Source of the DNA: Girardia tigrina
Taxonomy: Eukaryota
Direction: 5' to 3'
Length of the DNA: 64,000 nt
NCBI GenBank assembly: GCA_001938485.1
Contig: MQRK01239514.1
Location: 1-64,000, forward strand
Program-made: the position numbers and the translations under genes
Shown: one piece after another, positions 1 through 64,000 of the stretch
How the letters are laid out: each line of letters starts with the position of its first letter
Numbering within the stretch: position 1 is the first letter of the stretch
The notes under the pieces: generated by a model
What the model was told of the DNA's origin: nothing
Database searches by the model: none
The model's input: only the letters and a program-made list of their open reading frames with translations

Positions 1-1
<1 letters not shown>

Positions 2-46
<45 letters not shown>
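2..46. repeat. (TA)n microsatellite
   Basis: Perfect AT dinucleotide run at window start. Confidence 0.95.
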
Positions 47-48
<2 letters not shown>

Positions 49-3000
49 GATTGTGACATAAATAATGTAGTTGCTACTTTATCACGAAATTACTTTTCGG
101 CTTCCGAAATACATTGCTTTCTTGTCGAAAGTTTGGAAAGAGTTAACTTCTTCAGCCTTTAAAGAATACTATATAGTTTTCAGGGGAATGGCGAACACTT
201 TTGGAGCGAAAACAAGGTCCAGAAAAACCAAGAATGAGCACTGCAGAACAGAAAGTCATATAGTAGATGATTGCTACCAAATCTGTGCAGCCATTTCAAG
301 AGACACAAGCATAGAAGGTACAAGTGATCTTCGTATATTGAAACAAAACCTATGAAAGAAGTCACTTTGCAGGAGACTGATTCAAACGATTTTATTGATA
401 ATAACAAGAGAATCAAAGTTACTTGCTGTCAAAAAATATTGGATATCTATTTAGAAAGAAGAGTTAAGGAACATATCGTTCTGATCTAAGAAAAATTTAT
501 TTATCTTCCTCCAAAAAAGTACAAATGTGTTTGAGTTGATGGGTGAGGTAATCATCCAATTATTGCCAGGTAGACAATATATGATAGTTAAGTTCTGATT
601 AACTAGTTCTGCAACGAAATTTGTAAAATCACTCACGTAATTTGAACTACTTCCCGACAATTGATCCATCAATACTGATAGATACTAACGATTTCTGCAG
701 AATATTATCCAATTTTTCAAACAATACTACTTGCTTTGAAAATAGTCATTCTGTTAACAATACCAGACTTCGCGTAAAATAATTGATTCAAAATTGGCTT
801 GAAGAACGTAGTGCATCGTTATAAAAGCAACCGGTCTACTCACGCCACATAAATCTAATGTATTGCTTTATTTTAAGGAATTACTTGTACTACAGACATG
901 AAAAAAGTGTCTGTAATTTAGAAAAGTTAGGCTACGAATTTCGCCAATATTTGGAGTCGACATGAGATGCCAAGCTCGCAGACTAGTGTAAACATTTTAC
1001 GTATCATATAAGCTCATGGAGACTAGTTTTGGCTATCTTATGATCTACTAATCATTTTAGTATAATAGTACAAGTGATTTTTATAAGTAAAATTTTCAAA
1101 TTGTATTTTTATTCAATTTCGATAAGATTTCATCGAAGTAGAAAAACGAATTTTTTGCCGGCTCCTATATTTTTTTACTTACATATTTATATATCATTTT
1201 ATACTCATATTTATTGTCTATATATATAACCGTATTTATTTTAATTTTATTTATTTATAATTTGCCGTGATCAAAATAGTATTTTGTTGTATTTGAAAAA
1301 AAACATTAATTAATAACGAAAAATCATTCTGTAAAATTATATTAATAAATTATCATTACTTACCTACCGTGGATTTTATGCTAAAACAGTTACAAGACAG
1401 ACTACTTAATTAAACCGAAAACATATTTCTGAAAGGTTTTACGATTAAATGTATCAAAAATCAGCCATATCTTAAAGAACGAGTGAACCGATATATTCCT
1501 ACCTTGAATTATTACCGTATTGCTACTAGGAATCATTACTTCGTTATCAGTTAACTTCACGAACATCCAAATAATTTTACCTTTTAAAAATCGAATTCCA
1601 AATTCAAATTTGTACAGTTGTCCAATTTGTATGTGTGAGGAATATTTTAAATTGTTTGAATGTGTAAATGTATGGATGCTGTATGTTGATTTAAGTATGT
1701 TGAATTAAGAATGGTGATTCTCCACCCAGATGGAAATTGGTATTTTTTATTTAAATTTAAAGTGATTGACTATTCGAACATAATTAAAATAATCATTTTA
1801 TAAGTTCATATTTCTTTAATTTCCCAATTAAAATAAGGTTTAATAATTTTTAGTAAAATTTAAATTAAATGCATTTTTAATAATTTGATGACATTTTTAT
1901 TATTTTGGGATTTATTGAGAAATTGTAAAAATTATTATTTTTTAATTAATATTTTTAGAGGTTAAATATTTTAAAAAAATAACTTAGAAAATTGTTCGAA
2001 TAATCATGATTAAAAACAGAAATAAGAAAACCAATTAGAAGGATGACAAACGATGAAAGACTTTCTGAGAGTTGTAATGACTCTAAATGTGATTGTAATA
2101 AAAATTCAAACGGGACTTGTTTAAATGTTCTTACCTGTTAAATAACTTATAGTTTTATCGTATATTTGGCACTGACTTTGTTTTAGTTTCACCGTGTGGT
2201 GCTCTAAAAATCAGCAACAAAGAACTTGTTATAAATTAGATGACGCCATTTTAAAATCATTTTTTTTATTGATGCAATATATTTCGATGGAATATCCGTC
2301 ATCATCAGGCGATTCTGATTGTAGCTGTTAAACTTATATATGTTAAAATGATGATTACACAATGAGTTATGCAATTACTGTTTCACGCACAAACTTTCAA
2401 CAAAGTTGATGTGTCACTTGACATTATCTAGAGTCATCACAACTTCCGAACAACATTCACAATTCAACGTTATTCTAATTGATTTTTATTTTTATCTTTT
2501 AATAATGACTATTAAAACAATTTGCTTATTTTATCAAATTGTAAAAATGCTTTTAAATTAAGATTTTAAACTTTCAAGACACAAATATGTTATAAAAACT
2601 TAACTTTAAAATTTTATAAACTTAGAAATATTGATCAAAACAACGTATATATGGAAGCAATGATTACATAAATTGATTATAGAAATATCTTAGGGCTGTT
2701 AGATTTTTAGCGGCTAACCATCTGTTTTGTAATTTCAATTTAATTAAAAATCACTTGTTTGTGTTCATTGTTTTGACGCTTAGTTTCTTGACTTTCGTCA
2801 TTATTAACAACATCAATATGAGTTTTACAACATTTATTAATATCACAAGCGCATTCACTATTTGACATTTTTCTTGATCGATATATTTCTGTGTTCATAC
2901 TAATTATTTTCAATAAGTGAAAATCTGTTAATAAAAATTAATAATTAAAAAGAATCTAATTGGTTAGAATTAAATCTAAACATTTGTTAAAAAAGAACAT

Positions 3001-3495
3001 ATTAAATTAATATATTAAAATTTTAAATTACATTAAAAAATAAATAATATATTCAAAAATTATTTTAAATCTTTTTACTTTAAAATTAAATTAAATTATT
3101 TTTAATTAGTAGGAATCAAAGGAAATACCAATCATCCATCTGTGTAGGAGAGGCACAATCCGAATCAACATAAAACATGCACAATATCAGTACACAATTC
3201 AAAACATTCCTCACAGCCAGATTGAGCTTTTTGACGTTCACTATTAAAGTGCTAGTATTTTTCTTTGTTTGTTTTAAATACATATATATATATATATATA
3301 TATTTGAGAATAATTTATGTTTACATGTTAGATGCTATTCACTGAAACAAATTAAGGTATTGCAATGTATGTTTTGTTTATTTTTTGAGACGTCTAATAT
3401 TCTCGGTTTTCATTAATATATTGTAAAATTAAATTAATTTTAATTTATTTAATATCTACTTAAAATTGTAAGTAGATCATAAAGTCGTTACACAC

Positions 3496-3892
3496 GGTTG
3501 TAGAACAAAATATCACATGGACAAAACTTAACAGGAGAAAATGTCACTAGAAGAAAATATCACAATTGTCAAGCATTACGAATGAAATTATTGCAATATA
3601 TGTTAAATATTTAAAATTTAAATGTTAATTGTGAGGAATGTTTTGATTGTGTCTCTCCAACCAAGATTGTTGATTAATATTTTAATTCTTATTATTTAAA
3701 ACTAATTTAATTTGAATGTAGATTCTATACGTTTCAGTACCCTAATCCCTAACCCTAACAATAACTCTAACACTAATCATAACCTAAACCCTAACCCTAA
3801 CTCTAATAATAACCTTAACCCTAATGCTAAAGTTATTTGTGATATTTTGTCCTAGTTATGTTTTGTACCAGTGATGTTTTTTTCCGGTCACC
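3496..3892. mobile_element. Mutator/MULE-type MITE with subterminal repeats and internal degenerate (CCCTAA)n
   Basis: 9-bp TSD GTTACACAC at 3487-3495 and 3893-3901. Ends GGTTG.../...CACC. Inverted arrays of ~15-16 bp units (ggacaaaatatcacta-like) at both ends. Telomere-like hexamers at 3740-3830. Confidence 0.8.
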
Positions 3893-6164
3893 GTTACACA
3901 CAAACAAACAGACAATCAACATTGGGTTAATCAAATATAAGAAGTCTCCCCTGGCTGTGACAGATAACTGTATATACATAGTAAATTAGCAGTGCGCCAT
4001 ATACTCTGTATCGGATGGAAACCTCAAGAAAAGCCAAGAGCTTTTGATTCTCTCACAGATTTGGATGTGAGAGTGCGAGCCTTAAGTGCATGGGATAGAT
4101 ATATTGAAATAAGGACCACTCATGATCCTTTGCATAATTGCTTTGAATCGCTTTCAGGGTATCTCTATGTTTTTGTTCTTAGATCGATCATGTATTTAGG
4201 TTACTATTGCTACAACTAACATTTACTCGATGATCAACTAATATATGCCTTTACAACCATTCTTTGGTTTTATAACTTTTTTGTCAGTTCACTACAAAGC
4301 ACATATAAGAGCCTCCACCTCTCGGTACATTCTTTTTGTCTTTTTAATTGTTAATGGTCAGTGAATTCTTTATAGCAAGAAGGGAATGTACATGTTCAAC
4401 AATCGTTTTCAGTTTTTTCGGTTACAGTCCCAATAATTTTTAAATATATAATTTTTAAAATTATTGTGGAAAGTAAAGTGTTAGGCCTTATTAATAAGAT
4501 CCATAGATCCGAAAACTAATATTCAAGTTTCACATTCAACTTCTCTGTTAAAAAAATTTCAAATAAAGCCTTTGTGACATAATCAATTGCACAATCAACC
4601 CTTTCAAATATACACTGCAAAAACTAATGATAAATTTGTCTGACGATGGTGCGTAATCTGCCAAAATTAATTACAATGGATTTAAAAAATGATTTTAATT
4701 TTTTTTAATAAATAAATACATAACTAAATAAAAATTATTTTTTAATAATAGTTAACAATAATAATACATGAAAAGTATTATACGTACATATTATAATAAA
4801 ATTATTAGATGTTCTTGGAAATCCTCGGAATTATTATTATGAGTTACTTCAGACATTCAAATTTTATTATATAACACAAAAAATGTTTAAATCAAATTTA
4901 ATTTAAACAATTTTTTTGAGAAACAATTTGTTTTATAAATCTTAAACCGATATAAATAAAAATACTTTTAATATTAATATTAATAATTTTAATATTAATA
5001 TATTTGATTTTATTTTAATTTTATAAATCAATTTCAAATTACGATAACATTTTAAAATATGTAATCGTTTCGTTTAATTTTATTAATATTTTAAAAATCG
5101 TTACACATAAAAATTATACATTTTAAATTTTATATTATATTTAAAACTCTCAAAAATTTCAATTATTAACAATTTAATTAGTTTTAGAAATTTCTTTTTC
5201 AATCTTTACATATTTAAATATATCTAAATTTTAATTTATACATATTAAATTTAATTTTAATTTAAAAATTTTCCTAACATTTCTAATTCCTAACAAAAAT
5301 AATAATAAAAACATAAAAATCGTACAACCTACTTATGACTCGAAGTTGACATAATCAAATTTTTCAATCTCACAAGAATTGCTGTTTTGTAAATTGAATG
5401 AAAACATGCGGCAAGACTAAATATAAAACTTTTATTTTTAAGATAATTTTTTATTCATTTTTTTTCTAATTTTCTCAATATATTATTTTATTTATTATGT
5501 CAGACACCGCCAAATCGCAAACCTACTGTAACTCTTTGATGCTCTTAGTGCGACACGTGTACGTAAAATGAAACAACAAATAATATTTTATCCATAAATT
5601 GTTCCTGATTTTTTAGAAATTTTGAATTATTCTCTTTTTAAATAAAATTAAGATCAAAGTATTGAGTCATAAAAATTTTTTTTGAGTCATGGTTTTCATC
5701 GATTATATAGTGATTCGTAATAAATGACATTACGGTTTGTTTTGATTCGCGATATGTAGATGGCTCGAACTTATTCAACGCATTCAGAGTGCCACACGAA
5801 TTGATTCCTGTTGAAATTAAAAGTGCTTATGAATGTCTGAAATTAATTGCACGCCTGGAAGATTCTTTTCCAAATGATACAAAAGCTTAGAGGATTATTT
5901 ACTGTTAAAATCACCAAAGTCCCTTCCCACGAAGCTTTTCAAAATTTAAGCTGATAAATACTTAGCTAAGATAATTTTCGCCGCCATCACCTACCTCGAC
6001 TTTAAAACAAACTTAAAAAACCTATTTGGTAAATTTGTTACAATCTTCAACAAATTACAGACTTCAAAAAATTGCAGTATGAATGAATGGTTGGAGAAAA
6101 GCAGAATAATAACTCTCTCCTCTCCTGCCAGCGAACGCAAAAAACAATGTGAGTAAAGTTTATA

Positions 6165-6755
6165 CAGTAGAACATCTCAAAAGTCTCACTCTCTATAGTC
6201 ACACTCTCCATTGAGTCACAGTATTTATCATGGTTTTAACGCTGCCTTGTTTTTGTAGTCAGGGTGACGACGCATTGCGGTCGCATCCCGTCCGGTCCGT
6301 ATTCAGTGAACCGGTTCCACGGAACTAACTGGCGTGCACCACGGAGGCTACTGGAAACTGATGGATTGTGCACCTTCTGTCGGTACCGGAACCCGAGAGC
6401 GAGAGCGTCCTTCGGATCGTCTATCGGACGGTCCTGTCGAGAACAGAAGCACGAGCGATAATTATTGTACAGAATCTTACAGAATCGAGATGGCTCTCGA
6501 TAAAAATATAACAGGCGGCCATCTTGTGTGAGGATTCCAGGAGAAGTCCGACACAATGGCGGTCGGGCGCTCGGTTGTGATGAAGACCATTCGAGCTCGC
6601 AATTAACAGTAATAAATCCAATAATTATTGATATCGGAAAAGAAGACGTGTATCAGACAATGACAAGATTTATTTTCAATACACATCAATTGAGTCGACA
6701 TTTTTTTATACGTTCGAATCGCCTCACTTTTCTCTTCACAGAGAGTTTTTTTCTA
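6165..6755. mobile_element. pogo/Tigger-like MITE (degenerate right end) carrying a GC-rich insert
   Basis: TA|CAGTAGAAC start; subterminal repeats ctctatagtcaca/attgagtcaca/attgagtcgaca; degenerate right end gagagttttttcta. Confidence 0.45.
6254..6610 (-). mobile_element. GC-rich LTR remnant related to the LTR at ~50105-50455
   Basis: CpG-rich island in AT-rich DNA. gacgacgcattgcggtcgcatcccgtcc resembles the reverse complement of ggacgggacaaccgcattgctcgtaac (~50303-50329). No TSD found. Confidence 0.45.
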
Positions 6756-7164
6756 ATCATGTTAATTAATATTCATTTTAGTAATTTCAAAATCAAAATC
6801 GAGATCCAAAATTAAATTTATAATTATTTTTTCTTTTTTGCTTTTAATTTACTAATTCCATTTTCGTTTTTAATTAATTATTTCGAATAGTGAAATCTAT
6901 TCTGTTTTACTTTTATGCAATTCACTAGACTTTTCTTTTGGCCTTCTGCTATTTAAAATAACACATACATTTTGCCATTCTGTGGTTGCTTTTTTTGGTC
7001 ATGCCAGTTTAGTATACTTAACTGTTTTAATTAATGTTTTCATGTTGATATTTGCATTTAAAATAATACTATGGCCAACACTGAATTGTTAATTTCCTTT
7101 CTCAAATGGTACTTGAAATGAGCACACCATAAGACAGTACATTAATGATAAAAACGGGATTCAA

Positions 7165-7372
7165 CCGCTTACCTCGATTAAGCGGCACCCTCGATTATGT
7201 TTCTGTCATTTTACCACATTTATCAATATTTACATCTGCATCTTTATTTATAGGTAAATACCCATTTTTTAGAAAGGCGTTTGATCTCAATTTTTAATAA
7301 AAATGAAAAAAAACTTTACACAAAAACCTTACGTTTTAATAAACGACGCGCCGTTAATTCGAGGAAATACGG
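7165..7372. mobile_element. pogo-family MITE
   Basis: Imperfect TIRs ccgcttacctcgattaagcggcac / gcgccgttaattcgaggaaatacgg|TA. Confidence 0.6.
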
Positions 7373-7927
7373 TATTTTCTGTCACAACATAACCTCCTAC
7401 ATATTCTATAGACAAGAAAATACCAGAAATAATCGATTATGGAGCCCCACTTGAGCCCAATTTAACGTTCTGGGCCGGCTACGGCCCTGATCGCACTTGT
7501 TCTTTTTTGCGAGCAATATAAGTAGATGTGGAACCAATATATATGAAGTACAACGTCATTCAAAATTTGAAATTGCTAAACCATTTTTTAGCCATGTTAA
7601 ACGTTTAAGCTAGTTTCATGATAATTATTTATTTTGTTTTGCATCAACTACCTCATTCTTTTCTCTCAAAATTGTTTCCCCGTTGTCTTCCAAACTCTTA
7701 CTATTATTTGTGTTCTACATCATATATCGTAATAATTTTCCGTTTATTTAAAACAATTTTTCTTAAGTTTCAATTAAAAATTTATATTACACAATGTGTA
7801 ACACAAAACAATCAAGATACACATGAAAAGATTTTAATTCATTGGCCGTCTTGTGACATTAATCGCATTATTTATACAAGAACAAACATTAACACCGCCA
7901 CGTATACATATAAATATATCTCAAAAG

Positions 7928-8800
7928 CAGGGGGGTAACTAAGGGGGGGATAAAGCGAATCAATCCCCCCTTCGAAATATTTTCAAAAAATTTTACATGC
8001 TAAAATTTCACTAACAGTTACAAATATACTAAAAATTAATTTCGATTAAATCTTCCTTATTTAATAAAATTCTAGATGGTTTAAAATTTAATAAGATACA
8101 TATTAATATTTCAAAACAGGAAAATACTATGAAGATGAATATTTATTGATTTTAAATTTCCCAGGAACTTCAACGAGTATTAAAACAATTCGACTTTATT
8201 TTCATAATTCCATAATTAGAATTTTATCTAAAAGAAAAAAATGACTAAACGTTAACAATTTTATTTAATTTTAATTAATTACCTCTTATAAAAATAGTGT
8301 TCATGAAAAATTTAATCTGACTCAATAAAAATTTGATTTTAGCATCACCATTAAGAGGCAAGAGGATATCACTGATTTCTTTGCATCGAGCATAAAGATG
8401 TCTAAATCCATTTCTAAAAAGCGAATAAAAAATTAAATTTAAAATCAGTATTGACTTCTACTTTCATGCCTTCTATTCTTCTACTGACTGAAAATGATGC
8501 ACCCACCTCTTCTGACGCAAACACTTCAGATCCTGTGGTGCTTCACCATTGCCGCCCAAGTTCACTACAGTCAGATATCAGTATTTGTGACATTCGTTTG
8601 TATGCTCAATGAAAGGGTCGAATATTCAACCATAGTGAGAAAACAACGTTACTGTTGTCACCGTAGACTCCTACATTTTCTGTCAGTAAAAGAAATTTAC
8701 GTTTTCAAACAAAGTGGTTTGATAAATGGCTGTGGTTGACCTTTTCTCACAAGTTACAATGTACGTTTAGTCAATTCTGTATCGTGTTTGTTAATTAATT
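7928..8800 (+). mobile_element. hAT (Tip100/ZMYM1-like) element, 5' fragment with TTF-type zinc-finger remnant
   Basis: CAGGGGG...AGGGGGGG hAT-like end. 8688-8795 translates KRNLRFQTKWFDKWLWLTFSHKLQCTFSQFCIVF, matching the F..KWF..WL.YS....FC..C.LF pattern of ZnF_TTF. Confidence 0.65.
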
Positions 8801-10323
8801 CCAAAAAAGACGCCATTGTTTCGTAACAACCTCAAACCTTTAAATTTTTTTATTTAATCGAGTACATAACTTTTATTTATATATCAGCATCAAAAGTTTA
8901 GAGATAAATAATTGGATAATAAAGTTGAAACTGTTAAATTAAAATTATTTTGTATATTTAAATATAAAAATTTAATTTCAACCAAATTATTGTCTTTTCA
9001 AATATCTTTAACTGATCATAAATTAAAATTGACATTAAAAACTTTAGATCGCTCAAACATAATATTATTTCATTTTCTTAAGTAAAATAATATCGCTCTT
9101 CAAACAATTTATTTATTAATAATATATTATTTTAAAATAAATTTACGTTCCATGTTTAGCAATCCTTTTCTTTAAAGTATTTGTTTTGTACCAAATTCCC
9201 TGATAAAATTAGTTATGTGTTTGCTTATTTGTTTTAGTTTGTTGAAATTTATATAAAGTTTTTGGGATATTTAATACTTTAATAAAATTAAATTTACGAA
9301 CGAAGATTGTAAATAATTTCGTGCTTTACTTTCATTAATTTCATTGAAAAATAAAATTAAATTTATTAAATCTTTAAATATTTTCAAAGATAATAGAATA
9401 TTAAATACATATTGTTAGAATAAAAAATGTATATCAATATTTATATACCTAATATTATAATTTATGCATAGAATATTTATGGATTCCAAAAATTCTTAAA
9501 GAAATTCTCTTAAAATATATTTGTTTAAATATTCCAAAGGCGCAAATTTTTAATTGTTAAAATATAGTATTGCGGAATTATTCTGAGCTTTGATTTATCA
9601 TGGAAACTCCTTACACATACAGAATATTAAATAAATAATTAAATTATGAAACAATTCAAACAATATGTTGATAATTTCAAAATGAATATTAAAAACTTTT
9701 GGGTACTTGTGTATCAATAAATGATAATCTACCAATTATGTATTAGAATGAGATTTACAAATGCTTTTTAACATCATGAACAATTTAATTTCGTGAACCT
9801 ATCCTAAGTTTTTTTAAATAAATTATTCCAACTTCTGACACCAGAATTATTACAGAAAATGATGCTTAAAAATTATTATTCAATCAACAAACTTCCTTCT
9901 CCATATTGAATATATATAATATAAGACGTGACCGTCGTTCCTTCTTTAAGGTATTAAACCTTGTGGGGATCAACACAGTACTGCTCCACCTGATAACTAG
10001 CATTATCACAACATTACTCAACCTGATTGATTCATCAAACATCACAGTAATGCTATCGCTCTATCGACCGCAGATATACAATGTTTTACAACTGTTAAGT
10101 AGATCAGTCTCATAGCCTCTCCACCCAGAATAATAGCTAGGCCTTGAAAGAGGACCGCTACACCACTAGTATTACCAAATACTACCGGTTTCAATAAAAA
10201 GTAAAAGTTTGTACATTAGATTGTATGTATTATTGTGTGTGATGGTATATTTGCTTCATTTTAAAACACATGTATATATAGTATGCGATGTGTTACAAAA
10301 ATGAATATTGAAAATGAATATTA

Positions 10324-11130
10324 TTAGGTTGGCCAAAAGGTTCTAATACACCATAGAAAAAAATATATGTTGTTGCCAAATATTATTTACACTATATAAT
10401 CTATTCATCAAACTAAAGGCTTTCATTGTCCATAACCATTTTTCATCGATATTCTAGCTAACGGATCCGCTCGAAGTACCATATAAGCTTCTTTCAATCA
10501 AGGAACAGGTTGCACGCTTCATCGACTTTGTCAATTGACTGGAATTTTTATCCTTTCATGAAATGCTGCATTGAAAAAAAGAAACATAATCACATGGGGC
10601 AAAGTTTAGACTATAGGATGGATGTGGCAGAACTTCGACTCCATCCATTTCTTGGAATATATCCTTGGCATAATTGACTGTGTAGAGCTTAGCATTGCCT
10701 TGCTTTATTACGACACGCTTTCGGTTGTTAAGAGTCGGATACTTAGACTTCAACTTGTTATAAATACGTTCCAATTGTTGACAAAACAATTCGGAAGTGA
10801 TGGCACGACCATTTAGAACCAATTTGAAATATACAATTCCACTAGACGAAAATTATGATCTGCTTTGTGAATTAATTGTGCTTCGAAACAGACGGCGTTA
10901 ATTGACTCTTCTGAACCCAAAGCGGGTCCCAATTGTGGTTTGCAATGCACACCCATTTTTCATTTGATATGGCAACCATTTTTCAAAAATGACCGTCAGA
11001 AAGATAATCGAGCAATTCATGCAAAATTTCTTGTCTTTTGACAGTTTGTGTTCAAGTTAACTCATGTGGATCTAGTCTTGACTTTCAGTGCACAAATTCC
11101 AATTGGCAGAAATCACGGGAAAGTCATTCG
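10324..11130 (-). mobile_element. Decayed mariner (DD34D) element, 3' part
   Basis: TA|TTAGGTTGG TIR. ORF 10556-10822 has QGNAKLYT and LPHPSYSLNFAPCDY, degenerate HDNARPH and YSPDLAPSDY motifs. Frameshifts and stops present. Confidence 0.85.
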
Positions 11131-12442
11131 AAACGGCCATTTACTGGTATAACAACACTCGCAATGAAAGCGGTGTAATAACAAATTTCTCAATCTGTAA
11201 TTACGAAATTAGACTGTCTAACTTGTGGAATAAAATTTTCGCTGAATAAATTATTACTAATTACAAATTTTCAATAAATGATTTCATTTATATTAAACAG
11301 CAGATAAAAACAAGGTTCTATGAGAGGTGAATTCCAGGTGTAATTAAATGGTAAAATGGGATAAAACATATATGGTGGGAAAAGACAATTGCTGTTTTCA
11401 AAAGACAGGTTACGAATCTATGACCACGGCATGACAGATTCATCAGTTCGTCGACAATGGAAGTATCAGACGACGATGACGAAAATAAAAGTCCAGAGGT
11501 AACAGACACGACTGGAGCAAGAGGTCAAACAACCAAACGAAGTTAGAGATTAATTAGACCGCCGATTAAGTTTAATTATGGAATCATGTATGAAGAAAAA
11601 ATATTTAATAAATATTTAATCGCGTTTTTATTTATTGTTTGTGTGCTACAAGACCAAATTCTCATATTACTGTATTTAAAATGATACCAAATTTTACATT
11701 TTTATTTATATATTAAAATATGTATGTATAAAATATGAATATATAAGAATGTATTTATACATACATAATTTATTTATTTTTTATCCAAAATTTTGAACAG
11801 TTAAATTCGATTATAAAATATATTCATTTCAATAAATAATGAAAATATATTAATTAAATATTAAATTATTTTTTTAAAATAAATTTAATAAATAACAACA
11901 ATTAATATTTTTAAATAATTTCTTGAAAACAAATAAGAAAAAAATGTTTTATTAAAATTGAAAACGACGTTTTTTTTAAAAAAATCGTTTCATTTTCAAT
12001 TTTAAAATTAGATTTTTTGTTAATAATTCAATTCATCTATGATCAAGTATTTATCTTAAACCCAGTTTCCTCTGGATGTCATTTGTTTGAAGTGATCTTG
12101 TAAATTACAATTTGCCAATATTACAACAATTTAACAGAAAAAAATTGACGTGTTTAAGGAAGAATTTTTTTAATAGTTTCTATGAAAAAATTAATATATT
12201 TAATTTCAAATAATTAATGGGAGAATTATTAAAATATTTTAAAAAATATTCATTTAACAAATTGGCATTAGTTAATTTAGTAAAATTATTATTCTTAATT
12301 ACTATTATTATTTTTTAAATATAAAATAGATTGTCGCGGTGCCGAGTTGTCCGTTGTCTGGACACTATTCTTTGCTAATTTCGACGGATTCAGTATTGGA
12401 TATTGTAGTGTCCACATTTACCGATCAAATTACCCTCTACTC

Positions 12443-14058
12443 AAATTTCCAACCCAAATCGTTTGGTGGACCAAACATAAAATTACTGAGCTGAGATGGC
12501 CGCACATAAAAAAATAAAACAAGAAATTATTCAAAATATTTTATTATCGTTTAATTAATTTGGCACTTGTTTTTGTATATCACTTCAGATTTTTTTAATA
12601 TGAACGGATAATTTAGTTGAGGCACATCGTAGTTGATTGATAAAGTTATCATCGAGTAACCTGCTCTGATACTTTCTTTTTAACAGGTTTAATTTTGAAA
12701 AAAATGATTTGCAGAGATCAGTAGTTCCAAATGCTGATGTAATGCACATTGATAATCGTTTTAAATTTGGATATTTATCTTCAAGGATATATTTCTGATA
12801 AAATATTTATCTTGATAACAATCGATAATCAACATATTTTCACCTTGTAAATTTTTATTTAGTTCAGTCTGTTTAATTGTTATATCAGTTAGAAAACATA
12901 AATCTAGAAGCCATTGATCATCTGAAAGTTTATTTATGTATAGCCATGATTGTTCATGAAAGTTTTAATTTCCAAAATCGCAATAAGCATGCTTCCGCGA
13001 CTTAACCCCGAAATTTGGTGTGAAAAGAAGATCGCCATATTCAGATTCGAGTTCACTAAGATATTGTTGAAATTTACGTTGCCTCAATGAACTGTTTTTA
13101 ATTGAATTAATAGCCTTGATAACAATTGTCATAACATGAGACTTATTCACACTTGTGTACATAGATTCTAGAGATGCAAAAAACAATGGAAAAGGAACAT
13201 TTTAAAATCTGTTAAATGTACGAAGTTGTTTGTAATTGTGTTTAGCGAAGCACAGATCTCGCTCGAAATGTTTTCTATTTGTCTTTCTACAATCTGACGT
13301 GACAGACTAATTTAAGTAAAAAAAAATATTCATTTTTTCTGGACATATTTCTTTAACTGCGGCAATAAGACAGTCTTTGATATGTTTAATGTCTGTAAAA
13401 GAGTTCAAATTCTGAACAATAATGTGAGATACTCGAAAGCTAGCATTGACAATACTCTTTGATTGTGCAGTTTGATTATGAAATATATTTTTCTGGGATG
13501 TTAAATTGTTTTTCAAAGATTTTAAGATAGTTTTCCGTTCACCAACGGTAAGTTTATCAATTTCGCTATGTTTCGCTATATGAAACGATGAAATTACTGT
13601 GCGATGAAATTACAGTGATCCTAAAAAACAGGATGTATCACTATTTTACCTCAAACGCAGATTACGATTACAAAAAAGTTTAATGTCGATTACATTGCAA
13701 TTGGTTTGAATGATATAACTGTCCAGAAAAGAAATAAAGATGACGTTTTTAATTATTAAACGAAAACTCAAATTTTTCACCAACAGTTTTTTTTAATTTA
13801 TTTAAACAAAATCAAAATTGTTATTCGATACATAATTTTGAGGAATATTATTCTTGATTTAAGAACGTAATTGATGTGTGAGGAAATAATCTAAACTGTA
13901 ATAATAATAAAAGTTGTAAAAATGTGAATTCTCTGAACAATAATAATTTGGATCAGTTAACAGTTACAATAAGGTAGACAGATTAAAACATTAATTGGGA
14001 TGCCAAATTTTTCAAATGGGCCGCATGCGGCCCATGGGTTGCGGTTTGGGCACCCCTG
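12443..14058 (-). mobile_element. hAT Charlie/SPIN-like (GTF2IRD2-type transposase) element, internally deleted
   Basis: End CAGGGGTGCCCAAAC...GGGCCGCATGCGGCCC on minus strand. Near-TSD CTCTACTC/CTCTACTG. Fragments HVMTIVIKAINSIKNSSLRQRKFQQYLSELESEYGDLL and ASFRVSHIIVQNLNSFTDIKHIKDCL. Confidence 0.85.
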
Positions 14059-14509
14059 CTCTACTGCATGCATAAATCGATCACAACGTTTTTGTAGCAG
14101 AATTTGAATTATTCTATTCAATGCGCGTTATGTATTGCTCAGACGAAAGTGAAAACAAATTTATTTATTTATTTGTTTTGTATTTCGGCACTTGTATACA
14201 AACAATTATTTTTTTGATAGTATCAAATGATTTTTTAAAATGTGATATCCTCCATTTGGTTGAAATCTTAACAAACTTTAATACTTCGCTGATAACACAA
14301 AACGTATTGATTCTATTATAGGTATAAGTTTCTCCCAATTTTCAATAACAGCTGCCGCCACTGATATGAAATATTGTCAAACAAAATTGATAAGGCGCAA
14401 ATTTTGCGTTCCCATTAATTAAGAAAAATTATTTATATTAAAATGTAAATCTTCCATTTATAAAAAAATCAAATATTTATCTATTCTATATTTTATTTCT
14501 TATACGTCT

Positions 14510-15125
14510 TATCAGAAAAATAGAGTAAGGTCGATATAGAAACCAAAAATTATATGTCATCTTTATTGATCTGGAAAAAGCTTTTGATATTTTCACATGG
14601 GAGGTCATATTGGCAAATCCGAAAAGATTCAGACTCATCGTCAAAGTTCTTTGTCTGATTAAAGATTTTCATGATTTTGCTCCAATTAAGGGTAGCGATT
14701 TTTTCATAGAAACAGGAATCAAACATCTATGTGTGATGTAGCCTTGTTTATTTAACTTGGTCTTCGAAAAAGTCATTAAAAAGTCTATTGAAACAGTTCA
14801 AGGGCGGAGTAACCATCATTGACGATAGTGATGCTGAAATCTAAGTCAATAGATTGAAAGATATAGAAATACTGTTTCCAATATCGATCATGCCTGTAAA
14901 GATCTTAATAAACTAAGAACAAATTTTCCGAGATAGAATTGACTATAACTGCTACAAAGACTAAAATTGTGTGTCTTACTGACGATTTAGGTACGGGGAT
15001 ATTGCAAATAAAATGTGGTGAGACCGAAAAAAAAGGGGTGAAAGAATTCTGTTATCTTTGTAATATATTGGCCACTAGGATTAGCTGCCGTTGAGATATT
15101 AGTAAACGGATACGATGCGGACGGT
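14510..15125 (+). mobile_element. Non-LTR (RTE-like) reverse transcriptase fragment, decayed
   Basis: Translates LYVIFIDLEKAFD and FFIETGIKHLCVM*PCLFNLVFEKVIK, which are RT domains 3-4. Multiple stops and frameshifts. Confidence 0.75.
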
Positions 15126-15659
15126 TAAAGAGTTGCAACCTGCAATTCAATGCAACCGCATCCAAATGCTATTTGTAGAAGTTCACATATGTCATATATT
15201 AAAAATTTGAAAGAATTACGATTTGTTATTTGTATATATACTAAAATATAATTATTGTTTTTCAAAGATTTTATGTTACGTTTGAAGTATAAATTTAATA
15301 TTCAGATCACTTAACGATCTTAAATAATAAATTTCAAAATTCAAAAACAAATCAATAAAGAAGCATGAATTATAAAAAATATTAAATTATCGTAAGAAGA
15401 TTGAAAAACTGAATTTGTATCATGTTACGAATATCAAAAAAACGAAGCAAATTTTTTACAACACCTCATACAATTGTAAAATATTTTCATATCATTAACT
15501 CATTATGCCAATTTCTCTCCTTCTAATTGAACATTATTTACTTATTCTCTAAAAAGAAACTTCCAACCAACCAATTTCTCCTCTCATGATTCAACATTGC
15601 CTATTAATCCTATAAATCTGATTTGTTCAATTATAAAATAAATAACCAAAGTCATCCAT

Positions 15660-16340
15660 TTAAAAATATATTGTAAGACAATATATTTCGACGGATCTAC
15701 CGTCATCTTCAGGTCACTAATTAATAATCAATTCACCTGTATATAAATACAAAAATGATGATTATGTAATCGATTGCATGAAATCATGCTAATCAAAAAT
15801 TCTCAATAAGGTGCTTGAGACTGCCGATTTAACATTGATTTTAGGGCAACGTGACCTTATTAACAATGCTTCACACGACACTCTCTTCCAATAACTGTCA
15901 AAATGCTTACACAGAATTTTGAAATTATCAAAATTAACATCACATTTACATTTTTTTCCTATGTTCTGCAATATTACTCTTACTCTCTTTTCGACCATGT
16001 TCTTGAATTCGTTTACAGAGATGACGGGCAGCCTCTCCAATGTATGTGGCATCGCACCCATTACATTTATATTCATAAACAATATCAGAACAAAGTGTTA
16101 AAGGTGTAATAGATTTAGTACTGAACATATTTTGAATTTTATGAGATCGCGATATAATTTTTAAATTTAATAAATTGTTAGTTGCTTTTAACAATGCATT
16201 TTAACAAACAAGAGTTTGGCTTCTCCTGATGGATCTAAGAAAGAAATCGAAGGATCATTAGATATGAATAATATGCCTAAATATTGTTTAATTGTACCTT
16301 ATTCTGAAGGATTTAAAAACTTTAAAATGAAGGTATTAAA
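15660..16340 (-). mobile_element. 5'-truncated Penelope-like element (GIY-YIG endonuclease) with inverted 5' segment
   Basis: IVYEYKCNGCDATYIGEAARHLCKRIQEH...EALLI...PKIN, split by a frameshift. Linker KYCLIVPYSEGFKNFK lies on + strand at 16195-16340. Hammerhead in the 3' region. Confidence 0.9.
15677..15715 (-). ncRNA. Minimal type I hammerhead ribozyme (PLE-associated)
   Basis: Minus strand GAC-CUGAAGA-U-GACGG-UAGAU-CCGUC-GAA-AUAUAU-U-GUC: conserved core, 5-bp stem II, palindromic stem III. Confidence 0.8.
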
Positions 16341-17134
16341 AAATGGCTTGATGACTTTCTCGGCGCAAAAGATGAGAAGTTTTTTGGGATGGAATCCATA
16401 AATTGCCTGACAGATGGGAAGTTGCGCTTCCGATAGACAATATTTTGAATAAAATATTTTTTTCACTTTTATACTTAAATAAATGGTTTTTTTAACAAAA
16501 AAAATACGAAATTAATTAGTTGTACACCCAATAATAAAAGGGTTTATTGTAAATTTAAATTATTTAGTTTTTATGATAAAATTTTCGAAAAAATGTAAAA
16601 TAATTTAAGGTTTAAATTTCGTAAAATTTCAAAATTTAATCGAAAAAATTTAATGAATTAATTTTGGGCAAAATTTGTTTAAATATGTGAATTATTGATA
16701 TTAATAAATTTTGTGGTGTTAAATTATGATTTCGGAATTCGATAATACTGAAAGTGGCATAAACGCTACTTACAGATATTTTGCTTGCTTCGCCTTATAT
16801 ACCATATGAGAGTTCTCCCTCACTTTGCACTATAGAACACAACATCCCAATAATCGATGTGTGCGTTTTTTCGAGAATCTAACATCATATTCCGGCTCTC
16901 TACCTATGGGTTCCTATCCAAGTGTTCAAACAAATTTTTCATATTTTGCTTTTTTTGAGATCCTGTAAATAAGAAAAATACAAAACATTAAAATGATCTT
17001 ACTTGTCCTAAATAAAGAATTAAAAAGATCAAAAATAAATTAAATAATAAAGACGGATAATCCCATTTTAACTTTCCCTTTGTTTGAGTAGTTTGCTCAG
17101 GGACGCGAGGCGGTAAATTTGGATAATAATAAAG

Positions 17135-17168
<34 letters not shown>

Positions 17169-17266
17169 TAGTAGATATTTATTATTAATGATTATTATTA
17201 ATTTAATATTCATTTATAACATTATTAATTTTATCTTTATTTATCTTTATTATTTTGTTATTATTA

Positions 17267-18704
17267 CCCTAAAGTTCCGTGTATAACCCGCGGGTTATAC
17301 AAAGGAAAAAGTGAATTTTTTTGAAAAAGATATACTGCGGGTTATACACGGAACTTTAGGTATTTAAAAGTTAATAANNNNNNNNNNNNNNNNNNNNNNN
17401 NNNNNNNNNNNNNNNNNNNNNNNNNNNNNNNNNNNNNNNNNNNNNNNNNNNNNNNNNNNNNNNNNNNNNNNNNNNNNNNNNNNNNNNNNNNNNNNNNNNN
17501 NNNNNNNNNNNNNNNNNNNNNNNNNNNNNNNNNNNNNNNNNNNNNNNNNNNNNNNNNNNNNNNNNNNNNNNNNNNNNNNNNNNNNNNNNNNNNNNNNNNN
17601 NNNNNNNNNNNNNNNNNNNNNNNNNNNNNNNNNNNNNNNNNNNNNNNNNNNNNNNNNNNNNNNNNNNNNNNNNNNNNNNNNNNNNNNNNNNNNNNNNNNN
17701 NNNNNNNNNNNNNNNNNNNNNNNNNNNNNNNNNNNNNNNNNNNNNNNNNNNNNNNNNNNNNNNNNNNNNNNNNNNNNNNNNNNNNNNNNNNNNNNNNNNN
17801 NNNNNNNNNNNNNNNNNNNNNNNNNNNNNNNNNNNNNNNNNNNNNNNNNNNNNNNNNNNNNNNNNNNNNNNNNNNNNNNNNNNNNNNNNNNNNNNNNNNN
17901 NNNNNNNNNNNNNNNNNNNNNNNNNNNNNNNNNNNNNNNNNNNNNNNNNNNNNNNNNNNNNNNNNNNNNNNNNNNNNNNNNNNNNNNNNNNNNNNNNNNN
18001 NNNNNNNNNNNNNNNNNNNNNNNNNNNNNNNNNNNNNNNNNNNNNNNNNNNNNNNNNNNNNNNNNNNNNNNNNNNNNNNNNNNNNNNNNNNNNNNNNNNN
18101 NNNNNNNNNNNNNNNNNNNNNNNNNNNNNNNNNNNNNNNNNNNNNNNNNNNNNNNNNNNNNNNNNNNNNNNNNNNNNNNNNNNNNNNNNNNNNNNNNNNN
18201 NNNNNNNNNNNNNNNNNNNNNNNNNNNNNNNNNNNNNNNNNNNNNNNNNNNNNNNNNNNNNNTTCTAAGGATTCCCAATGTGCATTACTGCCTCTCAATG
18301 CCCTTTTTGTTGGATTCATTAGTTTAATGGCGTTTTTGTTAAGTCGCCATTCTCTTATACTTTTTTCTGATACATTATATTCTCTTGCTGCAGCTCGATT
18401 CCCATTAATTTCAGCAAATTCTATGGCTTCAAGCTTGNNNNNNNNNNNNNNNNNNNNNNNNNNNNNNNNNNNNNNNNNNNNNNNNNNNNNNNNNNNNNNN
18501 NNNNNNNNNNNNNNNNNNNNNNNNNNNNNNNNNNNNNNNNNNNNNNNNNNNNNNNNNNNNNNNNNNTCCCAAATATTATTGGTGTTATTTAAAGGGTGCG
18601 GGTTATACACGGGGTGCGGGTTATACAAAGGAAAAAGTGCCATTTAAAAAAAAAGCGAACTGCGGGTTATTCACGGGGTGCGGGTTATACTCGGAACTTT
18701 AGGG
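17267..18704 (-). mobile_element. pogo-family (POGK/Passer-like, Brinker DBD) DNA transposon, mostly in N gaps
   Basis: TA TSDs. TIRs CCCTAAAGTTCCG.GTATAACCCGC. GCGGGTTATAC subterminal repeats. KLEAIEFAEINGNRAAAREYNVSEKSIREWR is a BrkDBD-like HTH. Confidence 0.85.
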
Positions 18705-18867
18705 TACTATTATTATTATAATTAATATTATTATATTCCTTTTCGGCGAATTTCTCCTTCCTCCTCAGGGACCCATTCATTATGAGGGTACCCTGATTTG
18801 GGCAGAGAAGTTCGTCAAAAGTATTATTATTACCTTTATTTTCAATTAAAATTTATTCATATTATAA

Positions 18868-18911
<44 letters not shown>

Positions 18912-18960
18912 GAAAGTGATATTATTTATTATGATTATGATGATGATGATGATGATTATT
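18868..18960. repeat. (ATT)n / (GAT)n microsatellites
   Basis: Direct inspection. Confidence 0.9.
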
Positions 18961-19134
18961 GTTGGGTTCTTGATCAATATTAGAATTCATAACACCAAAA
19001 ATTTATTAATAACACAAATAACAATTATTTAAACAATTTTTCTTGGGGAACTTTTTGTTTTCTTTTTTTTGACCAGATTTCTTATACATAAAAATATGGA
19101 ATTATAAATAATGATAAGCTATTTATTAAAATGA

Positions 19135-19440
19135 AATTTTAGAAATTATTATATTATTTACAATTCAAAAATGTAAAACTATTATTTTTTTATTTTAGAA
19201 TTACAATTCTCAAAGTTAAAATACAAAATATTATTCTTATTAGAAATAGAATTTTCAAATTTGAAATACAAAATATTATTCTATTTCAGAATTATAATTC
19301 TGAAATTTAAGAAACAAAATATTATTTTATTTCAGAATTACAATTCTCAAATTTAAAATACAAAATATCATTTTATTTTAGAATTACAATTCCGAAATTT
19401 AAAATACAAAATATTATTCTTATTTTAGAAATACAAAAAT
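19135..19440. repeat. ~46-bp minisatellite, about 6 copies
   Basis: Unit approximately atttcagaattacaattctcaaatttaaaatacaaaatattatttt repeated in tandem. Confidence 0.85.
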
Positions 19441-20278
19441 ATTAGCAATATTTAAATTTATTATTATTTAATAGAGATTATTTACAAAAATTAATTATTC
19501 AAAAATTTAAAGAATGAGCCCGTCCTTCACAATTATTATTATTATTATTATTATTAAAATTAACACTTACTTCTAAAATTGTTTTTTGAAAAATGAAAAT
19601 TTTCCTCTTGGGCGATGAATGATGATCGGTTCGACCAATCGGCACATCATTTCATCGTCCAAAGGAATTTACAATTGGCAAAATAAAATAAAAATTTTGA
19701 TTAATGGATAAATCCATTAAACATGCAATCGGCCTAAACATTCAATCGATTGACTGGCTGTGTTTATATCTGTCTCTACCAGCTTCGTATAATGCCTTAT
19801 GTCGTCCTTACGGGTGATGTTCCGATGTCATCAGAATGGATTGGAAATTGAATTTTCATTTTAACGAGATCCGCAGTTGGCGGATAAATGATAATTAGTC
19901 GTGATTTTCACGACAGCTAACGAATGTTAGAATTTACAAATTTTAGTAATTTGAAAAATTAGAATTATTTTTAATTAAATAATATTTTATATTTTATATA
20001 TTTATTATTTATATAAAAACAAAATTGGGTATAAATACCCTTCAAAAATTCAAAAAACTACGACAAAAACTGAAACAAAAAATAATTCAAAGCAAAACAT
20101 TAATCGACAATTCATTTTTTATTCGGCCTCAATTATTATTTAAAGGATCTATGTACAATATTTCGAAGAGTATATCTTGTGATTATCAAATATAAATTTC
20201 TATAATATTTGTTGTTGATCTCAATTGCAATAAATTTAACAGTATCAATTATTGAGCTGGGTTCGAGCTACGAACAAG

Positions 20279-20421
20279 CAACGCAGCCTTCAAATTAAGT
20301 TGATTCAATTCACGACAATATATTTTCTTTGAACAGAACTATTCAAAATATACAACGCAGCCTTCAAATTAAGTTGATTCAATTCACGACAATATATTTT
20401 CTTTGAACAGAACTATTCAAA
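20279..20421. repeat. Recent ~68-bp tandem duplication
   Basis: caacgcagccttcaaattaagttgattcaattcacgacaatatattttctttgaacagaactattcaaa occurs twice with a short spacer. Confidence 0.9.
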
Positions 20422-20579
20422 CGATAATTCAATTATTTATACCCAGCAATAAATTTATAAACCACCAACACTTTCTTCACCTTCTATACCCTATGGGCAT
20501 TCGACACCACTTTACACTATATTATATAAAAAATCATGAACTTTGAACAATTGTGAACTTATTGATTTTGTACACTTGC

Positions 20580-20800
20580 ACTAAGCCTAGGCAGACTGCA
20601 CACGTGCATTATTGATTAGTACAGTGCAGCCTAGGCAGCACATGTGCAGCATGCCTAGACTCTGTGTAGACGAGTACAGTATTAATTTTTAGCACTTTTT
20701 GTGTAATTTTGGTGGTTTTTACATGTTTTAAATGATTTCTAATTTGTTTTTCATGGTTTTTAAGGTAACGGTGATGGTTTTAAAGGTGTTTTTGATTGTT

Positions 20801-20840
<40 letters not shown>

Positions 20841-21966
20841 TATTTATCTTCGTTACGGTAACCAAGGTACTTTTGATGGTTGATGTTTAGGCTCAGGTAC
20901 ATTAGATGATTATGTAGATGTTTTGTATAATGTCTATGCATGTTTTAAGTACAGTAGGAGTTTTACATGATGTTTTTACATATAATATAAAAGGTTATTT
21001 ATCTTGGTTACGGTAACTAAAGTACTTGTGATTGTTGATGGGGTATATTAGGCCATTCATGAGTTATTGTTTGATGGTAAATAACATACATATATCACAT
21101 GAGTTTCATGTATATACGAAAAAAATCGATTTTTAAGCACCTTTTGAGAATTTCAGAAATATTCGAAAAAATCTATTTTCCAACACTTTTGAAAATGTTG
21201 ATATGGAATCTGAATGTAAGTATATTGGTTCCTAATCAAGTGCATGAGCACTTTATTGATATTCTGCTTCCTTGTACCTCTAAAATCGATGTGCATTTTG
21301 TATAAATTTGCGCATTATGTTAAATATAGGAAAAAGAAATCAATATATGAAAATTCTAATTGCATATTAAGATAGAGAATCAAAATGTTTATCAAATACA
21401 TTATATCGATTTTCGACACTAGCACTTTTCAAATTTTTTATGTATTGATTCTTGAACTTTTGCACATGTGCAACGTAAAAAGCACTATGCTAGCTCATTA
21501 GAAATGTGCGGCATAAAGTGCACTATTTATTAAAATTAAAGAATACCACTTAAAAAATATCGATTAGCGGGTTTTCGGCACAGTGCAGCGATCAATTAGC
21601 ACTTTTTTCTACGGTTTCTATGGATATGGTTACCGTTACCGTGGTTACAACCACCTTGAATCCTTGTATCCGTTGCTAATGAAAAATATCCCTTGGTTAC
21701 CGTTGCTAAGGAACCGGGAACCAATCAGAAGTGTTTCCAACGTTCCGAGGACCAATCGGAACCGTTGCCAAGTGAAGTGGAACCGTTGCTAGGGACCCGG
21801 GGACCAATTAGAAGCGTTGTCATGTGAACCGGAACCGTTTCTATGGTAACCGTGACCGTTGCCGTGGTAACCGCGATCGTTTCTCTGGAAACCGGAAGCG
21901 TTGTCATGGTAACGGGTAACCGCCGGAGGGGTCATGTGAGGGAGAAGCCAATTTCCCCCCTACTCT
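20580..21966. mobile_element. Probable Polinton/Maverick terminal inverted repeat remnant
   Basis: Minus strand begins AGAGTAGGGGGG, an AG-type short terminal repeat. A GC-rich array of short repeats (gttaccg/ggaaccg/accaatc) follows. No partner TIR or Polinton ORF in the window; left boundary approximate. Confidence 0.5.
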
Positions 21967-23249
21967 GGAATGTGTACGTGTGTTAATGTAATTGTTGAAT
22001 ATGATTTGTTTTTGCTTGTAGGTGCCTTGTTCTATCGTAAAACTTTATCACAATTTTGTGTTCAAAAAAAATCAATGTTTGGTGTAAAAAATGGAATGAA
22101 AATTAAATAAAACTTAAAAAAATAAATCAATGTTCAGAGTGGAAATGGAAAAAATGTGTAAATCGTTTCAATTTTAGAAAAACTTGTACAAAGAAAATAA
22201 TTGTGAAAATAAATCAAAGTATGAATTTTAAATTTTAATCAAAGTTTTTGAGAACTATCAGTTTTAAGTGTGTAAAAATCGAGTAATGAACCTAATAGAA
22301 TCGAATAAACGAGTTTGTCTCTGAATGATACAAAAAATGGATGATTTGTTTCTGGCGGATAAACGAGTGAAATTAGAAATCGATGTTTCTAATTACTCTT
22401 CTAATTATGACTTTTGAATCGAAAAAGACACGGTTTCTGCAACAATAGAGTTCCATTAAAAGGAGTCATTTCAAAGTATTATTGAAAGAAAGAACTGGTT
22501 ACATATAGAATGCTAAATTGAAATCAACTATTTTAGTTAATAATAAAGACACACAAAATTATATAATGTCTACGCAAAAAAACAATAGTATTGTCAATTT
22601 GAAGCGAAAGAAGAAGCTTTAGAAAGTATATCTATATAAGCTTTGAAAAAAAATAAATAAGTTATTGGAAATACTTTAAAATTACTTTTGTTGGTGTGAG
22701 GGATAATTGTGAATGTTGTAAGTTTGTTGTTTTTATGCTCTTTAGATTTGTGACTCTCCTACTCAGATGGGATTGATATGTTATTTGATTAATTATTTGA
22801 ATCTAATGAAATTAATTTAATAATATTAAATTAAAGTAATAATTAATTAAAGTTTGATAATTATGAATTTTAATAATATTTTCAGTAAACGATTTTAACT
22901 TATTAAATTTAATATTTTTAAAAATTAATGTTTATTTTAAANNNNNNNNNNNNNNNNNNNNNNNNNNNNNNNNNNNNNNNNNNNNNNNNNNNNNNNNNNN
23001 NNNNNNNNNNNNNNNNNNNNNNNNNNNNNNNNATATTTAATCAAAAACTATATTAATCAAAGAAAGATGACCACTGAAAATTGTTGTGAAGAATCTGTTT
23101 GTGTTGTAAATAAATGTTTGCATTCAAATTGTGATGTTGTTAATAGTTGGGAATGAAAGAGATCAATGTTCGGGCGCATAGGAACGTACCCCAAAATAAG
23201 ACATCTTCAAAAATTTGAAAGATATGACCACCGACATTTATTGTCACAA

Positions 23250-23562
23250 TGTCCAGATAATGAATATTTTCATCTAGAAATAATCTATTAGCAATTTTTA
23301 TTGTTCCTCGGTCGGCCTCCATAACATTACAGAATTTAATACATTCCGACAACTGCTTGTGAAACTAATCCGAAGATTTTGTGTCCCAATGGAGAGTGTT
23401 CATCATTTCTGAATCTGTTTCTCCTTTTGCATCGCGAAGAGTCATTCCCAGCGCTATATAAATACTCAAAGGAGAATAAATCATATATTGATCAAATTTC
23501 TTTTCAGAAGTTATCTCTAATAAATCGAATGCGGATTGCTGACAAGATATTTCCATTTTCAA
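23250..23562 (-). pseudogene. Serpin (serine protease inhibitor) N-terminal pseudogene fragment
   Basis: MIYSPLSIYIALGMTLRDAKGETDSEMMNTLHW matches s6B/hB/hC; IKIANRLFLDEN matches s2A. A stop/frameshift separates them and the rest of the fold, including the RCL, is absent. Confidence 0.8.
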
Positions 23563-23792
23563 TATTTAATATAATAATTAAAAATTCAATTAATATTTCT
23601 TATTCTTATTGGTATCAAAATTTTATCATAATCAAAACATTAAAAAATTCATTTCTTTACATAATATATAAACCTGTTTTCTTTATAAAGATTTTCCTTT
23701 CTTTTTACAGTTTTTTTTCTCTAACATGACAAAATAATTTCAAGTTTTCTTTTTTTTCTTTTTAACGGTAATTTATAATAATCTTTAAATAA

Positions 23793-23840
<48 letters not shown>

Positions 23841-24969
23841 NNNNNNNNNNNNNNNNNNNNNNNNNNNNNNNNNNNNNNNNNNNNNNNNNNATATATATAT
23901 ATATATATATATATAATTCATTGAAATCGGAATTAAAAATACCAATTCCAAATTTTATTTTTAATTTCCATCTTGAACAGTTATGAAGAACCCTCAGAGT
24001 ACCGTTCCTTACACCGCACCAAGTAATTTAAAATAACCAAATCGATTATAACCTAAGATAATTAAATGTCTTAAAAGATTGATTTCGTCAGCAAAATAAA
24101 AAAGAGAATATTTGTTTAAAAATTCACTTATTGTTATTTAAATAAATAATAAAATTTGCACTACATTTATTCTTAATAATAAACAGGTGATCAAAATAAA
24201 ACATACAAATATTTAAAAATATATTATTTATTAAACTTCCTTTCCCTAAAAAACAGCATTTTAAAACCAAAATTTAAGTCAGAAATCAGAAATCTTTTTG
24301 AAAAATTAAAAAATATTTAAAGCAATATATACAGTAAGTATATATCAACCTCCTAAGTTGAAAACTCTATAAATTAAAAATCTCTGCAAGTTTAAATGCC
24401 GTCAGCCTCACAAGCCAAAAATAATATGTTTTATCTTCTTTAAGTTGAAAATCTCTTCAATGTCAATGCGGTAGAACTTCCAAAGTTAAAAAATTTAAAA
24501 GTTAAAAAAACCAGTAAATTGAAAAAAAAATTTAACTCCTTATGAAAATATAACTTTTAAAACTGCAGTTTTAATTTTCAATTAAAACCGTTTTTATAAT
24601 TTAATGTAAACTAAATGTAACATTATTATGATGAAATTGCGAAAATATTATAAAAATAATTCATTGTATATTTGTTTGAATATTCAGATATTGGTATTTG
24701 TATTTGAATTCAATAAAGCATATTCTTGTTGCCGTTTTATTTATCTTTATTTAACACTAAAAGTAAAAAAGTAAAAAAAAAGTATAACAAAAGGCATCTC
24801 ATGACCCAAAAATCAATAAATTTCATATTACGACCAGTACCAACGAAAACAGAAGATGAATAAAATTTTGAAAAGGCTCAGCTACAGTGTATGAAATCTC
24901 TTAGACAAACCTCTCTTTATTCATGGATCATTAGAAAATAAATAAATTTATTAATACACTTATTCTTCT

Positions 24970-26740
24970 TGTAGTGACATTCCTTATATTATATAAATAT
25001 GAAAATTAAATAAAAAAGATTTAAAAAATAGATTTAAATATAGATTGTTTTTTATAATAGTAATCACAATTTATTTGGAATAACTATTTATTATTGTTCT
25101 GTGGATTTTTTACTAAAAGTGGAGATATTCAAAGAAAAAAGAATCCTCCACAATTGGTGTCAGAACAAAGCAAAACACGCCTCACAATCACACAGACATT
25201 TACATACAATCACTACAAACACAACCATCTTACAAAAAAAATTATGCCTTCATACAAACCCAAATTTAATCTCCCAATTACAAACCCCTTCAAAACACAA
25301 ACAAACAAAATATCAAATTATATTAATCATTTAAACATCAACTTGACCAACCCTCACACAACACAATTCCACAAACACGCATCTGTCAGTATACTTGAAA
25401 ACAGAATTCCGTTTAATGAGAAAATATTCAACGACACAGCAAACAATTTAAATTTTCACCTTTTTAATTCGCTTCTCAAGAAAATAGAAAATATTGAAAC
25501 GGAAAACAAGATATTGAAAACGGAAATATTCAAATTAAAGAAACAACAAAAAGAAATGGAGAACAAGTTCGCCAATTATGACGCAAAGGATTTTGGAAAA
25601 CAGAAATAAAAACAAACAAACATATGCTGGTACCGTGAACGTAATGGAAACGATGCTTTCAAATGCCAAAAACCTTGTTCCTTCAGATAAAACAGTAATA
25701 ATACAATCAAACCAAGAATTCGAACTTTTTATAATTCAAATATTAAAATTGATTGTAAAAACAAATTCTATGAACCATATAAGTACACGTCTAACCGAAG
25801 GGGAGAAAGTACTTCAAAAATATAAGAATAAAACAATAAAAACTGAATTTCTGAAACCTAAAGAACAATCATCAACCCAAAAAGATCATAAATATTCTGA
25901 AAACTGCAAAAACAACTTGTCTATAACAAAAGAAAAAGAATCAAACACAAAAGTTCTGCAGTAACAAAAATAATTCCGAGAAACAAGTTCAAACTTTGGA
26001 ATCCGCAAATAAAGAATCAACGGATAAATATAGCCAAACAACAAACACAATCATCATCCAAGCAAAATCTACATCCAGAGAAGTAGAAACTAATACGCCA
26101 ACAATCAAAGATGATTCTTCACAAACAGACACTATAAACATTAATAAAATTTCTCAAAACTCAAAAAGCATAACTGCAGACAAACAAATAAACATTAATC
26201 TGAGCTCAGAGACCGAGAAAACTATAAATATACAAGAACAACATTCGGAAAAAATGAATTCATACCTTGAAATTAACACAATAAGCAAAACTAACGCTAA
26301 AGAACAAGAAGCAAATGCAAACATTTACAAAGATTTCCTAGCGTTAGTGAAAAATAACACTAACAACACATTCGATGGACCATACCAAATAATGGACCAA
26401 CAAAACAAATCCTTCATTCTGAACATAGAAGAGATACCAATAACAGTGAACCAAAAAAGAATAATTTTCTGCTCAGAAAAGCCTTATTGCAAAATCAATT
26501 TCGAGTATTTAGATAAAGAAATTAGAAACAAAATTAAACCCAGATTTCATCCTTCTTTTTTTAACAATGTGATGTTCCACTTACAATAGGGGGGCTAGTG
26601 TAGTGACCCAGTCACTAACAGATATGTACATCATGTATAATAAATTGTATATATAAATTATATACATATAAAATTCGATTAAAAAAAATCAATGCAATAT
26701 CAATGATTTTATAGTATAGTATATTTCAAATCAAATACAA
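24970..26740 (+). mobile_element. Non-autonomous Gypsy-derived LTR element with broken low-complexity ORF ending in an integrase GPY/F module
   Basis: TGTAGTGAC at 24970 and 26599, the latter preceded by PPT AGGGGGG. Co-oriented ORFs span 25094-26589; FDGPYQIMDQQNKSFILNIEEIPITVNQKRI matches the Gypsy IN GPY/F tail. LTR bodies are only weakly similar. Confidence 0.6.
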
Positions 26741-26914
26741 AGCTGACATTGAAGAGTTCTGGAATTATATGTATCCCGACGAATGTTTTATAGAAGACAT
26801 TTATTCCCGATTATCATTTCTGAAACTTTCCAGCAAATTATTGTCCGTCGAATTATTTGTCGAAACTCTTTCCTCGCGTCACCATATCAAAAAGATTTCT
26901 ATTTGTTAATTATA

Positions 26915-27993
26915 CAGGGTGCGGCAGCTATTTGAGAACACGTAATATAGACACCATATCTTTTTGTGTGTTATAATTACATAATTTTATTTTTGCTGGT
27001 AGACATGGCAGAAGCTACTCTNNNNNNNNNNNNNNNNNNNNNNNNNNNNNNNNNNNNNNNNNNNNNNNNNNNNNNNNNNNNNNNNNNNNNNNNNNNNNNN
27101 NNNNNNNNNNNNNNNNNNNNNNNNNNNNNNNNNNNNNNNNNNNNNNNNNNNNNNNNNNNNNNNNNNNNNNNNNNNNNNNNNNNNNNNNNNNNNNNNNNNN
27201 NNNNNNNNNNNNNNNNNNNNNNNNNNNNNNNNNNNNNNNNNNNNNNNNNNNNNNNNNNNNNNNNNNNNNNNNNNNNNNNNNNNNNNNNNNNNNNNNNNNN
27301 NNNNNNNNNNNNNNNNNNNNNNNNNNNNNNNNNNNNNNNNNNNNNNNNNNNNNNNNNNNNNNNNNNNNNNNNNNNNNNNNNNNNNNNNNNNNNNNNNNNN
27401 NNNNNNNNNNNNNNNNNNNNNNNNNNNNNNNNNNNNNNNNNNNNNNNNNNNNNNNNNNNNNNNNNNNNNNNNNNNNNNNNNNNNNNNNNNNNNNNNNNNN
27501 NNNNNNNNNNNNNNNNNNNNNNNNNNNNNNNNNNNNNNNNNNNNNNNNNNNNNNNNNNNNNNNNNNNNNNNNNNNNNNNNNNNNNNNNNNNNNNNNNNNN
27601 NNNNNNNNNNNNNNNNNNNNNNNNNNNNNNNNNNNNNNNNNNNNNNNNNNNNNNNNNNNNNNNNNNNNNNNNNNNNNNNNNNNNNNNNNNNNNNNNNNNN
27701 NNNNNNNNNNNNNNNNNNNNNNNNNNNNNNNNNNNNNNNNNNNNNNNNNNNNNNNNNNNNNNNNNNNNNNNNNNNNNNNNNNNNNNNNNNNNNNNNNNNN
27801 NNNNNNNNNNNNNNNNNNNNNNNNNNNNNNNNNNNNNNNNNNNNNNNNNNNNNNNNNNNNNNNNNNNNNNNNNNNNNNNNNNNTACGTGTTAATATATGT
27901 AAAATTTTAAATTGTAATAAATGTTATTTTTCTGTTGTATATTCATTTTTTGAACTTTATGTCATTTTGTTCTCAAATAGCTGCCGCACCCTG
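26915..27993 (+). mobile_element. Tc1/mariner superfamily element, rosa/DD41D-like TIRs (interior in N gap)
   Basis: TA TSD; perfect 26-bp TIR CAGGGTGCGGCAGCTATTTGAGAACA. Confidence 0.85.
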
Positions 27994-29111
27994 TATTTAT
28001 CGTTAATTTAGAATTTATTTTGTTTATATTTTTATTTATTCACATTAAAAGAGTTCATCGAACGTTAATTTGTTCAATTAGGTCTTTTACACTTCTTACC
28101 ATATTCAATAGCTGTGATATATGAGTGTATTTTCTCCAACTTGAAACCCTCCATAAGTTGAAAAAAAATTTCTGCACCGCGAATTTCAACTTATAGGAGT
28201 TTTACTGTATATGTATATATTTTTTTTGTCTTTTATTAAAAATCAGTTTTTATATAAAATTTGGAAATTAAATTAAAAAAANNNNNNNNNNNNNNNNNNN
28301 NNNNNNNNNNNNNNNNNNNNNNNNNNNNNNNNNNNNNNNNNNNNNNNNNNNNNNNNNNNNNNNNNNNNNNNNNNNNNNNNNNNNNNNNNNNNNNNNNNNN
28401 NNNNNNNNNNNNAATTTATATAAAAATTGATTTTTAAGAAAAGATAAAAAATGATTTAAAAGAAATTTGTAAATGAAAAATAGAAGAAATTTCACTTTAA
28501 TTATCATATAAATAAAAAAAACGCGGATAATTCAAATTGATTATTATCCATTATTTTGTTCAATATTTTGAAGTGTAATTTTAAGACAGAATCGATATTT
28601 TGAGAAAACTGTACGAATAATCGTTATCCTTTTTCTTGAAAAGAAACGTAATATTGGATAAAAAAATAATGAAAAATCAATATCGAAAGATTTTTTTTAA
28701 AAATATCACGTTCATGCATTTTTTAAGAAAACAACATTTAAAAATATTTATTCATCAATAAATTTGTTGTTGAAAATAAGTTTTAATTTTTTATTTAAAA
28801 TAAATATTCTTAAATAAAATAAATTTACTCTAAATGCTATTAATTTTGATGGAACAATCGTCTTCATCAAACTAAACTCAATTGGAATATAAAACGGATT
28901 CAGGAAAATAATGGAAGGGAAAACGACAATAATATTGCTCTATAATGTAACGTATTGTTTAATTAGTAAAGTTTATTTAAGTAATTGTAAGACTTTGTGT
29001 TGACAATTCAATAATTACTGAGAAAAGGGGATTCGTGAAGCATTGATGATCAAATCCTTTGATCCTAAAATCAGTGTGCAAGCACCATATTTTTCAACTT
29101 CATTGCAAATA

Positions 29112-30407
29112 TTAGGTTGGTCGAAAAATAATGGCGGTTTTGGGACACAAACTTCAAAGAAGTGCAAAATCACAGAAACAAAAGTTTATTAATCAAAGTA
29201 TGAACCGTTGGTATCAATACATTTTTGCCAACGAGAAACAAGTCGTTTTATTCCATCAGCATAAAATACATCGGTTCTCGAAGCGACGAATTCTTGGGAG
29301 GCATTTTGAGCATCATTTTGGTTTTTGAAATTTTTTTCACGTGGGAAGTTATACAAATGCCTGAAAAAGTAGAAGTCCTTTGGAGAGAGGTCTGGTGAAT
29401 ATGGTGGATGAAGCAGGGTTTCATAGCCCAACTCATTAAGATTTTGAAGAGTCACTTTTGAAATATGAGGTGTAGCGTTATCATAAAGAAGGACGGGACT
29501 TTTTCGATTGACCAATCCCGGACAAAGGGTTTTCAATTTCTTATGCATTTCATCAATTTCATGTCAGTACCCCTCCGCTGTGATTGTTTCACCTGGATTC
29601 AAGAAACTATATTGGATGATTGCAGCATCACACCACCAAACTGTCACCATAACCTTACGGGGTGTTAGTTTCGGTTTTGGAAAGTGTTTCGGTACTTCAT
29701 CTTTGTCCAACCACTGTGCAGATCGACGTCGNNNNNNNNNNNNNNNNNNNNNNNNNNNNNNNNNNNNNNNNNNNNNNNNNNNNNNNNNNNNNNNNNNNNN
29801 NNNNNNNNNNNNNNNNNNNNNNNNNNNNNNNNNNNNNNNNNNNNNNNNNNNNNNNNNNNNNNNNNNNNNNNNNNNNNNNNNNNNNNNNNNNNNNNNNNNN
29901 NNNNNNNNNNNNNNNNNNNNNNNNNNNNNNNNNNNNNNNNNNNNNNNNNNNNNNNNNNNNNNNNNNNNNNNNNNNNNNNNNNNNNNNNNNNNNNNNNNNN
30001 NNNNNNNNNNNNNNNNNNNNNNNNNNNNNNNNNNNNNNNNNNNNNNNNNNNNNNNNNNNNNNNNNNNNNNNNNNNNNNNNNNNNNNNNNTCGTTGCACTG
30101 TGCGCTCAGAAGCTGTTCCCTTGCCAAACCCTTTATTGATATTGCGAGCCGTTTCTGCTGCTTTACGACCCAGTTTAAATTCGTACAAGAAAATTGCTCG
30201 AATTTTAAGTTTTTCCATTATTAATTTAGCACCGTAAATATTCTAAAAAAATAACAGCAATATGTTAATAATGGTTATAGGAATATACAGCTAGGCATAA
30301 GATTTCAAATAATATCTAACACTAATGCATTTAAACTTATATACATATCAAAGTAGATAAACAAAGTATAAAGCTCAAAAACCGCCATTATTTTTCGACC
30401 AACCTAA
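29112..30407 (-). mobile_element. Full-length mariner (cecropia/Hsmar1-like), ~1.3 kb, frameshifted transposase
   Basis: TA TSD. Perfect ~30-bp TIR TTAGGTTGGTCGAAAAATAATGGCGGTTTT. MEKLKIRAIFLYEFKLGRKAAETARNIN, RRSAQWLD, KVMVTVWW, YDNATPH, HPPYSPDLSPKD. Confidence 0.95.
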
Positions 30408-30747
30408 TATTTTTATGATTTATAAATTACATAATCAATACATAAACATTATTTTAATTTATAAATGCGAACACATCACTGTTAATTTAGTTTAATAATA
30501 CCGTCGAAAATAATAGCATTAAATAATGATGAACATTTTTTGTGTTTAGAAGCAAGTTATCATTATTTACATATTTATTTTAATTAATTATTTTTTAATA
30601 AAGTTTTTGGAACTTGTATTTTACATAAATAACAAAATAAATATAGAACGATCATTCTTGTTTCATTGCCAACTGACAATGTTTATCGATTTTTTTTTAT
30701 AAAAGAATATACTTATTCTAAAACAAACAATAATAATTGTTAATAAT

Positions 30748-31226
30748 TGTGGTGCTCCTGAAAATTTTAACAAAAAATTTTCTTTTGTTTCATCAAACTA
30801 ACTATTATAATATGGTGTAACAATTTTGAATTGTACACAGATTTAAATTCCCAAATACATAAGTTTTGATTTATTTTCTTCGTTTTCTCACGAAAATTTT
30901 GAAATTAAATATAAAAATGAAAGCGAGCCGTACCGCTTGGACTCGACGGACCGTACAACACACCCTGTCGTCTCACACGACTCAGCGGAGCTCAGCGACC
31001 GCATCAATGCAGCATCCGGGTCGCGGTTTGACGAGTCTATTGGATCATATGCCGCTTCGAGCGATACCGGTCACTGGGCCGGTAACGCGGTAAGGGAAAC
31101 CGCGGCTAGTCGAACTGATGACTGCTGTCCAGTTGAATCCGATCGAAAGCAGTTGACATCGAACCGGTCGATACTTCCCGCACGAGAAACGGGTGCTGGT
31201 CTTCACAGCCGGAGGCCAGCACCATA
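30748..31226 (+). mobile_element. Solo LTR (Gypsy, 5-bp TSD type)
   Basis: Termini TGTGGTGCT...AGCACCATA. TSD ATAAT on both sides. 3' end GGCCAGCACC is shared with the PBS-adjacent LTR end at 50443-50455. Confidence 0.8.
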
Positions 31227-31535
31227 ATAATGTTAATAAATGTAGAACACTCATAGAACATCCAAATAACACTTATTTATAGTAAAATAATATATTTATT
31301 TGACTATTATTATTATCAGTGTCTTCATGGACATACTTAAAGGTTCTTGCTAGCCGTAGCTGTTTATTTTTATATTAATTAAATATTGTAAACATAGTAA
31401 ATTAAATTTAAAATAGTGTAAAATAATGATGGGTGTACAGACTGTTAGAGCTATTGTTACATACTTATAGTGTGCCACAGTTCCAATGTCTTAGTGTCTA
31501 TGTATATACTTTCAAGCTGTCACACTATGTAACTA

Positions 31536-31750
31536 CAGTTGAACTCGGCTATCTCGAAAACAAGGATATCTCAAAGCAAATTTAAGTAAAATTTTGTTAA
31601 ATTTGCACGTATATCTCGTGTTTTTATAATTTAAATTTATTTGTTTTATAAAGTTGGTATAGTCGGTGATATGTTCGTGATCAACGATATAGTTGATAAT
31701 AAAAATTATTTATTAATATAACAATTAACATTTTTTCAAACATACTTATG
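31536..31750. mobile_element. pogo/Tigger-like MITE, left end only
   Basis: TA|CAGTTGAACTCGGCTATCTCGAA with repeated atatctcg motifs. Confidence 0.5.
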
Positions 31751-31752
31751 TG

Positions 31753-33623
31753 TGTTACGATGCAACCCTTTTACGAGTGTACAAAAAGAAAAGGGGAATA
31801 GTCTAACTCGACTATTCCCCAGTATGTTTATATAAGCCCCATCTAACACAACTAACCCCACAGACCATAAAGGCCCGTAGGCGTCGCGTTGGACGGAGCC
31901 AGAATTAGCACCTTCGTAGGTTTGTGACGACCCTCGGAGACGTCAGCCGGAGAACCTTATAAAATAGAAATAAATAAGTCAAACCTTTAATAAATTAATC
32001 GAAATAATTGCTTAAAATTCCAGAAAACAGAACTGATTAATCCTGAATCAGCAGTCTGCTGATCTCCACGGCGGCTTGACAGGAACATCGCGATGTTTAC
32101 CTAAAAATGGATAAATGTAAAGACACAACAAGACATATGATATTACCAGCGACGACGCCGACCAAATATTCCGATATATGTAGCTCGACATTTGTTCTAC
32201 AATAAATAAATATGAAACATCACTCTTACCCAGTAACTAATGAATAAACTGCAATCAGATAAACAACTGTTCATTAGCAGGAATGAAACCTTGCCAGTGA
32301 ATCGCTGTCGCATCCGTGAATCGTGGATGCGACGACCGTCTTAATAAACCATCAGCTGTACAGATAAAGGCCGGATGATTGCAATCATGCACTCATCCTG
32401 AAATTAAACAACCATCATGAGACGACGATTGACGCGACATATTCACCGACAGTTAATCATCCTGCCAAAGCACTGATAAGTTGACTATGTAAATGATTTT
32501 GGAGAATCAAAAATGACAAGACAACTAACTCGATTGTCGATGTCGTGCAGTAGAATAATTAGTAATTTACAGGGAGGATGCATTCGTTCGTGTTGAGGGA
32601 GAGACAAATAAATAAGAAAACACATGTACAGACACACCATCCATCGCACGCGAACGTGTAGGAGTGCAGGAAGGTTCGAGAATCTCGGACTTTGCACAGC
32701 CGTTCGAAATATAAATAGCGAATTTATTTCACTCAGACACACACAATTTTCACTACACTTTTACTTTACTTCAATTCACGCACATTTACAACTTACAGGA
32801 TTTTAAGAAAATTTTCATTTTTGGAACGGAGTGATATTCCTAATTTTACAAGTACGGGTTGTTATTGTTAGATGATCATTCATTTACGTATATAATTTTG
32901 TTACAATTTATATAATTTTGATATAATTCCGATATAAATGTTGTTATTATGTTTTGCCTGATTTAATATGTTTTTGAAAATACTTATGATGCTTTTTAAT
33001 TATGATTATACGATGAAAGGCATGGACTATCTCAGAATTACATATTTTCGGTTAATTATTATATTCCGATGAATGCCGAGTTAGCCGGGCTAACCGAATT
33101 ATTCTTAAGTGAATAGAGGGCCTCATTGATCAGTAATGATGTCTTAAGAACGAGGAGAGCTGCAAGAGTTGATCCCCGACACCGTTTTGAGTCAAGTGTC
33201 GGAATACTCACCAGAATGTAGTTCGAAAAGGCCTTTGTAAATATTATGTAAATAACGTTCTAGTCCATTCCTTTCATACGTGTTCCTTATTTTAGTTATT
33301 TTTCTTTCCCTTTTAATGATTATACGAGTAGCCAGATATTATTAGAGATGTACATATAAACGCTTAGTTGTTATTGAGATATTCCGTTGTTATGAAGTAA
33401 TTAAAATTGTCAGATTTAGGTTTTATACAGATGATTATGATTAGAAAATAATTAAAGCAATTAAATTCAGATCTTAACGGTTGATTAATGTAATTAGTTA
33501 AATGAAACAAATATGATTTTTAGTACTGAATTGATTAGTAGTGGCCACCGAAGTTGACGACAGAATTAATCTGGAAACAGTATGTGTGTGAGGGTGGGAC
33601 CACACGGAGAGTGTTGCATAAGA
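31753..33623. mobile_element. Putative long (~1.9 kb) solo LTR
   Basis: Starts TGTTACG; possible degenerate end ...TTGCATAAGA. TATAAATA at ~32710 followed by CTCAGAC. Minus-strand splice-like signals on the left half, same layout as 38654-42340. No TSD found. Confidence 0.4.
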
Positions 33624-34550
33624 AAGCAAAGAAGGAGTATGATAAAGTAATTTCAAAAGATTCGCATAAAGATAAAAGATAAAAGTTGCATAAAGATGAT
33701 CTTTCTATAAAGTTGATAATTGATAAATAATAAATGTAAAGCTGTGAACATAATAATTCGTAATACCTGCATAGAGATGTTATTTGCGTAAAGAATTATT
33801 TGTATAAATATGATAGGTGATAAATAACAAATGCGATACTGTGAATGTAATATAACCATATAAACAGAATACAATATCAATATATGAAAATATGGTAAAA
33901 AAAACCAAGTTTTGGAATGATACAGTGATCCTACTTCTTATTTCTTAATATTTAATTTAATTAGTTAATAATTACTTCTATTTAATATAATGTCAGATTT
34001 AACTCCTCGGGTGTAACTGATAATATATACAATAATAAATTCTGATGTAATTTCCTGTAATAATAATAATCCTGTAAATAATCTTTCCTAAACTCAACGG
34101 TCGAATCAATTTTAACAACGAATATGATGTAAGAATCTTTTTGAGGATTGTTTGAGGATATATAGTGAGAGATATTGTCGAATATCAAAGAATTTAATTT
34201 ACAATCTTAATTGTTCGTTCCGTCTTCAATTCTTCATGAAATTTCTTAATTATTAAGTCAAAGTTCTTTACAATAGAATTTTATCGATTAACAGGTATTT
34301 GTATGGTATGATCCTTTTAGTCTAGATCTAATAAAAATGATTTTTAACAATATTTTTTCATGGTAGAAATTTAATAAAATTTCAGTCGAGTTTACGAGAT
34401 TGACAGAAATATATAAAGCAATTAAGTGAGGTGAAGATAATGTCTCACGCTTTTTAGAGTTTGTAAATGATCTTCACCCTAATATCAAGTTTACCTTTGA
34501 AATGGAAAATACTAATAAACTATCATTTTTAGATGTATTAATAAGAAAGA

Positions 34551-35315
34551 ATGAATCAGACTCGAATATATCGAAAACCAACTGATACCGGTTTGTACAG
34601 TTGTCCAAACAGTTTTTCTGACCCAATATACAATAGGAACATGATTAAAGGTTTGGAACATAGAGTCTGGGGTTTAACATCAACCATTGAGATATTTGAT
34701 AATGAAGTTGATGAACTTCATAATAGGCTTTCTAAAAATGGATTTAATAAAAAGTATTTAAATAAAATCATAAAAGATACTGTTGAATCCATTTATTTAA
34801 AATCAAATAATGCATCAAATATAACTTCGGGAAATGACATTGATAATCAAATGACTATCCATCTAAAATTACCGTACTCAGAGAGAGCAAAAGAGTTCAA
34901 ACGATTTTTAGAACATCGAACATCCGTTGGCTTAAAATTGAGAGTAATCTTTTTAACTAATAAATGCCGGAACTATTTTTCCAACAAATCAAAAACTCCT
35001 TTGTGTATTAAGGCAAATCTAGTTTATCAATTCAAATGTCACAAGTGCGAAGCCTTGTACATTGGAGAGACAAGTCGTCATTTCCGCACTAGAATTGCTG
35101 AACATACTCTATCGAGTAGAAATAGTTCGATATTGAGCCATATTAAAAGATGTAAAGGTAATCTTATGGATTACAATAAAGATTTTAAAGTGATTTTAAA
35201 TAATTTTGACACAAATTATGAAAGGATTATTGCCGAAGCATTGTTAATAAAGTATCATAAACCATGCTTAAACGTACAAGGTAATTCATCTAATCATATT
35301 AAAGTTTTTTTTTAA
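34551..35315 (+). pseudogene. PLE RT C-terminus/GIY-YIG endonuclease ORF (254 aa, truncated)
   Basis: ORF track; VY...YIG and CCHH-associated residues present; frameshift just upstream. Confidence 0.85.
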
Positions 35316-35430
35316 ATATCATTAAAAATACTTTTCTTTTTTTTTAAAGAAAAGAAAAAAAGCATGTTTTTGAGACGTATGATGTAATAGTTTTCAACTA
35401 TATAAATAGCAATTAATCACTTTATTTCAT

Positions 35431-35467
35431 TGCACTGAAGATGCCGAAATGGTGAAACGCGTTTGTA
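35431..35467 (+). ncRNA. Minimal type I hammerhead ribozyme (PLE-associated)
   Basis: UGCA-CUGAAGA-U-GCC-GAAAU-GGU-GAA-ACGCGU-U-UGUA: core intact, palindromic stem III ACGCGU. Confidence 0.75.
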
Positions 35468-35522
35468 TTGGGAATAAATTTAATATTCAAAAATGGCCTT
35501 TCTTTTCATTAATATATATATA

Positions 35523-35757
35523 CTAGTAAATAACCCGTCATGTATGACGGATATAATTATATTTCATATTATCTACTTACAATTGTAAGTAGATAATTAT
35601 ATTAATAATAATTCATATGGAAAATTATCATGAATAATTCTGCTAATAATAATTTCCCATATGAATTATTATTAATATAAATATCTACTTACAATTGTAA
35701 GTAGATAATATGAGCGTTAGTGAAGCAGTGAGTGACTTGGGCTTTTATAAGATAAGA
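35523..35757 (-). mobile_element. Non-autonomous Helitron with long internal palindrome
   Basis: Minus strand: A|TC start (TCTTATCTTATAAAAG, cactcact microsatellite), 3' hairpin CCGTCAT-AC-ATGACGG, end CTAG|T. No TSD. Confidence 0.8.
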
Positions 35758-36594
35758 TATATATATATCAATTGTAGACGTGGGCACGTTTTAAAATTTT
35801 CTAAACTTTTAAACGGTCTTCGTTTAGCGTAATAAACGTTTTAAAACATTTAAACGATCTATAACTTCATGAAGAAACATAACGAGCAAGCTTTATTTTC
35901 TGCAAAGTCCATTCATTTCAATAATTCCATGGATTATAAATTCAATAATGCTTTTGTTATCTGATCCAAAATGAAATCTTTAAATTCAAAGATAACCTTG
36001 ATCTCAGATTCAATAGAAATCAGGGGACTTAATAATAAATCAAGAACCTTTGCAATCATGCACTACGTGTGTCAGATACCTCCTTAAGTATTTATTTAGT
36101 GACTAAATGTATTTATTAGTTTGTACATTAAATCATTTATATAATTTTTCTACAATTTTAAATATGTGTATGTAAAATTGAATCAAGTGATGTCATATAT
36201 CATATCTAATATATCATAAATTAATATATTATTTTCTAAAATTAAGCTTTCATATTTTCAACATTACTTCCTTATTCAACTTTTTCTGATTTGTCTTTAT
36301 TTCTTTATTAAAACAGTATGTATCATATACTTCTTTCCAACAATCTAATTCGCAAACTGCGATAGGGGTATCTTCCAACACTCAATTATTACACACACAA
36401 TCACATACACCAACATTTTTACTTTTTAATGAAGGACACTGATCCCCTCTCCTTGTGATCAGGCATCCTCGTTTTCCTGGTCTTTGACATATGCCTGTCT
36501 ATAATCTGTAAAGATTCCTTGCCTAGAGTTTCCTTCATTTGGTCGTGTTTCGTATTTTGTGATTGCTGATGCATTCATGAAGATCGTCACCATT

Positions 36595-36690
36595 CATCTG
36601 CTATTCAAATTCAAAGACAAATACGTTGGTTGGAAAATGTCGAAAGAAGGAATCACAATCCTATTATGTAGCAACATGACAGGCATTAAT
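36595..36690 (+). pseudogene. pogo/Tigger transposase fragment
   Basis: FKDKYVGWKMSKEGITILLCSNMTG resembles the G.K.SKERITVLLCANMTG motif of DDE_1 transposases. Confidence 0.7.
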
Positions 36691-38653
36691 TTGCTGTTAA
36701 CTGCAAGTCACTGTACATTAAATTTTTTATTCGGTATTATTCACGTAATAATTTATTTCTTTGTTGTTGTATGAAGTGGTGATACACTAATGTATAATAA
36801 AACAAATTGAATAATAAATTTGAAATTTCGTCAAATGAGGGTGGTTAAATTTAATAAAATTGATATTTTATGTCGCTAACGGATTATGTGGTTAATGATC
36901 AGAAAAATAATATTTAAAATAAATATTTTTTTTAAAAAATATGTACGCATGTGTACTTGATGAGTATGTAATTTAACACGAATAATTATTAATCGATTTT
37001 TTAAAGATTTTGTTTATTGTGATTTTATACCTCATTAATCTGGAGCTTCTATAATTTTTTTATTTTGAATTCGTAAATGTATTAATAAATTAGTATTTAA
37101 ATACATTGCTAGATGAATAAGTTTGCAAAATTTCATGTCACAAGCTATAAAAATTTCGGCAAATTATTGCTGCATAACAGACCAAATGAGCTAATGTACA
37201 TAAAACGCGGTAAATAAATAATCGTTATTTGAAAATTTAAGATAAAATAATTTACTGGAATTGATATTTCGTCTAAATATGTCTATAATTAATGCTCGAA
37301 GAATGTATATTTAGAGTTAAATTATAAAATCCAAACTTGTATTTGATGAGATTTTAGTTCATCTCGAAAAATTATTATTCAACATTCTATTACTTTGAAT
37401 ACTATTTTCTTGACTACCATTTACTATAACTATCGATTTAATACATTTTATATTGTTCCAATTTTAGATCAATAAATAGTCAAATCAGTTTTAAGAACTT
37501 TTTTGTATAACATATAAATACGCTAAGTTACATTTAAGATGTGAAAATAAACACTTACTAGTAAATTTTTTACTAGTCAGAAACACTGAGTTAGACATGT
37601 GATACTTCCATCACTATCGACACAAAATTATTACTATCTGTACTAAAGGTGAGAATTGCTAAAAACAATATTTCGAGGAACATCCAAGTATATAACATAT
37701 TGAAATTCAAAGAAATGAACGGACAAAGTATAGTGAAAATAACTAAAGATTGGCTAACCAATCAAGAAATGAATTTGTATATAAAATTTAAAGTACTGTA
37801 AAAATTTCACTGACTATGACGCGTCAAGAGAGTCTATATAGAAATAATATACAAATGCCATGAACAGAAAACAATATAAAATAAAAATAAATAACACGCG
37901 CTTTCAAAAATTTTTCAAAATTTAAGCAATCATAATATGAAGAACGTCACCCACAAATTGAAAAAAAACAATTACTATAAAAATCAAAGAACGATTTCGA
38001 AAAAAATTATTCATTTTTAAAACATTCAAAAATCATTGTTAATATTTCGATTTCATTCTCCAACTGTAAGAATTCCTTCTTTCATTGTTTCGTCATTCAA
38101 TAACCTGAAATAATATTCTTCATTAATTGAATGAATTATGAAATTGATATTTTATTAATCAATAGAATAATCAGATTAAAATAATTGTCAACAGAACACT
38201 GTCGGGGAAAGAATTGTAATCATTTGTACGTTTATTTAAATGAAATAAAAAAACATAAAAATACGAACCTTCTTTCAAAATATTCCCTTTCATATGTTTC
38301 AATGCATTTTCGAGTTGACAATTATTAAGAAAGAAAAAATTAGTTAATAAAAATTGCACAAAGTAAATAATTTATTTCGACAAATTTAATCAGTAAAATA
38401 AGTAGCAGTAAGTAGTAAATAAGTAGTATTATCATCATTGAATTGTCGAATAGAATTACAAAAACGTTTTGACTTACTTTTTAAAAATATTTTTTCTTTA
38501 TATTTCAGTGTATTTAAACAAATTATTTTTTTAATTTATTTTTGCTTCATTTATATTTCATTTTTAGATATTTTATCGAGTTATTAAACGATTGAGAAAT
38601 GCCATTTAAAAATAAGAAATAATATTTTTAAAATAACCGAGACATTATCATTT

Positions 38654-41600
38654 TGTTGCGGTCGAGAAATTGAAAGTAGAATCATAAAAATAAGAAGAGA
38701 AAATAAAAGAAAGAACACTATTTCATTATAACACTACGGCCCAATATCAACTATCAACTATAAAACAATTAACAGAGAAAAAGCGAAAATCACAAGAATA
38801 ATACATATATTTAGAAACCATAACATTACAAATTAAGTTTGAGATATTCCCGATCACCCAGAAGAATGTTGTACGCCGGGATAAGACTAAAAACAATCCA
38901 TCAGGAAAATAAATAAACGGAATAAAAACGTACCCGATAAGAGAAAATGAACAAATGCTTCGCAACAAGTAGAGTGGAGTGAGATACACCCCTGAGAGTA
39001 AACGGTTGTGCTCCGGAAGATCGAGAAAGGCACTAAGAGCTTTAAAAAGAGAATTAATTAATTAAAAGAGGTCAAAAATTAATAAAGTTACTTCCAAGGC
39101 AATCCGTTAACACTACGAGGTCAACAGACCCTCCACTTGTAGCCCCGAAGACGACAAGGCCCTGAACGAAATCGACAAAGCTGTGAGATGTTCACCTGAA
39201 AAGTTATACCCCTGTAAAGATATATAAATTAATTAAAAAAGGACAAAGGCCAATTAAGAAAGACAGAAAAATAAACAACTTACCATGAGTCAGGCCCACA
39301 AAGAAAAAACATCATCACGCGATGACTAGTCATCGGTGACAAAGCAGGCCTTGTTCATGTGACGACGCAGTCATTGTCTATATTTGGACATACTGCACGG
39401 CCGCAAATTACCCCGACAAATCGAAAAACAAAATCATCGATGCTGGCCAATCAGAAGCGGCCACGATGAAATCGCACCCCGACAAGACCAATAACGCTGT
39501 TATAAATATAACAGTCACACTGCCGAGAATCAGAACGTCTACATAGCAATTTTGCTCACAAATTTATCAACGAACTATTTGCACTACTTTTGACGACAAC
39601 GAGTTCTAGAGGCGTACGCGACACGAAGCATAAACAAGCAACGGAAGGAAAGAGCACCGAACACGCACGAGAAGAAGAAACAGAACGCGAGCCGAGATTG
39701 AACAAGGACAGCGGAATCCACGATTATCCCGCTATAACCACCCAACGGTTTACGATAACGCTTCATCCGAGTGACGCGCCGACGAGGAAGAGTACCAAAC
39801 GACCGAGACATTTGACCGGCTCCCAACTTACGAATTTGATTGTAAATTTTAATTTATTATGTTTGGTTGTGGATTATTAGTTTTTAATAAGCATATTGAA
39901 TAATATTTTTTCAGTTTCCCATTTCGTTTTACTTTATTTCTTTTATTTTACTTTCGTGTTTATTATAGTTATTTAGAAAGTTTATGAATAGTAGATACTT
40001 ATTTTCCGAGTAAGGTAATCCGTCGCCCCGCCGTCGTCGCCTTCGACTATGCCCCGAGAAAATTTGCGCTCTAACGCACGATGGAAGAACGACGGGAATT
40101 ATGCAGACCCGATTATCGTAGATGTGGCTTCAATGCCCCTCGAGTCATTTCTCCGGGATATTCGTGACAAGTCATTTCTCGAAGACGCAGAGCCGCAAGC
40201 TCGCCCGTGTCGGACGACCGAGTGTCTAAGACAAAATTTTTCCTTCTAAATATACTTTAACTTACGATTTTAGTCACCGTTTTGTTACTATTCTTATATA
40301 AGTAATTAACATAGTAAGGAACGTGATGTTTATTTCATAGCGTTATTAGTTATACTTGGTTATTAATTGTTAATTATACTTGGTTATTAGTTGTTAATTA
40401 AGATTGATTATTAGTTATTAATTATGCCCGATTACTAGTTACCCATTATGCTGATTAGATTACGGACTTACCGAACTATGTATTGACGATCTATCTGATA
40501 AACGAGAATAGTGTTTAACTTTGTTAATTATGAGAAAGATAGAATTAAATCGATTTACGAATATTATGGGAAAATACCGAGTAATTATTACAAATAATTT
40601 AAAAAATTAAATTCCGTAATTTCGTCATCTCTATAAATATTTTTATTTTTTGGTAATTCTGCTTGTTAGTATTATTACTTGTAATCCTAAGATTATAAGG
40701 ACCCGTGCGGTTGCTCCACGTGAAACCGAAGCGAATACGATTCAGAATTCCAAATAATTAATTTATTAACATAAACTTAAGGTTTATTTACTGCAGTAAA
40801 ACAAATTTTTATTTTTATAAAGTATTCTGGTGAAAATTTTGTTGAGATTTTATTAGAAGTTTTATTGACAATTTTATTAAATATTTTTTGCTAAATTCAC
40901 TGAAAATTCTACCGGAAGTTTTGTGAAAAGAATTCTTGTAAGCTTTATTAAGATTGCTTTCGGTAAACTTCATCAGACTTTAAATTTAATCGGGTGTTGA
41001 TTTTCGTAAATCTTTATTTGAGTATATGAGTTTGAATTTTTGTCTACTAAAAGTAGCCAATAAGAATTCATCCGTTTACAGATTTTACCAAAACGCGATT
41101 GAGTTACTTAAATTCAGTTAATTACTCGAGTTTTATTGCTTCAAATTACTAGTTCATGAATAATGATGCGGCATAAGACGAGTTTGTAATACTGCTATAA
41201 TCTTACGATATAGATAAAATTTTTGATAAATAAACGTGAATAACATAACGTACAAAGCCGAGGGAGAAAAATCGATAAGCCACAACACGCTAGGAACACT
41301 GTTAGAATTTTATCAAGATTTTAATAAGGTTCAAGACAAGGGAATCAGGTGAAATGATAATAAAAAATTCTCTTTCTTGTGTTAATACTAATGGAAAACC
41401 ATTGATTAAGTTAACGTTATAGTTTTATTTTACAAATAAGGAAATTATGGATTTTTTCGATTAAGCAAATTTTACTTGTTTCCGAATTTGAGAATAAGGA
41501 ATTATTGAGTTTATCGAGTGAATTATAAAGGTTTTAAGAAACTCGTATACGATGGATTTTATTAAGAGAAATTGGGATTTACAAATAGAATTTTGCAAAC

Positions 41601-42340
41601 TGTGTTTCCCGTATAATTGATGAATTGAAGTGAAACAAACAGTAGTGAAACAAACAAAAACTAGTTTATTCATATTTTCTAAACGGTGTTAATACGAATT
41701 CTTGATAAATTGAAAATAAGGGAGAAATATAAATACACCGCTAAAATACGTTATTTCGATAATTTTATTTCCAATAATGTCACGGTAAATCTTAGTTTAA
41801 TTGTACCTATTAAGAATTAAAATTCTGATTTTCCGAGAGCTGATTGTCGATATACTGAGAGATAGCAACAACGGCACATATTGACATTCCGACAGATAAT
41901 ATCCTCGGAAGTACGACAAAACTACAAATTACCGAGTGACATGACAATGCCGCAAGTCTAAACCTACACGACAGAACACATTGCCACAAGTTTTTAAAAG
42001 ATAAATACATAACAGTGCAACCAGTGATACATTACATATCGAATGCAGACACGAGTAACAATAGGAGTAACTGATATATCACCCCCGAGCGACGCTTTGC
42101 TAGGTGGGGGGTCCATAACTCATCCCGCCTTTATCAGAACCCGATGGCCCTTCAGACTCGGCACTGCCAGGCAGATGTCGAGCGAGAAGAGGCGTCCGAC
42201 CCACAAATGAATTTAGTAATTAAATAAGTATTAAAGCGGTTTGTAAAATAGTATAAGTTGAGATTGGGTTGTGGCTGACCCCTAATAGCCACTGGGGGCT
42301 CTGAGCACTTAAAACTGTTATGAACAAAAGGGTTGTGACA
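38654..42340. mobile_element. Giant (3.7 kb) solo-LTR-like element, copy A
   Basis: TGTTGCGGTCG...GGGTTGTGACA termini; 4-bp TSD ATTT. Both ends are homologous, in inverted orientation, to 43504-45990. No coding ORF. Confidence 0.8.
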
Positions 42341-43503
42341 ATTTATTATAATCAATTCTGTTGACTTGTAATTCTAATTATTGAAAATTTGAAATACGAA
42401 CTTAAGAAATATACGCCCGTTTATAAATCGCTAAACGTTTAAACGTCTTAAAAATCGAAAACGTTTAAACGCAAAATGTGCCCACCTCTAGTCCCACGAA
42501 AAAGCTAAATAGATTTGGAAAATGTGTTCTTTACAAATGAATAGGCCTAAGGCAGCCTGATTAAAGTTTCAAAAAAGTATAACTCATGTTGTGAGTTTTG
42601 AAATACAAACTTAATAATTATAGGCTCGTTTAGAAATCGCTAAACGTTTAAACGTCCCAAAAAAACGAAAACGTTTAAACGCTAAATGTGCCCACTTCTA
42701 ATCAATTGATCCCTTCTCCATCTCTCATTTTGAAAGCATTTATGTCGAAAACGTTTATTGAACAATAAAGGATGACAATTTGTGATATTTTATTCGTTTT
42801 TTTGTTTCGGTTTCCTTTTTTATGTATATTAAGATATGTTATAAATAATACATATTATAATATAAATATATATAGTCTTATAAATAATAATAATATTAAA
42901 TAAGAATTAAATTAAATAAAAAATAATTTACATTATAAAAAATTAAAAAAAAGAATGTAAATAATTTGAATTTAAATCTGAACGGAATTCAGATTAATAA
43001 TTACCACATTTTTCGATTTGGTGGCTCATGGAGTCTTTGTTTGTGGGCGTCAAATTTTTTTGGTGAAAAATTAAAGACGAGAAATGATGATCGACTCTGG
43101 TTTTGAGTGTGATATTGTGAGATTTTTGAGTAAAATTGAAAAGGTGTATTTATGTACTCCATTCATGTTTTGTGGGTGATTGAAATATTTTTTGCATGAT
43201 TTGAATTTTTTGTTTGTTGATTTGGACCATCAAGCAATAATCTTTTTTTCTGATTGTTTAAAGTGTTGAATTTTAAATTTTGTTGACAATTTTTATGCGA
43301 TTTCGGATATCTTAGAATTTAGTGAAAATATATGTGTACTTCAAAGCTGTAAAGGTCTCCAGAAGAGCAAACGTTGTGCGGAATCCGTAAAGAGATCGTG
43401 TAAAAAAAGATTAATAAAAAAATTAATTAAAATCTTACCATGAATCAGCGAACTAGTCTGAAAATAAAAATCATCTTGTGATTATTCAGAATGAATAATC
43501 AGG

Positions 43504-45990
43504 TGTCACGACCCCTTTGAGTGAAAACATTTTTGCAAGCTAAAGAGCCCCCAGTGGTTATTAAGGGTCAACCACAACCCAATGTCATTTTAGAAATTGG
43601 TCTGCTTCTTTTAGTGATTTTATTTGTAAGCGAGTCGGACGCCTCTTCTCACTTGACATCTGTCTAGCAGTGCCAAGCTCGAAGGGCCTGGGGGTTCAGC
43701 TAAAGACAGGACGGGCTATGGCCCCCCGCCTAGATCAGTATAAATAGGGGATGATTTTACGTGTGCTACTGTATTGTCTGCTAGCATATTGAACATGTTT
43801 GCTATGCCCGTCACTTTGTTCTGTGTGTCGTTATACTTGCGGCATTATGTTTGAATGTACGCTGATTGTCACTATCATATGTTGTGTGGGAGACTTGCGG
43901 CATTGTTGTGTCTGCAGGTGAACTTGCGGCATTGTTCTGTTATATCCTTGATCTGTCTAAAATTTATAAACCATTAATTCATATCGATTATATCAATTTA
44001 TTATATATTTACATAGCATTTATTTATGAGTTCAAGCATCGTTATTTTTTATATGTTACTTGTGACACTGTTATGTATTCTCCAACGTGTGGCATTGTTA
44101 TGTTTTGTCATACTTGCGACAATGTTGTGCCTTTAAATAAAATTATTAAATATTATGTTCATTGTGTCATCCTTTAGTTCATACTATTGCATCTCACTTT
44201 AAAGCATCATTATGTCGTTATGATCTATGTTTCACACATGTGAACTGTTTTACATATGGGAAATTATTGTGTCAATTCCCTCGACGGCTAAATTAAATAT
44301 TAAATATAGCAAATACCACATGTCAATTGTTAAACGTTAAATATCAAATGTTGGAATATTACATTTTGAAATATTTGAAATATTAAATATTATTTGAAAT
44401 AGTAAATGAGAAATAATAAATGCTAAATACGAAATATCAACAACCACTTTATGAAGTTATGCACCTATTTACAGTTTATATCAGATCATTAGTTTATATC
44501 GACTCGTTTAATAATAATTCAGATTTTCAATAACTCATTTTATTCTAACTCATTTCAACTGAGCTTATAAACTGACGCGACATATTCTAATAATGAATTC
44601 ACTCGGCATATGAATCATTCTCTGTCTACATATTGATTCATATCTTCGCGTCCTCACAACAGCTAATCTGTAGGCCGTCGCTGCCTGTATGCAGTTATTC
44701 TCTGTCGGACTTAGCTCTAAAATTAATTCCGATTCTAACAACAAATTTATACACGGATTTATGTTATTGATTATTTGCATCTGGCAGTTTTCTTGAAATT
44801 TCTCGTGTGTTAATGTGGAGTATTGTTTCATTAGTAAATTCTCTTGGATTACGACGGGGAATTAGCGCTCTACCTGGAGTATCAAAATCAGACTAAAATT
44901 CAAAGTTGGTTAAAAATTAACTGGTAAGATAATTATCATAATATAATCTAATCAGATTCTAGAAACAAACTCACAGCAAATTTAACAACAAAATTTACAA
45001 TTATGATGGGATCCGGAGAATGTTCTCTCTACGATTGTTTCACTGCTGTTTAACTAAATGCTCGGTCTGCTGCTATCGTGTCGGTTCTCCGTGTCAACAC
45101 TTCTCGCTCGGAATTTCTCTGGCTTTGCAAGGGTTTTGCGTGTCCTCACAATTGTTAACGTCGATTCAAATAGTGTCTCGTGTGACGAATGATATTATCT
45201 TTTGTCCAATGTTCACTTATGTCGGTTTTGATGGTTTTCTTGTTTTGCTTTGTTTTAGCGTTCTCTTTATAGTGTGTTCGTTCATTCTGGAATTACTCGC
45301 GGCTTTTATATCACGGTTCTAGCATACCTTTACTCTATTGCTTCCAATCACAATCTGCCAACGAGCCATTCTACAGCTTTCGGAATACTGGTTGGTCAGT
45401 TGCTGGCATTGTCGTGGTGCACGTGTCGGTATGTACATGATTCTAAAAGTGAGATTTTGATTTATTATAGGATTCCGTAATTGTGTGCTTGCAGGTGGCT
45501 GATGTCATGTGGCTTGTGATTCACGGGTTAATCATCGCGAATAATCGTGCGATGGTTTTTATGGACTTTTTGTTGACTCATGTAAGTTTTAATTAATTTC
45601 TTTATATTTGTTAATTAATTTTCTTACTTTAACAGAGGTTTAACTCTACTCGGAAAAATGTTATGATTTCGCGGATTCTAAAAATAGATTACTCTTGCGA
45701 CGGCCTCTCAGAAGAGGGTCAGTCATTCAATTTCGATCGCTAGGTAAGCCTTGACATTACTTCTTATTTTTTCTCATTTACATGGTTATTTTAGCATCCA
45801 AAACATCTTAACACCGTTATTCGGGGCCGCAATACTCCAAGGGTGTAGTGCTGCCATGTGTATACTGTTTTACGTTCGAATATATGTATTAAATCTCATT
45901 GCCTTCTTTCTTTGTCTTTTTGTAATATATTTACTGTTAACGTTTTGTAAGGGGTTTATTTGTCTATAAAATGGGTTTCCGACCGCAACA
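43504..45990. mobile_element. Giant (2.5 kb) solo-LTR-like element, copy B, inverted relative to A
   Basis: TGTCACGACCC...CGACCGCAACA termini; 4-bp TSD CAGG. 43540-43730 is the reverse-complement homolog of 42100-42310. Confidence 0.85.
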
Positions 45991-46713
45991 CAGGAATAAG
46001 CATGATCGTTGTTGCTTGACAAAACCAATATTCATTATGACCAACCCGAGTGAAATTGAGAGATTGATACCGACACACCGGTCATTTTGAACATAGCTGC
46101 ATATGGTGTGCGCACCCCGCATTGACTAACCCGGAGAATATCGAACAGCAAGCGATAATGAAAAAATACACCAGCTTAATTCATAATCAGCGCAACCAAG
46201 GCTTAATTTATAATCAACGTACGACGCGCAACGAACAGAAACATAATTATACAACGAAAGTCAAGACATAAAAACCATAAAATTATTGCAATTTCATTAC
46301 GACAGTGATATTAATCATTCCGAGACAGTGAAAATTTAAGCGACGATAACTGCGAAACGATAAAGAATCAAGAACTACCGCATCATCCGACAGTTACTGA
46401 GAAGCCGACCATTGACGATGTAAAAATTTAGATGTTTATTATCTTTAATTCTTTTTTATTTTTTTTGTTTTTGGTTTGCTTGGTTGTGTGTAATTTGAAT
46501 TTCATATTTAATATATTTTCTTGGTAAATTTATCATAATTTTATTATTACATATTTGATAATTAACCCTTCGTCAGTCGTCGTCATCGTTCTCACATCCT
46601 TTTATGCGAAGCTAGTATCTCCAGAGATTTAATTGCTGTGAAGATTTGACAATCGATACATGATCATTTCACACTTGAATTGTCACGTTGCAAGCGTTCC
46701 GTCAGTCGTCTTA

Positions 46714-48084
46714 TTAGGGTGAGTCATAAGTTGTGGGGCACTCTTTCCAAAGTAATTATCTTTAATTACAACATGAATTGTCGAATCGATATTAATTGAA
46801 TTTGTATATCGTAATAAAGCTCATAAACTGAAGTTTCAGTATTTGTAAGAAAATCATGATTTTAGTTCATTCTAATTTTTTAAACATTTTAGAAAATTAT
46901 GGAAAAATTTGAAATTAGAGTACTTTTGAAATTTTTCTGGAAAAAAGGTCTGAGTTCAAGGGCTGCCGTAAAGGAAATTTCCNNNNNNNNNNNNNNNNNN
47001 NNNNNNNNNNNNNNNNNNNNNNNNNNNNNNNNNNNNNNNNNNNNNNNNNNNNNNNNNNNNNNNNNNNNNNNNNNNNNNNNNNNNNNNNNNNNNNNNNNNN
47101 NNNNNNNNNNNNNNNNNNNNNNNNNNNNNNNNNNNNNNNNNNNNNNNNNNNNNNNNNNNNNNNNNNNNNNNNNNNNNNNNNNNNNNNNNNNNNNNNNNNN
47201 NNNNNNNNNNNNNNNNNNNNNNNNNNNNNNNNNNNNNNNNNNNNNNNNNNNNNNNNNNNNNNNNNNNNNNNNNNNNNNNNNNNNNNNNNNNNNNNNNNNN
47301 NNNNNNNNNNNNNNNNNNNNNNNNNNNNNNNNNNNNNNNNNNNNNNNNNNNNNNNNNNNNNNNNNNNNNNNNNNNNNNNNNNNNNNNNNNNNNNNNNNNN
47401 NNNNNNNNNNNNNNNNNNNNNNNNNNNNNNNNNNNNNNNNNNNNNNNNNNNNNNNNNNNNNNNNNNNNNNNNNNNNNNNNNNNNNNNNNNNNNNNNNNNN
47501 NNNNNNNNNNNNNNNNNNNNNNNNNNNNNNNNNNNNNNNNNNNNNNNNNNNNNNNNNNNNNNNNNNNNNNNNNNNNNNNNNNNNNNNNNNNNNNNNNNNN
47601 NNNNNNNNNNNNNNNNNNNNNNNNNNNNNNNNNNNNNNNNNNNNNNNNNNNNNNNNNNNNNNNNNNNNNNNNNNNNNNNNNNNNNNNNNNNNNNNNNNNN
47701 NNNNNNNNNNNNNNNNNNNNNNNNNNNNNNNNNNNNNNNNNNNNNNNNNNNNNNNNNNNNNNNNNNNNNNNNNNNNNNNNNNNNNNNNNNNNNNNNNNNN
47801 NNNNNNNNNNNNNNNNNNNNNNNNNNNNNNNNNNNNNNNNNNNNNNNNNNNNNNNNNNNNNNNNNNNNNNNNNNNNNNNNNNNNNNNNNNNNNNNNNNNN
47901 NNNNNNNNNNNNNNNNNNNNNNNNNNNNNNNNNNNNNNNNNNNNNNNNNNCAACTTGCAGAACGTTGGGTACAATGTATTGAACATAATGGACTTTATTT
48001 CGAATCATAATCTTTATTGTGCGTTGTTTTATGAACATTTTAATTTTTAATAAAAAGTGCCCCACAACTCATGACTCACCCTAA
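46714..48084 (+). mobile_element. Full-length mariner element (interior in N gap)
   Basis: TA TSD. TIR TTAGGGTGAGTCAT(A/G)AGTTGTGGGGCACT. Transposase N-terminus MEKFEIRVLLKFFWKKGLSSRAAVKEIS. Confidence 0.92.
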
Positions 48085-48768
48085 TATAATGAATTCACGA
48101 GAAAGTTTTCCATCGATAAATATATCCGATGCAAATGTCCGATGCAAGAATTGTTAAGAAAAATCAATAATTATATCCGATCCGTTGTAGAGAATTTCGA
48201 TAGAGCAATTGATATAAATAGACCCACACAATCGACGAGACAGTCAGTAGTGTTAAGAGTCAAGTTGAATGAATCAACATCTAGCAGTTACCTATAGTTG
48301 TGAATATCCCAGACGAATATTTTGGTGTCATTCTAAATTATATCACTATGATTAAATTTCTTTGCTTAATTTATTTTATTCAGTTCATTCTAATTTTAGC
48401 TATTTAATTTTTAAGTTTATTTTATTTTAATAATTTATTTTAACTATTTTTGACTCGGAATAATGTAGAAAATGTGGTAGATTGACTAATACTAAAAATG
48501 TATGCAGTAGAAGATAGATCTAAATTCTTGTAGATAATTTTAATAATTGATTATAAAAATCTAACTGTAGCAATTACTGGGAATATGAATAAATAACCGA
48601 ATACACAGTTATAATTATCCTCGCATACCAATCGGTGTGGCGTCGCGTGTGAATAGAACAGCAATCATAAATTATTTTGAATGAGTTATAATAATTAGCG
48701 TCGACACCAAAATAATAAATATTTAAGTATGACTAAATGTATAATTACTTAGCTATTTTGGATAATTT

Positions 48769-48806
<38 letters not shown>

Positions 48807-49329
48807 AACAATTAGTTAACAATTTCCCGAGCTCAGAAATGAATGACAACTACTTGCATTAACGAGAATACGTTAGGTCAAAACACTATCATCGCCGAAC
48901 GATATTGAGTCGGCTAGGAGCCCATAGCCTGTCCAAGCCTATTCAAACCTGAGGGCGCTCCAGACCCAGCCCTACATCGTAGATGTTGGGCGAGGCAGAT
49001 GCGTCCGAGCACCCCACTAAAAATGCATATAGTCATGTTGAGATAATTCACAACGGGTTGTGGTAAAACCTTTAAAAACCACTGGGGACTCAGAGTATTC
49101 ACAAATGTCAACACTCAGGGTGGTCGTGACATAAATGATTTTAAAAAAATAATTTGGACTATCAACCAATTATTAACATTAAAAAGAAAATAAATTTGGT
49201 TTAATAATCACAATTTGTACATGTTTTAAAAATCAAGAACATAAAATCTTTTTTGGTTTTTTTTCAATTTCTATCACAACAATGATACTATTATAGCCGA
49301 TAGTACAATCGGAAAATATAATAAGTAGC

Positions 49330-50030
49330 TTTCAAAATGAGATTGATGTATATAGTTTTAATAACGTAGTCCGGAATCATAAACAGTTACTACAGGATGA
49401 TGAAATGTTAATCAACAGTATTAAAGTAGCGAAATTTCTAAAGACCTTGATGAGAATGGGAAAATTAAAGATTTGATGACTAAAGAAACCAATGGGAGAG
49501 GAAGAAAATTTGATTTCTTACAATAAAATACAGGACAGACCATGTATAGGCGTCGACATCTTCGAGTATTAAAATCATATGTTTATTTGATACCTGAACT
49601 ACAGTGAACGTCATTACTTTAGATTTCTAAGGATCTGTTTTATCAGGTTGGAAACAAAGTAAGGATGGGTTGGCTGTTATGCTGGCAGCAAGCATGGGTG
49701 GTACAGAAAAACAAATACTTTTAGTACTTGGAATATCAGCCAATCTTGTATGTTTAAAAGGAATTGCATTAAGCCCGTTGAATATCATTCAAATAGTAAA
49801 ACGTGAATGTAATCACAAAATTTTTAAACGTGGATAAATCATTCTGATTGTAGAATGAATCTTCAACAACGAGAATTTATTTTTTGGTGACATTTGCACT
49901 GCTCACACGAGAGTTGATTATTTAATACACATTCATTTAGTTTTTTTACCAGCTAACACAAAATTTCAACTGTAGTTATGTGATGCAAGAATAATTCAAA
50001 ATATAAAAGTAAATTCTACAAAAGATCATT
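49330..50030 (+). pseudogene. Decayed Tigger/pogo transposase
   Basis: SGWKQSKDGLAVMLAASMGGTEKQILLVLGISANLVCLKG, PVEYHSNSKT*M and ...DICTAH are DDE_1 motifs, with stops and frameshifts. Confidence 0.75.
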
Positions 50031-50104
50031 TTGTCTTATGATTCAGACGAGATACGAAACACTTATATTATAAATACAATTGACATGTTAAATCTTGCAT
50101 AGTA

Positions 50105-51750
50105 TAAGGTGGAATTCTTTATGTTTTGTTTAATTTAAAATAATTAAAAATTATAAATTATAACCTCGTGCGGCATCCGCGGAATCGCACGCGTCAACGA
50201 AAACCAGAACCGGTCGGACTGAACCCCGTACTACTACACCTAATCCTGCGGTGTACAACGAGTCGACATGACCTCATTAATTGTATCAAAAGACATCGGG
50301 TGGACGGGACAACCGCATTGCTCGTAACTCCGGACGGTACTGCTCGTCATACAGTAGACGATACACAACGGGGAACCGCCATGAATTGGTCACGGCCCCG
50401 ACACGCAATTATGTGTACAACCAGTGGTCACTGGACTAGATCGGCCAGCACCTCATTGGTGTTAGAAGTGGGATCCAGAGATCCGATCACGGTAAATATT
50501 CGTAAATAAATGTCGAAATACAGTTGTTATACCACCCACGCATCTAATATTCATTACATGCGCACCAAAATTGTAACGGCAAAATCCACAACGTCCACAT
50601 TATCAACAGCTGAAACAATCTCGTCGACAACATGGACAACTACACCAGAAATGGCAATGACAATCATAACAACCAAACCGACAACGACAGCGAGAAATCA
50701 CCCCTAGACATCAGCACAGTCGGAAGCAAAGTCATCTGGCACAATGAGGGTCTGGGGACCATCTCCACAAAAGCAAAAGGTGACGAAACCCCGAAAAGAG
50801 CCACACGACACTACAGAAACATAATCGGGTGCACAACACGGTCGTCCATCACGCTTACATACCAATACCATCAGAAACACCTCATATGCAACACCGTCAC
50901 ACCACAGTAAACACAACAATAAAACACACTCACAGCATCACGTCCAAACTACACTCGACTACCACAGGCAATCCAACATCATACACCCACAAAACAACTG
51001 CGTTCCGACAAAATATTCATTCTTACAGGCCTCCAACTCTATCATACTACCGCAGTGCCACACCTACCATGATCCGCATTTTTAGGTAGGGGCTCATGTG
51101 GCACTCGAAAAATTAATTAATAAAGAAGAATTATTTAAAAATATAACAGTTGTTTTAATATGCAAAATAAATTATGTATGAATAAATTATTCAAATCGGT
51201 GTTATCAAATTGTCTGAATTAGAATAAAGGAATTATTATTTGTTTTTTTCGTATCTGTTTATTTCCTTCCGCCGTTTTCTCACAGTCAATAAAGTCGACC
51301 GCTCCGAAATACAATGTTCAACGACGGGTTGAATCGATCCGACCGACCTCAATGCCACAACACTTAGACCTGTGGTTCACACATTGTCCACTCGAAGAGG
51401 CGATCCGGTGTTGTGCGAACGGACCGAGCAGACTACTCAATGTTTCAAGCATTACCCATGGCTTCACAGTTGGCGATGCACAACGGGGAACTGAGCGACA
51501 AAAAACCGCGATAACAATCCGAGGTGACCCACCGATCGACGAGCTCTCTCTATACGGGGTTCCGTGCTGGAATCGACGCGATCGGTCAATCTCTCCCTGT
51601 GGTAATTCTCCGTACGAATAAGGGGTGTTGGCTGTCACAGCTCGATCCGATGGCCGTCACTTCCCTTTGTTTACATAAATTGGAGGAATTGCATATTCAT
51701 TCGGTATAATTATTGTTGTGTGTGACTGTATATTCTCGTTAAGTGCTACA
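50105..51750 (+). mobile_element. Short non-autonomous LTR retroelement with tRNA-Leu PBS and dissimilar LTRs
   Basis: LTR end ...CAGCACCTCA (50455), then PBS TGGTGTTAGAAGTGGGAT. ~640-bp interior. PPT AGGTAGGGG, then LTR TGTGGCAC...GTGCTACA (51097-51750). 5' start approximate. Confidence 0.7.
50457..50474 (+). promoter_or_regulatory. Primer binding site, tRNA-Leu
   Basis: One mismatch to TGGTGTCAGAAGTGGGAT, the complement of the tRNA-Leu 3' end; 1 nt after LTR CA. Confidence 0.8.
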
Positions 51751-52176
51751 ACGATAGGAGTGCCCTCCCACGGGGTAGTCATCATTAAGCCGGTTGACCT
51801 CTCAATAATTAACTACATCGACTCTAGCACTGCCTTCACCATTCGATAGCATTAAATAACATAATCATACCCAGCATAATCAATCGATATTTCATGACAT
51901 TTGGTTCACTCAATCTTTGCAGATGAAAAGCGATGCCAGTTGTCGGGAATCAGTTGTATTTATATAAAAATTGTCATACTTACGTTATTATTATATTATT
52001 ATTTCTTAGATTATATTATTATATGAGATTATTCCTATCATCTTTCTATAATATTATTATAATTCGTACTTATATTAACAATTTATTACATTAATTAATT
52101 TTGAAAAAGAAATCGATCTCTATAATTGATATCAGTTTTAAAAAATTATATTATTATATTATATTATTATTAATAG

Positions 52177-52889
52177 TGTTGAGGTAATATTTTAAAATTT
52201 ATAAATAAAAATATAAAAAATTTAAATTAATAAAATTAATTAATAATATAGGTCAGTTTGACCTTAATTATAATTTTAATTTTTTATAATAATATAAAGT
52301 CACTTGACCTTAATTATAACTTGGATAATTATTTTTTGGATAAACATCCATCATCCAGTTAATTTACTAGATCAAATTTTGATCTATAATAATATAGAAG
52401 GTCTTAATTATAATTTTGACTTTTTTTTGGATAAACATCCGTCATCCAGTTAATTTACTGGATCAAATTTAGATCTATATAAAGATCAAAAAAAATGAAT
52501 TGAGATAGATGTTAATAAAAAATAAACTGAAAAGTTTTCGACAAATATTTAATAACACTGAAATAGTGTAAAGAATTTCTAAAAAAAAGTAATTTTTTGA
52601 AAAAGATTTTCGATTTTTAAATTTATCGTATCAATTATATATATAAATATATATAGATATATAAACGTGCTGGAAAGTGCGTTCTAAACTTTTCAACTAC
52701 AGTTATTCGAGTTGTCGCTAAAGACTCTCGAATTTTAAATATAAAATCGGCCAGGGGCCAAATAAACTCTGTTCTTTTAACATCTTTAGCTTATTAAAAA
52801 TTGTAATAAATTGTACATACAAAATAAATTTTATAAATAAAACCAGACTTTTCTTCTTGAATAGAATAAAACACAACTAACACTCAACA
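52177..52889 (+). repeat. 5' LTR (713 bp)
   Basis: TG...CA inverted termini; U3 direct repeats at 52250-52480; TATATAAA at ~52658; AATAAA signals; directly followed by PBS. Confidence 0.9.
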
Positions 52890-52893
52890 AATT

Positions 52894-52911
52894 TGGCGCC
52901 CAACGTGGGGC
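52894..52911 (+). promoter_or_regulatory. Primer binding site, tRNA-Lys(CUU)
   Basis: Exact TGGCGCCCAACGTGGGGC. Confidence 0.95.
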
Positions 52912-53076
52912 TATACACGTTTCAATATAATCAAATAGATTTTATTGAATTTAAATCACCTTTGTTGAGTTTTTCTTGTGTTTCTTTTTCCTTTCTAAAA
53001 TACAGTTTAAAGCCAAATAAAATACAAAACGGAGTTAAGAAACAGAAATATAAAAACAGAGATTATACCAAACACA

Positions 53077-53846
53077 ATGAGTAAAAAGACAGGGCAGATA
53101 AGAATACAAAAATCATTAGATTTTCTTCCATTAGATAAATTTTCAGGCAAACAAGAAGACTTTGATACATATTTTACAGAATACAAAACTATACCATAAC
53201 ATGTGGTTGGGAAGAATTAGATATGATTAAAAGACTCCCATTATATTTACAAGGTTACACTTTACAAGCATTTGAAACAATAAATAAAGAGTTAACAGAA
53301 ATTGATAAGGTAATAAAACAATTAAGGGAAATAGTTGTAAAAGATTCAGAATTAAATAAAATATATACACGAGCATTTAGAAATCGTAAACAAAAACCAA
53401 AAGAAACAATAACAGAATATAGCTTTGTGCTAAGTAAATTAGCAGATAAAGCCTTCGGAGAAAGGGCTAGAGTAGGATCAATTGTTCAAGATCAGTTTTT
53501 AGAGGGTATACATGAGTATATAAGAAATGCATTGGCATTAATTGATTATACAGACTATAATGATTTAGTACAACAAGCTCGACGTATCGAAGTTCATAAT
53601 ATCGATAGAAGTAATATTGAAATTTGTGCCACAGGTCCACAACCTATTTTTAAGAAAAATGTAGATTCAAGGAACAGTCACCCTTCCGAAAAGAGGGGAG
53701 GTGGTGGTTTCTCGAATCGATTTAATAATAATAATGGAAATGTAAGAAATGATGATGGAGTGGAGCGCAATAATTTTAATAGAGCCCGAGTAAATAATTA
53801 TAGAGGAAGTTATAGAGGTCAAAATAATAATAGAGGGGGTAATAAT

Positions 53847-53883
<37 letters not shown>

Positions 53884-54218
53884 GAGGCAATATGAATAAC
53901 AATGATGGTAATAATTATAGAAACAGTAATAATGAAAGTAATAATTATAGAAATAATAATAGAGGTAATAATAATTATCGAGGTTCAAGAGGCCATTATC
54001 GAGGAAATAACAGTAATAATTATCGGAATAATAATACTGGTTTTAATAAAAATAATGATAATAAAATGATAAGAGGACAAGTAAATCAGGAAGAAGAAAT
54101 GAAATGTTTTACATGTCAAGGATGGGGTCACCTAGCAAGGTCTTGCCCATCAAATAGAAAATATTTTCCTCAAAATACAAAACGACCAATACATGGAGTA
54201 GAGGTAGCCATAGTCTAG
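53077..54218 (+). pseudogene. gag: Gag (capsid, Asn/Arg/Gly-rich linker, CCHC zinc knuckle); frameshift near 53197
   Basis: LDKFSGKQEDFDTYF, RKQKPKETITEY, DQFLEGI, CFTCQGWGHLARSC. Confidence 0.88.
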
Positions 54219-56845
54219 CCATAGTCTTTGGAGTTACACACTTTCGTCAATATCTATACGGTGCAGAAATCCTATTGAAAACAGATCACAAACCGTTAGA
54301 AAGTTTAATGAAAAATAAAAATGCATCAAGCAGATTAATTGGATGGGCTATGAGACTCCAAGATATGGATATAAAAATTAAATATAGAAAAGGTAAAGCA
54401 AATGCAAATGCAGATGCATTATCACGATTGCCAGTTGCAATACTCGAAAAACAACAACGATCATTAATAGATAAAACAATCGAAATAGCGTCAACAAATA
54501 TAGATATAAATGTTAAACAATTACAAGATCAGGATGAAAAATTACGAGAAATCAAATAGAAGTTAACAGAGAATAAAATTAAACAATATAAACTTATAAA
54601 CGGCACCTTAAAATATATAGATGGTGAGAAAGAATTAATTGTGATACCGGAATCACAAAAAGAAAATATCATGATGCAATATCATGATGGTGCACTAGGA
54701 GGGCACCTCTCACTACGAAAAACCTTCAATAGAATTAGANAAAAATATTATTGGGAAAATATGAGAAACGATATAGAGGAATGGATCAAATCTTGTACAA
54801 TTTGCGCAACTCGAAGAAATACAGGGAATAAAACAAAAGTACCATTACGGCCGATGCCAGTGCCAACAGCACCTTTCGAATTATGTGCGATGGATGTCGT
54901 GGGACCACTTCCAGAAACAATAAATGGTCATAAATATATTTTAGTTTTCATGGATCATTTTTCAAAATTTGCGGAAGTATTCGCAATGCCAAATCAAAAA
55001 GTAGAAACAATCGCACCAATTTTTGTGGAAAAAATAATATTCAAATATGGCCCACCCAAAAAGATATTAACTGATAGAGGTTCAAATTTTATGAGTGAAA
55101 TAATGAGTCAAGTTAATAAAGTTTTTAATATATTAAAATTAAATACTTCAGGATATCATCCTGAGACTAATGGATTAGTAGAACGATTTAATGGTACATT
55201 TCTGAACATTATGTCGTGTTTAACAAATAGAAAGTAATGTGACTGGTGTACATTCATTCCATATGGATTATTTGTTCATAACAATACTGTGTCGGAAGCA
55301 ACCGGTTATAAACCTTCATACATTTTATATCTGAGAGATATTGTCATGCCGATAGATTTGGATTTGAATCCAGCACCATCAAAATTAATGGAAATACCAG
55401 ATTTCGTCACCTTAATGACTGAAATGTTAAACACAGTTTATAAGAAAGTAGGGTTACAGATGAAGTACACTCACGAAAAGTACAAAGAACAATATGACAA
55501 AAAAACACAACCTCATTCATATAAAGTTGGAGATAAAGTTAGAATCTATGCACCTGAGCCTAAAAATGGATTAACACCAAAATTGGCAAGGCCATATAAA
55601 GGGCCATATGAAGTAGTAAAGGTAACACCAACCAATTTATTTCTAATAAAGAAGAAAAACTCAGATCCTATTGTTGTACACGTAAATCGTTGCAAAAAAG
55701 CCGAAATCGTACCCACCAAATCATATAATTTGAGATCAAGTCAGTTAGAAATAGCTATGATTGAAGAAAATCTTACATCTCAATGCAAAAAAGCAACAAT
55801 TTCTGTCCTTCAAGAAGGTATAGGATTCCAATATGCACTTGGAAATCATTATGATGATAAATTACTCAGGAAAGTAATGTATGAACAACCACAATTATTT
55901 GCGTTAAAGAATTCGTTAAAACAAACCCCGATTCAAGTCGCTTTGTGTAGACGGAAATTTCACAAGGTAGAAAGAATGCTTCGAGATAAAATATGTAGAT
56001 ATCCAGGATTATTGGACTCTCAAGACGAAAATGGTTCTACAGCATTAATAGACGCAATACGACTTCAGGCTTCTTTTGAAAATATAATACGACCACTTAT
56101 AATTTACTCTGATTTAATCTTACAAGATTTCTCGGGGAAAACAGCATTTGATTACGGCGAACAAAGTAAATCAAAAATAACAAGGAATGCACTGCAAGTC
56201 ATACAAAATAACAATATTACTTCAATAGAAGGGAAACGAGCAGTAGTACTGTTTGAACATCAAAATCAGGATCATCAAATATACTTAAAGAATAAGGATA
56301 AAATTAAAAATGAAAAATTAGATAAAGATAGTACAACTGTACGTTATAGAAATAGAAATAGAATATTAAATAATACAATTTCATGTTCCGAGAGTAAAAT
56401 TTCTTTATGTATGGTGACCACGCATATAATTATTATCCGTTTAATACTATATTTAGTTAAAGGGGTTGAGGCGAAAGAACTTGGTTTTCGTAGAAGTGCA
56501 ATGCAAATAAGAATTTCGGATGGAACAGTGAAGATAGAGAATACACATCAAATTAGTTATTTGTCTTCTAAAATATATACACAAAACGAATATAAAATAA
56601 ATAATGGAATAAAAAGTATAGAATTTAAGATAACTAATGACCTACGATTAAGACTGGAAGTATATATTAAAAATTTACTGCAACACAATATTTCAATATA
56701 TATACAGAAACAATTTGATCAGACAAATCGAACAGAGATACGGGAAACTAGATATTTTAGGTCGCCCCAAGGACCTGGTTTAATGTTACTTCTCACATAT
56801 GATAGTACATATTCTGTAAGATTTAAAAGCAGATTTCAGAAATGA
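54216..56845 (+). pseudogene. pol: Pol remnant: RNase H C-terminus, integrase (HHCC, DDE, GPY/F), ankyrin repeats, signal-peptide-led extension; in-frame stops at 54557 and 55235
   Basis: LAIVFGVTHFRQYLYG, TDHKPL, NANADALSR; HDGALGGH..CTIC; MDVVGP, TDRGSNF, NGLVERFN; YKGPYEVV, VHVNRCK; KQTPIQVAL, QDENGSTALIDAI, QDFSGKTAFDY. Confidence 0.88.
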
Positions 56846-57533
56846 CAAGCCACTACATTAGTTACAATAATTCCTCCGGTAATTAATATAATTTTGAAAA
56901 AGAATTATATGGTAATTTGGATTATTCCACCTAATATCACAGTAGAAATAGGAAGAAATTCATATCGATTTCGAATTTGTGTCAAAATATGTATAACATA
57001 TAAACACGGTAGGATGAATTATTTACCGATAGATAAAAAACAAAATTATACAATTATGAATATCTTTATTTATCAAGAAACAGACTTAGTAACGACCTTA
57101 CAATCAAATCAAAAACCTTACGGAAATCAAAACAAAACACCGAAAAGTCCGAGATAAAAATGCTTAAAATATTAATATATATAATTTCATTAAATATTAT
57201 TTTAATATTTCTAATCGAAATCGAAATTTTCTTTAATGTTTTATAAAATAAATAGATTCCACAACATCCAGAGAATGTGGAGGAGCTGATGCGGGATCTC
57301 AATATGCTTAATAGTAATGAAATGAAACTGGCGCTGTACGTCTGCCGCTTTCACCGGAAGCTGTACGCGTCAGTCATCGGTGAATCCTTAGATATCCTGC
57401 TCTAGCTCCTGCACTTGCAAATCGCTTTTATACTAAAATAATAGATGTCAATCTATGGAATATCAACATACACTATAGTTCACAGTTCCAAGAGCCACAA
57501 TTAATAAAATATGATGATGAGAATCGTGGATCA

Positions 57534-57902
57534 ATGATATTTGAACCACAAATACAAGATACAAGTTCGACAAAGCAAAGCATAATCACTACTGAACATA
57601 TGCAAATAAAAAGACATACAATGTCATACAAGCTTTTAAATTATAGCAGTCATACAACAAGCAAAAATATAGAGGTTCTTACATCATTAGCAAAACTAAG
57701 GTTATATAATGATTTCGATAAACATGATAGCTGGTCATTCATATTATTAGGCGTAAGCCTAGTTTTATTTCTACTCCTTACAATAGTCGGAATAAGACAA
57801 ATATACCATAAATATAAAAAGAAACTTTTGGCTTTAAACTTGTATCGTACATCCCTGGGGAAATACCTGCCTGGGATGTACGTAAATACTACACAGGTAT
57901 AA
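57534..57902 (+). pseudogene. C-terminal part of an env-like type I membrane protein
   Basis: Hydrophobic helix SWSFILLGVSLVLFLLLTIVGI followed by basic stop-transfer RQIYHKYKKK; env position between pol and 3' LTR. Confidence 0.55.
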
Positions 57903-58763
57903 AAATCATATATAGATGCTGTATGGACATATAGATTTTAAATCTCATATATATTTGTTTATTTTTTTACATTTCTATTTTCTATTGTGTTGAAATGAAC
58001 ACAATTAATTTACTTTTCTTAATTTTAGATTTCAATATGATACCAGTATCAGAACAATCCAGACAGCTCCTCCAAAAGATGCAGTAAAAATATTCTTTAC
58101 AAGCTCTGCCTATCAGAGCCGATGAACATTTAGTTACTTATAATCGTTTTGCTCAAAGAGAAACAGTGCTTGAGGAACAAATTATGAAATCTGACGTTTT
58201 CGATCGAGATCAACGAGTAACTAAAGAAATCCAAAACATTTGCCCATTTGCAAAATTAGAATATGCTAAACAGAGAACATACAAAATAAATTTTATATAT
58301 AAAACCAGACTTTTCTTCTTGAATAGAATAAAACACAACTAACACTCAACAATAGGAAGTAGTTATAATACCACTTTCAATTCAAATTCGGATTTTTAAA
58401 AATCAATAAATAATCTTATTCCTACAAAATTTACAATATCCAATTCCTTCAAAATTTAAAACCAACTCTATACAACTTGTGAATATTTTTAAATTCAAAT
58501 ACTATAGAATTGTTAAATCACTGGGCGAATAACAATATGAGCGACAACAAAATAAGTTAATAAATCATTTTCCATTATACATAATTCAAAAAATTAATCC
58601 TTCTTAAATACAAGCACTAATCACCACCATCATAAATAAGAGAAGATTGTGCATATTCCAAAACTAATAATAATACTCTGAAGAATATGAACAAAAGTTT
58701 GTCTAATTTGATCTATAAGAGACTTATATAAATTTACGAATTCAAATTAATTTATTATATTAT

Positions 58764-61230
58764 TGTTACTGAATCTCAATTCTTTCACGTAATACATATA
58801 TTGCTCTCTTCTTATTCCTTTTTTTAATTCGCTTTTCTAATTAATAAATATTTAATAATATATATTTCGATATCTATATTTATCGTCAGGCAAGTTATTT
58901 CATCACATGATTAAATTTGTTTTTGAGATCAGTTACTTAACTACACTGTTTTTCAGAATCAGCGTTCAACTACGATAGAAACGTACTAGGTCATATTCAA
59001 CAAAGAATTTAGAAACTCGAAGTTATCGGTGATAAATTTCACAAAAACTGTCGAATTGAATGCATTCGCTGTAAAACACAAAATATTTTGATATTTATTA
59101 GGGATGAATTTACTTCCATTCTAAATGAAAAAGAAATTAAGACTTGCAAAATTATTTCAAAATTACCAAAGGTTATATTTGTTATTTAAACAAATCTTCA
59201 TTTTTTTATTTTCTTTTTTTAATTTAATATTCCAAATTTTTTTTTTTAAAAATTCGATTATAATTCTAAATTTTAGAAAATCAAAATTTCTATTTCCGAA
59301 AATTAAGAAATTAACAACAACACTCTCTTACACCCCCGCACGCAAAAAATTTTTAATTTTCTCCACATTTCTTTCACATGTTTTACCAGACATATCTTCA
59401 AGAACATATCTTGTATCATGTATTTTTCGAATGACTTTATATGGTCCGTCGTATCTCCCTTGATCTATTGTTCTAGATTCTACTTTTACCAATATATCAT
59501 CTCCTGGAAAAAATTTTCTTCAAGTGATAGGCTCATATTTCCGCTCATATTAAAATATTTTGCTATTTTTCCATCCCATTTCCCCCTGCTAATGCGTTTT
59601 CCGAAAATGATTTCAGCTGGACTCATCCCGATAGTCGTCTGTAAAATGGCATTGAATGAGAACTCGATCTCCGGTCAAATCTCTGCCCAGTCCGAAATTG
59701 TTTCTGCAATGTTGCGTTTATCAGTTCTCTCACTGTAAGGAATTGTCGTTCAATTTTTCTGTTTGTGTTATGATTCAAAAACCTTACCACAATCCACATT
59801 CATCGCCTTGGGAGAACCAAATTTCAATATCCAATTCCGCATTATTCCTTTTATTATCGATTTTACATCTTGTTTCGATATGGCTAATAATGTAATGTAT
59901 TTATTAAACTGATCAATGATAAAATATATTTCTTTTTCAATGGTAGAATATATTTCTTTTTCCCAGAAGTCTCTTTCAACGGTCCACAAATATCCATATA
60001 AATACATTCAAAATCATCGGCAGTTATCATGTTCTCTTTTGTCTTAGCCGTATATGTTTTATACTTTTGGCATAATTTACATTTACGTACAATCTCTTTG
60101 ATCCTTCAGCTTGTCAAAATCCTTAGAGTTTTTTAAATAATACTCAACTTTTCTTGCACAGGCGTTTGCCAACATCCGATGGGTTTCCCAGATAATATCT
60201 TCGAGTGACTTTGTAGTTTTATCTTCTGATACAACATTCAGTGCACGTGTCTTGATTCTTTCTTTCTTAGTTTCCTTGTGTTGCATCAAACATTGAGTAC
60301 TCGTACCACAATTCATCTTTGATAGCATATCAGCATTCTTGTGCAAAAATCCTTTTCGAAATTCTAACTTCATATCCAGACTGCTCAGATAGTTAAGCCA
60401 CGTTTGAAACTGCGATGTAATTTGCTCCTTAGTGTTCAGCATAAACGTGATTGCTTTATGATCAGTACGCAAAATAAACCGTTTACAATACAGAAAATGT
60501 CTAAAATGGTTACAAAAATAATACATGGCAAGCAATTCTTTTCTTGTAACACAATAGCCCTTCTTGTGGCTATTGATTGATCGCGATCCATAAGCTACAA
60601 ATATTTGCATTCCTTGATCGTCCTTCTGTGCTAACACGGCTCCAATTGTGTCGAAACTAGCATCCGTATCTAAAATAAAATCTCTTTTCATGTCTGGAAA
60701 ACGCAATACCAGGCTTGTCATTAATGCATTCTTCATCTCCAATTCAGTTTTTTATTGTTTTTCGGGCCGCATAATTGTTCTAATACTCCAGCATTCTTTA
60801 CATACTCTTATTAATCGTCGATAATAGTTAAAAATAGATAAAAAAGATAATAGTTATAAATGTGTCTGTTTTTACACCGTCTTCGTTAACTTTATGTCCA
60901 AGGAATTAAATTTCCCGTTTCAACAATTGATATTTTTTGGGTTCAACCGTAATCCTGTTTTTCTAATGATATCTAAAACTTGATTCAAAACAATAGAGTA
61001 TCGATCCTGATCTTTTGTGTATACCAAGATATCATCTAAGTATACAGAGGCACCCTTGATCCCTCCGACTACCTTTGTCATCGTTTCTTGGAAAGTTCCC
61101 AGTGCAGTTGCTATAGCAAATTGCATATGAGTAAAACAATACTGTCCTTGTTTTGTAGAAAATGCAGTTTTCTGCTGAGATTTATGTGGAAAATAGGTAT
61201 ACTAGTCCGCTATTGTTTAGATATTTTCAT
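58764..61230 (-). mobile_element. pol: Decayed Gypsy element: RT-RNase H-integrase fragments, PPT and 3' LTR
   Basis: VYLDDILVY; LDTDASFDTIGAVLAQ, RKELLAM, TDHKA, NADMLS; DCGKVFES. Minus-strand GCGGGGG|TGTAAG at 59332. Outer LTR boundary uncertain. Confidence 0.85.
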
Positions 61231-61269
61231 CAAAATGAAGTTATTGTTTGTGTTACTAATAAAAAAAGA

Positions 61270-61914
61270 GAAAACACATGCCTGATTTTTAAAAAAAATC
61301 CGACAAGGGGATGTAATTCTTAATTCTTTTGAACTAATCCTTGCAATTAAATGGAGAGATAAAAGAGAAATTTATATTTTATTAACTATCCATGAAATTT
61401 TAATGACTGTTACAAAAAAACGTTAATAAAACAACAAAAGAACATATTCAGAAACCTACTGCAATGCTTTGGCATAATCAAAATATGCGTGATGTGGACA
61501 AATCTGATAAGATGCTAAGTGAAATAAAATTTACAAAGAAAACCATCAAGTGGTACAAAAAACTTTTTTTATCTTGGAGATATGTACATCTACAATTCTT
61601 ATATTTTATATGACATGAAGAAAAAGAACCACACTACATTAGCAGATTTTGAACTTTTATTAATAGAAGAAATATTTGAAAAACATAACAATATTAATTC
61701 TTTAACAATAGGCAGAGCTCATGTTAATGAGCCATTAAGATTAACAGGACGTCATTTTATTAAGGAAATTCGGACACAAGAATATCATAAGCAAAAAGTA
61801 AGAAGATGTGTTGTCTGCAGCAACCATGGTGTCAAAAAAAGAAACATCATTTTACTGCCTTTCCTTTATGTTCGTCCTTGCTTCGAAAATTATTATTTTA
61901 AACGTAATTATTAA
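61270..61914 (+). pseudogene. piggyBac (PGBD4-like) transposase, C-terminal fragment
   Basis: KWRDKREIY, NQNMRDVDKSDKML, KKTIKWYKKLF, YNSYILY, RLTGRHF, RRCVVC...PCF. Confidence 0.85.
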
Positions 61915-62038
61915 AACAATGTTAATGATAGTTATTCATTCACATTATTTATACGTGTATCCACTTATCTGTTTAAGACTTGTTTTCTAATTATTAAAAT
62001 AATGTTAGTTTTGGCTATTCATTCACATTATATATATA

Positions 62039-63250
62039 CAGGGTGGTCCAATGGTTACGCGATGCGTTTTTTGCAGAAATGGAATCAGCACGTCAAGACG
62101 AGCATTTTGATATATAACTTTGGGAAATCGACGTAGAGCATCAGGGTCAAATTACGCAACTCGGAATTTCGATGCAAATGAGGTGTCATTATAAAGATAT
62201 TTTTATGCTGATTAGAAATATGTAAATTTTGTATTATGAGATTAGTGTTTTTAGTCATTTTTTAATTTACTAGTGAATTATTTTTATTTTAAATTAATTT
62301 TAACTGATAAATTGTGATTAAAATGTTGAAATATACAGTTGATCATCGTGTCTTCATGGTTCTGTTCTACAATAAGCTCGAAAATCTTGCGGAAACAGTT
62401 AAAGCTTTTAAAAACAATTTGGAAAGCTTCATAACATCAACGCATCAAAAATTTTACGGACATTCGAAAAGTTCAAGTCAACTGACTCAATATTCGACGA
62501 CAACGAAGGTAAGAAAACTAAAGAAAAAACTAAAAGGATGGAGGAAAACATCAAGAAAGTTCGAGAATATTATCAAGAATGTACTAGTACATGGGAAAGA
62601 CAAGCATCACCAGTTTTAAACAATAGCAATACATCAATTCATCGAATTTTAAAAATTGATATTGGTCTATTCCCATACAAAATTCAAGTCAACCAGCCGA
62701 TTAGTGAAATTGGCAGCAGCAATAGATTGGAATTTGCGAACAAAATGATCACCTCATCTGAATGTGAAGAAGTTGATTTTACACAGATTTGGTTCAGCGA
62801 CGAAGCTTATTTCTATCTACAGGGTTACGTAAACAAGCTGAACTGGTAGAAATGGGGAAGTGAAAATCCTCATTGTTTGATTATTAGGCCATTACACCCA
62901 GTTCGCCTTACAATTTGGTGCGCGATTTCAGCGAAATGATTATTGGCCTGGTGCTTATTACGTAAAATATTACTGGTGAGCGATATTTCAACATGTTAAA
63001 TAACGATTTCATCTCCTATCTTGGTGTTCTCGACAAAAATCAACGATTATTGGTTCATGCAAGATGGCGCTAGACCTCATAGAACATCTCAAATATTCGA
63101 ATTATTAGGCGAGCACTTTGGAAACAGGATTATTAGACTTGGTTCTATAAAATATACCAGTGAAGGTATCGATTGGCCACCATATTCACTAGATTTAAAC
63201 CCCTGCGACTATTTTATTTGGGAATATTTAAAGGAACGGGTACATATATG
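62039..63250 (+). mobile_element. rosa/DD41D-family element, decayed and 3'-truncated
   Basis: TA|CAGGGTGGTCC TIR; PYKIQ, WFSDEAYF, FMQDGARPH, WPPYSLDLNPCDYFIW. Confidence 0.88.
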
Positions 63251-64000
63251 TATATATCGACTCATTTGTTTAATGTATTTCTTATAATAAAGACGTTTTT
63301 TTCTAAAAGTATTTTCTACAAGTATTTAATTACCAAATTTATATTTTTACTTTAGTACAATTAATGTACTTTTTTGGTAAATTTATACTATAACGACGAA
63401 GACCGTAATACTCCACAAAAATAGGAAAAAAGCACATAGCGAAATGGTTCAACAATTATAAAATTTCATAATTCAATTGGTTGTAAATTATTTATGTATT
63501 TATAAATTATGTATTTATCTATGGTCAAAAGAAGAACAATTCAAAAACCTATCGATATCTAAGCCACAATTATTAATATTTTTTAAATGTTGAGGCAAAT
63601 TTATGCAAAATATCTTTGTAATCACTGTAAATTAACTCATCATTAATAAATTTTATCATTTATATTTTTTTTCAACAACGTAATTCATTAATAAATTGTA
63701 ACATTAATCATTTTTTTCATCATTAACAATTTTCACAAATCAATCAATTTTGCAATCTATAAAATTCACAAAAAAACCTTGTCACTAATATTTTTTCTGT
63801 CACAAAAAAAGAAAATTTTTTATCAAATTATTCGATAAATACCAATACAAATGCTCAAAACAAAAAGATGGGTCGAAATCAAGAAAACAAAAAAAGAAAA
63901 TCAATTAATTGCGAAAATTATGCATAGTAATGACAAAATAAATGCCGGACTAATTTTTGTGTTAATGATCAATAAACTTTTTATGACGATTTGATACTTT

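Follow-up and report, generated by a model that had tools for sequence, protein, structure and literature searches.

The window analysed here, a 64,000-nucleotide stretch of Girardia tigrina contig MQRK01239514.1, contains a retroelement whose integrase and ankyrin repeats are followed, in the same reading frame, by a signal-peptide-like stretch and, further downstream in another frame, by a transmembrane (TM) helix with a basic tail. Do these pieces belong to one membrane protein, and, if so, is that protein the envelope of the element? The initial annotation read them as an independently acquired envelope or surface protein, interrupted by stops and frameshifts, at the end of an integrase–ankyrin–signal–ectodomain–TM polyprotein.

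The region lies in a Ty3/Gypsy insertion. The features of the copy in the window are as follows.

52177–58351, + strand: Ty3/Gypsy insertion with two internal deletions
52177–52889, + strand: 5' LTR, 713 bp, TGTTGAG...CTCAACA (sister LTRs align from 52166–52177 to about 52890)
52894–52911, + strand: primer-binding site, assigned by sequence, presumably of the tRNA-Lys type
53077–54218, + strand: gag remnant with a CCHC knuckle, joined by deletion to the RNase H end
54203–55700, + strand: RNase H end and integrase (zinc finger, core and C-terminal domain), with in-frame stops (Pfam)
55826–56341, + strand: ankyrin-repeat module in the pol frame (Pfam Ank_2)
56411–56473, + strand: internal signal-peptide-like stretch in the integrase–ankyrin frame (hydropathy, sister segments)
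56474–56842, + strand: ectodomain part D1, found in types A and B only (sister comparison)
56843–56845, + strand: in-frame stop codon private to this copy (sister comparison)
56864–57102, + strand: first part of the core beta-sandwich domain D2, with CxxxC and the conserved sequon (predicted fold, alignment)
57103–57417, + strand: foreign insert of 315 bp, outside the gene proper (sister comparison)
57418–57734, + strand: end of D2 and variable stalk
about 57735–57830, + strand: TM helix and polybasic juxtamembrane stretch (hydropathy)
57833–57900, + strand: predicted -1 frameshift cassette (heptamer, spacer, predicted stems)
57833–58275, + strand: remnant of the -1 frame ORF2, with two stops, cut by a deletion
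58276–58351, + strand: last 76 bp of the 3' LTR (75/76 identical to the 5' LTR)

The copy retains the TG...CA LTR ends, the primer-binding site and a 4-bp target duplication (ATAG, 52173–52176 and 58352–58355) expected of a Ty3/Gypsy element, with a truncated 3' LTR; the order protease (PR), reverse transcriptase (RT), RNase H (RH), integrase (IN) is present in sister L155. One deletion has fused the end of gag directly to that of RNase H, and comparison with the sisters indicates that an extra Gag-side region, a gB-type Env, PR and RT are absent from the window. The other joins the start of the downstream ORF to the final 76 bp of the 3' LTR. The integrase–ankyrin reading frame spans 55238–56845 and includes the signal-like stretch. 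The ankyrin (ANK) module matches Ank_2 at E 0.012 in the window and 2.2e-05 in L155, both under the curated cut-off. The TM helix (best 19-residue hydropathy 2.95) lies in a frame that differs from the integrase–ankyrin frame in this copy.

The stop and the apparent frameshifts are lesions of the window copy alone, and consist of one stop codon and one 315-bp insert. All 25 readable sisters are open at 56843–56845, and all 20 A-type loci covering both sides of the insert lack it, carrying instead a short stretch of constant length; several of the 26 A-type loci examined are near-identical, and the counts are not all independent. A DNA search of the organism's own genome (40 of 743 candidates scored) gave 66 matches, split at query positions 713/1029. 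Contigs of two further public runs also join 57102 directly to 57418, and the insert itself is a piece of another low-copy repeated sequence. Sister L019 reads through in one frame of 310 aa, and sister L054 reads from the ankyrin module to the final stop in one frame of 568 aa. Thus, the interruptions seen by the initial annotation are real in the window but private to this copy, and its proposed polyprotein is read in a single frame in sisters (L054, L155), with the signal and TM segments conserved in one ORF.

Copies of the gene are spread over the genome, at well over 100 sites. The window copy belongs to type A, and a sister type, type B, is about 45% identical to it; the A/B gene has at least 128 genome matches and the single-domain types have at least 154. 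A query with the ankyrin module (152 genome matches) led to more distant subfamilies with the same layout and a single ectodomain unit, a homologue of the second A/B ectodomain half (hhalign 98.6). In all, about five diverged subfamilies share the position and layout of the gene, which is thus not an unrelated host insertion next to the element. The first unit, D1, matches the core domain weakly (hhalign probability 10.6). D1 is possibly an old duplicate of D2, and at that probability we do not treat a tandem duplication as established.

The sense frame has no stop in five sister segments of 738–1185 nt, against 23–34 expected from shuffles, and 0 of 2000 shuffles are open. An antisense or other-code reading of the ectodomain is rejected, as all five other frames are closed. 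The GY94 omega is 0.12 (LRT 63) between the window copy and type B, a value that is imprecise because the synonymous distance is near saturation, and 0.13–0.26 among other types. NG86 gives 0.38–0.48 for the A and B ectodomains, near the values between recent copies of type B (0.34–0.65), and the differences are evenly distributed across codon positions. The gap between the methods is likely due to a high transition bias (kappa 4–9) together with near-saturation. These sequence comparisons indicate that the gene is under purifying selection, with an uncertain exact omega. In A–B pairs, divergence of the ectodomain is roughly tenfold that of the integrase (pair distances 2.8–3.3 for the ectodomain, 0.32 for IN and 0.78 for ANK). 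In addition, mosaics such as L018 and L048 combine an A or B ectodomain with the tail or ORF2 of another type. Therefore, the module either changes fast or is exchanged between subfamilies.

What kind of protein is it? The signal-like stretch precedes the ectodomain in 60 distinct natural segments, chosen by a motif and hydropathy filter, with a mean best 12-residue hydropathy of 3.0. The Met at 56411 is not conserved, and the signal is therefore internal. Two Cys residues (CxxxC) are kept in 34 of 35 rows, as is one N-glycosylation sequon column. Together with the signal-like stretch, these residues fit a luminal or extracellular domain, presumably one cleaved by signal peptidase and of type I topology. 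We are highly confident that the region encodes a real surface glycoprotein.

Core unit D2 (116 aa, 35 aligned rows) is modelled with a pLDDT of 87.4 and a pTM of 0.80 as ten strands and no helix; the model of the whole two-unit protein (alignment A1, pLDDT 33) is unusable. Foldseek with the core model returned no row at E<=0.001 in PDB or BFVD. VIA-align ranks a de novo Ig dimer highest (Z 6.4, rmsd 2.5, 82 aligned), followed by Ig/FnIII-like domains (Z 5.0–5.6); as a Z under 8 may reflect no more than a common arrangement, the core would be a generic sandwich with no family call. The fold-search null concerns the core only, and indicates neither a new fold nor absence. By sequence, no homologue of the ectodomain was found outside its own family: a profile search of 1.84 billion protein representatives returned the family's own P0001 only, a further profile search of a large protein set returned P0001 and P0002 only, and two Atlas searches, a PDB sequence search and searches of viral and metagenome contigs, in which records close to this genome may be missing, gave no match to the ectodomain. 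Among five matching public runs (contigs, small word shares), one is a recorded RNA run, whose contigs do not cover the ectodomain.

The protein fits none of the fusogen classes by its sequence, given the size of its ectodomain, its two Cys residues and the lack of a furin site. Class I (F-type) Env has a furin site, a fusion peptide and a coiled coil, whereas a scan of ectodomain pieces from 7 segments shows no RxK/RR site and the core model is free of helix; the initial annotation had likewise seen no RxKR or fusion-peptide signature. Class II and III fusogens have large Cys-rich ectodomains, whereas the core here has 116 residues and two conserved Cys; the initial annotation had also called the segment Cys-poor. 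The small FAST/sORF2 fusogens (ectodomains of about 30 residues, proteins of about 60–200 aa) share the juxtamembrane polybasic patch with the protein but not its size.

Furthermore, the family has another envelope. In three sisters, the Monjiviricetes fusion glycoprotein domain PF24664 is found upstream of the protease (E 1.4e-30, 2.2e-61 and 1.1e-26). This gB-type Env lies in frame between gag and protease, and was lost from the window copy by deletion. L155 reads in one frame of 1922 aa (28 X) from the C-terminus of PF24664 through PR, RT, RH, IN and ANK to the tail of the flagged protein. L195 reads in one frame of 968 aa, without X, from the zinc knuckle to the start of Env, and L193 is likewise in frame from the start of Gag to the start of Env. 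From these overlapping natural frames of different copies, we infer an ORF1 of about 3,300 aa. Because the sisters already carry a gB/chuvirus-type Env, the flagged protein is unlikely to be a fusogen, and is very probably not the main one. The proposal of an independently acquired envelope thus stands in part: the reading frame is conserved, the protein is of an undescribed type and the element is retrovirus-like, but the data do not support the flagged protein as its defining envelope, the recognisable fusion glycoprotein being the PF24664 Env elsewhere in the polyprotein.

On balance, we favour the reading that a conserved gene closes the Gag-Env-Pol Gypsy reading frame and encodes a second, non-fusogenic attachment glycoprotein, with a predicted -1 frameshift into an exonuclease. 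The polyprotein would thread the membrane twice, releasing first the gB-type fusogen and then, after Pol-ANK, a small type I glycoprotein that the internal signal would cut free. The glycoprotein would be displayed on particles or on the producing cell, and may act in cell attachment or host recognition beside the gB-type fusion protein. An attachment role is favoured in view of a surface-type module that varies and is swapped between subfamilies, in a family that retains its Env; as the specific role, judged from sequence, we give it an even chance.

The main rival to attachment is a captured host Ig/FnIII-like domain that, on the producing cell, would act as an immune decoy, block superinfection or chaperone Env. 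The nearest structures are indeed generic Ig/FnIII-like sandwiches (Z 5.0–6.4), the neighbours of the gene are other accessory modules (ankyrin, exonuclease), and fast divergence also fits host conflict. However, no host homologue was found: the genome matches that were opened are copies of the element, profile searches gave family members only, and a Z under 8 may reflect just the common arrangement noted above. We consider a captured host domain unlikely, though still a serious competitor.

The tail of the glycoprotein gene is likely a -1 frameshift cassette, overlooked by the earlier reading. A TTTAAAC heptamer at 57833–57839 is in phase (T TTA AAC) in a near-invariant tail. It is followed by a 6-nt spacer, a 10-bp stem 1 (57846–57855/57873–57882) and a 7-bp stem 2 (57863–57869/57894–57900), and the predicted H-type pseudoknot closes on the zero-frame stop (57900–57902). 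The heptamer is present at 74 of 80 distinct sites, which were anchored without using it, and TTTAAAT is present at 2 more. Its synonymous positions are fixed (GCT 75/80, TTA 77/80, AAC 74/80). Downstream sequence is complete at 68 of the 80 sites. Over the 42 codons after the pseudoknot, the -1 frame is stop-free in 47 of these 68, the two remaining frames in 4 and 2; it holds 49 stops, compared with 223 and 130.

The window segment folds at z -3.69, and three other copies at z -1.9 to -2.4. In L155, folding behind the cassette heptamer reaches -17.0 kcal/mol, compared with -2.5 to -12.7 behind 13 other in-phase heptamers. Stem 2 is paired in 96.8% of cells, and its conservation in the 80-site set is by construction; two groups keep 10 stem-1 pairs only through a register shift. 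Two-sided covariation, in 31 rows picked by protein motif, amounts to 0–1 changes, not above shuffles in either stem-1 register. Sequence conservation in the cassette is confounded because both frames code there. Rfam gave no match for the cassette. Taking the heptamer and the open -1 frame together, we think that the frameshift is probably used.

In sisters, the -1 frame continues into an ORF, ORF2, that matches RNase_T (E 3e-10), with ISG20L2 (1.1e-10) and ISG20 (1.4e-08) closest. The D-x-E of ExoI is present in 9 of 10 rows, ExoII reads GHDLxME in 6 of 6 rows and the H-x-x-x-ED of ExoIII is present in all 5 rows covering the site. ORF2 is thus a putative DEDDh-type exonuclease (ISG20/REX4-like) by its motifs. 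An apparent resemblance of its first half to BRO-N has no Pfam support and was dropped. A second hydrophobic stretch follows the shift (19-residue hydropathy 1.9–2.9 in 8 full rows) and would put the nuclease in the lumen, with which the absence of a conserved sequon in ORF2 (best column 5/10) sits oddly. In the window, the ORF2 remnant holds this stretch, a pyrimidine tract with AG (58027–58028) and a Met at 58037.

The pyrimidine tract and AG before the ORF2 Met mean that splicing could make ORF2 without a frameshift. The tail would then be kept for an intron with its donor at CAG/GTAT (57897) or further upstream and its acceptor at the AG preceding the Met, and the open -1 frame would be a by-product of a T-rich intron. 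In the sites listed, the tract and AG stand just ahead of the Met, and a CAG/ATG joint would bring the tail in frame with ORF2 in many C/D copies. On the other hand, the acceptor phase varies between subfamilies, so that a local intron would be out of frame in some of them; the two other frames hold far more stops than the -1 frame; the synonymous positions of the heptamer are fixed; and no such joint is present among the joints listed in public-run contigs, an absence that by itself carries no weight. We regard retention for splicing as improbable, although the frameshift and splicing routes may both be used.

With the frameshift, a minority of ribosomes would shift -1 at the tail, at ordinary viral efficiency, and add the nuclease, which may trim those nucleic acids of the element that would give it away to the host. 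The full proposal is a two-protein entry system in which one polyprotein supplies a gB-type fusogen and an exchangeable attachment glycoprotein of an undescribed fold family, and a nidovirus-style post-pol frameshift yields an ISG20-like nuclease, tethered to the membrane and possibly located in the lumen or on particles, that blunts host nucleic-acid sensing. We advance this combination tentatively, and doubt that every part of it will hold.

Could the glycoprotein be a second fusogen, of a new class or FAST-like, as sORF2 of MDG1-group elements? It has a signal, an ectodomain, a TM helix and a polybasic tail; the available part of PMC11952523 describes small TM fusogens in LTR elements, some downstream of pol, and that of PMC5408684 has small rotifer TM ORF3s proposed as fusogens. 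But the gB-type Env is already in the family, the scanned segments have no furin site, only two Cys are conserved, and sORF2/FAST ectodomains span about 30 residues in proteins of 63–107 aa (PMC11952523, in part), compared with at least 116 residues and a stalk here. We judge a second fusogen to be quite improbable. Finally, the region might be a host insertion unrelated to the element, or be open by chance. The weak codon-position signal by NG86 and the lack of a homologue outside the family might speak for this reading, but it is refuted, with a negligible residual probability, by the layout common to about five subfamilies, the open frames, an omega far below 1 and the confidently predicted fold.

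If the attachment reading is correct, a fast-changing, swappable surface protein would be a candidate for setting cell tropism, by analogy with viruses that assign attachment and fusion to separate proteins. The movement between cells of Env-bearing Gypsy elements outside Drosophila is described as an open question in the available part of PMC13524379. Dosing an accessory gene through a frameshift downstream of pol, instead of one between gag and pol, would be unusual. The ectodomain is a small domain whose fold is predicted with confidence, and searches of very large protein sets gave no relatives.

The element type itself has been published. In planarians, Burro/GYPSM1 carries an env in frame between gag and pol that matches mononegaviral glycoproteins, and resembles the present element in its one huge polyprotein, ankyrin repeats and accessory ORFs (PMC6431247). 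It differs in the length of ORF1 (4,873–5,140 aa there, compared with about 3,300 aa here, roughly a half-size family) and in having a dUTPase between PR and RT, for which L155 has no match. Its BIR, BCL2 and MATH domains have no match in the scanned 160 aa of the Gag-to-Env region here. Section 7 of PMC6431247, compared by description only, makes no reference to a membrane protein at the C-terminus, a frameshift or an exonuclease. The gB-type GAG-ENV-POL errantiviruses of Platyhelminthes, Nematoda and Bryozoa, including Smed_errantivirus_1-6, also have a gB-type Env upstream of pol, and the Env fragment of Smed_errantivirus_1 resembles that of the sisters by eye only (PMC13524379, in part). 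The words ankyrin, exonuclease and frameshift have 0 occurrences in the main text of that paper (its supplements were searched for phylum names only), and the part available describes no second membrane protein. In the literature searched, neither a second membrane protein nor a frameshift after pol is described for such elements, although Grohme 2018, Jurka 2007 or Repbase entries may already annotate parts; within that literature, the second membrane protein and the frameshift cassette appear new.

Several of these parts have counterparts elsewhere. The sORF2/FAST-like fusogens of the MDG1 group combine a TM protein and a juxtamembrane polybasic patch in an LTR element (PMC11952523, in part), whereas the ectodomain here is four to eight times longer and predicted to be folded and glycosylated, the signal is internal and a full Env is kept in the family. 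Nidovirus-type -1 signals have UUUAAAC, a 6-nt spacer, a stem 1 of about 10 bp and a 7-bp stem 2, as here; the geometry of the IBV signal is 6/11/7, compared with 6/10/7 here, as given in the available part of PMC3835772. The predicted signal differs in that its loop 1 is longer (7 nt), its stems are 3 nt apart and it follows pol and a membrane protein instead of lying between gag and pol. In bdelloid LTR elements, small ORFs with a TM segment and DEDD exonucleases also follow pol, but there they are alternative stand-alone ORF3s, and the exonucleases are DEDDy-type (PMC5408684, in part). In the present family, by contrast, the TM protein and the ISG20-like domain occur together, fused to pol and chained by the predicted frameshift.

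No Pfam family was matched by either of the following conserved regions, which belong to related copies of the element at other loci of the genome (160 residues were scanned for the first).

L008:2704-3183, minus strand, and sister copies: region between Gag and Env, conserved and in frame
L102:4951-7443, plus strand: ORF2, the -1 frame ORF after the membrane-protein tail; its first half (first 380 residues) is conserved across subfamilies

The region between Gag and Env, as represented by L008, has 151 matches in the genome.

The zero-frame tail of the membrane protein ends in T-x-V (57891-57902), the pattern of a class I PDZ-binding motif. The T-x-V codons overlap stem 2 of the predicted frameshift pseudoknot, and the conservation of T-x-V may therefore be RNA-driven.

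The membrane-protein gene of the window copy carries a foreign insert.

57103-57417: foreign insert derived from a low-copy repeat; related sequence at L022:1501-1800

The repeat has ten matches in a genome search. The insert stands in place of a few bases, without target duplication, and a 127-codon open frame begins inside it.

Loci L087 and L076, both of type B, share an identical junction at which an in-frame deletion joins early RT to late integrase, suggesting a non-autonomous derivative that spread.

Other features of the window are separate from this copy.

59463-60751, minus strand: pieces of another Gypsy element, distinct from the first (RT_RNaseH, Pfam E 4.6e-27)
62412-62849 and 61528-61914: open frames

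A GC-richer island with short open frames (50144-51660; GC 41-43% versus ~28%) lies upstream of the LTR and is outside the Gypsy element. In translation, the flanks of an N-masked stretch (46983-47950) resemble the end of a mariner-type transposase, and the two open frames resemble decayed DNA-transposon transposases.

What the first reader, a model, noticed from the sequence alone, without database searches (positions are those of the whole stretch)
55289..56845. Gypsy pol polyprotein extended in frame by an ankyrin-repeat module
Seen: after the integrase GPY/F tail (YKGPYEVV, VHVNRCK, YNLRS) the same stop-free frame continues into about 3-4 ankyrin-like repeats at ~55820-56200 (KNSLKQTPIQVALC, SQDENGSTALIDAI, LQDFSGKTAFDYG). 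This lies inside a TSD-flanked provirus with near-identical LTR ends. Established: the usual extra domain at this position in Gypsy integrases is a chromodomain; ankyrin proteins are common host-modulating genes of large viruses but are not a standard LTR-retrotransposon module. Inference: the module is either an integration-targeting adaptor or a released anti-silencing/anti-immune effector. Flanking LEIAMI and KISLCMV resemble hydrophobic Gypsy protease sites, which would favour release.
Basis: partly seen in the sequence, partly recalled or inferred. Interest (0 to 1): 0.85.

Follow-up and report, generated by a model that had tools for sequence, protein, structure and literature searches.

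The report
Ankyrin domain in a Gypsy pol frame
A dead copy of a small Gypsy-type retroelement really does carry an ankyrin-repeat domain after its integrase; related elements, including giant Burro-like ones known from flatworms, share this domain, so it is an old, selected accessory part and not a one-off capture.

Summary
The core observation holds. The 518-codon ORF at 55289-56845 is the longest open frame in the window. It runs from the integrase C-terminal domain into a genuine ankyrin (ANK) domain of about four helix-pair units (55820-56263).

- **ANK evidence.** The window sequence alone is weak against Pfam Ank_2 (16.7 bits, below the cut-off). A profile of five family members hits only ANK proteins in the PDB (best E 4.6e-21). 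An AlphaFold model (pLDDT 82.8) matches DARPins.
- **Relatives.** Six relatives from four metagenome samples carry the homologous ANK block in the pol frame after integrase. Four are giant Burro-like elements. In five of the six, which all reach that far, a hydrophobic segment, about 400 residues and a TM helix follow it. The ANK array is under purifying selection (dN/dS about 0.14 between two giants).
- **Prior knowledge.** Ankyrin repeats were already noted in planarian Burro/GYPSM1 elements.
- **State of this copy.** It is defective: protease, RT and most of RNase H are deleted, and stops are present.
- **Claims that fail.** Only 76 nt of terminal repeat are shared and I found no TSD. One proposed "protease site" is the start of the hydrophobic segment.
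- **Mechanism (inferred).** The domain is cut away from integrase and acts as a protein-binding adaptor.

Verdict: new member of a known kind, moderate interest.

The parts
52815..52890 (+). Left terminal direct repeat (3' end of a putative 5' LTR)
   Evidence: 76 nt, 98.7% identical to 58277-58352. Sequence further left has no counterpart on the right side.
52894..52911 (+). Primer-binding-site-like 18-mer starting TGG, 3 nt after the repeat
   Evidence: Read directly. I did not test which tRNA it would pair with (no tRNA gene in the window). It is absent from the six related loci.
53077..54218 (+). gag remnant (broken): capsid-like part, Asn-rich low-complexity region, one CCHC zinc knuckle
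   Evidence: zf-CCHC E 0.0012 and a C-x2-C-x4-H-x4-C motif read directly. Homologous to the gag end of ORF1 of Burro-like locus L005 (E 7e-14). At least one frameshift and two stops (read).
54209..56845 (+). pol-frame remnant (broken), one frame throughout: RNase H tail, integrase, linker, ANK domain, spacer, hydrophobic segment, start of the membrane module
   Evidence: tblastn with the ORFs of L001. One large internal deletion removes protease, RT and most of RNase H. There are 2 in-frame stops, 1 N and no frameshift. One further deletion of about 45-68 residues lies in the integrase-ANK linker, relative to both close relatives.
54644..55144 (+). Integrase zinc-binding (H2C2) and catalytic core (rve) domains
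   Evidence: Integrase_H2C2 E 5.7e-22; rve E 7.7e-12.
55514..55702 (+). Integrase C-terminal (GPY/F-type) domain
   Evidence: MLVIN_C and Integrase_p58_C matches. 72-76% identical to L001 and L002. Eleven invariant positions across six members (A8).
55724..55768 (+). Junction motif: invariant Y-x-LRS end of integrase followed by a short hydrophobic motif
   Evidence: Alignment A8. In the giants this lies 10-15 residues before the extra retropepsin-like domain. It is a candidate processing site by inference only.
55769..55819 (+). Variable linker, shortened in this copy
   Evidence: A2. The linker shows 30% identity and dN 0.87 between L001 and L002. Model pLDDT is below 50 here.
55820..56263 (+). 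Ankyrin-repeat domain: family-specific N-terminal cap motif, four helix-pair units (55856-56209) and a closing helix
   Evidence: Thirteen positions are invariant across five family members (A4).
56264..56398 (+). Charged, low-complexity spacer
   Evidence: Read. The equivalent spacer in the giants evolves fast (dN/dS 0.56).
56399..56455 (+). Hydrophobic 19-residue signal/anchor-like segment in the pol frame
   Evidence: Kyte-Doolittle mean 2.08. A segment at the equivalent place is present in L001, L003, L004, L005 and L006.
56456..57902 (+). Remains of a membrane-glycoprotein-like module (broken), ending with a TM helix (57738-57794) and a short basic tail
   Evidence: Weak matches to the 400-residue downstream ORF of L001, covering only its residues 208-400, in two frames. 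TM hydropathy 2.95. At least one frameshift, one deletion and several stops. No Pfam family.
58277..58352 (+). Right terminal direct repeat (3' end of a putative 3' LTR)

Best explanation
Shown. The stretch is the 3' part of the pol frame of a dead, internally deleted copy of a small Gypsy-type LTR retroelement. Its gag, integrase and ANK block are homologous to those of giant Burro-like elements, the kind described from planarian flatworms. After the integrase C-terminal domain and a short disordered linker, the frame encodes a true ankyrin-repeat domain of about four units. A charged spacer, a signal/anchor-like hydrophobic segment and the remains of a roughly 400-450-residue membrane-protein-like module ending in a TM helix follow.

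The order is integrase, then (in the giants) an extra retropepsin-like domain, then ANK, a hydrophobic segment, about 400 residues and a TM helix. This order is kept in one frame in five relatives from four samples. A sixth, short contig confirms integrase-linker-ANK. The ANK array is under purifying selection. It is therefore an old accessory domain of this clade.

Inferred. ANK is not part of the mature integrase. The polyprotein is probably cut at the conserved hydrophobic junction just after the Y-x-LRS end of integrase. ANK then acts as a cytosolic protein-binding adaptor, either free or held at the membrane by the following hydrophobic segment. Most likely it binds a host protein, in line with the host-mimicking domains reported in Burro and with the ANK domain of a planarian nidovirus. 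In this particular copy it does nothing: protease and RT are missing and the frame upstream carries stops.
For: - **ANK identity:**
- **Family trait:** P0054 (55% identical) and P0055 (43% identical, Ank_2 31 bits, above the cut-off) have integrase C-end, linker and ANK in one frame.
- **Giants:** L003, L004, L005/P0057 and L006/P0056 have Ank_2 at E 1e-10 to 4.5e-12 downstream of integrase in ORFs of 1934-2387 residues.
- **Homology of the block:** the window ANK aligns collinearly with the first ANK block of the giants, including a non-ANK cap motif (E 4e-5, 7e-7 and 3e-8).
- **Burro-like nature of the giants:** L005 ORF1 holds gag, a mononegavirus-type fusion glycoprotein (E 9e-89) and protease in one frame, as described for Burro.
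- **Selection:** L003 against L004 gives dN/dS 0.14 for the ANK array, 0.045 for RT-integrase and 0.40-0.56 for spacers. In the small family ANK dN is 0.41-0.70, with dS saturated.
- **Not an integrase appendage:** retropepsin-like domains with D-T-G-S lie between integrase and ANK in the giants and also after ANK in L005. A hydrophobic junction motif is conserved.
- **Constant downstream neighbour:** a hydrophobic segment lies 60-105 residues after ANK, and a second TM lies near the C-end.
- **Analogy:** the best viral structural match is the planarian nidovirus polyprotein (E 1.3e-5, TMq 0.66). Its ANK is predicted to share a product with a TM domain and is proposed to mimic IkB (PMC6211748).
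Against: - No cleavage, expression or binding partner is shown. The junction motif is only 4-6 residues long.
- The small family has no second protease domain, so release would depend on the normal protease.
- ANK similarity to the giants is only 17-30% identity, no higher than to some cellular ANK proteins. Common origin therefore rests on position, collinearity and the cap motif.
- No specific likeness to IkB/NF-kB ANK appeared among the 60 PDB sequence matches shown or the 14 scanned representative hits.
- Synonymous sites are saturated or nearly so in every informative pair, so dN/dS values are rough.
- A planarian host is inferred from about 27% GC and Burro-likeness, not shown.
- The membrane modules of the small and giant forms show no detectable homology.
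Confidence: 0.5

Rival explanations
1. Integration-targeting adaptor. ANK stays fused to the integrase C-terminus and tethers the integration complex to a chromatin or nuclear host protein, as the chromodomain does in chromoviruses.
For: ANK sits directly downstream of the integrase C-terminal domain, where chromodomains sit. There is no stop between them in any of the three small-family members, and no chromodomain is present. The linker is short in the window copy.
Against: In the giants, 300-650 residues including a retropepsin-like domain separate integrase from the homologous ANK block. The linker in the small family varies in length by about 70 residues and evolves almost freely. The constant neighbour of ANK is the hydrophobic segment downstream, not integrase.
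Confidence: 0.15
2. Cytosolic domain of a pol-frame membrane protein. ANK, the hydrophobic segment, the roughly 400-residue ectodomain-like part and the C-terminal TM helix form one product. The hydrophobic segment acts as a signal-anchor, and ANK faces the cytosol to link the membrane protein to Gag or to host trafficking or cytoskeleton.
For: The same order and similar spacing (60-105 residues) occur in the window, L001, L003, L004 and L006. It is all one frame with pol. The planarian nidovirus is predicted to have one product with a TM domain and ANK.
Against: In L005 a further retropepsin-like domain lies between ANK and the hydrophobic segment. The ANK-to-segment spacer evolves fast (dN/dS 0.56). 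The ectodomain-like parts of the small and giant forms are not detectably homologous. The topology is only predicted from hydropathy.
Confidence: 0.2
3. Passenger without function: a captured host ankyrin fragment that hitch-hikes in the pol frame and is open here only because the copy is young.
For: The window copy is young (1 mismatch in 76 nt of terminal repeat) and dead. Its own open frame therefore says nothing about selection.
Against: The block is kept in frame in relatives that differ by 45-80% at the protein level. There are 13 invariant positions and dN/dS is 0.14. The linker and spacers around it have diverged far more.
Confidence: 0.05

Closest known systems
Burro / GYPSM1 giant Gypsy-like LTR retroelements of planarians (Jurka 2007; Grohme et al. 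2018; reviewed in PMC6431247)
   Same: Gypsy-type gag and pol. Ankyrin repeats inside the polyprotein are reported for Burro in the literature. The window's gag, integrase and ANK are homologous to those of Burro-like metagenome loci, which carry a mononegavirus-type fusion protein in frame between gag and protease as described for Burro. All are AT-rich.
   Different: The window element is small: 5.5 kb between its repeats, and its relative L001 suggests well under 10 kb when complete, against more than 30 kb for Burro. It has one short ANK block, no second protease domain, and no BIR, MATH, BCL2-like or fusion-protein domain detected. I could not compare it directly with Burro reference sequences.
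Chromoviruses (Ty3/Gypsy elements with a chromodomain at the integrase C-terminus)
   Same: An extra protein-binding module is encoded directly after the integrase C-terminal domain in the pol frame (general knowledge of the family).
   Different: The module is an ankyrin solenoid, not a chromodomain (no Chromo match at E<=1). In relatives it is separated from integrase by a protease-like domain.
ANK domain of Planarian secretory cell nidovirus polyprotein (PMC6211748)
   Same: A short ANK domain (about 100 residues, three repeats) lies inside a giant viral polyprotein of a flatworm parasite, next to a TM domain. It is the best structural match of the window model in the viral library (E 1.3e-5, TMq 0.66). 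It is proposed to modulate host signalling.
   Different: It is an RNA virus with no relation to retroelements. The match is only 20% identical, and no sequence-level comparison was made because the fetch is barred. The IkB-mimic idea is itself untested.
Ankyrin proteins of large DNA viruses (poxvirus ANK/F-box proteins, polydnavirus vankyrins, giant-virus ANK families)
   Same: They share the ANK fold and appear among the structural matches. They act as host-protein adaptors (my own knowledge, not tested here).
   Different: They are stand-alone genes of DNA viruses. No F-box/PRANC or other partner domain is found here.

Membership tests
Ankyrin repeat superfamily (Pfam Ank_2, PF12796) | The single sequence reaches the curated Pfam score | tested here: not met
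   Window ORF: 16.7 bits against a cut-off of 27.3, E 0.011. P0054: 16.0 bits.
Ankyrin repeat superfamily (Pfam Ank_2, PF12796) | Family-level sequence homology to ANK proteins | tested here: met
   P0055 scores 31 bits and the giants 42-47 bits. The profile of five members gives PDB hits that are all ANK among the 60 shown, best E 4.6e-21. All 14 scanned hits from the search of representative proteins are ANK proteins.
Ankyrin repeat superfamily (Pfam Ank_2, PF12796) | Stacked helix-turn-helix repeats of about 33 residues | tested here: met
   AF2 model with pLDDT 82.8 and four helix pairs. Foldseek best matches are DARPins and Notch ANK, probability 1.00. This is a prediction, not a solved structure.
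Ty3/Gypsy (Metaviridae) LTR retroelement | gag with a CCHC knuckle; pol order protease-RT-RNase H-integrase | tested here: met
   The knuckle is read directly and zf-CCHC gives E 0.0012. The window keeps only the RNase H tail and integrase. The full order is seen in relatives L001 and L003-L006.
Ty3/Gypsy (Metaviridae) LTR retroelement | Two LTRs, a primer-binding site and a target-site duplication | tested here: inconclusive
   Only 76 nt are shared between the two ends. A PBS-like 18-mer is present. No duplication occurs at those bounds.
Burro / GYPSM1 giant planarian Gypsy elements | Giant size (internal region up to 25 kb) | tested here: not met
   The window has 5.46 kb between its terminal repeats. 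Relative L001 has RT through to the membrane module within 5.4 kb.
Burro / GYPSM1 giant planarian Gypsy elements | Ankyrin repeats within the polyprotein | tested here: met
   See the ANK rows above. The feature is reported for Burro in PMC6431247.
Burro / GYPSM1 giant planarian Gypsy elements | Fusion-glycoprotein env in frame between gag and protease | not testable with these tools
   That region is deleted in the window copy and is not on the contigs of L001 and L002. It is present in related locus L005.
Burro / GYPSM1 giant planarian Gypsy elements | Sequence homology to Burro reference elements | not tested
   No Burro reference sequence was available through the tools. Homology is shown only to Burro-like loci: gag E 7e-14, integrase C-end 41-59% identity.
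Chromoviruses | Chromodomain after the integrase | tested here: not met
   No Chromo family at E<=1 in the ORF.
Errantivirus-type env (baculovirus F-like) | The downstream ORF matches a known fusion-protein family | tested here: not met
   No Pfam family for the window or L001 downstream parts. No protein relatives found.

The most novel reading that the evidence does not exclude
ANK, the hydrophobic anchor, the roughly 400-residue ectodomain-like part and the C-terminal TM helix form one pol-frame-encoded membrane protein with a cytosolic ankyrin domain. This would be a kind of retroelement envelope or accessory protein not yet described, and the only env candidate in the small family. Two unrelated flatworm parasites, this Gypsy clade and the planarian nidovirus, would then have independently placed a short host-type ANK domain next to a TM segment in their polyproteins to act on the same host pathway.
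Probability: 0.2. Interest if true: 0.65.

Novelty: new member of a known kind. Interest (0 to 1): 0.45.

Why it matters
Extra domains in retroelement polyproteins show how these elements deal with their hosts. Ankyrin repeats had been noted only in the giant Burro elements.

This work adds three points:
- A homologous ANK block also exists in a compact relative.
- It is under selection.
- It keeps a fixed place between integrase (or an extra protease domain) and a membrane-protein-like module.

That gives a small, tractable family in which to ask what the domain binds. It also points to a parallel with the ANK domain of a flatworm nidovirus. The finding does not open a new category.

Tried and rejected
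- **Single-sequence Pfam and PDB searches** were too weak to decide. The question was settled only with relatives.
- **Looking up the window ORF** in public assemblies found nothing on record.
- **Viral contig scan** found no relative.
- **Downstream ORF of L001:** a protein search gave no hits and Pfam gave none.
- **Membrane modules:** a profile-profile comparison of the giants' post-ANK module with that of L001 showed no homology (probability 0.05).
- **Structure of the giants' post-ANK module:** The single-sequence model had pLDDT 33.6 and was unusable, so I did not search with it. Its PDB sequence hits (E about 0.03 to a coronavirus spike RBD) are not significant, and I did not follow them.
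- I did not resend those rows to that tool and replaced them with P0056 and P0057 segments.
- **LTR and TSD:** gapped and ungapped comparison of both flanks gave only 76 shared nt and no duplication.
- **dN/dS in the small family:** synonymous sites are saturated, so only dN is informative. L004 and L006 are too similar to inform.
- **Other negatives:** no tRNA or Rfam family in the window. No paper mentions the sample identifiers.
- **Rejected explanations:** chance ORF, one-off host capture, chromodomain.
Full report
**1. What is in the sequence**

The window is AT-rich (mostly 17-35% GC) and full of transposon remains. The ORF of the finding (55289-56845) is 518 codons long, 535 from stop to stop. 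It is the longest open run in the window. With an empirical stop frequency of 0.069 per codon, the chance of such a run is about 7e-17.

Its first 150 residues are the integrase C-terminal part. Upstream, in the same frame, lie the integrase zinc-binding and core domains and the last part of RNase H. Further upstream lies a gag remnant with one CCHC knuckle.

**2. State of this copy**

The copy is defective.
- **pol:** one large internal deletion removes protease, RT and most of RNase H. There are also two in-frame stops, one N and no frameshift in the retained part. One further deletion of about 45-68 residues lies in the linker, relative to both close relatives.
- **gag:** at least one frameshift and two stops.
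- **Downstream membrane module:** at least one frameshift, one deletion and several stops.

The two ends share only 76 nt with one mismatch. A PBS-like 18-mer follows the left repeat. I found no target-site duplication.

**3. Is it an ankyrin domain?**

Alone, the segment is below the Pfam threshold (Ank_2 16.7 bits). Its best PDB sequence hit is E 0.011, although all four hits with E<10 are ANK proteins.

A search of 1.84 billion representative proteins gave 53 hits at E<=1e-3. All 14 that I scanned are true ankyrin-repeat proteins, and none has RT or integrase.

With relatives added, the case is firm:
- A five-member profile (A4) hits 305 PDB sequences at E<0.01. The 60 shown are all ANK or DARPin, with the best at 4.6e-21.
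- The AF2 model has pLDDT 82.8 and pTM 0.77. It shows four helix pairs at ORF residues about 190-307 plus a closing helix.
- Foldseek returns DARPins, Notch ANK and ANKRA2.

No chromodomain is present.

**4. Relatives**

*Small family.* Two proteins from one JGI sample, P0054 (55% identical) and P0055 (43% identical), have integrase C-end, linker and ANK in one frame. Ank_2 in P0055 passes the curated cut-off. The contig of P0055 (L001) shows RT, RNase H and integrase. These are followed by ANK, a charged region, a hydrophobic segment and a 400-residue ORF ending in a TM helix, all in one frame apart from two in-frame stops. L002 has one frame change.

*Giants.* A metagenome scan and a further protein search recovered four giants: L003, L004, L005/P0057 and L006/P0056. 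Their pol ORFs are 1934-2387 residues long. Their order is (protease) RT, RNase H, integrase, an extra retropepsin-like domain with D-T-G-S, a longer ANK array, a hydrophobic segment, about 400 residues, a TM helix and a short tail. L005 has one more retropepsin-like domain between ANK and the hydrophobic segment.

*Burro-like identity.* L005 ORF1 carries gag, a mononegavirus-type fusion glycoprotein (E 9e-89) and protease in one frame. This is the arrangement described for planarian Burro elements, where ankyrin repeats were also noted (PMC6431247). The window's gag is homologous to that ORF1 (E 7e-14).

*Homology of the ANK block.* The window's ANK aligns collinearly with the first ANK block of the giants. 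The alignment includes a cap motif that is not part of the ANK consensus.

*Host.* All loci are 31-33% GC. I infer a flatworm host from this and from the more than 70% A/T reported for Schmidtea (PMC11410931). This is not shown.

**5. Selection**

Between L003 and L004 (60% identical overall, both ORFs intact), dN/dS by region is as follows:

| Region | dN/dS |
|---|---|
| RT-integrase | 0.045 |
| ANK array | 0.14 |
| Extra protease domain | 0.27 |
| Spacers and ectodomain-like part | 0.40-0.56 |

In the small family dS is saturated. ANK dN is 0.41-0.70, against 0.13-0.18 for the integrase C-end and 0.87 for the linker.

It is not met.

**6. How it most likely works**

*Shown:* the anatomy and its conservation.

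*Inferred:* ANK is not part of mature integrase. Three observations support this.
- In the giants a protease-like domain separates integrase from ANK.
- A short hydrophobic motif follows the invariant Y-x-LRS end of integrase in all six relatives and the window copy.
- The linker is free to vary.

The constant neighbour of ANK is the hydrophobic segment downstream.

I therefore favour a protein-binding adaptor that is cut from integrase and acts in the cytosol. It would be either free or tethered by the hydrophobic segment, and would most likely bind a host protein.

Two published ideas point the same way. Burro's BIR, BCL2-like and MATH domains suggest meddling with host pathways. The planarian nidovirus has a short ANK domain predicted to share a product with a TM domain, and its authors propose that it mimics IkB (PMC6211748). 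That nidovirus polyprotein is the best viral structural match of my model.

The match is a lead, not proof. ANK folds all resemble each other, and I saw no specific IkB likeness.

The rivals are integration targeting, a cytosolic domain of the membrane protein, and a functionless passenger. They are weighed in their own sections.

**7. Novelty**

Ankyrin repeats in a Gypsy polyprotein are rare but already recorded for Burro/GYPSM1. The literature I could search has no other case.

Three things are new here:
- a compact relative with a short homologous ANK block;
- evidence of selection on the block;
- the fixed order ANK, hydrophobic segment, membrane module.

I rate it a new member of a known kind, with interest 0.45.

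**8. Steps left out, and a slip**

- I did not fetch the nidovirus sequence, because fetching a virus of animals is barred. The direct comparison is referred.
Other segments of L003 and L004 were later used only in local alignments and scripts.

Noticed in passing
L003:3300-3630, L004 ORF residues 1238-1334, L006 ORF residues 816-912, L005 ORF2 residues about 1060-1150 and 1767-1865: The giant relatives carry one or two extra retropepsin-like domains with a D-T-G-S motif inside the pol ORF after integrase. By sequence they are paralogous to the element's own protease (24.6% identity over 130 residues).
   Followed up: partly
L003:6867-8249 and 8592-9923; L004:7283-8743 and 9043-10374; L006:6240-7700 and 8000-9331: Two paralogous ORFs of about 450 residues follow the giant pol ORF. 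The second has an RNase_T (DEDD 3'-5' exonuclease) domain, which is unusual cargo for an LTR retroelement.
   Followed up: partly
L004 (JGI Ga0209893) and L006 (ENA ERZ27235085): Over 1934 aligned codons the two pol ORFs are almost identical (dS 0-0.05), although they come from independent samples. This indicates the same young element, probably from the same host species, in both datasets.
   Followed up: no
window 50250-51750: An island of 46-51% GC sits in DNA of about 27% GC, immediately left of the element. It has strong strand skews in places, no Rfam match and only short ORFs. Origin unknown.
   Followed up: partly
window 60203-61183 (-): Fragment of another Gypsy element (RT/RNase H only; RT_RNaseH E 4e-27) on the opposite strand.
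   Followed up: partly
window 34551-35315 (+) and 18263-18643 (-): An ORF with a GIY-YIG nuclease domain (E 1.6e-5), and an ORF end with a Brinker-type DNA-binding motif (below cut-off) next to a masked N run. Both are probably other mobile elements.
   Followed up: no
window 19183-19449; 42107-42224 and 43610-43727: A tandem array of 46-nt units, and a pair of 118-nt inverted repeats 1.4 kb apart (75% complementary) that may mark a DNA transposon.
   Followed up: no
window 53700-54000 and L005:3990-4400: The Asn/Arg/Gly-rich low-complexity region of gag is shared between the small element and Burro-like ORF1. It is therefore a family feature and not local simple-sequence expansion.
   Followed up: partly
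window 57300-57400: A patch of about 46% GC inside the decayed membrane-module region, unlike its AT-rich surroundings. No other copy in the window.
   Followed up: partly
window 17378-18262, 18438-18566, 22942-23032, 23841-23890, 27022-27883, 28282-28412, 29732-30089, 46983-47950, 54740: Runs of N (3475 in all). Several of the long 'ORFs' listed mechanically in the window are open only because they run through these. One single N lies inside the integrase zinc-binding domain.
   Followed up: yes
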